Shown here in pieces: positions 1-64,000 of a stretch of 64,000 nucleotides of DNA (position 1 is the stretch's first letter; every line of letters starts with the position of its first letter). The notes below the pieces were generated by a model. It was not told the DNA's origin, ran no database searches, and saw nothing but the letters and a program-made list of their open reading frames with translations. Source of the stretch: a virus. The position numbers were made by a program, and so were the translations under genes. The stretch is from IMG/VR virus record IMGVR_UViG_3300025674_000030, positions 1-64,000 of that record. One strand, written 5' to 3'.

Positions 1-1
1 T

Positions 2-1072
2 TGGTCTTCCGAGATGGATGAAGAGCGTGTCTGGATTGATCAGACTATTGAGAAGACAATCGGATATATCCAACAAGGTGGTCAGTTTGACATGTCCCTA
101 CAGGTAACCATCCCCAATGAGTTTCAAAAGCTTGCTCCAATAAATATTGGTTACACTGCTGGTATTGAGACAACAAAGATAGCCCACCAATGGATTCCAA
201 AGGCCAACGAGATGGATAAGATCATTGTTGTATCTTCTCACTCTAAGCAAGTGTTTGAGAACACGGAGTATCAAGCACAGAACCAGCAGACTGGCGAACA
301 GGTCACGCTGAGAACCCAAGTTCCTGTTGAGGCAGTTGGCTACCCCGTCAAGACTTTTGAGAACTTGCCAGAACTGGATCTAAATCTCCCCACGGCGTTT
401 AATTTCCTCACAGTTGCACAGTTTGGTCCAAGAAAAAACCTTCATAATACCATCAAGTGGTTTATTGAAGAGTTCCGTAATGAAGATGTTGGTCTTGTTG
501 TGAAGTCTAACATTGCCAAGAATTGTTTAATGGATCGTAAGCGCTTACAAACAGATCTTACGAACTTCCTCCGTCAACAGGGAGAGAGACAGTGCAGAGT
601 ATTCCTCCTACACGGCGATATGACCGACGCCGAAATACACTCCTTGTATTCCAATCCCCAAATCAATGCATTTGTCTCTCTCCCCCACGGCGAAGGATTT
701 GGCCTTCCACTCTTTGAGGCTGCATACTCAGGTCTTCCTGTGGTCACTGTTGGTTGGTCTGGGCAGCTAGATTTTCTTGTAGATGCTGAAGGTCAGGAGC
801 AGTTTTATAACGTAGCCTTTGACCTACAGCCAGTCCAGAAAGAGGTTGTTTGGGATGGGGTTATCGTTCCTGATTCTATGTGGGCTTATGCTCGTGAATC
901 TTCTGCTAAGGAGCAGATGCGTATTTGCCGTGCCGATGCTACTCGCCGCGATGACTATGCTGAGGTTCTACAAGATAGATTCTCCGAGCCTGTTATGTAT
1001 GATAGGTTTGTGAGTGAAATACAATCTGTTTTTCCAGAAAACACCTTGATTGATTTGGAGTCAATGCTTTGA
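2..1072 (+). CDS. Glycosyltransferase, GT-B/GT4 family (5' end probably outside the window)
   Basis: RKN motif (GPRKNL) and GT4 signature HGEGFGLPLFEAAYSGLPVV. The frame is open back to the window edge. Confidence 0.85.
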   Translation, partial: WSSEMDEERVWIDQTIEKTIGYIQQGGQFDMSLQVTIPNEFQKLAPINIGYTAGIETTKIAHQWIPKANEMDKIIVVSSHSKQVFENTEYQAQNQQTGEQVTLRTQVPVEAVGYPVKTFENLPELDLNLPTAFNFLTVAQFGPRKNLHNTIKWFIEEFRNEDVGLVVKSNIAKNCLMDRKRLQTDLTNFLRQQGERQCRVFLLHGDMTDAEIHSLYSNPQINAFVSLPHGEGFGLPLFEAAYSGLPVVTVGWSGQLDFLVDAEGQEQFYNVAFDLQPVQKEVVWDGVIVPDSMWAYARESSAKEQMRICRADATRRDDYAEVLQDRFSEPVMYDRFVSEIQSVFPENTLIDLESML

Positions 1073-2970
1073 GGCTCGGCTTTGTAAGCGACTTTTACGC
1101 CCCCTCAATCGGCGGCACGCAGATCCTCGCACAAAGTTTATGTGAGGGTTTTGCCGATCTTAGTCATGAGGTGGAGGTTATCACCACCCCCGATTCAAGT
1201 CGAGAACACAGCAACTATTCTTACAAAATTCATGAAGTAAAAGGGCTTAATTTTACAAACTCAGATTTCTTTCTTGTCCAGAACTATGATGCTGTTTTAG
1301 TTCTTGCTGATTTGTTTTCTCCAACCTTACAGACAATCAATCCGGGTGACACTCGCAAGAGCATCTTGATCTTAAATCTGGACGAGAATGTTTATCGTTG
1401 GATCCATGAAGGCAGAATTCCAAATGTTCAGCAGATTGTAGAAAAGATAAAACTTTATACCCATGTTGTTTCCTTTTGCAAAGGAGCGCCTGTAAACAAG
1501 TTTCTTGAAGAGAATGGGATAGAACACTCATTCATTCCAAACTTCACCAGAGACACACAAATTACTCAGAAGCCACCGATTCACATTCGTAATGCCCTCA
1601 AGTTAGGAAACAAGAAGATCATCTTCAATCACGGTTTGATCGAAGATAGAAAAAACCAACTATCTCTAATTCAGAGCTTTGCTGCTTCTGGACTTAGAGA
1701 AGACCACACTCTTGTATTACTTGGTTCTCCGCGAAGTGCTTCTGATAACGCTTATCTCTCACAGATTAACTCTATGATTGAAGAACAGGGGCTCTCCGAG
1801 TGCGTCAAAATGGTGAAGGGAACGAACAACAGAGGTCTAATTGACCTCCTACTTTGTTCTTCGGACATTTATGTTCTTCCATCAAAAGCAGAGGGGTTGC
1901 CGCTTGTTTTGCTTGAGGCTATGTCTGCTGGGTTGCCTTGGATTTCTACTCCTGTTGGTGGTGTGCCTGAAGTTTTTGGATCGCTACAAGGCGGCGTAGT
2001 GCTCCCACAAATAGCATTCACATCAGAAGAGCTAGAATCCGCAGTCCGCTCTGTTGAGCGAGGTCATTCACGACGCGAATGGTCCGAGAATTTTACAAAA
2101 GAAAAAGCTCTTGAGCGCTATAGCAGCTTGCTTAATGTAGAAGAGGATTATATTGAAGCAATACATTACCTCCAACAGCATAGAATTAGTTTTGGAAACC
2201 AAGTGTATAATGAACCAGAGGCTATTGAAAATTACTTGAGTTCATGCCTTCAGTTTGCAGGCATTGTAGATGAAGTATTTATCATTAATCATCGATCTTC
2301 AGATAATACATTAGATGTAATCGAAAGTTTCAAAGAAAGATATGATAATGCTGGTATTCAGCTAAGGTGGAGAACAGAAGAAAGAGACCTTTCTAAGAAC
2401 TTTACGATAGCTGATGTTTTTGGAGCCGCTGTGCAGGAATGTAATAATGAAATAGTGTTCCGTCACGACGCCGATTTTGTTTTTGGCAAGGGTTATTTAA
2501 AAACTATGGTTTCCGCTATCAAGTCACTTGCAGATGAAAGAGTTTATGCTTGTGGTTATGAAATACCAGTAGTCTCAGAAAACCTGACTCTCAAAGATAA
2601 CAAAATTATCAATCATGGTTTTTGTAATATGCATGTTGCTGTACCAAGGGTATTCAAGAAATCTAAGACAATTTGTCTTCAAAATCACGTAGGCGGAAAG
2701 TATGAGTGGTTTTATCCAGTAGAGCCTGATTGCTCTCATTGGGCTATTTTGAGTTTTAATAGAGAATCACTTTTATCTGTCAATATTAAATCTGTTGAGC
2801 GTCAGCAGGTGCGTGAAACTATGAACACATTTATGGAAGATGTTCAAACAGGTAAAGTAGATGGTGAATGGATCGGTAATGATTCATTGAGAAGAGAAAC
2901 AGAAGAACAAAATAAAAAAGATACAAAGCTGAAAAAGAGTAGTGTAATTGGTGAAACTTATGCCTTTTAA
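1069..2970 (+). CDS. Two-domain glycosyltransferase (N-terminal GT4, C-terminal GT2-like)
   Basis: N-terminal FYAPSIGG, RKNQ and SKAEGLPLVLLEAMSAGLP (GT4). C-terminal VYNEPEAI...SSDNT...HDAD (GT2/GT-A DxD). TTG start overlaps the upstream stop. Confidence 0.85.
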   Translation: MRLGFVSDFYAPSIGGTQILAQSLCEGFADLSHEVEVITTPDSSREHSNYSYKIHEVKGLNFTNSDFFLVQNYDAVLVLADLFSPTLQTINPGDTRKSILILNLDENVYRWIHEGRIPNVQQIVEKIKLYTHVVSFCKGAPVNKFLEENGIEHSFIPNFTRDTQITQKPPIHIRNALKLGNKKIIFNHGLIEDRKNQLSLIQSFAASGLREDHTLVLLGSPRSASDNAYLSQINSMIEEQGLSECVKMVKGTNNRGLIDLLLCSSDIYVLPSKAEGLPLVLLEAMSAGLPWISTPVGGVPEVFGSLQGGVVLPQIAFTSEELESAVRSVERGHSRREWSENFTKEKALERYSSLLNVEEDYIEAIHYLQQHRISFGNQVYNEPEAIENYLSSCLQFAGIVDEVFIINHRSSDNTLDVIESFKERYDNAGIQLRWRTEERDLSKNFTIADVFGAAVQECNNEIVFRHDADFVFGKGYLKTMVSAIKSLADERVYACGYEIPVVSENLTLKDNKIINHGFCNMHVAVPRVFKKSKTICLQNHVGGKYEWFYPVEPDCSHWAILSFNRESLLSVNIKSVERQQVRETMNTFMEDVQTGKVDGEWIGNDSLRRETEEQNKKDTKLKKSSVIGETYAF

Positions 2971-3628
2971 AGATTTGATATTTGAAAAAAATGTTTTACT
3001 CTTAGGTCCTGCTTCTTATTTATATGATGGCTCTTACTCACAGGACTTAAAAAATTATGATATTGTAGTGAAATTGAATAGAATGGTTGAAACTGATTTA
3101 TGTAAAGACTTTATTAATGATAGGTGCGATGTTTTGTATCATTGCATAAATTTTGATTCATCTATTGGAGAAAATCCAATAGATTTTGGCAAATTGATAT
3201 CTGAGAAAGTTAAAACAGTGAGAGTAGCATATCCCCCTGTAAAATCTTGGTATGCTAATAATTTAAAAAATTATTCAATTTTGAATAGTGACTTTGGTTT
3301 TCCAACAACAATTATAGACAACAATACATATATGAATCTATGCAATCTATGCGGACAAACTTCTCCAAACACAGGAACCATAGCAATTTATGATCTTTAT
3401 TTGCAAAAACCTAAAACAATAACTATAAAAGGGATTACTATGTTCTCTGGTGGCTACAATAAAAATTATAGGACGAAGATAACAACTGAACAAGAAGTAA
3501 GAGAATTGAATCAAAAAGTAAAAAATCATAACATAGATTTTCAAAAAAACTTTTTAAGAACTTTTCTAAACAATGAAAAATTCTTTATTGATGATCATTT
3601 AAGGAGCAGCATTGATGGAAGCTCTTAA
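2960..3628 (+). CDS. GT29 (sialyltransferase)-like protein
   Basis: VLLLGPASYL...YDIVVKLNR resembles sialylmotif L, SPNTGTIAI...ITIKGITMF resembles sialylmotif S, and a C-terminal H-x4-Q resembles motif VS. ATG 2960 chosen as start. Confidence 0.5.
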   Translation: MPFKDLIFEKNVLLLGPASYLYDGSYSQDLKNYDIVVKLNRMVETDLCKDFINDRCDVLYHCINFDSSIGENPIDFGKLISEKVKTVRVAYPPVKSWYANNLKNYSILNSDFGFPTTIIDNNTYMNLCNLCGQTSPNTGTIAIYDLYLQKPKTITIKGITMFSGGYNKNYRTKITTEQEVRELNQKVKNHNIDFQKNFLRTFLNNEKFFIDDHLRSSIDGSS

Positions 3629-4673
3629 TATTAGCTTTTACTGCTGGTTACCAAAGAGCGGCTTCTCTGGTGGCAGGTATTTATCCCTCTGTTTAGCAAA
3701 TAGTTTGGCAGACTCTGGGTGTAATGTGGATTTTTTCACAAACGAAACAAATTCACATATGGCTCTAACATGTTTCGAAAATTCAAAAGTAAATTTTAAA
3801 ACAATAAGTACCCAAACTAGTTCTTATGATTTTGGAATAATAATCCCAAATGGTCCCGGTTCATACGATTTCTACAATCTATTTTTAGATAATGCGATTA
3901 ATTTAAACCATAAAAATATTTTTTATAATTTTGAAAGTGGAAATTGGTGGAATGCTCAAAGTCCATATAAGAAAGATATATCATTGTGGGATCCTTGGAA
4001 AAAAGTTGCAAAGCTTTGTGACACAATCTTGAGTATTTCAAGAACCGGTAACCAGTGGGCAAAAGAGTTTTACGATAATCAGGATTTTATCTATGAACCC
4101 GGACCAATTAATATAAATTATGAAAAACCAAATCTTGTAAAAAGCAAAAAAGTTTTTATAATGTCAAGATTTGGCGCTACTAGTGTCCATAAAGGGTGGA
4201 ATCAATTACACCTGTTAAATACTAAAGTGCTTTCAAATTTCGAAATTATTCTAAACACTGGAAATGTAAATCTCAATCAAGATATCAAAAATAATATTTC
4301 TAATCTTTTCAGTAAAAATGAGATAAAAGTAACATTTAGGCATTCTATAAGCGAGAAAGAAAAAAAGCAATTAATGAAAGAATCTTCATTTCTTTTTTTT
4401 GCTACTGAATTTGAGGGCTTAGGTATGCCCCCGCTTGAAGCGATATCGTTAGGAACTAATGTTTTGTGTTCTGATATACCTGTGTTAAGAGAGACTGGAG
4501 AAGGCTTTTATGTTTTTTTTGATAACAAATCAGCCAATATTGATCATAAAATTGAACAGGCTTTGCACAAAAAAATACCTTTTGAAGAAGTTGTAAAATT
4601 CAATAATAAACACAGCATGAGTGGGATTTCAAATTCTTTGATAACAAAATTACATGATAGGAAGAAAAAATGA
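3615..4673 (+). CDS. Glycosyltransferase, GT4 family
   Basis: FSGG near the N-terminus, HKG, and EFEGLGMPPLEAISLG...SDIPVLRE. SD AAGGAG at 3601-3606. Confidence 0.85.
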   Translation: MEALNISFYCWLPKSGFSGGRYLSLCLANSLADSGCNVDFFTNETNSHMALTCFENSKVNFKTISTQTSSYDFGIIIPNGPGSYDFYNLFLDNAINLNHKNIFYNFESGNWWNAQSPYKKDISLWDPWKKVAKLCDTILSISRTGNQWAKEFYDNQDFIYEPGPININYEKPNLVKSKKVFIMSRFGATSVHKGWNQLHLLNTKVLSNFEIILNTGNVNLNQDIKNNISNLFSKNEIKVTFRHSISEKEKKQLMKESSFLFFATEFEGLGMPPLEAISLGTNVLCSDIPVLRETGEGFYVFFDNKSANIDHKIEQALHKKIPFEEVVKFNNKHSMSGISNSLITKLHDRKKK

Positions 4674-5470
4674 AAATAGGAATCATTGGTCTGGGCGTTG
4701 TCGGCACAGCAGTAAAAAACGGCATGGTACACGTCGGACATACTGTCGCCGAGCACGATCTAAAATTAAAAACCTCTATAACTGATTTGTTGGATTGTGA
4801 AATTGTTTTTATATGTGTGCCGACTCCCACTTCAAGTAGTGGAAGGTGTAATACAAAGATATTAGAATCTGTTGTTGATGATTTGGTTCACTTAAATTAT
4901 CAGGGAATCATAGCAGTCAAATCTACTGTTTCAATTGGTACAACTGAAAGGCTATCAAATTTCTACAAAAACAGCAAAATTTGTTTTGTTCCTGAATTTT
5001 TAAGAGAAAGGTGTGCAACTGAAGATTTTATATACAATCATGACTTGTGTGCAATTGGCGCTCTTGAACAAGAGGTATATGAAAAAGTAAAACAGGCACA
5101 TGGCGATTTGCCTGAAAAAGTAGTCTTTTGTACTCCTTCGGAAGCTGAAGCAGTGAAGTATTTCAACAACATTTATAATGCAGTGTTGATAACTTTCGCA
5201 AACAGTTATCATGATATTTGTGAACATATGGGAGTTGATTACTCTAAGGTAAAAGAACTGGCAGTGCTCAGAGATCACATAAATGACATTTACCTAAATT
5301 CTAGTGAAAACTTAAAAGGCTTCAGTGGACCATGCCTACCTAAAGATACAAAAGAAATTGCAGCACTCAGCGTAGAAGAAAGCTTAAATCACATTACATT
5401 TTTTAGTGATGTATTGAAACAAAACTCAGTTTTTAAGAAGACGGTATTGGATGGCATGAGAGATGAGTAA
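4670..5470 (+). CDS. UDP-glucose/GDP-mannose dehydrogenase family (short form lacking the C-terminal domain)
   Basis: GLGVVG Rossmann motif, ICVPTP, KSTV, PEFLRE, and catalytic GFSGPCLPKD. Only 266 aa. Confidence 0.88.
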   Translation: MKIGIIGLGVVGTAVKNGMVHVGHTVAEHDLKLKTSITDLLDCEIVFICVPTPTSSSGRCNTKILESVVDDLVHLNYQGIIAVKSTVSIGTTERLSNFYKNSKICFVPEFLRERCATEDFIYNHDLCAIGALEQEVYEKVKQAHGDLPEKVVFCTPSEAEAVKYFNNIYNAVLITFANSYHDICEHMGVDYSKVKELAVLRDHINDIYLNSSENLKGFSGPCLPKDTKEIAALSVEESLNHITFFSDVLKQNSVFKKTVLDGMRDE

Positions 5471-6419
5471 AAACTACGCTGTGGTTACTGGAGCAGCAGG
5501 CTTTATAGGCAGCCATCTTGCTCTAGGATTGTTGAAAAATGATTATATTGTCATCGGTATTGATAATTTTTTCAGAGGAACAGAAGACAATCTATTGCCA
5601 TTGAGAGGCAATAAGAATTTCAATTTTTTTAATTGTGACCTTTCATCACAAGAAGAGTGCAAAAGCTTAAAACAAAAAATAGGTTCAATTATAAAAAATG
5701 CAAGATGTGAAATTTATCACTACGCAGCAATTAATGGAACAAAATATTTTTACGACTTCCCTTTTGAAGTATTCAGCAAAAATGTTTCAATAACCGAGAA
5801 CACTTTATCATTACTAGATTCCCAAAGCATAAAAAAATTTATTTTTGCTTCTTCTTCGGAAGTGTACGGATTCAATCCCCCAACACCAACTTCCGAACTT
5901 CATGAAATAGTGTTGAATATTGAAGCCGATAGAGATAGCTATGCTTGTTCAAAAGTTCATAATGAATTTTTGATTAAATTTTTTTGCCAAAAAAATGATA
6001 TTGACTATCTCATTTTGAGATTGTTCAATGTGTATGGTCCCAATATGGTTTCAACAGATTATGGACAAGTAGTTCCAGAGTTTATAAGAAGATTTAAAGA
6101 AGGAAAGTTTTCCATAATAGGAGATGGACTTCAAACAAGAAGTTTCTGCTACATTGATGATAATATACAAGTAACACTTAAAGCTTCTTCTATTGCCTCA
6201 GATCAAGTCTTAAATATAGGAAATGACGAAGAGGTAACGATATTAGAGCTAGCAAAACTTATACATAAAATAGGCAATAAAAACTTTGATCCAGTATTTT
6301 TACCCGCTAGAAAAAATGATACTCTCGTAAGAAAACCATGTAATAAAAAACTATTTGGTTTCATAGGAAAGCACGAGTTCTTATCGCTGGAGCAAGGAAT
6401 CACTAAACTACTTAAATAA
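5463..6419 (+). CDS. NAD-dependent epimerase/dehydratase (UDP-glucuronate decarboxylase-like SDR)
   Basis: TGAAGFIGSHL, SSSEVYG, YxxxK (YACSK), RLFNVYGP, GDGLQTRSFCYIDD. Confidence 0.88.
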   Translation: MSKNYAVVTGAAGFIGSHLALGLLKNDYIVIGIDNFFRGTEDNLLPLRGNKNFNFFNCDLSSQEECKSLKQKIGSIIKNARCEIYHYAAINGTKYFYDFPFEVFSKNVSITENTLSLLDSQSIKKFIFASSSEVYGFNPPTPTSELHEIVLNIEADRDSYACSKVHNEFLIKFFCQKNDIDYLILRLFNVYGPNMVSTDYGQVVPEFIRRFKEGKFSIIGDGLQTRSFCYIDDNIQVTLKASSIASDQVLNIGNDEEVTILELAKLIHKIGNKNFDPVFLPARKNDTLVRKPCNKKLFGFIGKHEFLSLEQGITKLLK

Positions 6420-6442
6420 AAAAAATTTATAGATACAAATAT

Positions 6443-6470
6443 TTGCTTATATGCAAATTTGTGTTATATT
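6443..6470 (+). promoter_or_regulatory. Putative sigma70-type promoter (TTGCTT-16-TATATT, extended -10 TG)
   Basis: TTGCTT at 6443-6448, TG at 6462-6463, TATATT at 6465-6470, in the AT-rich gap before the SIS gene. The AT-rich context makes chance matches possible. Confidence 0.35.
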
Positions 6471-6492
6471 AATAAAATCACCAAGGAAAAAA

Positions 6493-7071
6493 ATGCAAAT
6501 TGATTTTGAAAATATTGAAGAAAAGTTAGAAAGCGCAAGCTTATCGCCATCCTTTGAAAAAATTGTAACAAAGCTAAACAATGCCAAAAAGATTTATCTA
6601 ATTGGCAATGGCGGACTGCACTTTGTCGCTAGTCACATGTCAACAGACTTAACAAGATTAATACCAGACAAAGTGGCATACTCATTTGACAGTTTTGGTT
6701 TTATTACCTCAAACGCAAATGATCATGGCTTCGGAAATATATTTACTAGATGGCTTGAAACTGTGGCACCAGTTGATGAAGCAGAAGACTCATTAGTCAT
6801 AGGAATGTCCTGTTCGGGCAATTCTTCCAACATAATTAGCTGCCTACACTGGGCTGAGGAGATGGGGTTTTCAACTTTCATGATGTCAGGACAAAAATCT
6901 GAAAAGCTCTCAGATAGTATTGATGAAATGGTTTTTAATTGTGATTACTTTCATACTGTCGAGGTTCTTTGCATGATGATGTTCTATGAACTTATACATC
7001 AGACAGACAACAAGTGCCCCTCTATCAAAGGCGAAAAGGTAAGATTGAAAGATTCACCCTTGAGAAACTAA
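6493..7071 (+). CDS. gmhA: SIS-domain sugar-phosphate isomerase (GmhA/phosphoheptose isomerase-like)
   Basis: IGNGG...ASH, ND.GF..IF and GMSCSGNSSNII match GmhA motifs. ATG 6493 follows AAGGA. Confidence 0.7.
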   Translation: MQIDFENIEEKLESASLSPSFEKIVTKLNNAKKIYLIGNGGLHFVASHMSTDLTRLIPDKVAYSFDSFGFITSNANDHGFGNIFTRWLETVAPVDEAEDSLVIGMSCSGNSSNIISCLHWAEEMGFSTFMMSGQKSEKLSDSIDEMVFNCDYFHTVEVLCMMMFYELIHQTDNKCPSIKGEKVRLKDSPLRN

Positions 7072-7715
7072 TGAAAAAAGTTTGTATGATACCTGCCCGA
7101 TTGGGCAGCCAAAGATTGAAACAAAAAAATTTACTGAAAATCAACAATATGTCAATTGTTCAGTTATGTGCTAAAAAATGCATAGATTCTTCAGTATTTG
7201 ACGAAGTGTACATCAATAGCGAGTCTGATGTTATTCTTGAAGAAGCCCCACCCTCATGTTACAAATACAAAAGAAATGAAAAATTTGCCAATAATCAAGC
7301 AACATCAGAAGATTTTATAAGGGACTTTATTTCAAATGTTCAATCAGATTATTTATTTCAAATTCACTCAATTGCTCCACTGATTACTGTAGAGCAAATA
7401 TCTTCTTTTGTAGAAGCTTTTGTGAATTCAAACAAGCAAGTTGGATTAACATACGAAAAAATAATTTTAGAGTCCTTAGTGGAAGAAAAACCAGTTAATT
7501 TTACATTTAAGAAAAAGTCAAATTCTCAAGATTTAAAAGATATTCATGTAATAAATTGGGCAATGACTGGCTGGAATTTAAAAAGTGGTGTAATGAAGGA
7601 AAGTTGCATATCTTTTGGCAGTGATAGATTTTTTTTTGAACTACCAAGATTCAATGGTAGTGTGATAAAGACCGAACAAGATTACAATTTTTGTAAAAAA
7701 ATTTTGGAGTTATAA
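7071..7715 (+). CDS. Acylneuraminate/Kdo-type cytidylyltransferase (CMP-sugar synthetase)
   Basis: IPARLGSQRLKQKN is the NeuA/KdsB N-terminal motif. ATG 7071 overlaps the upstream TAA. Confidence 0.8.
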   Translation: MKKVCMIPARLGSQRLKQKNLLKINNMSIVQLCAKKCIDSSVFDEVYINSESDVILEEAPPSCYKYKRNEKFANNQATSEDFIRDFISNVQSDYLFQIHSIAPLITVEQISSFVEAFVNSNKQVGLTYEKIILESLVEEKPVNFTFKKKSNSQDLKDIHVINWAMTGWNLKSGVMKESCISFGSDRFFFELPRFNGSVIKTEQDYNFCKKILEL

Positions 7716-8120
7716 ATGTTAACAGTGGAAGAGTTTAATAAAATACAAAAAATTGAAAATGCAAAAAATATTGCAATAGATTTTGATGGCGTTATTCATG
7801 CCTGCTCAAAAGGCTATTATGATGGTACTGTTTATGATGTACCAATTGAAGGATCTCTAAAAGCATTAGAAGCATTACATAATAAGGGATTTAGCATTTT
7901 TATATATTCATGTAAAAGTAGATCAGATAGACCCGAGGTTGATGGAAAAAATGGAACACAAATGATTTGGGATTGGTTAGAAAAACACAATGTTAAACAA
8001 TATGTAACTGATGTAGTATCAGAAAAGCCAAGAGCCATATGTTTCATTGATGATAAAGGAGTTCGTTTTAACAATTGGGAAGACACATTTGAGCAATTAA
8101 AAAAAATAGGCATTTTATGA
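7716..8120 (+). CDS. HAD-superfamily phosphatase
   Basis: IAIDFDGVI (motif I) and EKPRAICFIDDK (motifs III/IV). Confidence 0.78.
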   Translation: MLTVEEFNKIQKIENAKNIAIDFDGVIHACSKGYYDGTVYDVPIEGSLKALEALHNKGFSIFIYSCKSRSDRPEVDGKNGTQMIWDWLEKHNVKQYVTDVVSEKPRAICFIDDKGVRFNNWEDTFEQLKKIGIL

Positions 8121-8953
8121 AAATTTTAGTAACTGGACATAAAGGCTACATTGGTAGCAAAATATTTAACAAATTAGACGATGGAATCAACATTGTTCAT
8201 GGCTTGGATTTAAAAGATGGTAGAGATGTTCTCCACCATCTGCCAAACACAAGTTATGACTATGTTTTCCATCTCGCAGCATTTCCAAAGGTTCAACAAT
8301 CCGTAGAAGAGCCTTCAGATACATTTAGAAATAATGCTTATGCCACATCTGTTCTATTAGAGTGGGCAAAGAACCATAATGTAAAAAGAGTTATCTTTTC
8401 TTCCTCTGCTGCTGCTGCCGATGTAACATCACCATACGGACTTCACAAGAGAATCTCAGAGCAAGAGTGTAAACTCTATTTTCAACTCTATGGACTAGAT
8501 ACGGTTTGTCTTCGTTATCATAATGTCTATTCCGAAGATCAAATCTATTGCGGCTCGTACTCCACAGCGATAAGTGCTTGGATGCAGATGATTCGTGAAG
8601 GTAGAGAACTTCGTATGGATGGAGATGGAGAACAGACAAGAGATTTTGTACATGTTGATGATGTTGTATCTGCTAACATTTTTTGTATGAACCAAGATAA
8701 GCCATTTGCTGGTACGGTACACGATGTTGCTAGCGGTGTTTCATGCTCTCTAAATTCAGTCAGAGAGATAATTAACAAAAACCATAATGTAGTTTGGATT
8801 GAAAATTCAGAAAGAAAAGGTGACATTAAGCATTCACAGTCTGACATTTCTGGGTTATTATCTCTTGGATGGAAGCCGTCTGTTGCTATAGAAGATGGCT
8901 TACAAAGATGTTTTTCAAAGGATAATCTATGTGTGGAATCTTTGGCTCAGTAG
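8117..8953 (+). CDS. NAD-dependent epimerase/dehydratase (GalE-like SDR)
   Basis: TGHKGYIGS, HLAA, SSS, SPYGLHK, GDGEQTRDFVHVDD. Confidence 0.88.
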   Translation: MKILVTGHKGYIGSKIFNKLDDGINIVHGLDLKDGRDVLHHLPNTSYDYVFHLAAFPKVQQSVEEPSDTFRNNAYATSVLLEWAKNHNVKRVIFSSSAAAADVTSPYGLHKRISEQECKLYFQLYGLDTVCLRYHNVYSEDQIYCGSYSTAISAWMQMIREGRELRMDGDGEQTRDFVHVDDVVSANIFCMNQDKPFAGTVHDVASGVSCSLNSVREIINKNHNVVWIENSERKGDIKHSQSDISGLLSLGWKPSVAIEDGLQRCFSKDNLCVESLAQ

Positions 8954-10749
8954 CCGACAGCGTAGAATACAACGCAATCAAGCAAGGACTCAAAAACCTT
9001 GCTTATCGAGGTTATGACTCGGCAGGCATTGCCGTCGCAACGTCACAAGGAGTTGTAATCGAGAGGACAGAGGGGCATCCTAAGTTCCTCCCCGACCTTG
9101 ACTTGAGAGGAACTGTTGCTATCGGGCACAACCGATGGGCAACTCACTCACCTCCAACGAAGGACAATTCTCACCCCTATACCTCTAATGATAATAAGAT
9201 TAGTCTTGTCCACAACGGAATCATTGAGAACTATGTTGAGGTCAAGAACTTTCTAGAAGGTAAGGGTTTCACTTTTTACTCTGAGACTGATACTGAGGTG
9301 CTACCAAATCTTATTCAGTATTATCTCTCTCAGGGAGACGACCTCCGCGCTGCTATGCGCCATACTGCAAAGCACGTTGAAGGCGCATTCGGCGTTATCT
9401 TCATTCACGCTGATTATCCAAACCAAATGAACTTGATGAAGCTTGGCTCTCCAATGTATGTTGGGCGTGCTGATGATTCTGTCTATGTTTGTTCTGACGC
9501 CTTCTCGTTCCCAGAAGATGTAAAAACCTATTCCTCAATTGACGATAGTAAGATCCTCATCATTCGTAAGGACTCTGTTGATGTTCAAGATCTCAATGGC
9601 ACTAAGTTAACACTTATTTTTGAAGAAAAGGATGTATCAGCAGATACCTACTGCCTTGGTAAGTACGACCACTACATGCAGAAGGAAATATACGAGCAGT
9701 TTGATTATGTTATGTCTGGGCTTATGGGAAGAATCAGAGACACAGAAATCATTCTTGGTGGCCTTCAGGACTGTATCGAAAAGTTCGCGAGCAGCAATCA
9801 GATTATCTTTACGGGCTGCGGCTCTGCCAATAATGCTGCCCGCGTCGGCGCGCTTGTTATGGAAGAAGTTGGTAGACTTATGGCCCGCAATATAGCTTCT
9901 GGCGAGTTGAAGTACAAAGACGCCCTCGTAGACGAAAAGTCTTGGCTTGTAACTGTTTCTCAGTCTGGAGAGACTGCTGATGTTATTGGCTGTATCAAGA
10001 ACATGAAGGCAAAGGGGGCTAACGTTCTCGGTATTGTAAACACCCCCAACTCAACCATTTACCAGATGACTGACTGTGGTATTCACATTCGCGCCGGCAA
10101 GGAGGTATCAGTTGCTTCAACAAAGGCCGTTACAAACCAAATTCTTGCTATGCTTCTTCTCGCCTACAAGATTGGCCTTGAGAACGGATGCTCCTATCGA
10201 GAATACAAGGAATTTGTGAGAGAAGCTCAAAAACTGCCATATTTTATTAATCGAGCCTTGGCCCAAGAAGATAAAATCAAGGGTATTTGTGACACTTACA
10301 GAGCTTCTAAAACTGCTTTCGTGATAGGTCGTAATGTCCTTGAGCCAATCGCAGATGAGATTGCTCTGAAAATTAAGGAAATTTCGTACATCCACGCTGA
10401 AGGTTACTCAGGCTCAGAATTGAAGCATGGACCACTCGCGCTGATTGATGATGAGATTCTTAATATTTGTTTGCTTGACAAGAACTTTTATCCAGAGAAG
10501 ACAATCAGCAACATAGAGGAGATTAGGGCAAGAGGAGGGAAAGTTATTCTTATAACAAACTACACAAAGAATGAAATAGAGAATAAAATCTATGATAGGT
10601 TGGTTAGCGTCGAGACCGGCAACAACAAATACATAACTGCTATGATTTTCAATGTTGTTGGTCAATTAATCTCTTACCACCTTGCTCTTCATAATGGAAG
10701 AGACGTTGATCTACCAAGAAATCTCGCTAAGAGCGTAACCGTTGAATAA
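8929..10749 (+). CDS. glmS: Glutamine-fructose-6-phosphate aminotransferase (isomerizing)
   Basis: MCGIFG Ntn start, YRGYDSAG, GHNRWATH, HNGIIEN, SQSGETAD, VASTKA, KHGP, and C-terminal PRNLAKSVTVE. Confidence 0.97.
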   Translation: MCGIFGSVADSVEYNAIKQGLKNLAYRGYDSAGIAVATSQGVVIERTEGHPKFLPDLDLRGTVAIGHNRWATHSPPTKDNSHPYTSNDNKISLVHNGIIENYVEVKNFLEGKGFTFYSETDTEVLPNLIQYYLSQGDDLRAAMRHTAKHVEGAFGVIFIHADYPNQMNLMKLGSPMYVGRADDSVYVCSDAFSFPEDVKTYSSIDDSKILIIRKDSVDVQDLNGTKLTLIFEEKDVSADTYCLGKYDHYMQKEIYEQFDYVMSGLMGRIRDTEIILGGLQDCIEKFASSNQIIFTGCGSANNAARVGALVMEEVGRLMARNIASGELKYKDALVDEKSWLVTVSQSGETADVIGCIKNMKAKGANVLGIVNTPNSTIYQMTDCGIHIRAGKEVSVASTKAVTNQILAMLLLAYKIGLENGCSYREYKEFVREAQKLPYFINRALAQEDKIKGICDTYRASKTAFVIGRNVLEPIADEIALKIKEISYIHAEGYSGSELKHGPLALIDDEILNICLLDKNFYPEKTISNIEEIRARGGKVILITNYTKNEIENKIYDRLVSVETGNNKYITAMIFNVVGQLISYHLALHNGRDVDLPRNLAKSVTVE

Positions 10750-10758
10750 GGAGTAACC

Positions 10759-10980
10759 ATGAGTAACGGAACATTTAGACTTTCAAATCAGGCACTTGGT
10801 GCTGTTATGATGGCTCTTCAAGAGTCACTTTTAAACCAACTAGACATTGTGCCAATCCTTAAGGGGTTTGAGCTAACCCAGACTGAAGATGGTCTTGTGG
10901 TTACCAATCCACCAACCGTTCGTGTAAGTAATGACCGACCAGTCACCGAAGAAGAGCTAACAAGACTGGCGGGAGAGTAG
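10759..10980 (+). CDS. Hypothetical protein
   Basis: 73-aa ORF with a strong SD (AAGGAG) directly after glmS. Confidence 0.7.
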   Translation: MSNGTFRLSNQALGAVMMALQESLLNQLDIVPILKGFELTQTEDGLVVTNPPTVRVSNDRPVTEEELTRLAGE

Positions 10981-11235
10981 TTGCCCCGCTACCTATACAA
11001 ATGTGATAGCTGCGAAGGAGACTTCGTGGCTTTTCACTCGTTCTCAGAACAAAAGGAGTCCTGCGACCTCTGCGGACATGAGAGCGTTACAAAAATGGTA
11101 GGTAAGCCGATAGTCTTGAACAAAAAGCAGGAAGATTCTAAGGCTACTGGTAACCTCACAAATGAATATATTGAAGCCAATCGTGAGCTTCTAACTGAGA
11201 TGAAGGAGGAAGCAAGCAATGGACTTTATGAGTAG
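10981..11235 (+). CDS. FmdB-family zinc-ribbon protein
   Basis: MPRYLYKCDSC...CDLCG matches the MPxYxYxCxxC...CxxCG pattern. TTG start. Confidence 0.75.
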   Translation: MPRYLYKCDSCEGDFVAFHSFSEQKESCDLCGHESVTKMVGKPIVLNKKQEDSKATGNLTNEYIEANRELLTEMKEEASNGLYE

Positions 11236-11551
11236 GCTTGAGATGGTGCTATCGCTTATCTTGTTGGTGTCACTTGGTATCAACGCGATTCTGTTTGTGT
11301 ATTCTCGCAACGTAGCACAAAAGCTTGTCATTATCTCTGCGGAGATTGATGATATGAGGACAGCCGCTGCAAGCTTTGCAAGGCATGTAAAGGCTGTATA
11401 TGAACTTGAGATGTTTTACGGTGACCAGACGTTACAAGCGCTGATGGATCACGCTCGCTCATTCCGAGAATACATGGATGAATTTGACTTTATATACATA
11501 CCAGATGAAGAGGAAGAAGATGCCGAGACGCAGCAGATCGAAGAAATCTAA
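11219..11551 (+). CDS. Hypothetical membrane-anchored protein
   Basis: N-terminal hydrophobic helix (VLSLILLVSLGINAILFVY), then a helical region and an acidic tail. GGAGG SD upstream. Confidence 0.65.
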   Translation: MDFMSRLEMVLSLILLVSLGINAILFVYSRNVAQKLVIISAEIDDMRTAAASFARHVKAVYELEMFYGDQTLQALMDHARSFREYMDEFDFIYIPDEEEEDAETQQIEEI

Positions 11552-12212
11552 TCACTATTTTACCAAAGAGCACGAAAATGCAATCATAGAATATTGTTCT
11601 ACTGATTGCAACAAAAGAAAGACTGAAATATATGTCACCATGTTGCGACCTGCATTTAGTGAAATGGTAGATAAGATCGTTTTCACGTATAAGTTTACAA
11701 CATTGCCTAATATAGATTCTCTAAGAGAAGAGTGCAAAGTCTGGTTGATGACCATACTCGATAAGTTCCAGCCAGATAAGGGGCATAAAGCTTTTTCTTA
11801 TTTCTCAGTTATTACAAAAAACTGGTTCATACACAAAGTCAAAAAACAAAAAAGAAAAAATCAACGTGAAGTACAATATGATGCTGCACCCAAAAGATAT
11901 GAACAAGAATACCTTGCATCAGAAGACACTTGGGTCACCAATCGATTAGAGCAGGAATTTTGGAAATCATTTTATGAAGACATGAAAACATGGAAGTTCA
12001 ATGATATGAGAGAGAATGATGAGCGCGTGTATAAGGCAATCATCGTTCTATTTGAGAGTAGAGACGACATAGAAATTTTTAACAAGAAAGCTATTTACCT
12101 TTACCTGAGAGAGATAACTGGTCTCAACACAAAGCAGGTTGTAAACTCTTTGAACAAGTTCAGAGAACATTATGCAGATTTTAAATCTGATTGGGAAAAT
12201 GGCAAGATATGA
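11520..12212 (+). CDS. Phage RNA polymerase sigma factor (T4 gp55-like late sigma)
   Basis: HYFT N-terminal motif and sigma region-2-like ILDKFQPDKGHKAFSYFSVITKN. Lies at the head of the structural module. Confidence 0.65.
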   Translation: MPRRSRSKKSNHYFTKEHENAIIEYCSTDCNKRKTEIYVTMLRPAFSEMVDKIVFTYKFTTLPNIDSLREECKVWLMTILDKFQPDKGHKAFSYFSVITKNWFIHKVKKQKRKNQREVQYDAAPKRYEQEYLASEDTWVTNRLEQEFWKSFYEDMKTWKFNDMRENDERVYKAIIVLFESRDDIEIFNKKAIYLYLREITGLNTKQVVNSLNKFREHYADFKSDWENGKI

Positions 12213-12496
12213 GTGACGAATTTGACGATTTGATGGACGAGGCAATAGAAAACATTCGCAATGACCGCAAGGTTGCGCGAGAGTTTTTGAATGAGCTTGC
12301 AAATCAGATTGCTCAAAATGCAGAAAATAACAGAGCACTTTCCCCCGTAGCTGCCAAACATATTGAAACCATGCAGCGCTCAAACGAACAACTAGTGAAA
12401 GTTCTCACCCTAAAACAAAAGGAGAGAACCAAAGAGGTGGGTCTGTCTGATGAGGATAAGGCTAGTCTTTTTGATATGATCCAAGGGGAGTCTTAA
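12209..12496 (+). CDS. Hypothetical helical protein
   Basis: ATGA overlap with the sigma gene stop; coiled-coil-like sequence. Confidence 0.65.
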   Translation: MSDEFDDLMDEAIENIRNDRKVAREFLNELANQIAQNAENNRALSPVAAKHIETMQRSNEQLVKVLTLKQKERTKEVGLSDEDKASLFDMIQGES

Positions 12497-13683
12497 TGGC
12501 GATTAAAGACAACATAGACTTTTCAACCTTCACTGATAGCAAATCTTCTAAAGATTTGTTTTCTAACTCAATACGAAAAGCTTTTACCTATGATTCGTAT
12601 GGCGATAGAACTACATTTCAAGCCGTTGTTATATCAGACCCAATACCAGTTAGTCCCAAAGATTTAGAGTTTTTTACAGGCGAACCCGGCTTTGTTGGGA
12701 AAGCTATCAACACTATCAATAATACCACTACTCAGTTTACTTATAGAGCGAGAATAATAGGCACCAACTCTCCACATTCATTTTTACCAGACCCATGTGA
12801 TCCAGCTTATTCTTCTGAACCTGAAGAGTCTTTCAAAATAATAGCAATGCACACTTTGTTTGTTTCTAACGAAGAAGGGGGTTCTGTCAACTCTTTGCCT
12901 CGCTTTGGTTCTGTCGTTGAGGTAGAATTAAAAAAGAATGTTTTTGGTTATGATTTGCAATACGGAAAACATATCAAACTAGTGTCCAACCCTGAAACCA
13001 ATAAAGAAGCTGCTGAAGCATGTGACACCTTAGAGGCATCTATGGCAAGAGCAAGTGGACAGCCAATATCGTCTTATGCTTTCGGTGAAGAATCTGGGGG
13101 CCCGCCACTCGATGATCCCAAGGTTCAAGAAATTTATGATGAGTATGTAAAGAGATATGGGCTTGAACTTGCGCCACCTGATGGGATGTGTGGAAACTTG
13201 CCGGACTATCCATTGGAAAAGTGTAAGACAGGTACAATAGGCTCTGTGACTGTCACTTTGCATCCCAAGTTTTTTGACAAAGTTAAAGAAAAGTATGATT
13301 TAGTTAAAGCGCAAAACTTTAATGAAACATTTGATGGGGGTTCAAGCATAAGAGTTTTGAAAAAACAAATAAGCCTAAGAATCAATAACTCACAAGCAGC
13401 GGGAAATCAACTCAGCCTCGATGAAATGATTGGGGGCTCTTCTGGTTTGTGTGATCCGCCCACCGCCCCTTTGCCAACAAGCCCCGGAAAAGGCTCTAGA
13501 CACATTTATGGCTGTGCCATAGACTTTGGTGGAATTTTACAAGAAGAAGGAGTAAAGGCTGCAAAGCTCTCTAACTCAATAGCTAGAAGGTCAAAGACAT
13601 ACAAGTTTCTCCTGTCCCTACAGGAGCCGGGCTTTAAGAACTATAGTGCCGAACCATGGCACTGGAGCGTAGACGGTAGATAA
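12496..13683 (+). CDS. Baseplate hub/gp5-like protein with C-terminal M15 (D-Ala-D-Ala/LAS) zinc peptidase
   Basis: C-terminal SRHIYGCAIDF (SxH-x6-D) and EPWHW motifs of M15 peptidases. N-terminal LPRFGSVVEVEL resembles the gp5/VgrG OB fold. Confidence 0.6.
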   Translation: MAIKDNIDFSTFTDSKSSKDLFSNSIRKAFTYDSYGDRTTFQAVVISDPIPVSPKDLEFFTGEPGFVGKAINTINNTTTQFTYRARIIGTNSPHSFLPDPCDPAYSSEPEESFKIIAMHTLFVSNEEGGSVNSLPRFGSVVEVELKKNVFGYDLQYGKHIKLVSNPETNKEAAEACDTLEASMARASGQPISSYAFGEESGGPPLDDPKVQEIYDEYVKRYGLELAPPDGMCGNLPDYPLEKCKTGTIGSVTVTLHPKFFDKVKEKYDLVKAQNFNETFDGGSSIRVLKKQISLRINNSQAAGNQLSLDEMIGGSSGLCDPPTAPLPTSPGKGSRHIYGCAIDFGGILQEEGVKAAKLSNSIARRSKTYKFLLSLQEPGFKNYSAEPWHWSVDGR

Positions 13684-14676
13684 ATGCCAATAAAAATATC
13701 AGACAAAGGCTCTCCCACAGAGGAGCGCATAAAGCAAAAAAAACACATTAACACAACCCCATCCGACAGTGGCTTAATGCACGCTGATAATGGGGATAGT
13801 GAACGTGGTCCACAATATAAGACTGCGCCTAATGAAAAAATCTTTTCCAAAAACAATGCCTATATTGTTCTTGGCACTGATAGACCTTCCTCTATGGCCT
13901 CTGGTTATGGCGCCAAGGGAAGCAACAGGGCAGCTACCATAGATTTGGTAGCCGGTAGAATGTCATCTGCGCGTGGTGGCAAGGGTGTCAAAGACTTAAC
14001 GCACGTTGATAACAACTTTGCAGCAGATGCAGCCAGAGTTTACATAAGCCAGTTAACAGATATTGATACCAACTTTGGTATTGTTGAGGGCTCAATAGGA
14101 AACATCAAGGGAAGAAGCGCGGTTGGTATAAAAGCTGATGGTGTTAGAGTATTTGGTCGAGAGGGCGTAAAGATTGTTACTGGCCGTGGTAACAACTGGA
14201 AAGGTTTTGGACTTAAGGGTGAGACAAACTCACTCGGTGGTAAAATCTCACAACCAGCCCCCGGTATTGAACTTATTGCTGGTAACAACACAGAACCTAG
14301 AAAGGTTTGGGGTGGTATAGCTAACCCGGTGGAAACAATAGAGACATTGCAGCCCATAGCGATGGGATACAACACTAGAGACGCTTTCAGGGAACTTGGT
14401 GAGATTATAGAAGAAATACTTGGAGCCCTTATTAACCTCGGTATTGTGCAAATGTCTGTCAACTCTGCTACTGCCGCAGCCTTTGCATCATCTGGTGTTT
14501 ATCCGCCACACAGCGTTGCAGCAGGCGTCATAGGCTCAGCTAACTCTGCTCTTATCCCTACATCTGTTATGAATCCACTATACCACGCAAGAGTCAATAA
14601 AACTATGTGGGAGTTTAACCACCTGACTCCATTTGGTTACAAATTTATTTGCAGTAGAAGTGTCAAGTCAACCTAA
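13684..14676 (+). CDS. Putative baseplate spike/hub protein
   Basis: Gly-rich beta-strand repeats (IDLVAGR, VGIKADGVRVFGREGVKIVTG, IELIAGN). Position between the hub protein and gp25. Confidence 0.45.
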   Translation: MPIKISDKGSPTEERIKQKKHINTTPSDSGLMHADNGDSERGPQYKTAPNEKIFSKNNAYIVLGTDRPSSMASGYGAKGSNRAATIDLVAGRMSSARGGKGVKDLTHVDNNFAADAARVYISQLTDIDTNFGIVEGSIGNIKGRSAVGIKADGVRVFGREGVKIVTGRGNNWKGFGLKGETNSLGGKISQPAPGIELIAGNNTEPRKVWGGIANPVETIETLQPIAMGYNTRDAFRELGEIIEEILGALINLGIVQMSVNSATAAAFASSGVYPPHSVAAGVIGSANSALIPTSVMNPLYHARVNKTMWEFNHLTPFGYKFICSRSVKST

Positions 14677-14695
14677 ATATAGAAAAGAGTAAAAG

Positions 14696-17600
14696 ATGGC
14701 AGAATCTAAGTTTTTAAAATACCAAGACAAGAATAGGGATTTTTTGATTGATGTATGTGAAGTGGATCTTCCACCTCCCGAAGAACAGGTCTGTAAAGAC
14801 TGTGTTCCAAACCCAAAGGCTCTTATTCCAAACTGGAAGACCTTTGAGGATCTTACTCCTTTTCTCAACGAGAAAATCTGCCAGTATCAAATTGCCATAA
14901 CTACGCCCGAGACCTCTACCGGTGCCTCTTTGGATTCTACCGAGTTAGAGGCACAAGAAGCGCTACAAGAATTGTACGCTCAATACTCTGAAGAAGCTAT
15001 CGAAGCTTTTCTAGAATATTACCAAAAGGCTGTAAACGACCCCAATCTCTTAAAAATGAGAGAATCTATTGATTATCGTGATTATGATTTAGATGCCCGC
15101 CCACTATCTCATTTAAAACTTTTATACTCTTTTCCTTTTGAGATACTCTCATCTCTAGAAGATGAGGAACCCGAAGACGACGAAGCTGAAGAGGCTGATG
15201 GAGAAGATATAGTCGTTGAGTTTGGGGCCACCCGCATGAACCCGGATTTGATTCGAGTCAGAAAGGCTCTCAATCTTTATGCAAGATATGAGAAGGTTTA
15301 TCGGTTTACCGATGGTGGCTCTTTGAGGTTCTTGGAAGCTGGCGGGCTCTTCAATCTAGAAAACTACGGAGACGCTGGACTTGTTGCTGGCTCTTCAATC
15401 ACTTCAAATTTGATACCACAACTTGATGCGTTCTTGAATGAAAAGGGGTTTAACATTCCCGGTGTTGGTGGTCTTTCTGGTATTTTTGAAGATAAGGTTA
15501 CAAAGATAGAGTTCACCTTTACGCCACAATATAGGGTTAAGAAACTAAGAATATACACACAAACATGTGGAGAAAAACCAGTAGTTATAAAAAAACTCAA
15601 AAGACTGAACAAAAAGCCAAGCTGGCGAGACAGAACGGCGGTTGCATATTTCGCCCAGATGAAGAAGATGGAAAGAGATTTAACCGCCAGAGTCCCCAAG
15701 CCTTGGCTGGAGTTTGTCAAGGAATACACCTATCCAGAAATTGAGTCTGTCACTAACGCTGGCTATAACAATACAGATCCAGAGAATAGCGTTACCTCTT
15801 GTATTGCATCGAACCTAGAGGCAGAGGGCAAACAACTTGGCCAAGACATCTTGGATGATGTTTTTGGTATTGGTGATGCCATTGCATTACAGTTCCACAA
15901 GGCGCTTTGTAATGAAGACTATCAAGAAATGATAGAGCAAAAAATCAAGTTTGGGCAGATACCCTCAGAAGCCCTCTTGGTTTCTGCCCAAGGGAGGGAC
16001 GTAGATCAAATAGATGCAGCCAGATTCTCACCAACCGGAAAGCAAGGAGAAGTTAACAAAAACATTGGTGCTTTTGCTATAGAGCAAGCCTTCAGGGAGC
16101 TAGACGAAAGGGACCAAGTGTTTTCTAACTTTTGCGCTCTATTGCTTAGTGGCACTGTCGGTGGTGGTGATTTAACAAGACAGCTTGATTTGCTATGGGC
16201 CAACGGGCTTGATAAGATTCGAGTTTGTGGTCTGTTTGATTTGATGCTTGATGCCATTCAGTGTCTATTTAAGGGCCTTACTTTGGAAGAGGCATTGGCA
16301 AGTATGCTGCAAGCCGCCCTTAAGGCAATGTCTATAGAAAACTTCGGTGATTTATTTGTTGGACTCCCTCCTGACAAGCAACAAGAGTTAGACGAGCTTG
16401 TACAGAGAAAGCTTGCCAGCGGCGATATATTCAGACCAGACTCGCAGCAGCAAAGGGTTTCTGATGAATCTGCAAAGGGTGAAAATGCTAGAATAGATGT
16501 TGATGAAGATCCTTCGCTATTTGGCAATATTCGGTTTAACAAGCCTTGGGAAAATCCAGAGCTTGTTAGTGAGCAAAACGAGAAACTGTTGCGTGAAAAC
16601 TCTTATAGCAGCGAGTCGCCAACAGGAATCCCGCCCGCAAACACAAGAAAGTCAGACGTTGGGGATGCCACGGCAAGAGCGCAGCTACAGAATGTGGGCT
16701 CTGAGCTTAATCCTGCACTAATCATGGATGCTTATGCCTCTGCTCTTATAGAAGTTTACAGCGAGAACCTTCTTGACCTACTTGATATCTTAAACAGATT
16801 TCCCGGCGCACAAATCATTTCAAAGATCATTGCCTTGATTGACTGCCCCATACCACCTATTTTTGATCCAAGTTTGATGGATTTCTTGAAAGACATTGAG
16901 TTGCCATTTTGTAGAAACACTCAGCATATTGGCCTGCCCAGATTGGAAAACCCCTTTGCCTATCTTCCAAAGCTTAAAGACTTGTTCAGGCTACTATTCC
17001 AAATCATTAAAATTGAACTGCAAAAGCTTGTCGTCAGGATTATTGTCAAACTGATCGTTAAAATATGTGAGCTAATCGGAAATGCGATTTGTAAAGCACT
17101 AGAGGCTGTTGGTGATATTGCAGCCGCACTACCAGCTATTGCTACCGGTAGATCAACTTTCAAGGATGTAATCAGAGAGACAATATGTGGACCTGACACA
17201 GATGAAGAAAGAATAGATGACACAATCGTTGACATGTTCCAGAAGATGGGTGCTGGAGGCGCAGCGTTTGCGGATCGAGCAGCAGTCATGTCATTTGCGG
17301 AAGACATATCGGCCACAACAAGTCGAAGAGAGCTTACAGACGCTGTTTTGGGTAATCCATCAGAGACTTTTTTGAGTGTTATGCAGAGCTTGATTGAATT
17401 TGAGCATCCTCAGTTTGCTGAAGCATTCAATAACAGAGAAAACATTAGCTCTTTCTTTGGCAACATTGGCAATCTAATGCCCACAGATGCTAAGCAGGCA
17501 TTAAGAGATTTCTCAGCAGGTCTATCGGAAGACGACCAGTTGCCGGCGAACCCCACACTTTGTGCAACTGCGGAACAAGTCGAAGATTTCTGTAATCTCC

Positions 17601-20600
17601 GCGCTGGGCTTTTGGAGGGTAGAGCCTCGCCAGAGCAGATAGCCAAGCTTTGTGATAGTGCGAGAGATACTTTCAAAAACGATATAGAAGACTTAGCAAC
17701 GATTTTGAATGATGGTATACCAAACTACCTCAACAACAATATGCCCCCGATGATCTCGGATCCCGGTTGCAACAACGGTTTACTTCCATTCGAGCCAGAA
17801 GAGATAACAAAAGCAACCACTAAAACACTCGATGGTAATATGGAGCAGTTGAAGATTGCTTACACCTACGATATGATTGGTAATGGCCCGCTTGAAAGAA
17901 ACTGGGGTTTCATAAACATGGTGCTCTCTGATACAGAGGGCAATCCATATACTTCTCACTTGAGAAAGTCAGCCAACTCTGGTCGTATATTCAAAAAAGA
18001 TTTTGTTGATTTTTATGTTGATAGTGAATCCGAAGCAGATGAAGACACAAGATACACCAAGCTGTCACGACAACATGGTGCGTTCCCAATCAAAGTTGCA
18101 GACTGGCTTCAGGAAGAGATGCCAAGACAAATTGCTGCTGGAAGCTTCAACTCAAATAACGACGAGAGAGATAACCAAATCTTTACCAAATCATTTGAAG
18201 ATTTAAACTTTACTGGCCTATTTGGAGACGTTGACTTGCTGGCATTGCCAGATTACGGATACAACACCGATGTAAGCGCAGACTTCAACAACCAAAATGT
18301 TAAATTTAACAAAAAAGCCAGAAAGGCAAACCCAGATTTATCACTACAGTTTAGAGACAATGCTAAGGGTACAGGCATGTTCTCTTATGGATTTGAACTT
18401 GAACTATATCTCTCGGATATTGTGAAAGAGGATGGCGAATTTAAAAACAGACCCGACGATAACTGCCGCATTTTGATTAGAAATATAGTAAACACCAAAG
18501 CCAAGGTAAGTGCTGCTGATGGCTCTTATTCTGATAAAAACGAAGAATCAGAAAAAAGCTCCAAGAATGAAGAAGAGTCAATCTTACGTTGGAGAGCATA
18601 TGAATTCCTAGCTACAGATAATGGTCTTGATGGAATAGATATGACCGCTTATCCAAGATACTATGAGACTACTAGAAGAGCGAAAGGTAACATACCTCAA
18701 GTCTATCTCCTGCAAGATATTTTAGAGAAAAATGCTTCCGATTCGCTTCCAAGCCCTTCAGAAATCAAATCAACCCATGATCTCCTTATGAATTCTATTT
18801 TTCAGAGGTTTGCTCAAGAGATTTACAACAACGACTCTGCCTTTGTATATGGCGCCGCACTTGATGATTTGACCTATGAAGACATTGAATATCTCGACCC
18901 CAATACTGGTGAGCTTTATGAAGACTCTGATTACACCAATGAGGACGCAATACTTGGCGTTAGTAGAGACCAGTTTGTGAATGGTGATGATGCAAGGGTG
19001 ATTTATCTTGATCCTGCTAAATTTGGTGGCAACTATATCAATCCACCACTGTATATCAAGCCTGTGAAAAATGATGGCTGGCTTGGGATGATCGATGTGA
19101 TGTTCCCAGAAATAGGGCCATGTAAGCCCTATAGGGCAGATTTAGTAGATTTTGGCTCCATTCAGCAGAGAATCAATGAGTCTTACGGTTCGATACCGGA
19201 AGATGAGAGGCTTAGAACTGACCCTGATTGTGTAAGAGAGGAGCCTTATAACAGAATTCTAGAACGTCCGTCGAAGGCTGGTATCGAAGGGCTCATTAGT
19301 GCGGCGGTAAGAATCTACTCAAGCCTTCACATACTAAAGGCTTTGGCCACCTATACCAAGTTTAAGCCCGACTTCAGTGAGACTTTTAGCAGAATCAATG
19401 CACAATATGTCATTGAAAAAATGGAAGAGGATTTTAAAGATGCTCAGCCAAGTGCGTTCTTTGAGTTCTTCAATCCATTCAAAGATCAGGAATTCTGGTA
19501 TGCTTTCTTGGAGCAGTCTGTTCAGACCTACGCCAGAAGGTACGCCAATGACCAACTACCAGATCCGCCTGCGGCAGTCGTTGATGCGCTAACAAGAATA
19601 GAAGAAGTCATCAAAAAGCACAGAAACATCTATAAAGATACCTACAACACCAAGGATGGTAGAACCATTATTGGGCTAAGAGATGCCAAAAAGATTGGCG
19701 ATGCATCGTTTCTACAAAGCTTGAAAAACTACAGAGCAGACAAGAACCTTGAGGTTGTTCAGGAAACCGAGGCAGATGCAAAAATTATTTTACAAGAACT
19801 GGTCATCGAAGAGCTTAACTATATGGGCGATGTGTTCATAAAGAATCTAGAGGGAACATCGTTCGCTAATAATGATATGATATCAAGTTTGCCCAAGTTC
19901 CTGCTCGAATCTTTGACTGAAGGCTCTAGCCTTGACATAGATAAAGAAATAAAGCAAGAAGTAGTAGATTTGGAAACAGAAGGGGAAGATCTTTACACAA
20001 GTGGTGGAGAGCTTATAACCTTGGACGGCGAAGATTATGTTGGTTATTATCATGTTCATGTTGATGAAGATGGTGAGTCGGTATATATGGAGGGCTCCTA
20101 TCATTCTGAAGAAGACCACGACATTCTTGTGGTTTCTGCGAAGAAAATAATTGTACCCATTGGTGATATTTCTTGGCGAGGAGAAGCACCCGAGCCAAAT
20201 ATTGCCAAGCCATTTAAGCTTGAAAAGTACATAAGACTTGGAGATCAATTCTATTCTAGTAACCAAGCAGCTAGAGACGAACTGAACAGGAGAACTACCA
20301 CCCCTGAGCAAACAAACATTTCTGATTTGTTCCCCGGCACTATGGAGCTTGTGTACGATGAAAACGGGGTAGAGATAGGGATTACTGGCGAGCTTGGTGC
20401 GCGCTACGGACTTGAGTTTTCTATTGCCGAAGGTGTGTTGGCTAGGGTGGAAGTTGATGTTTTGGATTTGCCAGTCTCCCAGTTCCAGTTCTTAGAAGAT
20501 AACTCCAAGCTGCTCCTTTGTTTGGTTAACAACTTGCTGGATGATCCAGATTTTAATGCAGTTGTAAAGTATATCTTCCCACTTAGCAAGGTTCTTTCTA

Positions 20601-21070
20601 CCCTTTCTATCTACAATGATTTGGCTTTTGTCCCATCTATCGGAGAGAGGGTTGTAGAAACTGGCGAGGGCGATCCGCCCGGTAGATTCATCATATCGAC
20701 AGACAACGGTGATGGTACATACTCCACACAGCTTAGACCCGGCGCCGAAGGCTGGCTTACTGCGGAGGATAGAGATCCCGGCTTCTTTGCTGGTAATGGC
20801 TTCTTTATGTTGCATTATGACAAATGGGATCAGAATATCTTAACCAAATCAAAGTTTAGAATCAAAAAGCTATTTAAGGGCTTCTACAACTCAAGAGATT
20901 TCGATCCAGATGGAGAGGACGCAAACTCACCCGGTGAGGCATTTTTGGCAAGCTTGAGGGCATCATTTAAGCCAGCAACCGGCCAAAGACTACTTCCATG
21001 GTGGAAGAGGAGAATGTTGAGGACCAATCCGTTTAATGCAGACGGCGCACTCTGTGATAAAAAAGACTAG
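14696..21070 (+). CDS. Very large (2124 aa) putative virion/baseplate protein
   Basis: Uninterrupted ORF inside the baseplate module, acidic and helical. No enzyme motif recognised. Confidence 0.6.
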   Translation: MAESKFLKYQDKNRDFLIDVCEVDLPPPEEQVCKDCVPNPKALIPNWKTFEDLTPFLNEKICQYQIAITTPETSTGASLDSTELEAQEALQELYAQYSEEAIEAFLEYYQKAVNDPNLLKMRESIDYRDYDLDARPLSHLKLLYSFPFEILSSLEDEEPEDDEAEEADGEDIVVEFGATRMNPDLIRVRKALNLYARYEKVYRFTDGGSLRFLEAGGLFNLENYGDAGLVAGSSITSNLIPQLDAFLNEKGFNIPGVGGLSGIFEDKVTKIEFTFTPQYRVKKLRIYTQTCGEKPVVIKKLKRLNKKPSWRDRTAVAYFAQMKKMERDLTARVPKPWLEFVKEYTYPEIESVTNAGYNNTDPENSVTSCIASNLEAEGKQLGQDILDDVFGIGDAIALQFHKALCNEDYQEMIEQKIKFGQIPSEALLVSAQGRDVDQIDAARFSPTGKQGEVNKNIGAFAIEQAFRELDERDQVFSNFCALLLSGTVGGGDLTRQLDLLWANGLDKIRVCGLFDLMLDAIQCLFKGLTLEEALASMLQAALKAMSIENFGDLFVGLPPDKQQELDELVQRKLASGDIFRPDSQQQRVSDESAKGENARIDVDEDPSLFGNIRFNKPWENPELVSEQNEKLLRENSYSSESPTGIPPANTRKSDVGDATARAQLQNVGSELNPALIMDAYASALIEVYSENLLDLLDILNRFPGAQIISKIIALIDCPIPPIFDPSLMDFLKDIELPFCRNTQHIGLPRLENPFAYLPKLKDLFRLLFQIIKIELQKLVVRIIVKLIVKICELIGNAICKALEAVGDIAAALPAIATGRSTFKDVIRETICGPDTDEERIDDTIVDMFQKMGAGGAAFADRAAVMSFAEDISATTSRRELTDAVLGNPSETFLSVMQSLIEFEHPQFAEAFNNRENISSFFGNIGNLMPTDAKQALRDFSAGLSEDDQLPANPTLCATAEQVEDFCNLRAGLLEGRASPEQIAKLCDSARDTFKNDIEDLATILNDGIPNYLNNNMPPMISDPGCNNGLLPFEPEEITKATTKTLDGNMEQLKIAYTYDMIGNGPLERNWGFINMVLSDTEGNPYTSHLRKSANSGRIFKKDFVDFYVDSESEADEDTRYTKLSRQHGAFPIKVADWLQEEMPRQIAAGSFNSNNDERDNQIFTKSFEDLNFTGLFGDVDLLALPDYGYNTDVSADFNNQNVKFNKKARKANPDLSLQFRDNAKGTGMFSYGFELELYLSDIVKEDGEFKNRPDDNCRILIRNIVNTKAKVSAADGSYSDKNEESEKSSKNEEESILRWRAYEFLATDNGLDGIDMTAYPRYYETTRRAKGNIPQVYLLQDILEKNASDSLPSPSEIKSTHDLLMNSIFQRFAQEIYNNDSAFVYGAALDDLTYEDIEYLDPNTGELYEDSDYTNEDAILGVSRDQFVNGDDARVIYLDPAKFGGNYINPPLYIKPVKNDGWLGMIDVMFPEIGPCKPYRADLVDFGSIQQRINESYGSIPEDERLRTDPDCVREEPYNRILERPSKAGIEGLISAAVRIYSSLHILKALATYTKFKPDFSETFSRINAQYVIEKMEEDFKDAQPSAFFEFFNPFKDQEFWYAFLEQSVQTYARRYANDQLPDPPAAVVDALTRIEEVIKKHRNIYKDTYNTKDGRTIIGLRDAKKIGDASFLQSLKNYRADKNLEVVQETEADAKIILQELVIEELNYMGDVFIKNLEGTSFANNDMISSLPKFLLESLTEGSSLDIDKEIKQEVVDLETEGEDLYTSGGELITLDGEDYVGYYHVHVDEDGESVYMEGSYHSEEDHDILVVSAKKIIVPIGDISWRGEAPEPNIAKPFKLEKYIRLGDQFYSSNQAARDELNRRTTTPEQTNISDLFPGTMELVYDENGVEIGITGELGARYGLEFSIAEGVLARVEVDVLDLPVSQFQFLEDNSKLLLCLVNNLLDDPDFNAVVKYIFPLSKVLSTLSIYNDLAFVPSIGERVVETGEGDPPGRFIISTDNGDGTYSTQLRPGAEGWLTAEDRDPGFFAGNGFFMLHYDKWDQNILTKSKFRIKKLFKGFYNSRDFDPDGEDANSPGEAFLASLRASFKPATGQRLLPWWKRRMLRTNPFNADGALCDKKD

Positions 21071-21075
21071 TAGGT

Positions 21076-21085
21076 AGTATTTATA
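21076..21085 (+). promoter_or_regulatory. Putative phage late-promoter motif (AGTATTTATA)
   Basis: Intergenic copy of the recurring A[CG]TA[TC]TTA motif, 12 nt before the gp25 ATG. Confidence 0.45.
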
Positions 21086-21097
21086 GGGAGGGTTGAT

Positions 21098-21466
21098 ATG
21101 TCTTCAATAGCAGTTAGGTTGCCTTTATCTCTAGATGACACCGATGGCTTTGGTATGCTTAAGACCATTAGAGATACAATAAGGCAAAATTTAAAAATGC
21201 TCATATTGACTGAGCCCGGCGAAAGAATCATGGAGCCACAATTTGGGGTTGGCATGAAGAGGTATTTATTTGAAAATTTCTCTGATGATGTTTATTCTCA
21301 AATTGATGCAAGAATAAGAGAGCAGGTATCAATCTATATACCCGATATTGCTATAAGAAGAATCAATTTCTATCTAATAGAACCAGACTCAAACAATATT
21401 TCATTCAGACTGGAGTATTCCATACCATCCATAGCAGTAACTGATTTATTAGAATTTACTATTTAA
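21098..21466 (+). CDS. Baseplate wedge subunit, gp25/GPW-like
   Basis: IRQNLKMLILTEPGERIMEPQFGVG is the gp25 signature (LxTxxGERxxxPxFG). Confidence 0.9.
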   Translation: MSSIAVRLPLSLDDTDGFGMLKTIRDTIRQNLKMLILTEPGERIMEPQFGVGMKRYLFENFSDDVYSQIDARIREQVSIYIPDIAIRRINFYLIEPDSNNISFRLEYSIPSIAVTDLLEFTI

Positions 21467-21467
21467 T
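21458..21467 (+). promoter_or_regulatory. Putative phage late-promoter motif (ACTATTTAAT)
   Basis: Overlaps the gp25 stop, 18 nt before the gp6 ATG. Confidence 0.45.
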
Positions 21468-21485
21468 ACCAAGGAAAAACGCTAA

Positions 21486-23282
21486 ATGCCACAAGATCCA
21501 AAAAAGAAAATACCCATAAATTATACTAACAGAGAATTTGACGGTATTCGTAACGATCTTGAGCAAATTGCAGAAAGGTTTTATCCCGACACCTTCCAAG
21601 ATTTTAGTGAAGCCTCTTTCGGCTCGATAGTCTTGGACTCAATAGCGTATGTTGGTGATCAGCTTTCTTTCTATCTCGACTACAATGTTAATGAGATGTT
21701 CTTAGACACATCTTTTCAGCTAACAAACGTTTTGAGGCATGGAAGGATTATGGGCTACAAAAACCAAGGTAGACCATCCACCTATGGTGTTGTCTCGCTC
21801 TATATTAGAGTTCCCGCTTCCACCGTTGGTCTTGGACCAGACACACGCTATCTACCAGTCTTAAAAAGAGGAAGCAGATTCACCTCTCAATCTGGTCTCA
21901 ATTTTGTCTTAACAGATAACGTGGACTTCTCAGATCCAAAAAACGAAACTGTTGTTGCGAATGTTGACTCTACAACAGGCGCCCCAACCTTCTTTGCAGT
22001 CAAAGCATACGGCAATGTTGTCTCTGGCTTCTTTAAGAGAGATACTGTAGAAGTTGGAGACTTTGAAAGATTTAAGTTACTAGAGGTTCAGTCTGCAAAC
22101 GTTGCAGAGATCATCTCTGTTACTGACTCTGGGGGCAATGAATATTACGAAGTTGAGAACCTATCTCAAGATATCATTTACAAAGAAATACCGAATAACA
22201 ACTTTAGAGAAGAAAATGCCCCTTCTGTCATGAAGCCATTTTTAGTATCTAGAAAGTTTGTGTCTTTTACTGAAAGAAGTAGAACTTTCATACAATTTGG
22301 CTCCGGTAATCCAAACGAAACAGACGTTGTTGCTGAGCCACAAAAGGTAGCTTTAGATATCTTTGGCAAATCTTACGTGACTGATACAACGTTCGACCCA
22401 ACCAAACTAACAAAAAACCAAAATTTTGGAGTCGTACCCTCCAACACAACCCTTGAGATTATCTATAGAGTTACCAATCCATCAAACTCTAACACAGCAG
22501 TTGGTAATCTAAGAAGCGTATCGAATGCAAGATTTGATTTTGAAAATAGAACAAGCCTTCTATCGTCAAGAGTGGAAGCAGTAATCAATTCTTTAGAGGT
22601 TTCTAATGAAAAGCCTATTACTGGAGACGTTTCACTGCCTTCTACTGGCGAAGTAAAGAGAAGAATATATGATTCGTTCTCGACTCAAAACAGAGCAGTA
22701 ACTCAGGTTGATTACGAAAACTTGGCTTACAGAATGCCAGTAAAATATGGCTCTATCAAAAGGTGCTCAGTCCAGAAGGATCCTGATTCTCAAAAAAGAA
22801 ACCTGAATATGTATGTTGTTTCTGAAGACTCTTTCGGAAAACTGACTCTATCAAGCGATACGATCAAGAAAAATCTAAAAGTTTGGCTAAACCAGCACAG
22901 GATGATTAACGACACGGTTGATATTATTGATCCATTTATCCTAAATGTGGGTGTAAACTTTGTGGTATCTTCTAAACAAGGTGTCAACAAGTTTGATTTA
23001 TTGGAGAGATGTGTTGCTGCACTTGGGGCAAAATTTGGACAGCCGTATTACATTGGAGAGGACATAAATATTTCTGAAATGTATCAAGAGTTGGGAAAAA
23101 TCAGCGGTGTACACGAAGTAATCAACATTAAGATTGTTAGCCAAGTAGGCTCAAACTATAGCGGTAGTTCGATAGATATCAACCAAAATCTTTCTCCAGA
23201 TGGAACCAAGATTATTATTCCAAAGAATGCCGTTGTCGAAATCAAATACCCAGATGTGGATATAAAGGGGCAAGTTAGATAA
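21486..23282 (+). CDS. Baseplate wedge subunit, T4 gp6/baseplate J-like
   Basis: NYTNREFDGIRNDL, LSFYLDYNVNEMFLDT, IQFGSG and QNRAVTQVDY. Follows gp25. Confidence 0.88.
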   Translation: MPQDPKKKIPINYTNREFDGIRNDLEQIAERFYPDTFQDFSEASFGSIVLDSIAYVGDQLSFYLDYNVNEMFLDTSFQLTNVLRHGRIMGYKNQGRPSTYGVVSLYIRVPASTVGLGPDTRYLPVLKRGSRFTSQSGLNFVLTDNVDFSDPKNETVVANVDSTTGAPTFFAVKAYGNVVSGFFKRDTVEVGDFERFKLLEVQSANVAEIISVTDSGGNEYYEVENLSQDIIYKEIPNNNFREENAPSVMKPFLVSRKFVSFTERSRTFIQFGSGNPNETDVVAEPQKVALDIFGKSYVTDTTFDPTKLTKNQNFGVVPSNTTLEIIYRVTNPSNSNTAVGNLRSVSNARFDFENRTSLLSSRVEAVINSLEVSNEKPITGDVSLPSTGEVKRRIYDSFSTQNRAVTQVDYENLAYRMPVKYGSIKRCSVQKDPDSQKRNLNMYVVSEDSFGKLTLSSDTIKKNLKVWLNQHRMINDTVDIIDPFILNVGVNFVVSSKQGVNKFDLLERCVAALGAKFGQPYYIGEDINISEMYQELGKISGVHEVINIKIVSQVGSNYSGSSIDINQNLSPDGTKIIIPKNAVVEIKYPDVDIKGQVR

Positions 23283-24700
23283 TGGCTATTAGACGCTACG
23301 TTGCAAACGCAGATAACACTATTTCAAATGCTTACAAAGAAAACCTGCGAACCCGCGCTACTGGCTCAAACATGGGCCAAGCAGATGTTAGTGAGGTTTT
23401 TTCGATTTATGCTAGACAGTCTACATCATCAGCAGAGCTTTCCCGTGTTTTAACACAGTTTGATGTATCTGCGATCTCATCCGATAGAACTGCTGGCATT
23501 ATACCTACATCTGGAAGTGTAAGCTTTTATCTACGTCTATTTAACGCAGAAACCTCTAAGACGGTTCCGAAAAACTTTGTAATAGTTGCACAAGCGATAT
23601 CAAAATCATGGACAGAGGGTGATGGTCTAGACCTTGAAAACTACAAAGATGTGGGTGCCTCTAACTGGATCTCAGCCTCTTCAACAACAGCGTGGGATTC
23701 GGCTGGCGGTGATTATCATGCATCACCGACTTTTACACAAACTTTCTCTACTGGTCTTGAAGATTTAGAAATAGATATTTCCTCTCTTGTGGAGCAATGG
23801 ATTGCTGGTACAAAAGACAACTACGGCATTGGTATTCGCCTTACTTCTTCTCTCGAAACTGCCCAAACTTCTTATTACACTAAGCGCTTTTTTGCCAGAG
23901 GAACACAATACTTCTTCAAGAAGCCTGTTATTGAAGCTCGTTGGAATTCTTCAAACCAAGATGATAGAGGAAACTTTTACATGTCGTCCTCCTTGGCCCC
24001 AGCAGCCGATAACTTAAACACGCTCTATCTTTACAACTATGTTCGTGGGCAGCTAACCAATATTCCAGCAATTGGGACAGGTGAGATATATGTTGATTTG
24101 TATGAAACCCTTGGTGGTACCGCATTGACACAGGCTATAAACACTCCCGCAACCGGCGGCTATGTCTCTACTGGAATCTATTCTTGCTCAGTGTGTTTAA
24201 CTGGTACCTACACAACCTTGCGTGACGTTTGGTATTCTGGTAGCACTCAATACTTTACTGGAACTATCTCTCCAGAAACTTTTGCTGCTGCTGCCGTATC
24301 TACCGGGAATAACCGCTATATTACCAAGATCAAGAATCTTAGAAACAAATACTTCTCTGAAGAAGAAGCGCGCTTCAACGTCTATGTCCGAAGCAAAAAC
24401 TGGTCCCCAACTATTTACACAGTAGCGTCAAGTGAGATAGAAAATACTATTATTCCAAGTGCGTCTTACAGAGTTTATAGGGTTTTGGATGGCTACAATG
24501 TACTACCACACGGCACAGGATCAGACCTACAAACACTACTCTCTTACGATGTATCAGGAAACTATTTCAATCTTGACATGTCCTTGCTTGAGCCCGGCTA
24601 CGAATATGGCATCAAGTTCGCGTTCTACGACTCTCAGAGGCAGAGTTGGATTGAGCAAGATCAAAAGTTCCTATTCAGAGTAGAAGAATATGAGTATTAA
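23282..24700 (+). CDS. Virion structural protein (DNRLRE-like beta domain)
   Basis: ADNTI...N.G...SRVLTQFDVS...LRLF...W...GGD...DISSLVEQW...NYG pattern. Ser/Thr-rich. Confidence 0.55.
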   Translation: MAIRRYVANADNTISNAYKENLRTRATGSNMGQADVSEVFSIYARQSTSSAELSRVLTQFDVSAISSDRTAGIIPTSGSVSFYLRLFNAETSKTVPKNFVIVAQAISKSWTEGDGLDLENYKDVGASNWISASSTTAWDSAGGDYHASPTFTQTFSTGLEDLEIDISSLVEQWIAGTKDNYGIGIRLTSSLETAQTSYYTKRFFARGTQYFFKKPVIEARWNSSNQDDRGNFYMSSSLAPAADNLNTLYLYNYVRGQLTNIPAIGTGEIYVDLYETLGGTALTQAINTPATGGYVSTGIYSCSVCLTGTYTTLRDVWYSGSTQYFTGTISPETFAAAAVSTGNNRYITKIKNLRNKYFSEEEARFNVYVRSKNWSPTIYTVASSEIENTIIPSASYRVYRVLDGYNVLPHGTGSDLQTLLSYDVSGNYFNLDMSLLEPGYEYGIKFAFYDSQRQSWIEQDQKFLFRVEEYEY

Positions 24701-27700
24701 AGACTTATTTGACAAGAAAAGAAATGATTTACCCCAGACCACCAATCAAGAAATGCTTGATAATGTGGAGTCTACGAACAATCTTATACAAAAGTCAGAG
24801 TTAAGAGAAACATTTGTACCTCAGATAGACTATTCTGAGCCTGAAAACTTTACAAAGTTTGGTTCTGCTCATCTTTACTATAAATCTGCAATAGAGAGGA
24901 TTTATGATTATTTCCCTTATGACGGCTCTGAGGCTGAGATAAATGCTTTCACAAACCAATCACTTCCTCATGAGAGGTATATCTTTGATAACCTTTACCC
25001 AAGAACAAATGGTTATGCCAACTTTGATGGCTCCTCTTACATCAATCTAAAGGGTGGCCCAAACGCAACGTCCTATACTACCCTTGGTGGTCTTTTTAGG
25101 GATGCTGGTTCTACAAAAAGAAGCCAAGCCAACCTTTACGAAACCAATGTTTATCAAACTGATAACAAGCCCTCTGATTATGGCTCAGGCACTAGAGAAT
25201 CAAATCTAAAGTGTGATTTCCAAACAGGTGTGACTGTTGAGTTTTGGTTGAAAGCCCCTGCGCCGTCTTCCAACACAAAGCAGACCATTTTTCATCTAAC
25301 CAATTCATCAGGTGGTGATGCTCTTACTATTTTCCTTTCTGGAACAACGGGCTCACCATTTCATGTTAGTATTGATGATTCTGCTACTTCCGTATTCTCA
25401 AATCAACAGCTTGGTTCAGCACCAACCACAAGTTCAATAGAGGACTGGAAACACTATGCTGTGTCCTTCAAGAGCGCAAGTGCCGGTGTTGAAACAAAGC
25501 TTTACGTCAATGGTGTGTTAGATTCTACAAACACTCTTGGCTCTACAGGAATCAACACACTCACGCAAAAGGGCACTATTGCTTACATAGCCTCTGGTTC
25601 TGTTGGCTATTTTTCTGGCTCTATGGATGAATTTAGGTTTTGGAAAACAGAAAGAAACGCTTTCCAGATTGGGACCAACTACTTTACCCAAGTTCGTGGC
25701 GGCGCAAATACTGATACCGCAAATAGCACCCTTGGGGTGTACTACAAGTTTAACGAAGGGACAACAGGTGATTCCGCGCTAGATGAGATTGTTCTCGATT
25801 ACGCTGGCAGAATAACCAATGGCACTTGGAACGGCACAGTATCCAGAACTCTAGAATCAGCGATCGTTGAAGCGGGCGCCGCCGCCACAGAATACCAAGA
25901 TCCAATAATTTACGATAGCCATCCATCTGTTGTTTCTTTGAAGAGCGATCTTGAATCAAAGGGCACTTTTTACGATAGTAACAATCCAACAAAGTTTATA
26001 AACTACTTTCCTTCTTGGGTTATTGAGGAGAGCGAAAATGATGATAAAAGCCAGCTTGAAATGGTGTCACACATCATTGGAACCTATTTTGATAAACTTT
26101 ATTTACAGATACAGTCTGTCACCCAGTTTAAGCAGCCATTATACACAAGTGCCTCCTACAAGCCACTGCCATTTGCAAGAAACCTTCCGCAGTCATTGGG
26201 TCTCTATACCCCTGAAATCTTCATAGATTCTGATATCATCAACACTGTAGCCAATAAGACAGAGGCTTTCAACTTTGAGGGAGACTTAGAAGATACAAAA
26301 AATCTAATCTATCTGAACTTATACAACAATTTATCTTCCATATTCAAGTCTAAGGGTACAGAAAAGTCAATCAAGGGGGTGTTGCGATGCTTCTATATTG
26401 ACGATCAGGTCATTAAGCTAAACACCTACAGCAACAAAGCAAGATATGAACTAAGAAATAACCTTGAGCAAACCACAAAGCTAAACAAATACATCAACTT
26501 TAACAAGCGCTCTGGTACTGGTGCGGTTATATTCCAAAAGCAAGACCCAGCAGACACAACCAATACTATCGGCTATATTTCAGGTTCTGAATCAGAGGGC
26601 TATGAGTTTGCATATGGCGCCACTGTAGAAGCTGACGTAACTTTTCCATATTTTAAAAATTCTATTGACGTTATAGACAGAGATTTTAACGAAGTTTCGT
26701 TGTTTGGTGTTGTTTCTGCAAGCGTGGATGCTCCAGACGACACAACTTTCTTTGGAACAGATAACACAAACTTTCAAATTTTTGCTGTAAGAGATCACAA
26801 GAAGTCAAAAAATGCTTACTTTAAGCTGACCTCCTCTATATCTCCGAACCCATTTCCAGAGATTACAAGTAGCGTTTTCTTTGATGTTTACAATAACCAA
26901 GATTGGAACCTATCTGTCTCGGTTGTTCCCAGCAAATCGGGTAGCTTAAAGTACGTCACTGGTTCAGGTGATTATTCGTATACTCTTAAATTTGAAGGGT
27001 ACAACACTCTTCTTGGTGATGTTCGTGATAGTTTCTCAATCGAAGAAACCCTAACCAAAACTCAAGGTGAAAACTTCTTAAAATCAGCTAAGAGAGTTTA
27101 CGCTGGTGCTTATAGGCAAAACCTAACTGGCTCACTAATCAACGAAAGCGATGTGCTTGTATCTGGGGTTCGCTACTGGCTCCGAAGTATTGACTTTGAT
27201 TCCAAAAAGCAACACGCTTTAGACTTTGATAATGTTGGTAGAACCGACAGTTATCAGAATCTATCTGTTCTTGATTCACAAACCAAAAATCTCGATGTTT
27301 TGAACAAAGACACTCTAGCGCTTAGTTGGGAATTTGGTAATCTTACCGGCTCCGATTCTGGTGGCAATTTTTATATCACCGATTATAGCTCTGGATCAGC
27401 CCTTGTTAGAGATAACTATGGCTGGGTAGGCAGTATATCGGGCTACCAGCACTCTGGCTATGGTTATGGATTTGCAACCTCCTCCGCAGACGCGATAGAA
27501 GAAAAGAGACTAAATGTATTTAAGTTTGTAGATCCAGAGAGAACTATATCATCGGACATGATCACCCTTGTTGATGATGCCTTGGAGCTATACGGGGTAC
27601 CAGAAGATGTTGTTAGCTACCACCATACTCTAGAAAAGAGTATGTATAGTGCCATCTCTGATGAAATGCTTAAGTTTTTCGCAGGCGCAGCAGATTTCAA

Positions 27701-30700
27701 CAACCTCATAGGTGACCCCGTTAATCGTTACAGAATGGATTACAAGGCGTTAGAAAAACTAAGACAAGCTTTCTTCCTAAGAGTAGAAAATGTCAAAGAA
27801 GTTGAGCGCTACATAGATTATTACAAGTGGTTTGATGATTCGCTTGGTGATATTATTAAGCAGCTAATACCTGCCTCTGCGGTTGTTTCAGAAAATATCT
27901 TCGATGTTGTCGAGAGTCATGTTTTAGAGCGCAATAAATATCAGTCTAAGTTCCCAACCATTGAGTTCAGGACAGCAGATCCAGAAAGCCCTGCTTTGGG
28001 TATTCGAGAAAAGACTTATGATTGGGAACACGCACATCATCCGGCATCTAACTCCCAAAGAGAAAATTCAGAATATTGGCAGAAGAGAGCCAATCGTGAA
28101 AATTCTGATGTAATATCATCTGGCGATAGTGCCATTGACGAACAAAGAGATGGCATTATTGAAACTGCCGATAAGTACAATAACCAGCCAGCACCAACAG
28201 TAAGCCAGCCAGATAGACAAACCTATTCCGGTCAAACCTACGTTCTTAGAAAACTATCAAGACCATACAAGCTAAACATCGATAGGCGTACATATGAACC
28301 AAGAATCATTAAGGGTGGCACAAACTTTGAAGTAAACAAAAACTTTGAATACCACAGGGTCGCCTTGCATCCGGCAGGGCCAGTGAACAATGATGATGGC
28401 GTATTCGTGCCAAAAAATGTTCTTCTTGGGTTTACTGAAGATTTGGTACAACTTGAAGATACAATCGATCCACCCAAAGATCCAAGAATCTTAGTGAAAA
28501 GAAACATAAAAGTTCAATCTGGTCGGGATTGGGAAGATGGTATTGGCTACAAAAATAACAAATCTGATATAATCTTCCCTTTCAATATCATTAGTTCTTC
28601 CATAAACACTGGCTACAACAAAGAAGTGGTCGAAAGAGTTACGGCTAGTGTGGAAGTGGTCAATATCCATAACGATGTTTATGGCGAGGATATGGAGCGC
28701 CCCATGCAGGGCCCATTCACCGATTATGCCGTTGGCGGCCTCCAGTACCGACACATCGGACTTAACGATGGTAATGACAACTACCTAAACAGACCAGAAG
28801 GATGGAAACTAGCCTTGGGGCTATGTGCTGGCGTTACTGGTGCGATTGGTATGATAGGCCCCGACTACCCATACCCAGAGGCCAATGCAGTTAACGAGAA
28901 TCCATACCCAATGACCGGTGCCCAAAAGGCCCACCTTTACAGAGATATGGTTGCTAAGCGCCCCGTGAACATTCGCAACATTCACCATACAACCGGCTCA
29001 ACGATACTTGGTAACTATAACCACAACTATGATGTTGTGCAGGCAGGCAGTGCTTTCTCTAATCCAAGGCAGTTTGTTGAAAAGCAGCCTTCTTTGCCTG
29101 CCAACACCTTTAGCAGCAATGCTCGTTATGCTACTTCTGTCAGGACACTGTTGGATATCAATAGAAATAGCGGAGGACACAACGATATAAACGGAGACTA
29201 CTCTGTAGAATATCTCTTAAGCGCCTCTGGCGACTCTGTATTCACAACAAGATTTTCTGCGCCCGGCGGTATAGAGGTGATGACAAAGGGTTATCAAGAC
29301 TTTAGATCTTCGACATATTCTGTATACAACGCCCTAAATGCAAGAAACCAGACTGTTAGAAGATCTTTCCAAGGAGTTTCATCCTCCATAGTTTCTGAAA
29401 CCAGTGGAATAAGAAACTTTGATCACACTGGTCGTGATTTTGGTTTGACAAACTTGGCCGCACGTCACTCTGCTCGCTTCTTCCGTGATTCAACTTTGGA
29501 GTCTAACCCCGGAGCTTCTTACAACGAAGCCCCCTCATTCCATAGAGTACACAGGAACAACAAGGTCTTTGCGGTATTTGAGTCCGATAACACCAAACAA
29601 AGTTTCGACAACCTTAACGTGCAGCACCAAATACCCCGTTCCGATCGCCAATATTCTTGGATTACATCTTCTATAATCCACAGAGATGTTAATGATCCAC
29701 GCTATTCTGGCTTTATGAACACTGATGTAAATGAGCCCCCTGCTGATGCGCCATATTATGTGATTACTGGCGCTTATATTCCATTCTTTGAATATGTTTC
29801 GGCTTCTGACCCCGGCTCTGCCATTTATCAGAACACAACCAGATTAAACCTCCTCGTTACAGATGCAACAGGATCAGAACAAAATGTACTTGGGAGCCAA
29901 AACGTACAAATAACTTCTCTCACTACATTACCGGAACACCGTAGACTTAACGCCCTCTTAATCCGTAGAGGCGATTTGTATGGGTGGAACTGGAACAAGG
30001 TAAGGCAACAGGACCACCCAATCCTTAGAATTGAAAAGCAGCAAAACAAGATATCAGCTTATTCAAACAATCAGATAGTATCTTACGACATGAGACCAGT
30101 AAACCAATCTGGCAGGCCGGTCATGCTTAATATTTACAAGACTACCCAGACCAACGTGGGCGGTGTTCCCACGCAAGCCTCCAGTTCGATTACTTTGAGA
30201 GCGACCTACAATAATCTCAAGCAGGGCTTCAACGATGTAGATTACCAAAATGTTAGTGGACTAAGATTGAGTAACAGAAGAACAAGTCTAGAAGACTTTG
30301 TTGATATGGTTACTAGTAGCCCAGAATACTCTCTAAACTGGGTCAAGTATTCAGAAAACATCTTCCCCTCTCAAAGAAACGCATTTGATGTAAGCAAGAC
30401 TCTTAGAGATGGCTATGATAACAAATACTGGAGAGATCAGGCGACTGATCGCGAGAAGCTTGGAAATACTTTGGAAAATTCATTTGGTGTCTCTTTGTCA
30501 CAAAGCTCTTGGATTCTAGATGCGCCACCAGATTTCTATACTCGCGCAACAATCCCTAGCTCCGCAGATCTAAAAACCAAAGCCGCAGGCGAGCTACAAA
30601 ATACTTACTTTAGCTATCACAACTCGGGTGCTCCCGCAGCCAACACACTATCACCCGGCGCCCTTTATTCAAGAAAGCATTGTGTTCCAACATATCGCTC

Positions 30701-33575
30701 GGTTGTTTCACCATCTGGTATTGAAATAAGTCAGACTGGCAGTGGGCACACGAACTTGACAGGAAGTTTGATTGAGATTTTTGGTGGTGAGGCGCTTTGG
30801 CAAGCAGGCAAGAAAGCCGGAATTGTTGACAACTCTACTGGAACCCCTTCTTTTTCACCTATCTCCTCCAATCCTTGGTTTAATGATTATGACGACTTCA
30901 AGGCAGAACTTAAGCCTATATCCAAAGATTACTCCATAGTTCCAGAATTTAGAATCAGCGAGAAGGTGCCAACATACCTCAAGGTGGGCACCAACGGTGC
31001 GGGTATCATTGACGCCTTTGAGATTGTTGGGACAGCCAACAACAGTTCAGATGAAGATTTTTACAAAGATTACTCCAACTCTGAGTTTTTGAAAGATTTT
31101 GCTAATATTTCTGATATTACTAAAACAGATCTCAAAGAGCTAAGACTCGTCTGCAAGGCGATAACAAGATTCAATCCATATAAGGGATTCTACCCAGCAC
31201 AAAGAACCGTTGATATGGTTCAGCAGTTTGGAGTTTCTTACGAAAACTCATTGTCTGCAAACGGCCAAGGCTCAGAGCCAAACTCTGGTAGGGATTTGAT
31301 CGACAATAGTGGATCTTACTTGAGGCCGCTTTTGCAGCCACTGTTTGCTCCCGGCATCCTATACAACACAATTAAGTCTGGTATCTCTGTTGACTTCCCT
31401 GTTCTAACTACTCCCAAGAAAAGAGTGGTTGAATACACGAGTGGAAGCCAGCCTATCTACCTATTGAACACATTGTCTCCAGAAGAGGGCCCCGGCTTAT
31501 CTGGCGAGGAAAGGTGGTCTAGTGGTAAGTTTTGGGACAAAAGACTTCCCTTTGAGACCATTATAGACCCAGATAGACACATGGCTAATCTTCAGTTCTT
31601 TGATATGGAGCCACACCCAACAGTAAGCCTCGACGTAACTGCGTCGTTCGCAGCCCCCACAAATGATCCAACATTTAAGAAAATGTCTAACAACTTCTTT
31701 GCTGAAGTTGCTGATTTCTTCTTAAAGGATTCTGAATACACAACCCTTAAGTCAGGAATAGTTGAGGGAGAGTTTACTTTTGAAAGCGGCTCTGTTTATG
31801 GTGCAAGATTGAAGATTCGACGTTCCACAAAGGGCGACAGAACCTACGTGTATGATTATGATGCAAAGGGGGTTACTGGATCCTCAAATAGCAGCTACTT
31901 TGGCACCAATGGTTTGAGAGTACAAGACCTATCTGGTAACTTGGGCACAAGCTCCATACAGGTTCCCCAAGATCCAAAAGAAAACTCCAACTTTAAAGAA
32001 ACCTTTACAATGTATTCAAGACCGACAGCCTTTGGTCCTGCCTGCCTAGGTCGCGAATCTGATAACTTTACAGAAAACAGCGGTGCCATAGACAGCCTAA
32101 CAGGGTATAACTGGGCTTTCACACCTCCTTATTACCACGGTGAATCTTGGGCAGACTTGGTTTTCTACCCCGATCACACCAAAAAATACACCCTTGAAGA
32201 GATACTTTCTGAAATGAAAGTAAACTACCTAAGAGTAGACACGGGATACGAGCACGATTCTATTGTTTATGGTAGTGGCACCGCTGCAACCTCCATCTAT
32301 GGCTCTCATAATGTTAATGAAAACTCAATGCAACTAGACTCTGTTCTAAACTTGTTTGGTATTGAAAACATACCATTTGAGGAGATTGAACAAGAGACTA
32401 ACCTCAAGACACAAAGAAACACTACAGTTGCACAAAGATGGGTTATTCAGCCAAAGGCTGAGACACCAATGATGAACTTTAATGATGAAGGGGTAAACCC
32501 AATCAACAGCGCAAGCTACAGCCTTGAACCAGTTTATGGCAGCGCTTCTGTTCCTCGTGGAATGTGGCACCAGTTTGGAAACATTCCAGAAGATTCTACT
32601 AAGGGTATTTTCTTAGAAATCGGTGACATACCTTCAAACTGGCTACAGTTCCACCAACTAACTGTTGGACAGGATTCAATTTACAACAACCAAGACTCTG
32701 GCTCAAATGGCCCAGACCTCTTTAGAAAGATGCTGTCCCTAACTGACCTACTTGGGTTTGATAACTCTTCAACAAGATTGGGAGAACTCAAGGAATCTCA
32801 AACCATTCGAGAGGCTATCGTTGCAGTACCTTACATCACTTTGTCAAATGGAAACTGTAACGACACAAATAACCAAGCTTCTGATTCTATGCAAAAGCAG
32901 TTCTTCTCAATCCCAAGAGAAAGAATAAAGGCGGCTATGAATGTTGGTTCAGCAAGGGGTGATGCTGAGTCTTCAGCAGGAGATTCGATCAGAGATCTAG
33001 TCTCTAATGTAAAGAGATATGTTCTACCACCAGAGTTCGATTTTGTTGCAGATTCACAAAAAGAGCCACTAGTGATGTACTTCTTTGAGTTTGAGTACAA
33101 GCTTGATAAGGATGATCTTTCATATATTTGGCAAAACCTTGCACCAAGAGACTATAAGAAGATGCAAGAAAAGATACAATACTCTGCACACAATCTTGCT
33201 GAAAACGAACTTCTACAGCCAGAAGACATCATCGAAAATAAAAACCTACGCTGGATGGTGTTCAAAGTTAAGCAGCGCGGTATGGCCAAGTACGAGGATA
33301 AAATTTATCGTCAGGCAGGAACCAACGGGACCACCGAGCAAAGCTCTGGCTACAAGGTTGAATACAACTGGCCATACGATTATGTATCATTTGTCGAGAT
33401 GATCAACATAGATGTGGAAACTTTGATGGATAATGAGGCTGCGATGACCTCCACCAAGGTCAATGCTGCCTCAACAAAAATCCCAGACTCTGTTGGCAGA
33501 GACAAGGTTACACAAGCCGTAGAGGACAATATTGTTGAGAAAACACTAAATATGATAGATGGGTTGGTTGAATAG
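24690..33575 (+). CDS. Giant (2961 aa) baseplate/tail protein with LamG/ConA-like domain
   Basis: TVEFW, WKHYAVS, LYVNG, FSGSMDEFRFW and YYKFNEG match LamG. IFKSKGTEKSI resembles baseplate wedge (gp7/P2 I-like) motifs. Confidence 0.7.
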   Translation: MSIKDLFDKKRNDLPQTTNQEMLDNVESTNNLIQKSELRETFVPQIDYSEPENFTKFGSAHLYYKSAIERIYDYFPYDGSEAEINAFTNQSLPHERYIFDNLYPRTNGYANFDGSSYINLKGGPNATSYTTLGGLFRDAGSTKRSQANLYETNVYQTDNKPSDYGSGTRESNLKCDFQTGVTVEFWLKAPAPSSNTKQTIFHLTNSSGGDALTIFLSGTTGSPFHVSIDDSATSVFSNQQLGSAPTTSSIEDWKHYAVSFKSASAGVETKLYVNGVLDSTNTLGSTGINTLTQKGTIAYIASGSVGYFSGSMDEFRFWKTERNAFQIGTNYFTQVRGGANTDTANSTLGVYYKFNEGTTGDSALDEIVLDYAGRITNGTWNGTVSRTLESAIVEAGAAATEYQDPIIYDSHPSVVSLKSDLESKGTFYDSNNPTKFINYFPSWVIEESENDDKSQLEMVSHIIGTYFDKLYLQIQSVTQFKQPLYTSASYKPLPFARNLPQSLGLYTPEIFIDSDIINTVANKTEAFNFEGDLEDTKNLIYLNLYNNLSSIFKSKGTEKSIKGVLRCFYIDDQVIKLNTYSNKARYELRNNLEQTTKLNKYINFNKRSGTGAVIFQKQDPADTTNTIGYISGSESEGYEFAYGATVEADVTFPYFKNSIDVIDRDFNEVSLFGVVSASVDAPDDTTFFGTDNTNFQIFAVRDHKKSKNAYFKLTSSISPNPFPEITSSVFFDVYNNQDWNLSVSVVPSKSGSLKYVTGSGDYSYTLKFEGYNTLLGDVRDSFSIEETLTKTQGENFLKSAKRVYAGAYRQNLTGSLINESDVLVSGVRYWLRSIDFDSKKQHALDFDNVGRTDSYQNLSVLDSQTKNLDVLNKDTLALSWEFGNLTGSDSGGNFYITDYSSGSALVRDNYGWVGSISGYQHSGYGYGFATSSADAIEEKRLNVFKFVDPERTISSDMITLVDDALELYGVPEDVVSYHHTLEKSMYSAISDEMLKFFAGAADFNNLIGDPVNRYRMDYKALEKLRQAFFLRVENVKEVERYIDYYKWFDDSLGDIIKQLIPASAVVSENIFDVVESHVLERNKYQSKFPTIEFRTADPESPALGIREKTYDWEHAHHPASNSQRENSEYWQKRANRENSDVISSGDSAIDEQRDGIIETADKYNNQPAPTVSQPDRQTYSGQTYVLRKLSRPYKLNIDRRTYEPRIIKGGTNFEVNKNFEYHRVALHPAGPVNNDDGVFVPKNVLLGFTEDLVQLEDTIDPPKDPRILVKRNIKVQSGRDWEDGIGYKNNKSDIIFPFNIISSSINTGYNKEVVERVTASVEVVNIHNDVYGEDMERPMQGPFTDYAVGGLQYRHIGLNDGNDNYLNRPEGWKLALGLCAGVTGAIGMIGPDYPYPEANAVNENPYPMTGAQKAHLYRDMVAKRPVNIRNIHHTTGSTILGNYNHNYDVVQAGSAFSNPRQFVEKQPSLPANTFSSNARYATSVRTLLDINRNSGGHNDINGDYSVEYLLSASGDSVFTTRFSAPGGIEVMTKGYQDFRSSTYSVYNALNARNQTVRRSFQGVSSSIVSETSGIRNFDHTGRDFGLTNLAARHSARFFRDSTLESNPGASYNEAPSFHRVHRNNKVFAVFESDNTKQSFDNLNVQHQIPRSDRQYSWITSSIIHRDVNDPRYSGFMNTDVNEPPADAPYYVITGAYIPFFEYVSASDPGSAIYQNTTRLNLLVTDATGSEQNVLGSQNVQITSLTTLPEHRRLNALLIRRGDLYGWNWNKVRQQDHPILRIEKQQNKISAYSNNQIVSYDMRPVNQSGRPVMLNIYKTTQTNVGGVPTQASSSITLRATYNNLKQGFNDVDYQNVSGLRLSNRRTSLEDFVDMVTSSPEYSLNWVKYSENIFPSQRNAFDVSKTLRDGYDNKYWRDQATDREKLGNTLENSFGVSLSQSSWILDAPPDFYTRATIPSSADLKTKAAGELQNTYFSYHNSGAPAANTLSPGALYSRKHCVPTYRSVVSPSGIEISQTGSGHTNLTGSLIEIFGGEALWQAGKKAGIVDNSTGTPSFSPISSNPWFNDYDDFKAELKPISKDYSIVPEFRISEKVPTYLKVGTNGAGIIDAFEIVGTANNSSDEDFYKDYSNSEFLKDFANISDITKTDLKELRLVCKAITRFNPYKGFYPAQRTVDMVQQFGVSYENSLSANGQGSEPNSGRDLIDNSGSYLRPLLQPLFAPGILYNTIKSGISVDFPVLTTPKKRVVEYTSGSQPIYLLNTLSPEEGPGLSGEERWSSGKFWDKRLPFETIIDPDRHMANLQFFDMEPHPTVSLDVTASFAAPTNDPTFKKMSNNFFAEVADFFLKDSEYTTLKSGIVEGEFTFESGSVYGARLKIRRSTKGDRTYVYDYDAKGVTGSSNSSYFGTNGLRVQDLSGNLGTSSIQVPQDPKENSNFKETFTMYSRPTAFGPACLGRESDNFTENSGAIDSLTGYNWAFTPPYYHGESWADLVFYPDHTKKYTLEEILSEMKVNYLRVDTGYEHDSIVYGSGTAATSIYGSHNVNENSMQLDSVLNLFGIENIPFEEIEQETNLKTQRNTTVAQRWVIQPKAETPMMNFNDEGVNPINSASYSLEPVYGSASVPRGMWHQFGNIPEDSTKGIFLEIGDIPSNWLQFHQLTVGQDSIYNNQDSGSNGPDLFRKMLSLTDLLGFDNSSTRLGELKESQTIREAIVAVPYITLSNGNCNDTNNQASDSMQKQFFSIPRERIKAAMNVGSARGDAESSAGDSIRDLVSNVKRYVLPPEFDFVADSQKEPLVMYFFEFEYKLDKDDLSYIWQNLAPRDYKKMQEKIQYSAHNLAENELLQPEDIIENKNLRWMVFKVKQRGMAKYEDKIYRQAGTNGTTEQSSGYKVEYNWPYDYVSFVEMINIDVETLMDNEAAMTSTKVNAASTKIPDSVGRDKVTQAVEDNIVEKTLNMIDGLVE

Positions 33576-33577
33576 TA

Positions 33578-34579
33578 ATGGCGAAATTTATAGATAAAAA
33601 AGAACGAGTAATAGATTTCAAGCTAACTAGCTATGGAAATTATCTGCTATCTATTGGCAACTTCAAGCCAACCTATTATTCTTTTTTAGATGATAACGTA
33701 GTATACGACTCAGAGTATTTCGGCAGAACGGGCGAGAAACAGAATGATATCCAAAAAAGAATCAAAGAAGATACTCAGTATCTTGAATCTCTGGTTTTGT
33801 TTGAAGAGATAGGTAAAAACACCCTACCCGCTACGGAGATGAACTTCTTCCAATCAGATGTTACCCCACAACAAAAAACAACAAGAATAGATGAGTTCAG
33901 GCTTAACTCAATTATTGGTGATTCTTTTGTTGCAGAAGACAAACAAAAAGTTCCATCTTGGAAGGTTGTGTCCCTAAGATCTGATATATCGTCATCTACT
34001 GCTATTGATGGAGTTAACGGCACCCAAATCCCACAAATAAACATCACAGCAAGCTACTTTAAAAAAATAGCAGAGGTTGCCGAATATAACGAAAGAATCC
34101 TCAACACATCCATCGCTCCAGATCTAGAATCTGTTAGCGAAGTTTTTGCAGATGGTAAAGTGATTTACTTGGAAATGAGCGAACCAGTTATTTATGTTGA
34201 AGAAGCAAACACCGAAATCTTAAATCAAAATTTTGATATTGAAGTTTTTGAGGTTCAAGATGGTACCGCAGCAAGTGGTGAAAAATTGATAAGAAAATAC
34301 TTCCAAGATAAGCAGGAGCAAATTGTTGATGATTATATGGTCGCTGCCAATCCAGTAACAAACCCAGAAGATCTGATAACCGACGACGCCATAGAGAAGT
34401 TTTTTTCTGTGCTTGTTGACGGCGAGATAGATGAAAAAACTGCTTGCAAGCTTGCTTCTGTCTTTAACAAAGAAAGCTTTTTGATTGATTTAGACTTTGA
34501 TTGTGACAAGGTTGTACAAGAAGATCTATTTTATGATATTTATGGTAGTGAAACAGAGGCCGAGATATGTCAAACATAG
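33578..34579 (+). CDS. Putative tail/baseplate structural protein (paralogue of 40200-41219)
   Basis: N-terminal FIDKKERVIDFKLTSYG...YSFLDDNVVYD aligns with the N-terminus of 40200. Confidence 0.55.
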   Translation: MAKFIDKKERVIDFKLTSYGNYLLSIGNFKPTYYSFLDDNVVYDSEYFGRTGEKQNDIQKRIKEDTQYLESLVLFEEIGKNTLPATEMNFFQSDVTPQQKTTRIDEFRLNSIIGDSFVAEDKQKVPSWKVVSLRSDISSSTAIDGVNGTQIPQINITASYFKKIAEVAEYNERILNTSIAPDLESVSEVFADGKVIYLEMSEPVIYVEEANTEILNQNFDIEVFEVQDGTAASGEKLIRKYFQDKQEQIVDDYMVAANPVTNPEDLITDDAIEKFFSVLVDGEIDEKTACKLASVFNKESFLIDLDFDCDKVVQEDLFYDIYGSETEAEICQT

Positions 34580-36789
34580 TGCTAAAGGGAGATGTACTAC
34601 AGAACATAGGAGAGTTTTTGCCCAATGTTTATATCGAAAGCATTGAGGTAACTACAGATTCTACAAGAAATAGAAGTACAACATTTGCTCTCGACATATA
34701 TTTCTCAGTTCTTTTTTTGATTTCTGATGAATATGATGTCTCCGATATTAAGAGGCAGATTGAAGATGTAAACTTTTATTGTAGTTTCAAAAATACCTTT
34801 TATACCAAATCTGGCCTACTTGATACTGACACCGAGCCTATAGACTTGTTGAGTGGTGTTGAGCTTTCTAGCTTGCTAGATAACAAAGCAAACTATCAAG
34901 ATGATTTGTATGATGAAGAGGGTAGAAGAGTTTTAAAAGTTAGCGCGAACAGGATTATTAATAGGGAACTGCCTCCAGAATTTGAGCTTTATCTATACAC
35001 CTTTTCATCATTGCTAAACAAGGCACAATATAAATATACTCTTTCTGGTGCCGATGTACCCGTTCTATATTTCAATACAAGCAATGTGTCTTATGAAAAA
35101 ATCTTTTCTTCTGGCTACAAGATTCTTAAAGAAGAACAAGTTATCTATCTTGATACAGCGGGCCAGAAATATGGACAAGTGCCCCTGCTGGGGCTTGACC
35201 GAAACTATTATAAAACTTCAACAGTGACAAGAGAGGATATTATCTCAAGCGTTAATGCATTATTGCGACGCTTTAGCGCAAGAAGCACAAGCGTCTTGTC
35301 TGATTTAGTAGATTCAATCAAGTATGTTTTACGCACCGAGTCCGATACAGAAAACTTACTGGTCGAACTCGACAAGGTTAGAAAGTCTTTTCCCAACAAA
35401 ACCAACAACAATCCTGTTGGCAACTTATACGCCGCATATTCTAAACTTTTGCAAAACTTTAACTCATCTTTCCCTCGCGTAGATATTGTTACAAAAGATA
35501 GATATATGACTGGCAAAGTTATTGATAAAAGGAATCCTCGCGGCACAGAGCTTACTCCGATCGCAACAAGAAGCTCCGTTGACGCCATACCCGCAGATTT
35601 GGTTTTTGTGCATAGAGAGCGCCCGGTCGATCAGTTTGGTGGATCAATAGGCGCCTTCAATGAGGGCATGTTTTTTGTTCGTTTCGAGGAAATACTAAAG
35701 AATGAAACAAACATAAGCGTTCTGTTAGATACAGAAAGGTTGTACCAAGTTTTTGCAAATCGAAACTTGAATTCCTTAAGAAGAATATTGTTCTCTTATC
35801 TACCAATGAGCAGGATTTCAATAACAAAATCGCATGATTATGATGGGTCTTCTACAGAGCAAACCCAGCACCTTGATTTTTCCTTTCCAGAAAGAAAGCC
35901 ATCTTATAGTCTTGATTCGGGCGATTCAACAGTTCAATCATTACCGCTTTTTGATATAGAACAGGGTATAGAAGAATACAACTTTGGCTTTACTGCCCCT
36001 CTTGAAAAGCTACTCTGCTTTAGATTTTTAGATATTGATAATTTTGATGATGCTTATGATGCAATACAAATCGAAAATGTCGGATCTGTGGTATTTACTT
36101 ATGTTTTTGAAGCTCAGATGGCGGATAGGACGCACGATTTTGCTATATTTTTATACAACAAATATAGAGAGATATACGACAACTTTATATCCTATGTGGA
36201 CATGGCAAACGAAATCTGTAGTTACAATAACATAGAAAATAGATTTAATGATTTTTTTGTAAATTCAATCAGTGAACAATACCCAGATGATATGTATCCT
36301 TGGGAAATAGCTCCCACATTTTACTCCATGATGGCTTACCTATTATCAGACACAACGTTTGAAACACTTTCAGAAGCAATGGAATATTCCAAGAACATAA
36401 GTGCCGTTGTCTCCCCGGAAAGTGGAAACCTAAGTTCTTTAGAGCAGTTTAGAGCAGTGCTCGATGAGTTTATGATAACAATGGACTCTTTTTTGAGCAG
36501 AGCCAATACTTTCAGTGCAGTTCAAATATTTAGAGAACTTCAAAAAGAAGTTTATTTAACACCGCTTGGCTATCGTGGCTCGGCAGCAATAGACACTTTG
36601 CCCGATGAGGCTGAAGATGATTCTGGTGGCATTATCGCTGGCGGTCTGGGCGGCGGCGTCCTCCGCATCGGGCAGCGCCTGACAACAGTAGATACAAATG
36701 TAGAATCTACAGCCGAAGAACAGCAAATTGGCGATGGTCGTAGATCCCCCCAGACCGGAGGCTCAGGAGACATACCATCTGAAGTTTAA
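34567..36789 (+). CDS. Hypothetical virion protein
   Basis: 740-aa ORF overlapping the upstream gene within the structural operon. Confidence 0.6.
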   Translation: MSNIVLKGDVLQNIGEFLPNVYIESIEVTTDSTRNRSTTFALDIYFSVLFLISDEYDVSDIKRQIEDVNFYCSFKNTFYTKSGLLDTDTEPIDLLSGVELSSLLDNKANYQDDLYDEEGRRVLKVSANRIINRELPPEFELYLYTFSSLLNKAQYKYTLSGADVPVLYFNTSNVSYEKIFSSGYKILKEEQVIYLDTAGQKYGQVPLLGLDRNYYKTSTVTREDIISSVNALLRRFSARSTSVLSDLVDSIKYVLRTESDTENLLVELDKVRKSFPNKTNNNPVGNLYAAYSKLLQNFNSSFPRVDIVTKDRYMTGKVIDKRNPRGTELTPIATRSSVDAIPADLVFVHRERPVDQFGGSIGAFNEGMFFVRFEEILKNETNISVLLDTERLYQVFANRNLNSLRRILFSYLPMSRISITKSHDYDGSSTEQTQHLDFSFPERKPSYSLDSGDSTVQSLPLFDIEQGIEEYNFGFTAPLEKLLCFRFLDIDNFDDAYDAIQIENVGSVVFTYVFEAQMADRTHDFAIFLYNKYREIYDNFISYVDMANEICSYNNIENRFNDFFVNSISEQYPDDMYPWEIAPTFYSMMAYLLSDTTFETLSEAMEYSKNISAVVSPESGNLSSLEQFRAVLDEFMITMDSFLSRANTFSAVQIFRELQKEVYLTPLGYRGSAAIDTLPDEAEDDSGGIIAGGLGGGVLRIGQRLTTVDTNVESTAEEQQIGDGRRSPQTGGSGDIPSEV

Positions 36790-36814
36790 GGACTTTTAGT
36801 TAGGAAAAACAACA

Positions 36815-37303
36815 ATGACAACAATAGACACAGATAGGCTCATAAGTAGATTTGAAAATTTGGATACCAGAACTGAAATGGGGGCAGTAGCCGCAGAAGC
36901 TAGGGAGTTTTTCGACAAGCTTGATGTATTGGCGAGCATTACCGGTTCAGTAGGGGAGCCTGTTTTTGTTGAAATAGCAGTGGAGGAGTCGGATAATTTA
37001 GTAGTTGATTCGCTAAATTCCACAAACAGTGTGATTGTCATTAGAGAAGAGACTCCATCTTTTCCTCCTATCGAGTCCTACGATTATGTTACCAACAAGT
37101 CAAGTGAAGAGATTCAAAAAGATTTGGAGAGTATTTATAGTACCATGGGTGATGAAATGATAAATGACCTTTTTAATACTATGATCAGAGACATCTCAAA
37201 AGACGCAACTGCGCCAGCAAGTTCTACAACTTTTACCTATGATTTCAAGTTTTGTCAAAACAGAAATGCTTCAATAACCGGATCCGTTGGTGGGGGGTAC
37301 TGA
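36815..37303 (+). CDS. Hypothetical protein
   Basis: 162-aa acidic ORF with an AGGA SD. Confidence 0.6.
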   Translation: MTTIDTDRLISRFENLDTRTEMGAVAAEAREFFDKLDVLASITGSVGEPVFVEIAVEESDNLVVDSLNSTNSVIVIREETPSFPPIESYDYVTNKSSEEIQKDLESIYSTMGDEMINDLFNTMIRDISKDATAPASSTTFTYDFKFCQNRNASITGSVGGGY

Positions 37304-37304
37304 T

Positions 37305-37838
37305 ATGGCTACAACCAACAACAGGCTTCGACCAAGAAGAGCATATAAGAGGCCAGTAAATAAATCTTCCGCAGATATCCCGGTAACCAGCACAATCTAT
37401 AATGTAATGGACAACTCGCGCAGGCTATCAGATCAAAAAATCATAACTAAAACATCTGGAGATGGGGAGCCGATACAAGACTCACTTGCTGTTTTAAGCG
37501 CTTTTGGTATGACTGTCGTAGAGGAGCCAAAAAACGTTGAGTCTTCGTTATTATCTGATGCTTTTATAGATTCTCGAAAACTTGAAACCCTACAGAAAAC
37601 TCAAGATACCAACCCCAACAGATTGCAACAAAAGAAGTTTAAAAACCTAAAGAACAAAAAAGTACCTATTTCTGATGTTTTCAATCAAGCGGCCCCAAAC
37701 CCAATAAACGATCTGGATACTTGTCAAGCAAATGAGTATAATATATCCCCAAAACCATCTTTCAATGTTATTGAAATAACAAATGATTTCATCAACTTTT
37801 CTCCCCTCCCCTTATCCACCAGAATTAAAACAAAATGA
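37305..37838 (+). CDS. Hypothetical protein
   Basis: ATG 37305 lies 1 nt after the upstream stop, and the stop overlaps the next ATG. Confidence 0.55.
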   Translation: MATTNNRLRPRRAYKRPVNKSSADIPVTSTIYNVMDNSRRLSDQKIITKTSGDGEPIQDSLAVLSAFGMTVVEEPKNVESSLLSDAFIDSRKLETLQKTQDTNPNRLQQKKFKNLKNKKVPISDVFNQAAPNPINDLDTCQANEYNISPKPSFNVIEITNDFINFSPLPLSTRIKTK

Positions 37839-40156
37839 CTAGTAAAAGATTGACAATCGCTGACCCACAACTACTATCTGGAAGTGGTGATATCACTCGC
37901 GATGCCCTTGGTCTTTCCGTAGACGGTGGCATCATATCTGACTTAATCCAAGAATACGATTATTCAGAGGCCACGGAGGATGAAGACGAAATAAAGAAAA
38001 AGTACATATACAGCATGAGGCTTGTTGGTTCTGAGCAGATATTGAACGATAAGCAATGGTTGTCTTATGTTAGCGGAGGAGAGTATTCAGATGCTTCTTA
38101 TCCGGGTATCTTTGCCGATCTAACATTCTTTGACCACCACCACAATGAGAACATCCCTTATACAGAAAAAGAGGTAAGAGAGAACGGAACTTACAGTACA
38201 CAAAGCCCCACGTTTGTTTCTTGCAAGCCACAGGTTAATAACTACTTTAGGTTGTACGAAGAATCAATACGCAACTTGTCTGACGTTAAAGTTTTGCCAA
38301 ATGGCTACAAGTTACTACACAGTGGTAGCATGATAACTGAGCAGTTTAAGCTTGGCTCTGTGCAGGTTGAGCAAACTGCCTCCCTCTTGGAAAACATATT
38401 TGTAACCAGTGAAGATGTTTATGATGAGATCCAAACAATAAACAACAAGTCAGATTTGTTGCCATATTATGTAAGAACTTCTTTTGATTTTGAATCAACA
38501 GGGCAATTCATTCATGCAGTAGAAGAAAACAATTTTGAGTATAGATTTATAAAGGTTCTAAAAGATTCATTTTTGTCCCAAGATGGCGCTACCGCTCCCT
38601 TGGATGTTACGTTCACAGTGCAGGCTCAGGCTATCGACAGCAGTAGGGAACTAAACAGCGCAACAAGCAATGTAGGGCTTAAAGTAACAGACGTTTTCGA
38701 TATGTTAAGCTACTCCCTTTCCGACTACAACACCGAGAACAGCAATTTTGATTATCTTTATGACAACTCAGAGGCGACCACTTCTCAGTATAATAACAAC
38801 TCGGTTAGAAGATTTGAAAAAACTTTGCCAACAATTAAGCAAACCAACTCTTTGCTTAGCTTGTTAAATGGGCCCATTTTCAAGAATACGTTTTTTGATT
38901 CTCCGCTGGAATCCCAAGAAAAATACAACGAAGTTGTGGCTTATAGAATAGAGAAGATAGGTGGCCAAGTATCTGGTGACTCACTTACTCAAAATACACT
39001 ACAAAACTTTTGGTTTTTAAATACAGATGGGGTAGAGAGGTTTGACTTTATAGATAATCAAGTATTCTTTAATCAAGATTACACGTACAGAATCTATAAA
39101 TATGTGCTAGTGGCGGGTATAGAATACAGTTACTCAGATCTTGCAGTTACAAGAACAATAGCCGATTTAGATAGTGATGGTATAACTGATTCTGCGGGCT
39201 GGTGTCTTGAGTTTTTTGATCCAGCAACCGGCGATTCTTCCGCACCGGTATTTGATGATGGCACTGGTGGAGTGGAGAACATAACCAATACGCTATCCAG
39301 TGATGCGCAAGTTCAATCACAAAACAAATACCTTGCTGATTTCAGACTTACTGTCAGGCCATCTGTAAAGATAGTCGAAGTTCCTATTATGACCAAAGAG
39401 GTTTCAATAGTTGACTCGTTCCCCAACTCTGTCCAAATAAGGCCAACCTTTTTGCTGGACAACTCCAACACATTGCAATTTTTTGTTCGGTATGATACTA
39501 AGGTTCCCGCGCTTTTCCCGACACCTGTAACAACAGCAGACGCAGATTATAAGCAAAGGTTCATGAACTCTTATGATTTAATAGAGAGCGATCTGGTTAC
39601 GGGTGAATCTGGAACCCTACCATTGACCCTTGAAGTTTATAGACTTAAGGAGATGCCACGGTCTGTGGCGGACTTTGACGGAAGCTTACTAATGTCGAAG
39701 AGTATGAAAGTATTGAATCATGATGCTACTTATTCTGCGACTGTTTGTTTCGATAAGGTCACACCAAACACCAAGTATTACTACATGTTTAGGATTGTGA
39801 ACGAAGCTGGCAATGCCGGCCTAAATTCCAATATAATAGAAGCAGAGCTAGTTAGTGATGGTGGCTACAAGTTTGCTAACTTTGAATCTTATTTTGAAAA
39901 CGAACTCAAAGAGAGAGCTTTATCGAGAACACTAAAAGGATTTAAAAAGTTAATAGGGATTAGTCCTACTATTGAAAACCTCATTGTTGATGATTCTATG
40001 GTTGATTATTCTGACCTAGCTAAAAACCAAATCAATAATATAACTTTTGGCCAAAGCGACAATCCAGTGTGGGAAAAAAAGTTTAAAATTCGACTTACAT
40101 CGAAAAAAACAGGCAAGAAGATAGATATAAACATAACACACAAACTCGTTGGTTAA
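37835..40156 (+). CDS. Hypothetical virion protein (beta-rich, FN3-like C-terminal segments)
   Basis: 773 aa. YTYRIYKY and PNTKYYYMFRIVN resemble fibronectin-III strands. Confidence 0.55.
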   Translation: MTSKRLTIADPQLLSGSGDITRDALGLSVDGGIISDLIQEYDYSEATEDEDEIKKKYIYSMRLVGSEQILNDKQWLSYVSGGEYSDASYPGIFADLTFFDHHHNENIPYTEKEVRENGTYSTQSPTFVSCKPQVNNYFRLYEESIRNLSDVKVLPNGYKLLHSGSMITEQFKLGSVQVEQTASLLENIFVTSEDVYDEIQTINNKSDLLPYYVRTSFDFESTGQFIHAVEENNFEYRFIKVLKDSFLSQDGATAPLDVTFTVQAQAIDSSRELNSATSNVGLKVTDVFDMLSYSLSDYNTENSNFDYLYDNSEATTSQYNNNSVRRFEKTLPTIKQTNSLLSLLNGPIFKNTFFDSPLESQEKYNEVVAYRIEKIGGQVSGDSLTQNTLQNFWFLNTDGVERFDFIDNQVFFNQDYTYRIYKYVLVAGIEYSYSDLAVTRTIADLDSDGITDSAGWCLEFFDPATGDSSAPVFDDGTGGVENITNTLSSDAQVQSQNKYLADFRLTVRPSVKIVEVPIMTKEVSIVDSFPNSVQIRPTFLLDNSNTLQFFVRYDTKVPALFPTPVTTADADYKQRFMNSYDLIESDLVTGESGTLPLTLEVYRLKEMPRSVADFDGSLLMSKSMKVLNHDATYSATVCFDKVTPNTKYYYMFRIVNEAGNAGLNSNIIEAELVSDGGYKFANFESYFENELKERALSRTLKGFKKLIGISPTIENLIVDDSMVDYSDLAKNQINNITFGQSDNPVWEKKFKIRLTSKKTGKKIDINITHKLVG

Positions 40157-40170
40157 TAAAAGGCAAACCA

Positions 40171-40180
40171 ACTATTTATT
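40171..40180 (+). promoter_or_regulatory. Putative phage late-promoter motif (ACTATTTATT)
   Basis: Intergenic, 19 nt before ATG 40200, followed by a GAGG SD. Confidence 0.5.
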
Positions 40181-40199
40181 TTGAAAAAGAGGAAATAAT

Positions 40200-41219
40200 A
40201 TGGCTTTTTTGGACAATAGCGGTGACATTATCTTAGATGCTGTGCTAACAGATCTTGGAAGAAAGAGAATGGCGGAAGGTGATTTCAGAATCACCCAGTT
40301 TGCTCTCGGTGACGACGAGATTGATTATTCTCTCTATGACGCCAACCATCCCTCTGGTTCTGCCTACTTCGACTTGGAGATACTCCAGACTCCAGTTTTT
40401 GAGGCATTTACAAGAGGCAATGCCAACATCAATTATGGTTTGTTAACTTTTGACGGAAATGCTGACATACTCTATCTTCCATCAATGGCTATTAATGAAT
40501 CAACTCTAACAAGCGCCAAAAGGCTCTACAACAACGTGATTTATTTGGCTGTGAATCAGCAAACTCGCGATGCCTTAGTTGACGCTGCCGCAATAGGAAA
40601 CACAGAGCAAGTTGTGCTGGAGGGCGGCAATGAGCATGTGTTATTTGAAACAGGTCTTAATACAGCCAACAATGATCCAGCAGGAACGGCAAAGGGTAGA
40701 ACAGATTACATAGTTAATACTGGCCTCTTGGATAGTACAATGACTCTTACTGCTGATGCGAGATTTTTGTCCGCTGTATATGCAGTCGAAGAGGGATCAA
40801 CTTTCTCTTACCCTGCGGGCGCTTCAGCTTTTAATGTCACCATCAATCTGAAGGGGCAACCAACTCCACCCACTGCTGGCGCTACTGGCGTGGTTGGTAG
40901 AAGAGTTTATACAATTCCCACCATCAGCAACTTGGTTGAAGATCAGGATGTGGGCGGAACTACTCAGGCAACAGATATTTCAAGCATTAATGGCCCACGC
41001 GGTGTAGCGACAGCTATGGGATTCTCAGTTTCTCCTGAGCTACGAAGAGACAAGAACTCAGCAGCGCCTGCGAAGTTTTCTTTACACGGTAAGATTTCTC
41101 AAGACCTGTTTGGTGATAGTAAGACATATGATTACATTGATACTGTAATCTACCTAAATGGAAACACCTCGGGTGCAAATATACAAACAATCATTAGAAT
41201 AATCAGACAGGCAAGCTAA
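40200..41219 (+). CDS. Putative tail/baseplate structural protein
   Basis: MAFLDNSGDIILDAVLTDLGR...FALGDDEIDY resembles tail-fibre attachment N-termini (LTxxG...F.xGD). Confidence 0.55.
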   Translation: MAFLDNSGDIILDAVLTDLGRKRMAEGDFRITQFALGDDEIDYSLYDANHPSGSAYFDLEILQTPVFEAFTRGNANINYGLLTFDGNADILYLPSMAINESTLTSAKRLYNNVIYLAVNQQTRDALVDAAAIGNTEQVVLEGGNEHVLFETGLNTANNDPAGTAKGRTDYIVNTGLLDSTMTLTADARFLSAVYAVEEGSTFSYPAGASAFNVTINLKGQPTPPTAGATGVVGRRVYTIPTISNLVEDQDVGGTTQATDISSINGPRGVATAMGFSVSPELRRDKNSAAPAKFSLHGKISQDLFGDSKTYDYIDTVIYLNGNTSGANIQTIIRIIRQAS

Positions 41220-41236
41220 GCTAACGGAGTCAATAA

Positions 41237-42277
41237 ATGCCAGTACAGTACGAACCTTTTAACACATCACAAGATGTAACTACAACCAAGACATTACTAC
41301 ACGAAGTGATTCCAATCACGGGCTCAATTGTTAGTGGTACCTATGGCGTAGGCAATATCAAGGACTACGCCCATGGTATGTTTCAGTCTGTTTATGACTA
41401 CCCCTACCTAAGTTCTTCGGCTAACCACATCTTTGATATCACTGTTGGTTATGATGAATCTTCTGGCTTAAGCGGCTCCGGTACTCAAAACGCAAAGAAG
41501 ATAAATCTCTACAATCAGTACGCTCAGGTTCTTCTCGGATACACCGGCTCTACTGCCGATGGTGTTCGTAAGTTTGAGAACGACTTGACTCTAGACGGTA
41601 CTGGCTCAATGAAGGAAGTTTTCTTCATTAACTTCTCTCGCCTTATTACAAAAGACCAAATCAAGAAGGGCTCCTTTTCGTTAAGTCTAGGGACTGGCTC
41701 TGCATATGCATCCCCGTTTGCTGGTGATCAGTTGGTGTTACAAGATCACGAAGCTACCGAAACCAGCGGCTTTTCATCGCAAAATCCCGGTGGTGATTAT
41801 GGTGTTCTTTATACAAGTTCTGTTGGAATCAACAGCGACTCTGGCGTTGGTAACATTTTTTATCAAGCAGGTATCGCGGTTATTACCGCCTCTGTATTTG
41901 CTCCTACTGTCGAAATGAATGCAGCCGGCGAAGATATAGATGCAGTTCTTACTGGTTCTGCAATTTCCGGCGCTTGTGACGCACTTAGGCACCGCACCTT
42001 TAACCTTAGCTTCAACAACACTACGGAGATTAACTCCAAGATTTACTTCTGTCGCGTACCTCACAACAAATTCAACTACAGTGCCAACCCAACATATCTT
42101 TCTGGCGCTTCGATTAGGGTTAAGAATGAGGACGAGACTGCAAATCCAGTGTCCTACATCACCACTGTTGGGCTTTACTCCTCTACAGGCGAACTACTTG
42201 CGACCGCAAAGCTCTCTGAGCCACTTCGCAAGGATCCAACTAACGAGCTAACACTTCGCGTCCGTCTCGACTACTAG
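41237..42277 (+). CDS. Virion structural protein (tail collar/fibre-attachment-like C-terminus)
   Basis: C-terminal YITTVGLYSSTGELLATAKLSEPLRKD...RVRLDY. Ser/Thr/Gly-rich. Confidence 0.6.
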   Translation: MPVQYEPFNTSQDVTTTKTLLHEVIPITGSIVSGTYGVGNIKDYAHGMFQSVYDYPYLSSSANHIFDITVGYDESSGLSGSGTQNAKKINLYNQYAQVLLGYTGSTADGVRKFENDLTLDGTGSMKEVFFINFSRLITKDQIKKGSFSLSLGTGSAYASPFAGDQLVLQDHEATETSGFSSQNPGGDYGVLYTSSVGINSDSGVGNIFYQAGIAVITASVFAPTVEMNAAGEDIDAVLTGSAISGACDALRHRTFNLSFNNTTEINSKIYFCRVPHNKFNYSANPTYLSGASIRVKNEDETANPVSYITTVGLYSSTGELLATAKLSEPLRKDPTNELTLRVRLDY

Positions 42278-42286
42278 GAGGTTAAG

Positions 42287-43513
42287 ATGCCTTTTAGGAA
42301 GTTTGGAGATACAGACCTCATAAGAAACACAGTTATTTCTTATCCAAAGGTAAACTTTTTCATCTATGATGGAAATGTTTACCACAATCACCGTCCCGAT
42401 CAAGATGGGCAGTTTGACAAAGTTTATTCTTCTGAGGCAGGCTCAATAAACCTCTATGAGTACAACATAGATAAGTTGTCTGGAAGTAACGACTTTATCT
42501 ATCCATACATTACAAAACAATCTGCTGGAGCCACGTTCAAGACAGTTGGCAAAGTTTCGTATTCAAACGAGTTTATTTATGGTGATAGGGTCACTGGTAG
42601 TTATCCACTAACGGCCAGCATCTCTAGAGAATATATGACAAACCCAAGTGCAAGAAATACGGGCACCGACCCAAGCACTGGTGCCACATTCCCAACAAGC
42701 CCCCAGCACCCACACTTTTATGCACTAAAGAACAGGCTAAACTATCTTGGACAAATAAGTCCTCATTATCTTGTATCCTCTTCTTTCGGAAATAAAAACA
42801 ACCAGACAATCAATTTAATATCGATCCCATCCATTGCATATGGTTCACAGATTAACCCCGGCTCGGTTTCTCTCAAATGGTATCTCACTGGTTCTTTGAT
42901 TGGAGAACTCAGAGACGAGAAGCAAAACGGTGAACTAATACAAATTGGTCCAGAAGGTTCTACTGGCTCAGGTTCTGTTGCCGGCGTCGTTCTATATGAT
43001 GAGGGGTTCCTACTGCTCACAGGCTCTTGGGATCTTAGTACAGAACAGATTGGGCTAACTGACGGCGGTTCTATCACTGAGCCACAATGGATCTACTATG
43101 GCGCAGGGGCCAAAGATGGAGTAACGCAAGCAAGCGCACCACCGGGCTACATTTCTGCTTCTTTTGATATGTCGTTTGAAGGGCACACAGAAACCCAAGT
43201 CTTGACCATGTTCGCACATGCTGCTCGCGGAGAAGCCAACTTTTCAAATAATCCAACCTATATTGAGCACGGGCAAACAAAAGTGCTGCTTAGTTCGTCC
43301 GCTGTGTTTGAAGAAAATCCAGAAAGAACGATTAAAAACACCGTCTCATCTAGCTTTGATGGCTATGAAGCACCTTTTAAGAGACAAGTATACATTTCAA
43401 GAATTGGGGTGTATGATGAAAACAAGAATCTTATAGGTGTTGCCACTTTATCAAGCCCTGTTCTTAAGGAAGAAACGCAAGACCTGTCTTTTAAGATAAA
43501 GTTGGATATATGA
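42287..43513 (+). CDS. Virion structural protein, paralogue of 41237-42277
   Basis: C-terminal YISRIGVYDENKNLIGVATLSSPVLKE...KIKLDI, plus shared internal G..G.V.Y..G and N.S.NPTY motifs. Confidence 0.6.
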   Translation: MPFRKFGDTDLIRNTVISYPKVNFFIYDGNVYHNHRPDQDGQFDKVYSSEAGSINLYEYNIDKLSGSNDFIYPYITKQSAGATFKTVGKVSYSNEFIYGDRVTGSYPLTASISREYMTNPSARNTGTDPSTGATFPTSPQHPHFYALKNRLNYLGQISPHYLVSSSFGNKNNQTINLISIPSIAYGSQINPGSVSLKWYLTGSLIGELRDEKQNGELIQIGPEGSTGSGSVAGVVLYDEGFLLLTGSWDLSTEQIGLTDGGSITEPQWIYYGAGAKDGVTQASAPPGYISASFDMSFEGHTETQVLTMFAHAARGEANFSNNPTYIEHGQTKVLLSSSAVFEENPERTIKNTVSSSFDGYEAPFKRQVYISRIGVYDENKNLIGVATLSSPVLKEETQDLSFKIKLDI

Positions 43514-44049
43514 TTTTAGGTATTGATGTTTCAACAAGCATTACGGGGTTTGCTATAGTAGACAAAAAGGGTAAGATAGTCCTTTCTGAAGCCTGTGACC
43601 TTCGCAGAGACAAGACATTTTTTTCTAAGTGTCTCACAATAAGAGCAAAAATTTTAGATATTCTGGAGGCTCATGGGGGCAAAATCGAGCATATTTATAT
43701 CGAGCAGCCCTTCACGTTCTTTAACTCTGGGGGCTCATCTGGTAAGACCATGGCCGCCCTGCAAAGATTTAATGGCGTAGTTTCATGGATGTCTTACGAA
43801 TGCTTTGAGATACAGCCAGAATACCTTGGGGCAACTCAGGCTCGCAAGCTCGTAGGGATTAAAGTTCCTCGTGGCGAAAAGGCAAAAAAGATTGTTATGG
43901 AGCATCTGCTTGCGAATGACCCCGACTTCACCATTCAGTATACAAACAAGGGTAACCCCAAGCCACAAGAGTACGATAGAGCAGATGCACTCGTTGTTGC
44001 AAGAGCGGGGCTGCAAGATATCTGGAACAAGAAGCTTGCTGAAGAATGA
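43510..44049 (+). CDS. ruvC: RuvC-like Holliday junction resolvase
   Basis: ILGIDVSTSITG, YIEQP and C-terminal DRADA form the RNase H-fold acidic tetrad. Confidence 0.8.
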   Translation: MILGIDVSTSITGFAIVDKKGKIVLSEACDLRRDKTFFSKCLTIRAKILDILEAHGGKIEHIYIEQPFTFFNSGGSSGKTMAALQRFNGVVSWMSYECFEIQPEYLGATQARKLVGIKVPRGEKAKKIVMEHLLANDPDFTIQYTNKGNPKPQEYDRADALVVARAGLQDIWNKKLAEE

Positions 44050-44064
44050 TCATCGTGTTATCTT
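44036..44064 (+). promoter_or_regulatory. Putative sigma70 promoter driving a leaderless primase mRNA
   Basis: TTGCTG at 44036-41, 17-nt spacer containing TG at 44056-57, TATCTT at 44059-64. ATG at 44071 with no SD. Confidence 0.45.
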
Positions 44065-44070
44065 ACGTTC

Positions 44071-45009
44071 ATGAACAAGGCAGCAGCAAAGAAGATTCTG
44101 TATGAAACGCTTGGGGCAAGTTGGGACAGGGGCTCGGAACTCCTTTTCAAGTGCCCTTCGTGCAATCATCATAAGCGTAAATTCTCAGTTAACTTGGACA
44201 AAAATGTTTATAAGTGCTGGATTTGCGATTATTATGGTCGTAATATTAGGCGTGTTATTAGACGGTTTGGTTCGTATGTGCAACTACAGAAATGGGACCA
44301 GATTACAGACAGAACAGATATTTCGAGATTTTCTGAGCTTTTTATGGACGAACAGTCTGGAGAGAGCGAAGCAAAACTTGAACTCCCGTCAGAATTTGTA
44401 AGTCTTGCCAACAAGAACCTGCCCCTATCTGCCAATCGCGCCTTACGTTATCTTAAAGAACGTAAAGTCACCAGAGAACAGATTGTTCGCTGGAAGATGG
44501 GTTTCTGCTACGATGGAGAATATAGCGGCAGAATTATTGTGCCATCGTTTGGGACCTCTGGTTACCCGAACTATTTCATTGCGCGCTCATATGTTGGGCA
44601 TGGCATGAAGTATAAGAACCCACGTTCATCGAAAAACGTCGTGTTCAATGAGCTATTTACTAACTGGAACGACGACTTGATTATTGTTGAAGGAGTATTT
44701 GATGCAATTAACGCAGGAAACGCTGTGCCTATCTTGGGGTCTACGCTACGCACAGACTCCGACCTATTACGAAAGATTGTACGAAATGACACCCCGTGCT
44801 ACATCGCCCTCGATCCTGACGCGGCTGATAAAGAGCGCCGCATCATTCAAACGCTTTTGCGCTACGATGTGGAACTCTATAAGATCGATGTAACAGGCTA
44901 CGAAGACGTTGGTGCCATGCCACAGAGTGTATTTAAGCAGCGCAAAGCTGACGCATCTCTTATCGATAGAGATAACTATTTGCTATTAGACATGCTGTCT
45001 GCAATATAG
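44071..45009 (+). CDS. DNA primase (zinc finger + TOPRIM)
   Basis: CPSC...YKCWIC zinc-binding domain, RIIVP, IVEGVFDAI, ALDPDA, EDVG. Confidence 0.88.
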   Translation: MNKAAAKKILYETLGASWDRGSELLFKCPSCNHHKRKFSVNLDKNVYKCWICDYYGRNIRRVIRRFGSYVQLQKWDQITDRTDISRFSELFMDEQSGESEAKLELPSEFVSLANKNLPLSANRALRYLKERKVTREQIVRWKMGFCYDGEYSGRIIVPSFGTSGYPNYFIARSYVGHGMKYKNPRSSKNVVFNELFTNWNDDLIIVEGVFDAINAGNAVPILGSTLRTDSDLLRKIVRNDTPCYIALDPDAADKERRIIQTLLRYDVELYKIDVTGYEDVGAMPQSVFKQRKADASLIDRDNYLLLDMLSAI

Positions 45010-45016
45010 CTAATAC

Positions 45017-45045
45017 TTGACATGTCTTCTTGGGCGTGCTATAAT
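45017..45045 (+). promoter_or_regulatory. Consensus sigma70 promoter TTGACA-17-TATAAT with extended -10
   Basis: TTGACA at 45017-22, 17-nt spacer, TG at 45037-38, TATAAT at 45040-45. GGAGG at 45053-57 precedes ATG 45063. Confidence 0.85.
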
Positions 45046-45062
45046 AGTTTTTGGAGGTAGTA

Positions 45063-45242
45063 ATGAGAGAGTTGCTAGACGATAATCCCGTCTATTTTAT
45101 TTGCTTAGCTTTAGGGGTTTATATCCCGACAGCCCTGATTTTTATTTCGGTTGTGAATCTTTTTGAAGAGGCTGAAGAAAAACCACAACCGATAGTTGAA
45201 AACTTATATGTTTCAGATGTTTGTGAACAGGAGATTAAATGA
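45063..45242 (+). CDS. Small membrane protein
   Basis: One hydrophobic helix (VYFICLALGVYIPTALIFISVV). Has an SD and promoter upstream, and an ATGA overlap downstream. Confidence 0.6.
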   Translation: MRELLDDNPVYFICLALGVYIPTALIFISVVNLFEEAEEKPQPIVENLYVSDVCEQEIK

Positions 45243-48200
45243 AGATCGCCCATATTGCTGATACTCACATCAAAAACTTGAAGTATCATGAAGACTATCG
45301 CACTTGCTTTGAGCAAATGTACCAGATCTTGCGCGAGCAGAAAGTAGACTATATCGTTCATTGCGGCGATATTGCCCATACAAAAACCCAGATCTCTCCA
45401 GAGTTTGTTGAGATGGCTACCGATTTGTTTAACAATCTTTCTGGGATTGCTAAAACCTATGTCATTCTTGGCAACCATGATGGGAATCTAAAGAACAGCA
45501 ACAGACAAGATGCTATTACGCCTATTGTGCAAGCTATCGACAATGATGACTTAATTCTTTTGAAAAAGGCAGGCGAAATAGAAATTGAGCCCGGTGCGAC
45601 TATTAATGTATTGTCTGTCTTTGATCGTGATAACTGGACTCAGCCAACCGATGTGGACAAGATTAACATTGCCCTATATCATGGTGCGATTTCAAATTGT
45701 CAAACAGATGCTGGCTGGACTATGGAGTTTGGCGAAGATGAGCTTTCTATTTTTGATAAGTTCGATTTTGCCATGCTTGGGGACATTCACAAGCGACAGT
45801 TCCTTGATGATGCTGGTCGTGTATACTACGCAGGCTCAACAATTCAGCAAAACCATGGAGAGAGTAACGACAAGGGTTTCTCTGTTTGGACAATCAACTC
45901 GAAAAATGATTGGAATGTAGAGCATTTTACACTAGAAAACCCGCGTCCTTTTGTTACAGTCGAGTTAACCTCTACGGGAAAGTTGCCACGTAACACCAAG
46001 ATTCCAACAGGGGCTAGACTTCGCATTGTAAGTGACAACAACCTGCCACTTGATGTGATGCGCAAAGCGGTTGGTGTCGCTCGTCATAAGTTTAAGCCAG
46101 AATCGATTTCTTTTCTTAATCGAGCAGCAGGTCAACGTGGTAACGTAGAGGAAATCTCCGATGGTCTTGGCGCAGCGAACCTGCGTGATCCAGAGATTCA
46201 ACAAGAATTGATATCTGAGTACCTCAAGGATTACCAAGTTAAGTCTGATGTTATGGCCAAGATTTACAGACTGAATGCAACTTATAACGAAAAGGTTGAA
46301 GCCAATGAGGATATTACCAGAAACGTCAACTGGAAGCTAACAAAGTTTGAGTGGTCGAACTTGTTTAACTATGGTGAAAACAATTCTGTCGATTTCAACA
46401 ACATCAATGGCATTACGGGAATCTTTGGTAAAAACTTTTCTGGTAAATCATCAATCATTGATTCCATTTTGTTTACAATATTCAATACAACAAGCAAGAA
46501 CGAGCGCAAAAATGTTAACGTTGTAAACCAAAACCGCAACTGGGGTGAAGGAAAAGCAACGATCAAAATCGGACAAAAGACATACACCATTCATCGTAAG
46601 GTTGAAAAGTATGAAAAGAAGTCAAAGGGTCAGATTACCACTGAAGCGAAAACTCATCTTGATTTTTCCGTCTATGACGCTATATTGGACGAAACAACTT
46701 CTCTAAATGGAACAACGCGCAACCAGACTGATGCCAATATTCGCAAGCAGCTTGGTACGATAGAAGATTTTCTTATCTCCTCTATGTCTTCTCAGCATGG
46801 AGCACTTGCGTTTATCAACGAAGGCTCTACCAAGCGTAAGGAAATTATTGCAAAGTTTCTTGATTTGGAGTTTTTTGACAAGAAGTTTAAGTTTGCAAAA
46901 GATGAAGCACAAGACTCTAAGTCTCTAATCAAAAAACTACAAGGTCGTGATTATGATAAGGAGTTAAAGGAAGCAAAAGCTCTCTTGGCATCACACAAAG
47001 ACGAGATAACAAAGGTCGAGACTAAAGAGAAAAATCTACAGTCAAAGCTGAAGTTTGCCCGTAACAAAGAACTTGAGTTATCACTTACTATCTCTAGTGC
47101 CCCAACAGAGGTAATCGATGTTCAGGTAATCCAATCTGAGACAAAAAAGACAAGAAATAAGATAATTTCTTTGTCTGATTCTATCATTGATGATGGTAAC
47201 GCACTACATAGTGAAAGAGAGCGACTAAAAAAGATTAGCGATCTTATCCATACTTTGGATTATGATAGGCTTTCTGGCTCTCTCGTATCCATCGAGGAAG
47301 CAGAACAGCTTCTAAAAGAGCAGACGCAAAAGTTAGAGGTAGCGACAGAGAAGAAGAAGTTATTAGAAGATATTCCTTGTGGAACAAACTACCCTACTTG
47401 TAAGTTTATCCGTGACGCCCATGTTGCCACAGCAGTTATTCCAGAAATGGAAAGCGATATTGATAAGCTACAGACTACTCTATCTGGCTTAAATCCAGAA
47501 TTGGTTAGAGACCATCTAGACAAGTATCGAAAGCTTGAAAAAAAGCAAGTCGAAACGACAAATCTTATTAAGGATTTGCAGTTGGGTATTGAGAGAAAGA
47601 GGTCCGCGCTCGAAAGGCTGAACAACACCATTGAAGGTCTTGCGGACAAGCAAAATTTGTATGAAGAAAACAAAGAGGCTATCGAGAACTTAGAAAAACT
47701 AATAAAGGAGAAAGAACTATATGCCCATCAATCCAAGTCCCTTGAGGAACAAGTTGAGCGAGCTTCGCAAGAAAAGATTAATCTTTACAAGCTCATCGGC
47801 TCAGAAGAACAACGAATCGAAAGCATCAAAGAACAGCAAGTAGAATTCCAAAAAATTGAATCAGAGTATTCAGCGTATGATTTATTCTTGCGCTGTATGC
47901 ACCCCAATGGTATTGCTTATGATATTATTAAGCAAAAGCTGCCAATCATCAACGAAGAGATCGCAAAGATTCTATCAAATGTGGTAGACTTTGAGATCTT
48001 CTTTGAGACATCTGGCAATAAGTTTGATATTTTTATTAAGCACTCTAAGCACGAAGCACGCCCAATTGAAATGGCTTCTGGGGCAGAGAAGACTATGGCT
48101 GCTATGGCTATTCGCCTTGCGCTACTATCCGTCTCTTCATTGCCCAAGAGCGATCTATTTATTTTGGACGAGCCCGGCACTGCTTTGGACGAAGAGAATA

Positions 48201-48346
48201 TGGCTGGATTTATTCGGATCTTGGAACTAATTAAGGTGTATTTCAAGAACGTCTTGCTGATTTCTCACCTTGATTCTCTCAAGGATTGCGTAGATATGCA
48301 GATTGTGATTGAGAAAGAAGCAGGTTTTGCAAAGGTAAATCAATGA
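45239..48346 (+). CDS. Fused Mre11/SbcD nuclease - Rad50/SbcC ATPase (T4 gp47+gp46-like)
   Basis: N-terminal phosphoesterase motifs ADTH, CGD, GNHD, HG, GDIH. Then Walker A GKNFSGKSS, a long coiled coil, signature SGAEK, Walker B/D-loop ILDEPGTALD and H-loop ISH. Confidence 0.92.
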   Translation: MKIAHIADTHIKNLKYHEDYRTCFEQMYQILREQKVDYIVHCGDIAHTKTQISPEFVEMATDLFNNLSGIAKTYVILGNHDGNLKNSNRQDAITPIVQAIDNDDLILLKKAGEIEIEPGATINVLSVFDRDNWTQPTDVDKINIALYHGAISNCQTDAGWTMEFGEDELSIFDKFDFAMLGDIHKRQFLDDAGRVYYAGSTIQQNHGESNDKGFSVWTINSKNDWNVEHFTLENPRPFVTVELTSTGKLPRNTKIPTGARLRIVSDNNLPLDVMRKAVGVARHKFKPESISFLNRAAGQRGNVEEISDGLGAANLRDPEIQQELISEYLKDYQVKSDVMAKIYRLNATYNEKVEANEDITRNVNWKLTKFEWSNLFNYGENNSVDFNNINGITGIFGKNFSGKSSIIDSILFTIFNTTSKNERKNVNVVNQNRNWGEGKATIKIGQKTYTIHRKVEKYEKKSKGQITTEAKTHLDFSVYDAILDETTSLNGTTRNQTDANIRKQLGTIEDFLISSMSSQHGALAFINEGSTKRKEIIAKFLDLEFFDKKFKFAKDEAQDSKSLIKKLQGRDYDKELKEAKALLASHKDEITKVETKEKNLQSKLKFARNKELELSLTISSAPTEVIDVQVIQSETKKTRNKIISLSDSIIDDGNALHSERERLKKISDLIHTLDYDRLSGSLVSIEEAEQLLKEQTQKLEVATEKKKLLEDIPCGTNYPTCKFIRDAHVATAVIPEMESDIDKLQTTLSGLNPELVRDHLDKYRKLEKKQVETTNLIKDLQLGIERKRSALERLNNTIEGLADKQNLYEENKEAIENLEKLIKEKELYAHQSKSLEEQVERASQEKINLYKLIGSEEQRIESIKEQQVEFQKIESEYSAYDLFLRCMHPNGIAYDIIKQKLPIINEEIAKILSNVVDFEIFFETSGNKFDIFIKHSKHEARPIEMASGAEKTMAAMAIRLALLSVSSLPKSDLFILDEPGTALDEENMAGFIRILELIKVYFKNVLLISHLDSLKDCVDMQIVIEKEAGFAKVNQ

Positions 48347-49473
48347 GTAATGAGTTCGATTTTCTGCCACCAGCAGAAGCACCCCCATCATTCAACCAAG
48401 AAAAAGACCACTTCCACGAAGAAGTAGAAGCGGAAGACTTTGGTATGGTTGAGGACTTCGGATTACAGATGGAATACTCTGACGAAGATATGCTACCCGA
48501 GAACACAGCCCCATCATCTTTGAATGTGGGTTTTGTTGGTGTTGGTGGCGGCGGCAATAAGATGGTCAATGCTATGATTGAGTTGGGTTTCAACAAGACC
48601 CTGATGGTTAATAGCACCGGTAAGGACATACCGAAGAACGTAGAAGAAGAGCACGTCGTTCTTATTCCCGATAGCGATGGCATCGGCAAGAACATCGCCT
48701 ACGGCAAAGAAATCCTAACACAGAACGGCGCTATTGTAGAAGACGCTCTGCGTATCAAGTTTGGTAAGGTTGATTGGTTGTTCGTGATGGCAGGTGGTGG
48801 TGGTGGCACTGGTTCGTCCGTAGTAGCACTACAGCCCGTCTTTGAGCGCTACCTACAATCTGTTCAGGCAAGCGGCAAGGTTGTCTACATTGTCTCTTGG
48901 CCAACAGCGCAAGAGAACCTAAACCCAACCATTGCCAAGAACGCCCTATCACTACTCAATGATGTAACTCCTTATCCACACATTGTTCTAGATAACGAGC
49001 GCTCTACACGCCTCCTGCGTGGTCGTATTGGTATGCTTGGAATGTACCCAGTAGCCAACACCCAGTTTTCAAAGATCTTCGCGCAGATACTCAAGTTGTC
49101 TACCGAAGACTCTCCAATACAATCTTTTGACTCCAAGGACTTAGAGACTTGCTTTGGCAAGGACGGTCGTGCCTTTATTGGTTCCACAATGATTAAGGAT
49201 CCCAATACTGGTAAGTTGGGTACCACCATAATGCACAACTGTATGAACCGCTCTGCTTGCCCACCACCCAAGGGCAAGGCCGCAGCAGGCTCTCTTATCC
49301 TTGTAGTCAGCGAAGAAATGGTTGCCGACCCTCGCGTATCTAAACACCTTGAGTCTGCGATTGCTTATGTTGGCGGTCGCTGCGAGACACTTTTCTCTGG
49401 TGTTTATGTCAGAAAGAATGTTCCCGGACTGATTGCGATACTAAGTATGAATGGGATCGAGAAAGGAAAGTAA
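48343..49473 (+). CDS. Tubulin/FtsZ-family GTPase (PhuZ/TubZ-like)
   Basis: VGVGGGGNK (T1), GIGKN (T3), GGGGGTGS (T4 signature), LDNE, and T7-like SFDSKD. Confidence 0.88.
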   Translation: MSNEFDFLPPAEAPPSFNQEKDHFHEEVEAEDFGMVEDFGLQMEYSDEDMLPENTAPSSLNVGFVGVGGGGNKMVNAMIELGFNKTLMVNSTGKDIPKNVEEEHVVLIPDSDGIGKNIAYGKEILTQNGAIVEDALRIKFGKVDWLFVMAGGGGGTGSSVVALQPVFERYLQSVQASGKVVYIVSWPTAQENLNPTIAKNALSLLNDVTPYPHIVLDNERSTRLLRGRIGMLGMYPVANTQFSKIFAQILKLSTEDSPIQSFDSKDLETCFGKDGRAFIGSTMIKDPNTGKLGTTIMHNCMNRSACPPPKGKAAAGSLILVVSEEMVADPRVSKHLESAIAYVGGRCETLFSGVYVRKNVPGLIAILSMNGIEKGK

Positions 49474-49477
49474 ATAA

Positions 49478-49921
49478 ATGAAAGTCACCAAGTCACAACT
49501 AAAACAGATTATCTTAGAAGAGCTTGAAGTTGTGCTCACTAATGAAGAAGTTGAAGAGATGTTTGGCGAGGAGGTTCGCAAAGAAGTGGAAGAAGGTCTT
49601 TTTGGTGGCGAACTTGATGTATCGATGAAAAAATCCCCTCAACGTGGCAAAGTTCATTCAAAAACTAGCCGAGAAGAGGAGCGGTTGCAAAGATTTCTTG
49701 ACTCTGTAACAGCGAATATAGAAAACGAAAAGCAAAAAAGAAGCATTACTAACAAAATAATAGCATTCTTGAATGCAGAAAAAGAACAACTAAAGAAAGA
49801 TTTCATGATCCCAGAGCAGGAAAATAATCCTTGGGCTATTTGCACAGCTTCTGTGGGTCGCGAAGATAAAGAAAAATATGAAAAATGCGTTAAAAGCGTA
49901 AAAAGGAGAAACAAAAAATGA
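49478..49921 (+). CDS. Small protein with shared N-terminal MKxTK motif (putative head-internal protein)
   Basis: Starts MKVTKSQLKQIILEEL. C-terminal NPWAICTASVG...KYEKCV. Confidence 0.65.
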   Translation: MKVTKSQLKQIILEELEVVLTNEEVEEMFGEEVRKEVEEGLFGGELDVSMKKSPQRGKVHSKTSREEERLQRFLDSVTANIENEKQKRSITNKIIAFLNAEKEQLKKDFMIPEQENNPWAICTASVGREDKEKYEKCVKSVKRRNKK

Positions 49922-50196
49922 AAATCACAAAGACTAGACTAAAGCAGATTATCAAAGAGGCATTAGATGATATATCTTCTGATGATGTTCTTGGTCGTAC
50001 CGAGCCAAGATATTTTGATGATGAAGGCGAGCGCGCTTTTGATCCCTCTGATGCTCGTGATCTTAGAGATAGATTGGTAAAAGCTATTAGATCCGGGGCG
50101 TTCGATAGCCTATCAGATGAGAACATGGAGTTTGCAAGGAGGCTTTTCGGCCCTGCTTTTGACGATCTAAGAAAGCAATATGGCAGAGGACAATAG
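49918..50196 (+). CDS. Small protein with shared N-terminal MKxTK motif
   Basis: Starts MKITKTRLKQIIKEAL. AGGAG SD and ATGA overlap. Confidence 0.65.
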   Translation: MKITKTRLKQIIKEALDDISSDDVLGRTEPRYFDDEGERAFDPSDARDLRDRLVKAIRSGAFDSLSDENMEFARRLFGPAFDDLRKQYGRGQ

Positions 50197-50200
50197 ACTA

Positions 50201-50755
50201 ATGAAAATCACAAAATCAGAACTTTTCAATCTCATTAAAGAGGAGATTATGTCCGAGATGGATGTCCTCACTATGATGGATGACCCAAACGATGATTCTC
50301 AAGAGCCAGAATCTTTCAAAGATATGGATCAGGTAGCCGAGATGATGGAGAACGCTGTTCTTACTTCTATGGATAGTCCAATCGCTTTGATCTCAAACTT
50401 CCTTGTGACAACGCAGGGAGGACATGAGACACCAACAGAACTTGTGAGAGAAGGTATGCAAATGCTCCATCAAGCAGGTTTCCGTGAGCCTGATGCCAGT
50501 GTTATTGAAAAAATGATAAAAGATGAAATGGACAGTGGATATTACGACACTACCTATTACGCCGACGGCGAAGGTGTAGCGCCGATGCCCACTGATGATC
50601 GGCACTTGAGAGAGGGTATGGAAAACATTACCCCAGAAAATATGCAACTCGTTATGGATGCAATGAAAAAGATGGCGCCTCTAGTTGGAGCTATATCTCT
50701 ACCAGTTTTAATTGGTCTTATTTATGATCAGTTTAGGAAAATGGGTGCCAAATGA
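50201..50755 (+). CDS. Protein with shared N-terminal MKxTK motif and C-terminal hydrophobic segment
   Basis: ATG 50201 gives MKITKSELFNLIKEEI. C-terminal LVGAISLPVLIGLIY. Confidence 0.65.
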   Translation: MKITKSELFNLIKEEIMSEMDVLTMMDDPNDDSQEPESFKDMDQVAEMMENAVLTSMDSPIALISNFLVTTQGGHETPTELVREGMQMLHQAGFREPDASVIEKMIKDEMDSGYYDTTYYADGEGVAPMPTDDRHLREGMENITPENMQLVMDAMKKMAPLVGAISLPVLIGLIYDQFRKMGAK

Positions 50756-50955
50756 TGAGCAAAGAACAAAAGCAAGCACTACTCGATAGGGGCATACAAA
50801 AACTAACTTCCCGCAAACTACTTGTGTGGCTTACTGCTACAGGTCTTATGGCTTGGGGCGGCCTAGAATCAGCAGACTGGGTTATCATATCTGGTCTTTA
50901 TCTCGGTGGTCAGTCTGTGATTGACGCTATTGTAAAACTCAAGGGACTTGAGTGA
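50752..50955 (+). CDS. Putative holin
   Basis: 67 aa, with SRK preceding two hydrophobic segments and a basic C-terminus. Confidence 0.45.
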   Translation: MMSKEQKQALLDRGIQKLTSRKLLVWLTATGLMAWGGLESADWVIISGLYLGGQSVIDAIVKLKGLE

Positions 50956-51332
50956 AAGAGAAAATCCTAGCATTTTGCTTAAAACACTGGAAGGAGATCG
51001 GGCTTGTCCTGCTCCTTCTTGTTGTCTTTGGTAAGTCACAATATGATGTACGCAACATAATCAAAGCGCATGAGATTGCCGAACAGTCCTTAAAAGATCA
51101 GATAAGCACCCTACAATCCCTCCACACCGAAGAGTTGCGCCTGCGCGATGAAGCCCTTGAACGCTACCGCATAGAGATAGAAGAGTTGGAGTTGGAATAC
51201 GAAGCACGACAAGCCGAAATAAAAGACTTAACGAGAGCAGAAAAAGAAGTTATAATAAAAGAGTTCAAACAAGACAAGGCCCTGATTATACAGCGCTTTG
51301 AAGAAACCTACGGATTAAGATATGTTGAATAG
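50952..51332 (+). CDS. N-terminally anchored coiled-coil protein (i-spanin-like)
   Basis: TM helix IGLVLLLLVVFG followed by a long heptad-rich region. GTG start overlaps the holin-like stop. Confidence 0.45.
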   Translation: MKEKILAFCLKHWKEIGLVLLLLVVFGKSQYDVRNIIKAHEIAEQSLKDQISTLQSLHTEELRLRDEALERYRIEIEELELEYEARQAEIKDLTRAEKEVIIKEFKQDKALIIQRFEETYGLRYVE

Positions 51333-51732
51333 TCTAATACTGCTTGTTATACTCTCAACTGCAAGTGCCGAAGACTTTACTGTCCTCTCTGAAAATCAAC
51401 CCGCTCCATTCGAGGGTGTTTTACTTAGTGTTCCTGCTGCCGCAGAAATATTAGCCAAACAAGAAGAAACACAGATGCAGTGTGAGCTTGAAATAGAGTT
51501 TCAGCTTGATAAGGCGGGAACTCAATGTAAGCTCGATAAAGAACTCCTTGAGGCACGTATCTCAACGCTTGAAAACCAATATACCGAGATTATAGCACAA
51601 AAAAATCTTGTTATTGATAAGCAGCAAGAAATCATCAAGAAGCAGGCACCGCATCGTAAGTGGTTGTGGTTTGCTGGCGGTGTTGTACTTGGTGGCGCCA
51701 CTTATTACGGAATTCAACAGGCAGCAAAATGA
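51322..51732 (+). CDS. Secreted coiled-coil protein with C-terminal hydrophobic anchor (spanin-like?)
   Basis: SPase I-type signal peptide (LILLVILSTASA|ED), coiled coil, C-terminal WLWFAGGVVLGGATYYGI. Confidence 0.45.
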   Translation: MLNSLILLVILSTASAEDFTVLSENQPAPFEGVLLSVPAAAEILAKQEETQMQCELEIEFQLDKAGTQCKLDKELLEARISTLENQYTEIIAQKNLVIDKQQEIIKKQAPHRKWLWFAGGVVLGGATYYGIQQAAK

Positions 51733-52277
51733 AGCACACTAACTTACCATTTCATCTTTATGTGTGGGTTAACAACAAATACCTTGGCCCTAAAATGCCT
51801 GAAGGCTATACATATGCCCTGTGGCACGGTATTCATTCAAGAGAGGGACAAATCCCCATGGCTCACGTTTTGTTAGAAAGTGGTGCTCACTGGTCTGGTT
51901 TGCCACTACACGCTATGTCTAACTTCCACGGCCCAAGCACTTGGGAAGAGAAGCCACACGGCGATTTAATACCTTGGACTGCTATGGGCCCAGACATAGA
52001 GGCGTGGCACGCAAAGTATCTTGAAGGACTTGAGGTAGAGCTATTTCGCTATGGATGGAAAGGCAAACATACAGGCATAATAATCGACTGGACTAATGGA
52101 TTTGACAGATACCCACAGGAGCACAAGCCTCTTAATCTTGTTTCTCTTGATGATGGGCAGTTTGCTTTACAGCCAAACAACTATTGTAGATTTAGAGATG
52201 ACCACTTTATAGACAAATCTAAGTTTGAACAAACCAAGTTCTATCGCAGAGGCGAAGAGGTTTGGTGGGGTCAATGA
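51729..52277 (+). CDS. Hypothetical protein
   Basis: ATG 51729 in an ATGA overlap. His/Trp-rich globular sequence (HGIHSREG, LPLHA, EHKP, QPNN). Confidence 0.65.
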   Translation: MKHTNLPFHLYVWVNNKYLGPKMPEGYTYALWHGIHSREGQIPMAHVLLESGAHWSGLPLHAMSNFHGPSTWEEKPHGDLIPWTAMGPDIEAWHAKYLEGLEVELFRYGWKGKHTGIIIDWTNGFDRYPQEHKPLNLVSLDDGQFALQPNNYCRFRDDHFIDKSKFEQTKFYRRGEEVWWGQ

Positions 52278-52654
52278 GCAAAGATCCAGATTACATTGTA
52301 AGAGTAGAACAAGCTATTGCTGACAAGTATGGTGACGAAGCAATCCAGAACCCCAAAGCAGAATGGGACGAGAACAAAGAGAAAGTCTATCTGGAGCAGA
52401 TGCGAGAACTCTACAAAAAGCAAAAGAAAAACGACGAAGCCAACGATAAAGTAGAAGTAAATGGGATAAAGGTTTCAAGAAAACTACTTAATAGAGAATC
52501 CAAGACAGGGTGTCCTGTTTGTGGTGCTTTCTCACATTCTACCCGTGATGATGTATCGCTTGTAAAGTTTGACTGCTGCTACAAGTGCTATATCAAGTGG
52601 GTTGATGGGAGAGAAGAGCGCTGGAATAACGGGTGGAGACCCAAACAAAACTAG
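52274..52654 (+). CDS. Zinc-finger-like hypothetical protein
   Basis: CPVC...CCYKC. ATGA overlap start. Confidence 0.65.
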   Translation: MSKDPDYIVRVEQAIADKYGDEAIQNPKAEWDENKEKVYLEQMRELYKKQKKNDEANDKVEVNGIKVSRKLLNRESKTGCPVCGAFSHSTRDDVSLVKFDCCYKCYIKWVDGREERWNNGWRPKQN

Positions 52655-52656
52655 CA

Positions 52657-52666
52657 ACTACTTATT
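52657..52666 (+). promoter_or_regulatory. Putative phage late-promoter motif (ACTACTTATT)
   Basis: Intergenic variant 16 nt before ATG 52683, at the head of the run leading to TerL and portal. Confidence 0.4.
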
Positions 52667-52682
52667 TCAAAGGAACACTACT

Positions 52683-53231
52683 ATGGCAACAGTTTACGAA
52701 ATCGTTCAGGGCTTGTCGCAAGCCGCTGCAAATGCTTATGATGGAGCAATGACCGAAGAGGGAGAGCCCGTAAAGGCAGGGCTAAAGAGAGAAGAGGGCA
52801 ACCCCCTTATTGATAAGCGCGTTATGGATGGCTTCAATGTCAAGTTCCACGGTAATATCATGCGTCTCTCTTATATGTCCGAGGTTACCTTGAAGGAAGT
52901 TTATGCAAGCGGATTTGAATCTGAGGTTGAGTCACAGATGAATGAGATAGTAAAGTTTCTCAAGAAGGAGGCTCGCAAGATTACTGGCACCACTCCATCG
53001 CTAACAAAACAGGGGGAGATTGATATTCGTGTTGAGAATTCATCTCGTGTGCGCTCTTGGGTTACCGCCTGTTTAGAGTACAAGGTTGGTGGAATGGAAG
53101 AAGTTGCTGTTGTTGGAGAAGCTACCGAGGACAAGCTTGCCGCTGGCTGGGAAGCCTTTATGAAGCAGGGCGGCCTTGGAACTCGCCCAAAGAACGATAA
53201 GAGACCTAAGAACTCAGGAGACAAGAAGTGA
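52683..53231 (+). CDS. Hypothetical protein
   Basis: ATG 52683 after an AAGGA SD. 182 aa. Confidence 0.65.
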   Translation: MATVYEIVQGLSQAAANAYDGAMTEEGEPVKAGLKREEGNPLIDKRVMDGFNVKFHGNIMRLSYMSEVTLKEVYASGFESEVESQMNEIVKFLKKEARKITGTTPSLTKQGEIDIRVENSSRVRSWVTACLEYKVGGMEEVAVVGEATEDKLAAGWEAFMKQGGLGTRPKNDKRPKNSGDKK

Positions 53232-53425
53232 AAGTTACAAAAACCTTACTAAAGCAAATAATCAAGGAAGAGCTTGAAGAAATGCAGGGCACTGACTCAA
53301 TGCGTGATTTTGAAACCGAAATTGGCGTTTTGATCGAAAAGGCAATAGCCCTCGCAATGGAGGCTAGATTATCAAGAGTTGAAGATATTCTTACTTCTGC
53401 TCACGAAGAGTTAATGGGTCTATAG
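53228..53425 (+). CDS. Small protein with shared N-terminal MKxTK motif
   Basis: GTG start giving MKVTKTLLKQIIKEELEE. Confidence 0.6.
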   Translation: MKVTKTLLKQIIKEELEEMQGTDSMRDFETEIGVLIEKAIALAMEARLSRVEDILTSAHEELMGL

Positions 53426-53434
53426 TGGGTATGA

Positions 53435-55015
53435 ATGCCAAGATTAACGAAAAAGCAAATACTCAAAGAAGTCGTTAAATGCGGCAAAGATCCATCTTAT
53501 TTCCTCAAGAACTATGCCCGTATATCTCACCCGATGCACGGGCTTATGTTATTCAACACATTTGATTATCAGGACGAACTCCTAAAAGACTTCAACGACT
53601 ACCGTTTTAATATCATCAACAAAGGTCGTCAGTTGGGTATCTCAACGATTACTGCTGGCTACATTGTTTGGATGATGTTGTTTCATCGAGACAAAACCAT
53701 TCTTGTCATGGCAACTAAGTTTGAGACAGCAGGCAACTTGGTCCGAAAAGTCAAAAACATTATGAAGAACCTTCCTGACTGGATCAGAATTGCAAATATC
53801 ACAACCGACAACCGCACGTCCTTTGAGTTGTCTAATGGCTCTTCTATCAAGGCTGCCTCCACTTCTGGCGATGCTGGTCGCTCTGAGGCACTATCGCTTC
53901 TTGTTCTTGACGAGGCTGCACACATTGAAGGTCTAGAAGAGTTGTGGACTGGTCTGTACCCGACACTATCTACTGGTGGTCGTTGTATCGCCATCTCTAC
54001 ACCAAATGGTGTTGGTAACTGGTTCCACAAAACCTGCACAGGCGCCGAAAGCGGAGAAAACAACTTCAATCTAACGACGCTGATGTGGTGGGTTCATCCC
54101 GAAAGAGATGAAGAATGGTTCAAGAAAGAAACCAAAAATATGTCCAAGAGGCAGATTGCACAGGAGTTGGAGTGCAACTTCAATACTTCGGGTGAAACTG
54201 TTATCGATCCAGAGAATATGGAATGGATTATGTCCAACATTAGAGAACCAAAACATAAAACTGGATTTGATAGAAACTTTTGGATCTGGGAAGAGTATGA
54301 TCCAAGCTGCAACTATCTCATGTCAGTAGATGTAGCAAGAGGCGATGGTGCAGATAGTTCTACATTTCATATCCTTAAGCTTGAAACTATGGAAATTGTT
54401 GGTGAGTATATGGGTAAGCCAACTCCCGATTTGTATGCTAATATGCTAAATCAGGTTGGTAGAGAGTTTGGAAACTGTATGCTGGTCGTAGAAAATAACT
54501 CTATTGGCTATACTGTCATAGATAAATTAATAGAGTATGGCTATCCCAACCTCTACTATTCGATTAAATCTACACACGAATATATTGATCAACATCTTGG
54601 CGAACACAGGACAGGTGCCGTTGCTGGTTTTTCCACAACAAGCAAGACTAGACCGCTCATTGTTGCCAAGCTAGAAGAGTTTGTAAGAAACAAACTAGTT
54701 AAGACGTATTCTTCACGTTTGGCAAACGAGTTCCGTACTTTTATTTGGTATAACGGGAAGCCACAAGCCATGAGGGGCTACAACGATGACTTGGTGATGG
54801 CTCTTGCGATTTGTTGCTGGGTGCGGGACACAGCCTTGCAAACAAACGCACGAGACTTAAACTACCAAAAAGCGTTCGTTGATTCAATCATGACTTCAAG
54901 GACTACCCTAAACACGCAAATAAAAGGACAAATTGGCTACACAGGAGAAGATACCACAAGTAGAATGAACGAAGCAAAAAACCTATATTCCCAATACATG
55001 TGGATAATAAAGTGA
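53435..55015 (+). CDS. terL: Terminase large subunit (T4 gp17-like)
   Basis: DYQ, Walker A-like GRQLGIST, Walker B LVLDEAAH, ISTPNG, nuclease VDVARG and NDDLVMA. Confidence 0.95.
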   Translation: MPRLTKKQILKEVVKCGKDPSYFLKNYARISHPMHGLMLFNTFDYQDELLKDFNDYRFNIINKGRQLGISTITAGYIVWMMLFHRDKTILVMATKFETAGNLVRKVKNIMKNLPDWIRIANITTDNRTSFELSNGSSIKAASTSGDAGRSEALSLLVLDEAAHIEGLEELWTGLYPTLSTGGRCIAISTPNGVGNWFHKTCTGAESGENNFNLTTLMWWVHPERDEEWFKKETKNMSKRQIAQELECNFNTSGETVIDPENMEWIMSNIREPKHKTGFDRNFWIWEEYDPSCNYLMSVDVARGDGADSSTFHILKLETMEIVGEYMGKPTPDLYANMLNQVGREFGNCMLVVENNSIGYTVIDKLIEYGYPNLYYSIKSTHEYIDQHLGEHRTGAVAGFSTTSKTRPLIVAKLEEFVRNKLVKTYSSRLANEFRTFIWYNGKPQAMRGYNDDLVMALAICCWVRDTALQTNARDLNYQKAFVDSIMTSRTTLNTQIKGQIGYTGEDTTSRMNEAKNLYSQYMWIIK

Positions 55016-55022
55016 GAAAATA

Positions 55023-57014
55023 ATGGCACCAAAAAATCCAAAGCAAGGTGGAAACCCCGCCAACAGACAGTCGCAGTTATTCAAATCTCTTACAAGACTC
55101 TTTTCAGGCCCTATCGTTAGTTACCGTTCAGAGTCTGGTCGTAAGATTCGTAGACAACATTTGGATAAATACTCAACCAGATTCAAATCAGCATCTGGGC
55201 AACAGTTCAAAAAGCAGTCTTATAATCCTTTAGATACAATCGCTGCAAACGCTATTGCAAACCAGCGTCGCTCAGAGCGCTACATTGACTTTGATCAAAT
55301 GGAGTACATGCCTGAGTTGGCCTCCGCTCTTGATATATACGCAGATGAAATGACTACATTTTCTGCACTTTCTCCAATGTTGAATATTAAGTGTCGCAAT
55401 GATGAAATCAAGGCAGTCCTCAACATTCTTTACCACAACGTAATGAATATAGAGCACAACCTCTTTGGCTGGTGTCGTACAATGTGTAAGTATGGCGATT
55501 TCATTATGTATCTGGATATTGATGAGAACGAAGGTATTCAGTCTACGATTGCCCTTCCTTTACAGGAAGTTGAAAGACTGGAAGGTCTTGATGCCACAAA
55601 CCCAAACTATGTTCAGTATCAGTGGAACTCTGCTGGGATGACATTTGAGAACTGGCAGGTTGCACATTTCCGAATCCTCGGTAACGACAAATATTCACCA
55701 TACGGCACTTCTGTACTAGAACCTGCCCGTCGTATCTGGCGCCAACTAACCCTTATGGAAGATGCCATGATGGCATACCGTATCGTTCGTTCTTCTGAGC
55801 GAAAGGTGTTCAAGATTGATGTTGGTGCTGTTCCTCCACAGGAAGTTGAGCAGTTTATGCAAAAGATTGTATCTCAGCTAAAACGCCACACAATTGTTGA
55901 TAAAGATACTGGTCGCATTGATTTGCGATATAATCCACTGTCAATCGAGGAGGACTACTATATTCCTGTTCGCGCCGGCTCTGTGACAGATATTCAAAAC
56001 CTTGGTGGTGGACAAAACACAACCGCTATTGATGATATCAAGTATCTTCGTGACAAGATGTTTTCTGCCATCAAGATACCACAGGCTTATCTCACAATGG
56101 GCGAGGGTGCCCAAGAAGATAAGACTACACTTGCCACCAAGGACATTCGCTTTGCGCGTACCATTCAGCGCCTACAGCGTTCTGTTCTGCATGAGTTAGA
56201 GAAGATTGGTATTATTCACCTCTATACTCTTGGATATAGAGGCGAGGATCTTCTAAACTTTAAACTTGCACTCAATAACCCAAGCAAGATTGCTGAGCTA
56301 CAAGAGTTGGAGCATTGGAAGAACAAGTTTGATATTGCGGCCTCTGCAACCGAAGGTTATTTTTCTCGTCGCTGGGTTGCTGATAATATTTTTGGCATGT
56401 CTCATGAAGAGTTCCTGCGCTGTCAGCGTGAACAGTTTTATGATCGCAAGCATGACACAGCACTTGAGGGCGTTGCAGAAGTACCAGTAGAAGAATCCGG
56501 CGGTGGTGGTGGGCTTGATCTTGGCGGCGGCGAAGGCGGCGAGCTTGATCTTGGGGGTGCCCCAGAGGGCGAGGTCGATCTCGGAGCCGATGATACTGGT
56601 GCTGAAGAAACAGGTGGCGGCGAAGAGTCTGCACTTTTGGCAGAACCTCCCGGCTCTCGTGATTCTCCACGCCTTGCAAAATCACTAGGTAGCCGTGCCA
56701 GAACAGGAAAAAAATATGTCACCAAGAAATCCAAAGGCAAAGCCTACCAGAAGGTAGCCGTAGATAAGCGCCCTGCTGGTGCCAGAAGTAGAAACTATTC
56801 AAGTATCCCAACTCCCGAAATGAACACATATAGAACTAACAATCTTGGTGCTCCTGAGTTAAGATCTTTGTCTAGAGGTATTTATGAAGACAAAGACTCT
56901 ATTTACCAAAGAGAACAAAAAGAAGAACAGGCTCTTCTTGAGGTTAATAGCTCTGTCAAGTTCTTAATAGAATCATTAGAAACAAAAGCTACGGAGAATA
57001 AAGATGAAGAATAA
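55023..57014 (+). CDS. Portal protein (T4 gp20-like) with long low-complexity C-terminal tail
   Basis: LMEDAMMAYRIVRSSERKVFKIDVG, EDYYIPVR, DIKYLRDK and DIRFARTIQRLQ are gp20-type motifs. Follows TerL. Confidence 0.92.
   Translation: MAPKNPKQGGNPANRQSQLFKSLTRLFSGPIVSYRSESGRKIRRQHLDKYSTRFKSASGQQFKKQSYNPLDTIAANAIANQRRSERYIDFDQMEYMPELASALDIYADEMTTFSALSPMLNIKCRNDEIKAVLNILYHNVMNIEHNLFGWCRTMCKYGDFIMYLDIDENEGIQSTIALPLQEVERLEGLDATNPNYVQYQWNSAGMTFENWQVAHFRILGNDKYSPYGTSVLEPARRIWRQLTLMEDAMMAYRIVRSSERKVFKIDVGAVPPQEVEQFMQKIVSQLKRHTIVDKDTGRIDLRYNPLSIEEDYYIPVRAGSVTDIQNLGGGQNTTAIDDIKYLRDKMFSAIKIPQAYLTMGEGAQEDKTTLATKDIRFARTIQRLQRSVLHELEKIGIIHLYTLGYRGEDLLNFKLALNNPSKIAELQELEHWKNKFDIAASATEGYFSRRWVADNIFGMSHEEFLRCQREQFYDRKHDTALEGVAEVPVEESGGGGGLDLGGGEGGELDLGGAPEGEVDLGADDTGAEETGGGEESALLAEPPGSRDSPRLAKSLGSRARTGKKYVTKKSKGKAYQKVAVDKRPAGARSRNYSSIPTPEMNTYRTNNLGAPELRSLSRGIYEDKDSIYQREQKEEQALLEVNSSVKFLIESLETKATENKDEE
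56499..56588 (+). repeat. Three imperfect 30-nt tandem repeats in the portal tail encoding Gly/Glu-rich [LV]DLG units
   Basis: CTTGATCTTGG at 56514 and 56544, GTCGATCTCGG at 56574 (30-nt period). Confidence 0.7.
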
Positions 57015-57834
57015 GCACAATAAGAAGAGAAATACAGCCTTTGTATTTGAAGCGCTTGCAAGAGAAGCAACTGTGGCAATTGTAAAGGGCGATCAGGAGC
57101 GTAAAGCCAAGGTTGTTTCAATTGTTCGTAAGCACTTTACCGGCGACTCTCTTCTGAAGAAAGACCTTGAGTGCTATCGTTCACTTTACGAAAACCAAAA
57201 TCTTGACAAGAACACAAGCCAAAAGATTCTTGAAGCAGTGATGGCAGCAAAGCGCTTAATCGATCCAGATGGCCTTTTTAAGCAGCAGACCGAAGTTATC
57301 AATGATATCAACAAAGAACTAACTCCTGCTACTTTTAACAATTTTGTTCCCAACTATAAGGCACTTGCCACCATTGCAAAAATGTTTAATACTGATTCAC
57401 CAAAGCAAAAGGTAATGCTTGAAGAGAAAATAATAGAAGGTATGTCTGGAACTCTTATAGAACATACTATGCAGCCCATCGATAGTATTACTTTTGCAAC
57501 TTTTACCAAGAAATTTAATGACAAATATAGCTCCTCTTTATTAAAAGAGCAAAAAGAACTAATAAATCATTACATATCATCTTTTGCAATTGATGATTTA
57601 GAAACTAAAATTTACCTCAACCGCGAACTTGGTCGCTTGAAAGAAAGCTTAGAGAAGGCAACTGAGGTAGAAGAGGTTGCTTCTGATCAAGAGATGATCA
57701 ATAAAACGAAGTTGGTCAAAGAGCGGCTCGAATCACTTTCTGGCGACACAACTCTTACAGAAGCAACCCTCTTCACAATTTTGAAAACTCAAGAACTCGT
57801 AAAGGAAATCTACGACGATGGCAGTAACAGTTAG
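57004..57834 (+). CDS. Hypothetical head-module protein
   Basis: KHNKKRNT N-terminus, helical, with many [LI]xE sites. Overlaps the portal stop. Confidence 0.65.
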   Translation: MKNKHNKKRNTAFVFEALAREATVAIVKGDQERKAKVVSIVRKHFTGDSLLKKDLECYRSLYENQNLDKNTSQKILEAVMAAKRLIDPDGLFKQQTEVINDINKELTPATFNNFVPNYKALATIAKMFNTDSPKQKVMLEEKIIEGMSGTLIEHTMQPIDSITFATFTKKFNDKYSSSLLKEQKELINHYISSFAIDDLETKIYLNRELGRLKESLEKATEVEEVASDQEMINKTKLVKERLESLSGDTTLTEATLFTILKTQELVKEIYDDGSNS

Positions 57835-58390
57835 AATTGTTCCAATCCCAGAGCCCGTTAAGGTTACAATCAAGCCTAAAGCTCCTCCTCCTAAAGTAAC
57901 TTTAGAGCTAGACATTCGCAAGTCTCTTAGTGGCGATCTAATGATTTTTGATCATGGTGACATTGATATTGTTTTATCTGGTAAAGACAAGAAGATTACT
58001 GCGTTCCCCAAGCAAACACAAACTGATTTTACCTATGGCGCCCAAAATCGTTTGTTTAGTCATCTTGCTAGAAAGGGCATCGTCATTCCTGAGTCTATTC
58101 AGGGCGGTTCATTTTATGGCGCCATGGAAGCATCTCTACAAGAAGCAGCAGATGGCAAACTAAACGCCGCCAAGTTTGCACTCATAAGCATTGAGAAGTT
58201 CATAAAAGAAGAGAAGCCATACTATGAACATGTAGAAGCTATTGTTGGCAGTACCGAGGACGAATATATTAATCCCGACAAGACTGACTCTACTGAGCTT
58301 GGCGAAGTCCCACAGCGCGACGAGCAAGGTTCTATCCGAAAGGGCTATGTCCGAGATCCTTACACCTTCTCTTACATGTATACAATATAG
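57818..58390 (+). CDS. Hypothetical protein
   Basis: 190-aa ORF with a Pro-rich N-terminus and an AAGGA SD. Confidence 0.65.
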   Translation: MAVTVRIVPIPEPVKVTIKPKAPPPKVTLELDIRKSLSGDLMIFDHGDIDIVLSGKDKKITAFPKQTQTDFTYGAQNRLFSHLARKGIVIPESIQGGSFYGAMEASLQEAADGKLNAAKFALISIEKFIKEEKPYYEHVEAIVGSTEDEYINPDKTDSTELGEVPQRDEQGSIRKGYVRDPYTFSYMYTI

Positions 58391-58398
58391 GAGGTTAC

Positions 58399-58740
58399 AT
58401 GGAGATAGTTTTATTTATTCTTTTTGCTTACGGACTAACACAAATATTAGTCTATAGTGATATGCCAATCCTAAAAAGATTAAGGCCAAGCAAAGAATCC
58501 TACAGGGGCTATGGCAAGGTGTTTCATTGCCCCATGTGTATGGGATTTCATGTTGGTTGGTTTTTGTGCCTTCTTTCTCCTTGGACAGAACTATTTACGT
58601 TTGATGTTACAATAGTTAATGCTTTTTTGCTTGGCTGTCTTTCGTCTGCGACTTCTTATGTTTTAAACATGGTGTTCTCTGACGAAGGAATCATGATAAA
58701 GCACAACTACAAGCATGAAAACTATTTTGGAGAAGAATAA
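58399..58740 (+). CDS. Membrane protein with CxxC (DUF1360-like)
   Basis: Three hydrophobic segments and CPMCMGFHVG. GGAGG SD. Confidence 0.6.
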   Translation: MEIVLFILFAYGLTQILVYSDMPILKRLRPSKESYRGYGKVFHCPMCMGFHVGWFLCLLSPWTELFTFDVTIVNAFLLGCLSSATSYVLNMVFSDEGIMIKHNYKHENYFGEE

Positions 58741-58985
58741 TGAAAATCACAAAAAGCAGACTAAGACAGATAATCAAAGAAGAACTTCTTAAAGAAATAA
58801 AAGAAGGCGAAGAAATTGAAATGTCTGATCTTTATGCTGACTATGGTGAAGATCCAATCGAAGCACTACAGAAAAGAAGAGATGAGTTGGAACCTAGGCT
58901 GCGCACAGCAAAAGATGCTGAGTATTACATGAAGCTAACCAGAGAAATTGTGAGGCTAAAGCTTGAACGGGAGAAACAACAATGA
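58740..58985 (+). CDS. Small protein with shared N-terminal MKxTK motif
   Basis: Starts MKITKSRLRQIIKEELLKEIKE. Confidence 0.65.
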   Translation: MKITKSRLRQIIKEELLKEIKEGEEIEMSDLYADYGEDPIEALQKRRDELEPRLRTAKDAEYYMKLTREIVRLKLEREKQQ

Positions 58986-59047
58986 ACAACTTTCTACTAT
59001 CTAAGTGGGGACTACAGCCAGTCCGTCGTTGTTGCAAGGGCTCCTAG
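58982..59047 (+). CDS. Putative 21-aa peptide MNNFLLSKWGLQPVRRCCKGS
   Basis: ATGA overlap with the upstream stop, GGAG upstream, TAG at 59045-47. Below the ORF-track cutoff. Confidence 0.45.
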   Translation: MNNFLLSKWGLQPVRRCCKGS

Positions 59048-59052
59048 CTCGC

Positions 59053-59067
59053 GCGGGTAACGCCCGC
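59053..59067 (+). other. GC-rich RNA hairpin GCGGG-UAACG-CCCGC
   Basis: Perfect 5-bp GC stem, 5 nt after the TAG and just before the SD of ORF 59082. No U-tract. Confidence 0.5.
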
Positions 59068-59081
59068 ACAAAGGAAAACAA

Positions 59082-59312
59082 ATGAAACTCATATTAGAAA
59101 ACTGGAACAATTTTGTTAACGAAGAGGGGGAACTCGAAGAGGCAATGGCAAAAAATATCAAAGCTGAAAAATTGCCAAACGGTTTCTATCGTTTTTATGA
59201 TTATGAATCACAGTTATCAGGTCTTTATAATCCCGACGGCACAATGCGAAGCGGAGACCTTAACCTAAATAAGAAATTTGTTCAAACAAAAATATTGGAA
59301 CTAACAAAATGA
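59082..59312 (+). CDS. Small protein with MKLILE N-terminus
   Basis: AAGGA SD. N-terminus MKLILENW parallels the protease N-terminus MKLLRE. Confidence 0.6.
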   Translation: MKLILENWNNFVNEEGELEEAMAKNIKAEKLPNGFYRFYDYESQLSGLYNPDGTMRSGDLNLNKKFVQTKILELTK

Positions 59313-59908
59313 AACTACTAAGAGAATACTACGAACTATGTGAAGGCGGCGTATGCCAAGACCTTCTTACCGAAGACGAGAAGCGCTTTGTTTCCAACGG
59401 TGGCATGATGCTTACAGGCAAACTACAAGAGGCTGACGTGCAAAACGGCAACGGTCGTGTCTATCCTCTTAAGGTTTTAGCCAGAGAAGTGCAAAACTAC
59501 CAGAAGCTTGTAAAAGAAAATAGAGCGCTTGGCGAACTAGATCACCCAGACGATTCTGTTATCAATCTAAAAAACGCTTCTCACATGGTTACAGCTATCT
59601 GGATGGAAGACAAAGCTGTCATGGGTAAGGTCAAGGTTCTTAACACTCCGTCAGGTCAGGTTCTTAAGTCTCTAGTAGAGTCGGGTGTCAAGCTTGGCAT
59701 TTCTTCTCGCGGTATGGGCTCTGTGTCTGAAGCTGCTGGCAACGTGGTTGTCCAAGAAGACTTCCAGCTTATCTGCTTTGACTTTGTGTCTGAGCCATCT
59801 ACACCAAATGCTTTTATGATGCGTGAGGCAAAAGAATATAACAATAGAGTATTTACAAAAGCAGATCGCATTAACAGACTATTAAATGAGGTATTAAAAA
59901 ATGAATAA
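59309..59908 (+). CDS. Prohead maturation protease (T4 gp21-like)
   Basis: NGNGRVYP, ALGELDHP, ASH, TPSG, LGISSRGMGS and DFVSEPSTPNA. Confidence 0.93.
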   Translation: MKLLREYYELCEGGVCQDLLTEDEKRFVSNGGMMLTGKLQEADVQNGNGRVYPLKVLAREVQNYQKLVKENRALGELDHPDDSVINLKNASHMVTAIWMEDKAVMGKVKVLNTPSGQVLKSLVESGVKLGISSRGMGSVSEAAGNVVVQEDFQLICFDFVSEPSTPNAFMMREAKEYNNRVFTKADRINRLLNEVLKNE

Positions 59909-60599
59909 AGCAGATTTACAAAAAATTCTATTGGAAGAAATAGGGACTGCAATAAACGAAGAGGAGCTTGATGAACAGAGTTTCCTCAAAAGAGTTGCCT
60001 CTGCCATGAAGAGAACGAGACGAGGCGATGAAAGAAGGGCACAAAGAGCCAAAGCAAGGCGCAAAGGTGCTGGCGCCGTGGATGATGCTGGCGAAGCTCC
60101 CGAAGATGTAAGCCCCCCAAAACCAGCAGCAAAAGAAACAAAAACTGTATCTTTATTTAAAGATATTATGCCAGAAGTTATAAATGATCATGGTCGCTCT
60201 ACAGAGCAGAAGATCCGTATTAGAGCCAAATTTACAAAACTAGGAAAGGCTCTGAAGAGGGATAGAATTTTAAATAAAGAAATATCATCTTCTAAGAAAG
60301 AAGAAGCTAAAAAGCGAAGACGTGCTGCTGCCGAAAACATAAAATCATTAAAACAAGCTATGAGTAGGGCAATAGAAAAGGAGAGCAGAAAAGCAATAAG
60401 AGCAAATACCGATATGGGTTCTTACAAAACCCCCGAACAAGCCAAGCAAAAGGTAAGCGAGGAACTGGCTAAACTTTTTCAAGATGATGCAATCGTAAAT
60501 CAAATTCTATCTTTTATTGATGATGATATGAGGCTAACCGAATCATTACTAACAAGAGTTGTACTTGAAAATCTCAAGGGCAACAAGGTGGTGTTGTGA
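59901..60599 (+). CDS. Basic, Lys/Arg-rich protein with degenerate N-terminal motif
   Basis: Starts MNKADLQKILLEEI...LDE, followed by highly basic stretches. Confidence 0.6.
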   Translation: MNKADLQKILLEEIGTAINEEELDEQSFLKRVASAMKRTRRGDERRAQRAKARRKGAGAVDDAGEAPEDVSPPKPAAKETKTVSLFKDIMPEVINDHGRSTEQKIRIRAKFTKLGKALKRDRILNKEISSSKKEEAKKRRRAAAENIKSLKQAMSRAIEKESRKAIRANTDMGSYKTPEQAKQKVSEELAKLFQDDAIVNQILSFIDDDMRLTESLLTRVVLENLKGNKVVL

Positions 60600-61027
60600 A
60601 CAAAGCACAGCTAAAATCTCTAATCAAGCCAGTTGTTAAAGAGTGCATTCAAGAAGTCCTAATAGAAGAAGGGCTTCTTACAGAGGTGGTCTCACAAGTT
60701 GCGGCTGGTATGTCCAAGCAACCAATTGTCGAGAATAAGCCAAAGAAAAAGAACAACAATCTATTTAATGAAGACTTGCAAATGCAACGCAAGTCCCGAG
60801 AGGCGAATAAGAAACTACAAGAGCATCGCAAAAAGCTACTAGACTCAATTGGTCAGGATGCATATAATGGTGTAGATCTTTTTGAAGGCACCGAGCCCAT
60901 GAGGGAATCGGGAACACCCGGAGTATCCCATAGGCCAAATGTCCTAGGTGATAACCCAAGCGATGCAGGAGTAGATATCTCTTCCCTAATGGGACAAGCA
61001 AACAAAGTTTGGCAAGCACTTAAATAG
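60596..61027 (+). CDS. Hypothetical head-module protein with degenerate N-terminal motif
   Basis: GTG start giving MNKAQLKSLIKPVVKECIQEVLIEE. Confidence 0.6.
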   Translation: MNKAQLKSLIKPVVKECIQEVLIEEGLLTEVVSQVAAGMSKQPIVENKPKKKNNNLFNEDLQMQRKSREANKKLQEHRKKLLDSIGQDAYNGVDLFEGTEPMRESGTPGVSHRPNVLGDNPSDAGVDISSLMGQANKVWQALK

Positions 61028-61035
61028 GAATAACA

Positions 61036-61284
61036 ATGAGTAGACGCAAAAGTGCAAATGTTGTCGTTAATGCAAGAGAGTGCAGGGGCAACCACGAGAA
61101 GATGATCCGTAAGTTTATAAAGAAGTGCAAGAAAGTAAAGATTCTTGAACAAGTCAGAGAGCGCAGATATTTTAAGAAACCCTCAGATGTTAAACGACAT
61201 GCAAAGCAGGCAGCTATTCGCAGGCACCGCCGCGAAGTAGCAAAGCAAAAGGCAAGAGAAGCCCGCCGCGAAAGAAATAGTTAA
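61036..61284 (+). CDS. rpsU: Phage-encoded 30S ribosomal protein bS21
   Basis: EKMIRKFIKKCKKVKILEQVRERRYFKKPSDVKR matches the bS21 core (E.ALRRFK......G...E.R.R.FYEKPS..R). 82 aa, very basic. Confidence 0.85.
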   Translation: MSRRKSANVVVNARECRGNHEKMIRKFIKKCKKVKILEQVRERRYFKKPSDVKRHAKQAAIRRHRREVAKQKAREARRERNS

Positions 61285-61285
61285 G

Positions 61286-61295
61286 ACTATTTATT
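61286..61295 (+). promoter_or_regulatory. Putative phage late-promoter motif (ACTATTTATT)
   Basis: Intergenic, directly after the bS21 stop and 27 nt before ATG 61323. Identical 10-mer to 40171. Confidence 0.5.
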
Positions 61296-61322
61296 ACGAC
61301 TATGTAAAAACGGAGGTTTCTT

Positions 61323-61733
61323 ATGTCTAACTTTATCAAGTCCTACCAAGCGAATGTAGGACTAAACCATGTGCCTGCCTATCAGGTTTCAGGACAACCA
61401 TTTGCTAGTGGCTCAATTGATGCTAGTTCGGGTGCTGTAAAGATAGAATTTCCCTATGTCACTCGATGGATATATATTCAAAACAACGACACTTCAAATA
61501 ACTGTAGAGTTGGCTTTTCACAAGAGGGGGTTGAGAATAATAACTTTTTTACCATTCACAGTGACCACACTCATCTAGATGGGCATTCTCCAGTGCTTGA
61601 ACTCAAAGTTTCAGAAATTTGGCTTTCTGGGTCAAACCCTGTTGATGTTGTCGCTGGTCTAACCTCGATTCCTGCTTCTCGCACCACAACGAAAAGTGGT
61701 ACAAGCTGGTCAGGCTCTGCTGGGGTGGGCTGA
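61323..61733 (+). CDS. Putative virion protein
   Basis: GGAGG SD. Beta-rich, Ser/Gly-rich. Confidence 0.6.
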   Translation: MSNFIKSYQANVGLNHVPAYQVSGQPFASGSIDASSGAVKIEFPYVTRWIYIQNNDTSNNCRVGFSQEGVENNNFFTIHSDHTHLDGHSPVLELKVSEIWLSGSNPVDVVAGLTSIPASRTTTKSGTSWSGSAGVG

Positions 61734-61736
61734 TAG

Positions 61737-62369
61737 ATGGCTCAATTTGGATGGGCATACGTCAACTGTAACGACTCTAATCTTGGTGCCGATATGGGCA
61801 TCAGGTACGTTTCTGGCTCTGCCGTAACTGCTTCGTCTACATTTATCTATGATATAGATAATAACAAGGTTACACTAGACGGAGACATAGAGATTAATGG
61901 TGCGGTTACGGCAAGCTTCTTTGTTGTAGATGAAACCGAAGTTATCTCCGGTTCCACCATCTTCGGTAACACAGACGACGATACCCACCAAATGACTGGC
62001 TCTCTTTTTGTCGGACCCTCTGCTAGCGCCCCAGTTTTTAAAGTTGATGTCTACTCTAGCCAGTCAGTTACTACCGGCTTTAAGGTTGCTTATCGTTATT
62101 TGACAAGTTCTGGGCTTACCTCCTCCAATGAGAACTATATTATTGGTTTTGGTGGCTCTGGAGATTTAGAGTTTAGAGTACACTCTGCTTCTGTCGCTGG
62201 AGCCGGCGCCATTTTGATGATTAAGGATGAGGCCGCCAGTAGGGGCGGGACACTAACAATATCGGCTTCTTCTGGAGAGAACATAGACAATGATGGCTTC
62301 TATGAGCTATCCGGTTCTAACCCCGCTATCGGTCTCTACTCCAATGGCTCAAACTGGTTTGTGATATAA
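61737..62369 (+). CDS. Putative fibre/virion protein
   Basis: SGSTIFGNTDDDTHQMTGS and a C-terminal IKDE...IDND...LYSNGSNWFVI fibre-like domain. Confidence 0.55.
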   Translation: MAQFGWAYVNCNDSNLGADMGIRYVSGSAVTASSTFIYDIDNNKVTLDGDIEINGAVTASFFVVDETEVISGSTIFGNTDDDTHQMTGSLFVGPSASAPVFKVDVYSSQSVTTGFKVAYRYLTSSGLTSSNENYIIGFGGSGDLEFRVHSASVAGAGAILMIKDEAASRGGTLTISASSGENIDNDGFYELSGSNPAIGLYSNGSNWFVI

Positions 62370-62386
62370 ACTAAAGGAGCAATGCT

Positions 62387-64000
62387 ATGGCTTATAACGC
62401 CCTTTCAGGTACAGTTGTCGCGAACAAAACAGTTGTCTTCAAAGATAATAATGTTGATGGTGAATCTGAATTCAATAACATGGTTATGGGCGAGTTTTAC
62501 GGAGATGGAACAAATATAACAAATGTTGCCCGTGTTGTTGCCAACGACATTAATGACTATGTTGTCACACTTGGCAATCAAGAGCAAAGCCTTGTTGGTG
62601 AGCCAAACTTAAGATTTAATGGCAATAGGCTATATGTTAATGCACCAGTCACTGCGTCTGCCTTGCAGCTAACAAGCCTACAGGAAGGAACAGCACAATC
62701 AGATTCTTTTCTAGCCATAGATTCTAGTAACAATGTTATTCTAACATCTTCAGGTGGTGGCTCCGGTGGTGCAATAGGCCCGGCAGAAGACGGAGATTAC
62801 ACAGATGGCCTTTTTACAGATTTTACAACCTCAACAGCAGTGGGCACCCCCATTGATCGATTCAATGAAATTTTAAAAGCCCTTGCTCCCTCCCCCTCTC
62901 CAACACTAGACGATCTGGGGAGCAGCAACTTTGGTGCAACTGCAAAACTTTCTTTTGGTGCCTCACAAGGAATCACAGATTACACAAACAGCAACACTGA
63001 TGCTGGTTTTACTGCTGTGGACATAAACGGAACTTATTCAACAACCAATAGTGGAAACAATCTGCGTCGTGGCGTTTTTAATGGCGCCGCAACTATAGCA
63101 GGTATCTTAAACGATGATGTTGCTGCCGATGGCGTAAACTACCCTGCTGATTCTTTTGGGGATGCTAATCAGGGAACTTTGGTTCTTGAAGTAAACGGAG
63201 CAGAGATCCATTCTATTGATTTGACCGATGTTAATATTGGTTCTGGCAATCCCGGCTCAGGCACCGACTCCGACTTAAACGTTAGTGGCTCTGGTTTTAC
63301 AAGCTTATCGCAAACTGGTTCTGCCGTTTTTTCTGATGGTTCTGAGCTAGATATTTTTCAACATAGAACAGGCCGATATTCCATCAACCCAAATGACCAG
63401 AGAGATGGGTGGAACTATGCGAGAGTAATCCACAGAATAGGCAGCAATGATACGGTAACCAATTTTGTTGAATGGGTAAATGATCCTGACCCCAATGCCC
63501 TAACTGCTACTAATGGTGTTTTAGATACCCTAAATATGACAGGCGATCTTCAAATCTCTGGTGTAAAATATCACACAGGCGGAACAGCAGAATACAGAGT
63601 AGAAGTAGATAACGCTTATAGGGATGTATACAGTACAAGTAATATCACATTCGGCGTATCTCGTGTTTCTGTTCCCTCACAAACATTCCCAGCCATCGAT
63701 TATGCTGCTGGTGAAAATGAGACTAAACAACTGCAAATAACTGCGTCTGCCACAATTAACGCCAGTTCTATCTTGAATTCAAGTATCGGCGTATCAGTAA
63801 ACATTCCGCATCCCTTGAAGTCCGATCTTAGTGCCGCAGAGCCAGAAACTATAAATGGCATACTATTGTATAATCTAAGCAATAACTCTACCACTACCAG
63901 CGAAACTTTTAGAAGAGAAGATTATCGTCTTGCTTCCAGCAGCTATAATACACAATCTGATGTAACTGACTCTGGCAATGTTTGGGATTCAAGCGATTCA
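62387..64000 (+). CDS. Large fibre-like virion protein (3' truncated; absent from the ORF track)
   Basis: AAGGAG SD and ATG 62387. Manual translation is open to the window end: MAYNALSGTVVANK...FYGDGTNITN...GPAEDGDYTDGLF... Confidence 0.75.
   Translation, partial: MAYNALSGTVVANKTVVFKDNNVDGESEFNNMVMGEFYGDGTNITNVARVVANDINDYVVTLGNQEQSLVGEPNLRFNGNRLYVNAPVTASALQLTSLQEGTAQSDSFLAIDSSNNVILTSSGGGSGGAIGPAEDGDYTDGLFTDFTTSTAVGTPIDRFNEILKALAPSPSPTLDDLGSSNFGATAKLSFGASQGITDYTNSNTDAGFTAVDINGTYSTTNSGNNLRRGVFNGAATIAGILNDDVAADGVNYPADSFGDANQGTLVLEVNGAEIHSIDLTDVNIGSGNPGSGTDSDLNVSGSGFTSLSQTGSAVFSDGSELDIFQHRTGRYSINPNDQRDGWNYARVIHRIGSNDTVTNFVEWVNDPDPNALTATNGVLDTLNMTGDLQISGVKYHTGGTAEYRVEVDNAYRDVYSTSNITFGVSRVSVPSQTFPAIDYAAGENETKQLQITASATINASSILNSSIGVSVNIPHPLKSDLSAAEPETINGILLYNLSNNSTTTSETFRREDYRLASSSYNTQSDVTDSGNVWDSSDS

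Follow-up and report, generated by a model that had tools for sequence, protein, structure and literature searches.

The proteins of T-even phages that bear a capsid-targeting sequence (CTS) inhibit host restriction systems once injected, and only about ten of them are known. We know of no receptor that has been identified for the CTS in the prohead core. Short portable peptides also address cargo to the inside of other HK97-fold shells, such as the cargo-loading peptides of encapsulins and the coat-binding helix of the P22 scaffold; these sit at the C-terminus, no protease removes them, and they are part of other assembly systems, whereas the leader described here is N-terminal.

The CTS of T4 reads MKTYQEFIAE, and the T4 internal proteins (IPs) are highly basic (PMC8442874). 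The T4 prohead protease gp21 cuts after Glu in the motif I/LxE (PMC12991175). T-even internal proteins have only the N-terminal packaging leader in common, and their genes lie in a hotspot (PMC12373910; PMC3012670). In the giant phages phiKZ, SPN3US and 201phi2-1, head and ejection proteins carry N-terminal propeptides that are believed to direct them into the prohead and that a gp21-related prohead protease cleaves off, and the paralogues gp53 and gp54 of giant phages start with an identical 15-residue N-terminus (PMC5694885).

The window analysed in this study, 64,000 nt of a 72,646-bp viral contig, is from an uncultured marine T4-like phage; no near-identical DNA was found among isolates, and the most similar portals from isolates share 39% identity. 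As with the T4 CTS and the non-essential internal proteins Ip1-3, a short N-terminal leader here precedes otherwise unrelated small proteins, whose remaining parts we call bodies. Further likenesses are a leader end of the form I/L-x-E, which in T4 precedes the gp21 cut and here is read from sequence alone, the T4-type head module of gp20 portal, gp21 protease and gp23 capsid protein, and the location of the genes in variable hotspots, as with the T-even internal proteins. Compared by eye, both leaders finish in Φ-x-x-Φ-Φ-x-E, at residue 10 in T4 and residue 14 here, and beyond this 7-residue pattern no sequence homology to the published T4 CTS was seen. The marine leader differs in its length (14–16 residues vs. 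about 10 in T4), in its two interchangeable types, in its hundreds of body families (about 10 are reported in T-even phages) and in its slots within the head-gene block; moreover, 75% of the marine bodies are net acidic whereas the T4 IPs are described as basic, and some are enzymes or multi-leader polyproteins. Giant-phage propeptides are mostly >100 residues long, end in A/S/G-x-E rather than I-x-E and are carried by paralogues rather than by unrelated bodies. Judged by these sequence features, the marine leader system can be grouped with the T4 CTS and internal proteins as a further system of that kind.

Leader Genes in the Head Module

An earlier note on this DNA had reported five ORFs opening with MK[IV]TKxxLxxIIxEE, and all five are present on the + strand. 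Three of them occupy the main slot between a Tubulin/FtsZ-family gene (48343..49473, +; Pfam Tubulin, 4.7e-09), its upstream border, and p67, a conserved 67-aa gene (50752..50955, +), its downstream border. The first encodes 147 aa (49478..49921; MKVTKSQLKQIILEEL...; 33.1 bits with the leader profile) and is followed by ORFs of 92 aa (49918..50196; MKITKTRLKQIIKEAL...; 32.2 bits) and 184 aa (50201..50755; MKITKSELFNLIKEEI...; 26.4 bits). The 184-aa ORF was listed from 50180; its leader lies at the ATG at 50201, with GAGGA upstream, and 50201 is the likely start rather than the upstream ATG at 50180. A 65-aa ORF with a GTG start (53228..53425; 24.0 bits) sits directly before the gene for the large terminase subunit (TerL; 53435..55015, +; Pfam Terminase_6N, 2.4e-10), which is followed by a T4-type portal gene of the gp20 family (55023..57014, +; Pfam Portal_T4, 6.4e-77). 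The fifth ORF, of 81 aa (58740..58985; MKITKSRLRQIIKEEL...; 34.8 bits), lies in the slot bounded by p113 and the protease.

Downstream of the leader the five bodies are unrelated, falling into five separate blastp clusters with neither a Pfam match above the cut-off nor a PHROG match; the body of ORF 49478 has 4 usable homologues only. A scan of the whole contig with the leader profile returned just these five ORFs (24.0–34.8 bits), and the top score in the rest of the contig was ≤4.8 bits. Degenerate copies proposed at two other genes were not recovered: p143 (60596..61027, +), a conserved 143-aa head-module protein syntenic in relatives, scores 0.3 bits and is not a profile member, and the 232-aa charged protein encoded after the protease (59901..60599, +), whose N-terminus MNKADLQKILLEEI is loosely leader-like, gives no profile hit and has no homologue in 119 leader-selected loci at E ≤ 1e-5. 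The N-terminus of the protease, also suggested as a tag, is conserved as (M/MGK/MSK)KLLREYYELCEGG in 49/50 among the orthologues listed; it belongs to the protease proper and is not a shared tag.

The arrangement of leader genes around TerL, portal and protease holds across relatives as fixed slots in a syntenic head-gene block. Even among close relatives a given slot can hold anything from 0 to 4 leaders, with totals across loci of 83 between the FtsZ-like gene and p67 and 35 between p183 and TerL. A portal, protease or TerL homologue was identified in 66/119 leader-selected loci, and the S77 protease in 10 of the 14 large viral records selected by the leader, the other four being 39–62% complete. 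In a 100%-complete relative of 196 kb, all three strong leaders are near the portal. In one relative (G003), another island of leaders lies ~90 kb away from the portal, and no head gene stood out by eye among the ORFs of that stretch. A gp23-type major capsid protein (MCP) is encoded in three relatives; the window's own contig stops before the MCP gene.

Sequence and Predicted Structure of the Leader

The type-1 leader, MKITKSQLKQIIKEE, spans 14–16 residues. Among 79 distinct leaders, I12 is found in 74 and E14 in 78, and K13 in just 60. The nearly invariant residues are encoded by 2–5 codons each, and any two of the five window leaders differ at 10–19 of 48 bases, with 3–8 synonymous codon differences per pair; this variation of synonymous codons at invariant residues points to selection on the peptide, as had been proposed. 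Codon use is biased at Q7 (CAA 37, CAG 2) and E14 (GAA 70, GAG 8), and the leader start region is A-rich. The suggestion that shared 5′ DNA also aids cassette shuffling is weak: exact common runs are just 6–15 nt, and DNA identity is 79% within a locus vs. 75% between loci. Codon identity is slightly higher within a locus than between loci (0.66 vs. 0.58). None of 367 regions upstream of leader genes contains the T4 late-promoter motif TATAAATA, and the 8-mers enriched in these regions look like the conserved ends of preceding genes.

By inspection, the leader has no Sec/Tat-type hydrophobic core after a basic N-region; its charges are spread throughout (K2, K5, K9, K13, E14 and E15), with no hydrophobic run. 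The peptide had been described as an amphipathic helix plus cleavage site. The helix is predicted with confidence (AlphaFold2; residues 5–33 of the 58740 protein, mean pLDDT 92 and 95 in the first two ten-residue blocks), and the site matches I/LxE; the hydrophobic moment (0.95 vs. a shuffled mean of 0.81) is not significant because 34% of shuffles reach 0.95. The candidate cleavage site at E14 falls within this confidently predicted helix.

A Second Leader Type and Internal Copies

A second type of leader had been noticed at 59082, and it proved to mark a family of 72 distinct proteins. This ORF (59082..59312, +) encodes 76 aa starting with MKLILENWNNFVNEE..., and the type-2 leader, MKLIMENWxKFLNE, has its Φ-x-E ending at residue 14 with the spacing of type 1 (L/I/V at position 12 in 68/72, E at position 14 in 64/72). 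Both types finish with Φ-x-x-Φ-Φ-x-E at that residue. Type-1-tagged homologues exist for eight type-2 bodies. In the clearest swap, the body of 59082 has a type-1 leader in a relative (L020), with 75% identity over 56 residues, and the homology begins directly past leader residue 14, which places the boundary at 14–15. As read from these alignments, the two leader types are interchangeable on homologous bodies. Two leaders occur in 8 of 477 frames, three of the internal copies having no start codon, and database proteins contain up to four copies.

Distribution Across Related Marine Viruses

With the profile at ≥15 bits, contigs of related marine viruses totalling 1.88 Mb, over all 202 sources, yielded 421 leader copies. 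A start codon underlies 417 of them and all are on the head-gene strand; the reversed sequences of the same 202 sources gave no hit at this threshold (top score 10.3 bits). In loci picked by portal alone, 70/70 regex matches stand behind ATG or GTG on the portal strand, and 105/105 profile hits of ≥9 bits are on a start codon. A strict leader DNA pattern occurs in at least 120 viral stretches vs. a single occurrence across 596 Gb of prokaryote genome sequence.

The type-1 leader tops 380 distinct proteins, and 361 bodies (median 113 aa) form 230 blastp clusters, 191 of which are singletons. Pfam matches among the leader-tagged proteins (LRR, YkuD, GNAT, pentapeptide-repeat and J-domain) offer hints of cargo function. 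The leader strings were not found in the literature searched, and the phrase "capsid targeting sequence" is absent among the literature matches listed. In the cultured Flavobacterium phage immuto, gene products 190 and 198 begin with short leader variants; the literature search found no virion proteomics on this phage.

Prohead Protease and Candidate Cleavage Sites

The gene at 59309..59908 (+) encodes a prohead serine protease of the T4 gp21 type (Peptidase_S77; Pfam 6.3e-30; phrog_207 9.9e-55; PDB 5jbl 4e-15). Its His79 and Ser132 align to H85 and S140 of T4 gp21 (T4 numbering as given in PMC12991175) and are invariant in 51 protease sequences. The nearly invariant leader I12 and E14 with a variable residue 13 fit the I/LxE site of gp21, and we propose this S77 protease as the enzyme that would remove the leader. 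A complex prediction that paired the protease (alignment of 51 rows) with residues 1–40 of the 58740 protein (80 rows) gave 0.00 in both runs and was counted neither for nor against binding.

The motif [LI]xE is enriched in MCP residues 1–62 (5 vs. 1.5 expected, z 3.4), in the protease (z 3.6) and in p143 (7 vs. 1.7 expected, z = 4.3), with z from −1.0 to 1.4 in nine non-head controls. The MCP maturation site cannot be placed because the PDB alignment to T4 gp23 begins only at query residue 66. Depletion of [LI]xE might be expected in cargo that has to withstand the protease; the leader-tagged bodies are not depleted (563 vs. 515 expected, z +2.5), so this count does not separate cargo from scaffold.

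Proposed Function and Alternative Explanations

We consider it probable that the leader is a prohead-core targeting peptide of the T4 CTS kind, which would be cut off by the gp21-type protease while the bodies stay in the head. The I/LxE match, the S77 protease, the slots on the head-gene strand, the type swaps and the internal copies all favour this reading of the earlier note. The ~14-residue helical leader would carry small, otherwise unrelated proteins into the prohead during assembly, where the serine protease would cut after Glu14 (I12-x13-E14↓); the bodies would be retained and probably ejected with the DNA, possibly as effectors or with an anti-defence function. The leader is a portable module in two interchangeable forms, and some putative cargoes are joined as multi-leader polyproteins, which the protease would then take apart. 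Against this stand the want of sequence homology to the T4 CTS beyond the 7-residue pattern, the acidic bodies, the lack of [LI]xE depletion, the position of the site in a helix, the distant island of G003 and the absence of a T4 late promoter.

Some of these points would suit expendable accessories of the prohead core or scaffold, comparable to T4 gp67 and gp68, that are targeted by the leader and then degraded and expelled with nothing delivered. With a median of 113 aa the bodies are small, and they are mostly acidic and slightly enriched in [LI]xE; their genes lie inside the head module, and gp21 degrades T4 gp22, gp67 and gp68 (PMC9958956). Structural accessories should be conserved, yet 191/230 clusters are singletons, slots hold 0–4 leaders and the bodies include enzymes or interaction domains (GNAT, YkuD, J-domain, pentapeptide repeat, LRR), which makes this fate unlikely. 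Less probable still is a docking helix for a non-capsid phage hub, such as the neighbouring tubulin/FtsZ-like protein or a compartment for replication or assembly. The largest slot (83 leaders) is directly 3′ of the FtsZ-like gene and the second island of G003 is far from head genes, but further slots precede TerL and the protease, invariant P3 and P1 residues on either side of a variable P2 match the protease motif, and the internal polyprotein copies are better explained as processing sites.

Two further explanations concern the origin of the shared N-terminus. Unrelated Pfam domains on the bodies, and either leader type on homologous bodies, make it very improbable that the proteins are paralogues of a single family in which the N-terminal helix was conserved and the C-termini diverged fast, even though common descent would agree with the tandem gene arrays and the slightly higher codon identity within a locus. 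We give the least credence to an incidental peptide whose 5′ end acts as nucleic acid, in translation initiation or recombination: the biased codons at Q7 and E14 and the A-rich start would fit, whereas invariant residues use 2–5 synonymous codons, exact common DNA runs reach only 6–15 nt, internal copies lack a start codon, and the type-2 sequence differs with residue spacing kept.

Implications

On the CTS-like reading, T-even logic would recur in an uncultured but abundant clade of marine phages, which has leader sequences of its own and hundreds of unrelated, unannotated bodies. Slightly short of an even prospect, in our estimate, is the broader proposal that a widespread uncultured marine T4-like lineage loads a large, fast-turning-over protein set into its capsid via two protease-removable leaders, partly as polyproteins, with J-domain, pentapeptide-repeat, GNAT, LRR and L,D-transpeptidase proteins included. 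If true, the leader would be a sequence handle by which the injected-protein repertoire could be read straight from metagenomes. A leader that works as proposed would mark candidate injected (host-takeover or anti-defence) proteins in ocean viromes and supply a transferable tag for packaging into these capsids, and its two types and polyproteins would be many natural examples from which to learn what the CTS receptor recognises.

T4-type head module and leader-bearing ORFs

The window covers positions 1-64,000 of one viral contig of 72,646 bp, which was rated by CheckV as 40% complete and carries nearly all of its long ORFs on the + strand. The leader-gene region encodes TerL (53435-55015, +; Pfam), a gp20-type portal (55023-57014, +; Pfam Portal_T4, 6.4e-77) and a Peptidase_S77 prohead protease (59309-59908, +; Pfam 6.3e-30, phrog_207 9.9e-55), and is a T4-type head module. 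A gp22-like scaffold ORF starts at ~71.3 kb and is cut off by the contig end. In relatives, a Gp23-type capsid protein is encoded directly 3' of the scaffold gene. No isolate comes close: the best-matching isolate portals, those of Microcystis phage Mel-JY01 and Flavobacterium phage immuto, are 39% identical to the window's, and no near-identical DNA was found among isolates. The common MSS[LI][LI] start of the clade's scaffold and major capsid protein (contig from ~71.3 kb onward; L205 and L207 among compared loci) puts an [LI]xE motif at positions 4-6 or 5-7 of both. Because its start resembles this scaffold, immuto35A_203 (L208 17000-18241, MW353176), annotated as "DNA polymerase phi-like protein" and located between protease and capsid protein, is probably a misnamed scaffold.

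The earlier note reported five ORFs (49478, 49918, 50201, 53228 and 58740, all +) with a shared N-terminal type-1 leader, MK[IV]TKxxLxxIIxEE. All five begin as written there, 53228 with GTG as start codon; the leader at 50201 is plausibly the start of an ORF listed from 50180. The motif was identified only at these five starts in a six-frame regex scan, and a profile built from relatives scored them at 24.0-34.8 bits, with 4.8 bits as the next best score on the contig and 10.3 bits as the best on reversed sequence. Neither of the degenerate copies proposed at 59901 and 60596 is a member of this profile. The bodies (the proteins after the leader) are indeed unrelated, falling into five different blastp clusters with no Pfam match above cut-off and no PHROG match. 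The proposed amphipathicity of the leader is not supported, the hydrophobic moment being no higher than that of shuffles; AlphaFold2 predicted residues 5-33 of the 58740 protein to be helical, with mean pLDDT of 92 and 95 in the first two ten-residue blocks.

Leader DNA varies at synonymous sites, as the earlier note had observed: pairs differ at 10-19 of 48 positions, including 3-8 synonymous codon changes. Selection acts on the leader peptide: among 79 distinct leaders several codons are used at each nearly invariant residue (at L8, CTT 35, CTA 23, TTA 9, CTC 7 and CTG 2). Cassette shuffling driven by shared 5' DNA, also suggested previously, is not well supported because exact shared runs span just 6-15 nt; identity is 79% within a locus versus 75% between loci.

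Distribution and genomic context of type-1 leaders

A portal search of IMG/VR recovered 597 confirmed relatives, from which 80 loci (812 kb) were kept. A regex that did not demand a start codon gave 70 type-1 matches there, all on the portal strand and preceded by ATG (65) or GTG (5), and a profile search of the same portal-chosen loci identified 105 leader ORFs in 56 body clusters. A strict back-translated DNA pattern matched at least 120 IMG/VR stretches and, across 596 Gb of prokaryote genomes, a single stretch. This sole prokaryote match (L201) is 8 kb of a MAG contig with the label Opitutia bacterium. It carries six leaders of at least 15 bits (two type-1 and four of a second type), and none of its genes was recognised as a head gene; probably a piece of phage DNA was binned into the MAG, and as a hint to the host the match is weak at best. 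Across the 202 sources together, which total 1.88 Mb and partly overlap, 421 leader matches reached at least 15 bits, 417 of them on a start codon. These represent 380 distinct type-1 proteins, whose 361 bodies of at least 30 residues form 230 clusters, 191 of which are singletons; the median length is 113 aa, and 75% of bodies are net acidic. When 5.8 billion proteins were searched with the profile, 711 of the 8000 candidates scored had E<=1, and the 120 protein matches listed came from metagenomes or unnamed NCBI records.

Genes homologous to the window's TerL, portal or protease were present in 66 of 119 leader-selected loci and in 27 of the 42 that are at least 10 kb long. Ten of 14 large leader-selected records contain an S77 protease, the other four being 39-62% complete. 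All 421 leaders share the strand of the conserved genes, and they fill a few slots of a syntenic block (overlapping loci may be counted more than once): 83 lie between an FtsZ-like gene and the head-block protein p67 (50752-50955), 35 between p183 and TerL, 28 between p113 and the protease, and 23 between Mre11-Rad50 and the FtsZ-like gene. In a 196-kb relative rated 100% complete, the three strong leaders are all near the portal. One relative, G003, has an additional leader island ~90 kb from its portal. This second island (L081 6124-10460, ~114-118 kb) contains tandem leader genes, among them a frame carrying two leaders and a pair of proteins sharing a C-terminal ...SQTRVG or ...GQTRVG.

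The FtsZ-like gene (48343-49473, +; Pfam Tubulin 4.7e-09) lies between a Mre11-Rad50-like ORF (45239-48346) and the main leader slot, an order that is syntenic in relatives, with a homologue in 30 of 119 leader-selected loci. For a T4-like phage of ~180 kb, a tubulin is unusual.

A Pfam scan of 150 cluster representatives revealed known domains after the leader in a few of them: LRR (L135), YkuD L,D-transpeptidase (L132), GNAT (L089, and L116 with a type-2 leader), pentapeptide repeats (L168, 3.3e-50), FliG_C and, in one member, a DnaJ domain (1.1e-14) whose carrier is likely an L161 protein of 193 aa that contains an HPD motif. The remaining representatives had no Pfam family.

Second leader type and internal copies

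The second leader type noted at 59082 is genuine: this ORF, starting MKLILENWNNFVNEE, carries one of 72 distinct N-terminal copies distributed across 55 body clusters, with the consensus MK[LK][LI][FM]ENW[RN]K[FY]LNE. Six further copies have no start codon at their beginning, one of which (L022, second gene 3' of the protease) begins ~10 residues from the ORF start. E6 and W8 show little or no variation; position 12 is L, I or V in 68 of 72 copies, and 64 of 72 have E14. Both types thus end in Φ-x-E at residue 14, positions 8, 11 and 12 being hydrophobic. Type-1-tagged homologues exist for eight type-2 bodies, and the 59082 body is 75% identical to its L020 homologue, with homology beginning right after residue 14.

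Two in-frame leaders were found in eight of 477 leader-bearing open frames, and three internal copies lack a start codon. As many as four copies occur in a database protein (P0001, 997 aa), and others contain internal half-leaders that lack the MKITK start, for instance …IIKEEL… (P0029, P0047). Internal copies without a start cannot serve as translation starts, and internal leader copies fit processing sites in polyproteins.

Prohead protease and candidate cleavage site

T4 gp21 is reported to cleave after the Glu of I/LxE motifs, with catalytic H85 and S140 (PMC12991175). The window protease aligns to T4 gp21 (PDB 5jbl, 4e-15). Its His79 and Ser132 line up with the two alanines present in that crystallised, inactive construct (numbering offset counted by hand), and neither residue varies among 51 proteases of the clade. 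Among 79 leaders, I12 is conserved in 74 and E14 in 78, with K at residue 13 in just 60, a pattern that reads as P3-x-P1. Residues 1-62 of the capsid protein contain five [LI]xE motifs versus 1.5 expected (z 3.4); enrichment is also seen in the protease (z 3.6) and the head-block protein p143 (60596-61027; z 4.3), against z -1.0 to 1.4 in nine non-head controls. The protease N-terminus (…KLLREYYELCEGG), previously taken as a tag, is a conserved feature of protease orthologues rather than a type-2 leader. Its LRE may be a self-cleavage site because T4 gp21 is described as trimming nine residues from its own N-terminus (PMC9958956).

Other features of the contig

Positions 1-10749 (+) hold a sugar-nucleotide/glycosyltransferase block (GT1/GT2, UDP-glucose dehydrogenase, epimerases, cytidylyltransferase and GlmS-like SIS/GATase); GC content is 0.32-0.33 at 2-8 kb versus ~0.42 elsewhere. 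Two giant ORFs are present at 14696-21070 (2124 aa, +; no Pfam match) and 24690-33575 (2961 aa, +). The region 61737-64000 and contig positions 64540-70518 (+) encode several fibre-like proteins with shared termini: two start with MAYN[AI]L (62387, 69409), and four ORFs ending at 62369, 65763, 68144 and 70518 have tails resembling ...G(S)..(F/W)(F/Y)I(I/F). The fibre-like ORF at 65850-68144 is built of a long series of ...SLDTRVS..EES.R... repeats.

Comparison with T-even internal proteins

T-even internal-protein genes are reported to sit in a hotspot and their products to be injected; at least 10 have been described, and Ip1-3 each inhibit a GmrSD restriction enzyme (PMC12373910; PMC3012670). 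The T4 CTS, given as MKTYQEFIAE (PMC8442874), shows Φ-x-x-Φ-Φ-x-E ending at residue 10, as both window leaders do at residue 14. In T4, leader-GFP fusions expressed during infection have served to test packaging and leader removal (Mullaney and Black 1996, cited in PMC8442874). The window has the same arrangement in a distant clade, with its own leaders, of two types, and far more bodies; these are mostly acidic whereas the T-even proteins are basic, and polyprotein forms occur in the window's clade. We infer that tagged proteins would be packaged into the prohead, cleaved after E14 by the gp21-type protease and act as effectors. The cultured relative immuto encodes short leader variants, MKKSQLRQIIKEAL and MKKSQIVKAVQEVLEE, near portal and protease, with which gene products 190 (MKKSQLRQIIKEAL…) and 198 begin, and the hypothesis is therefore testable.
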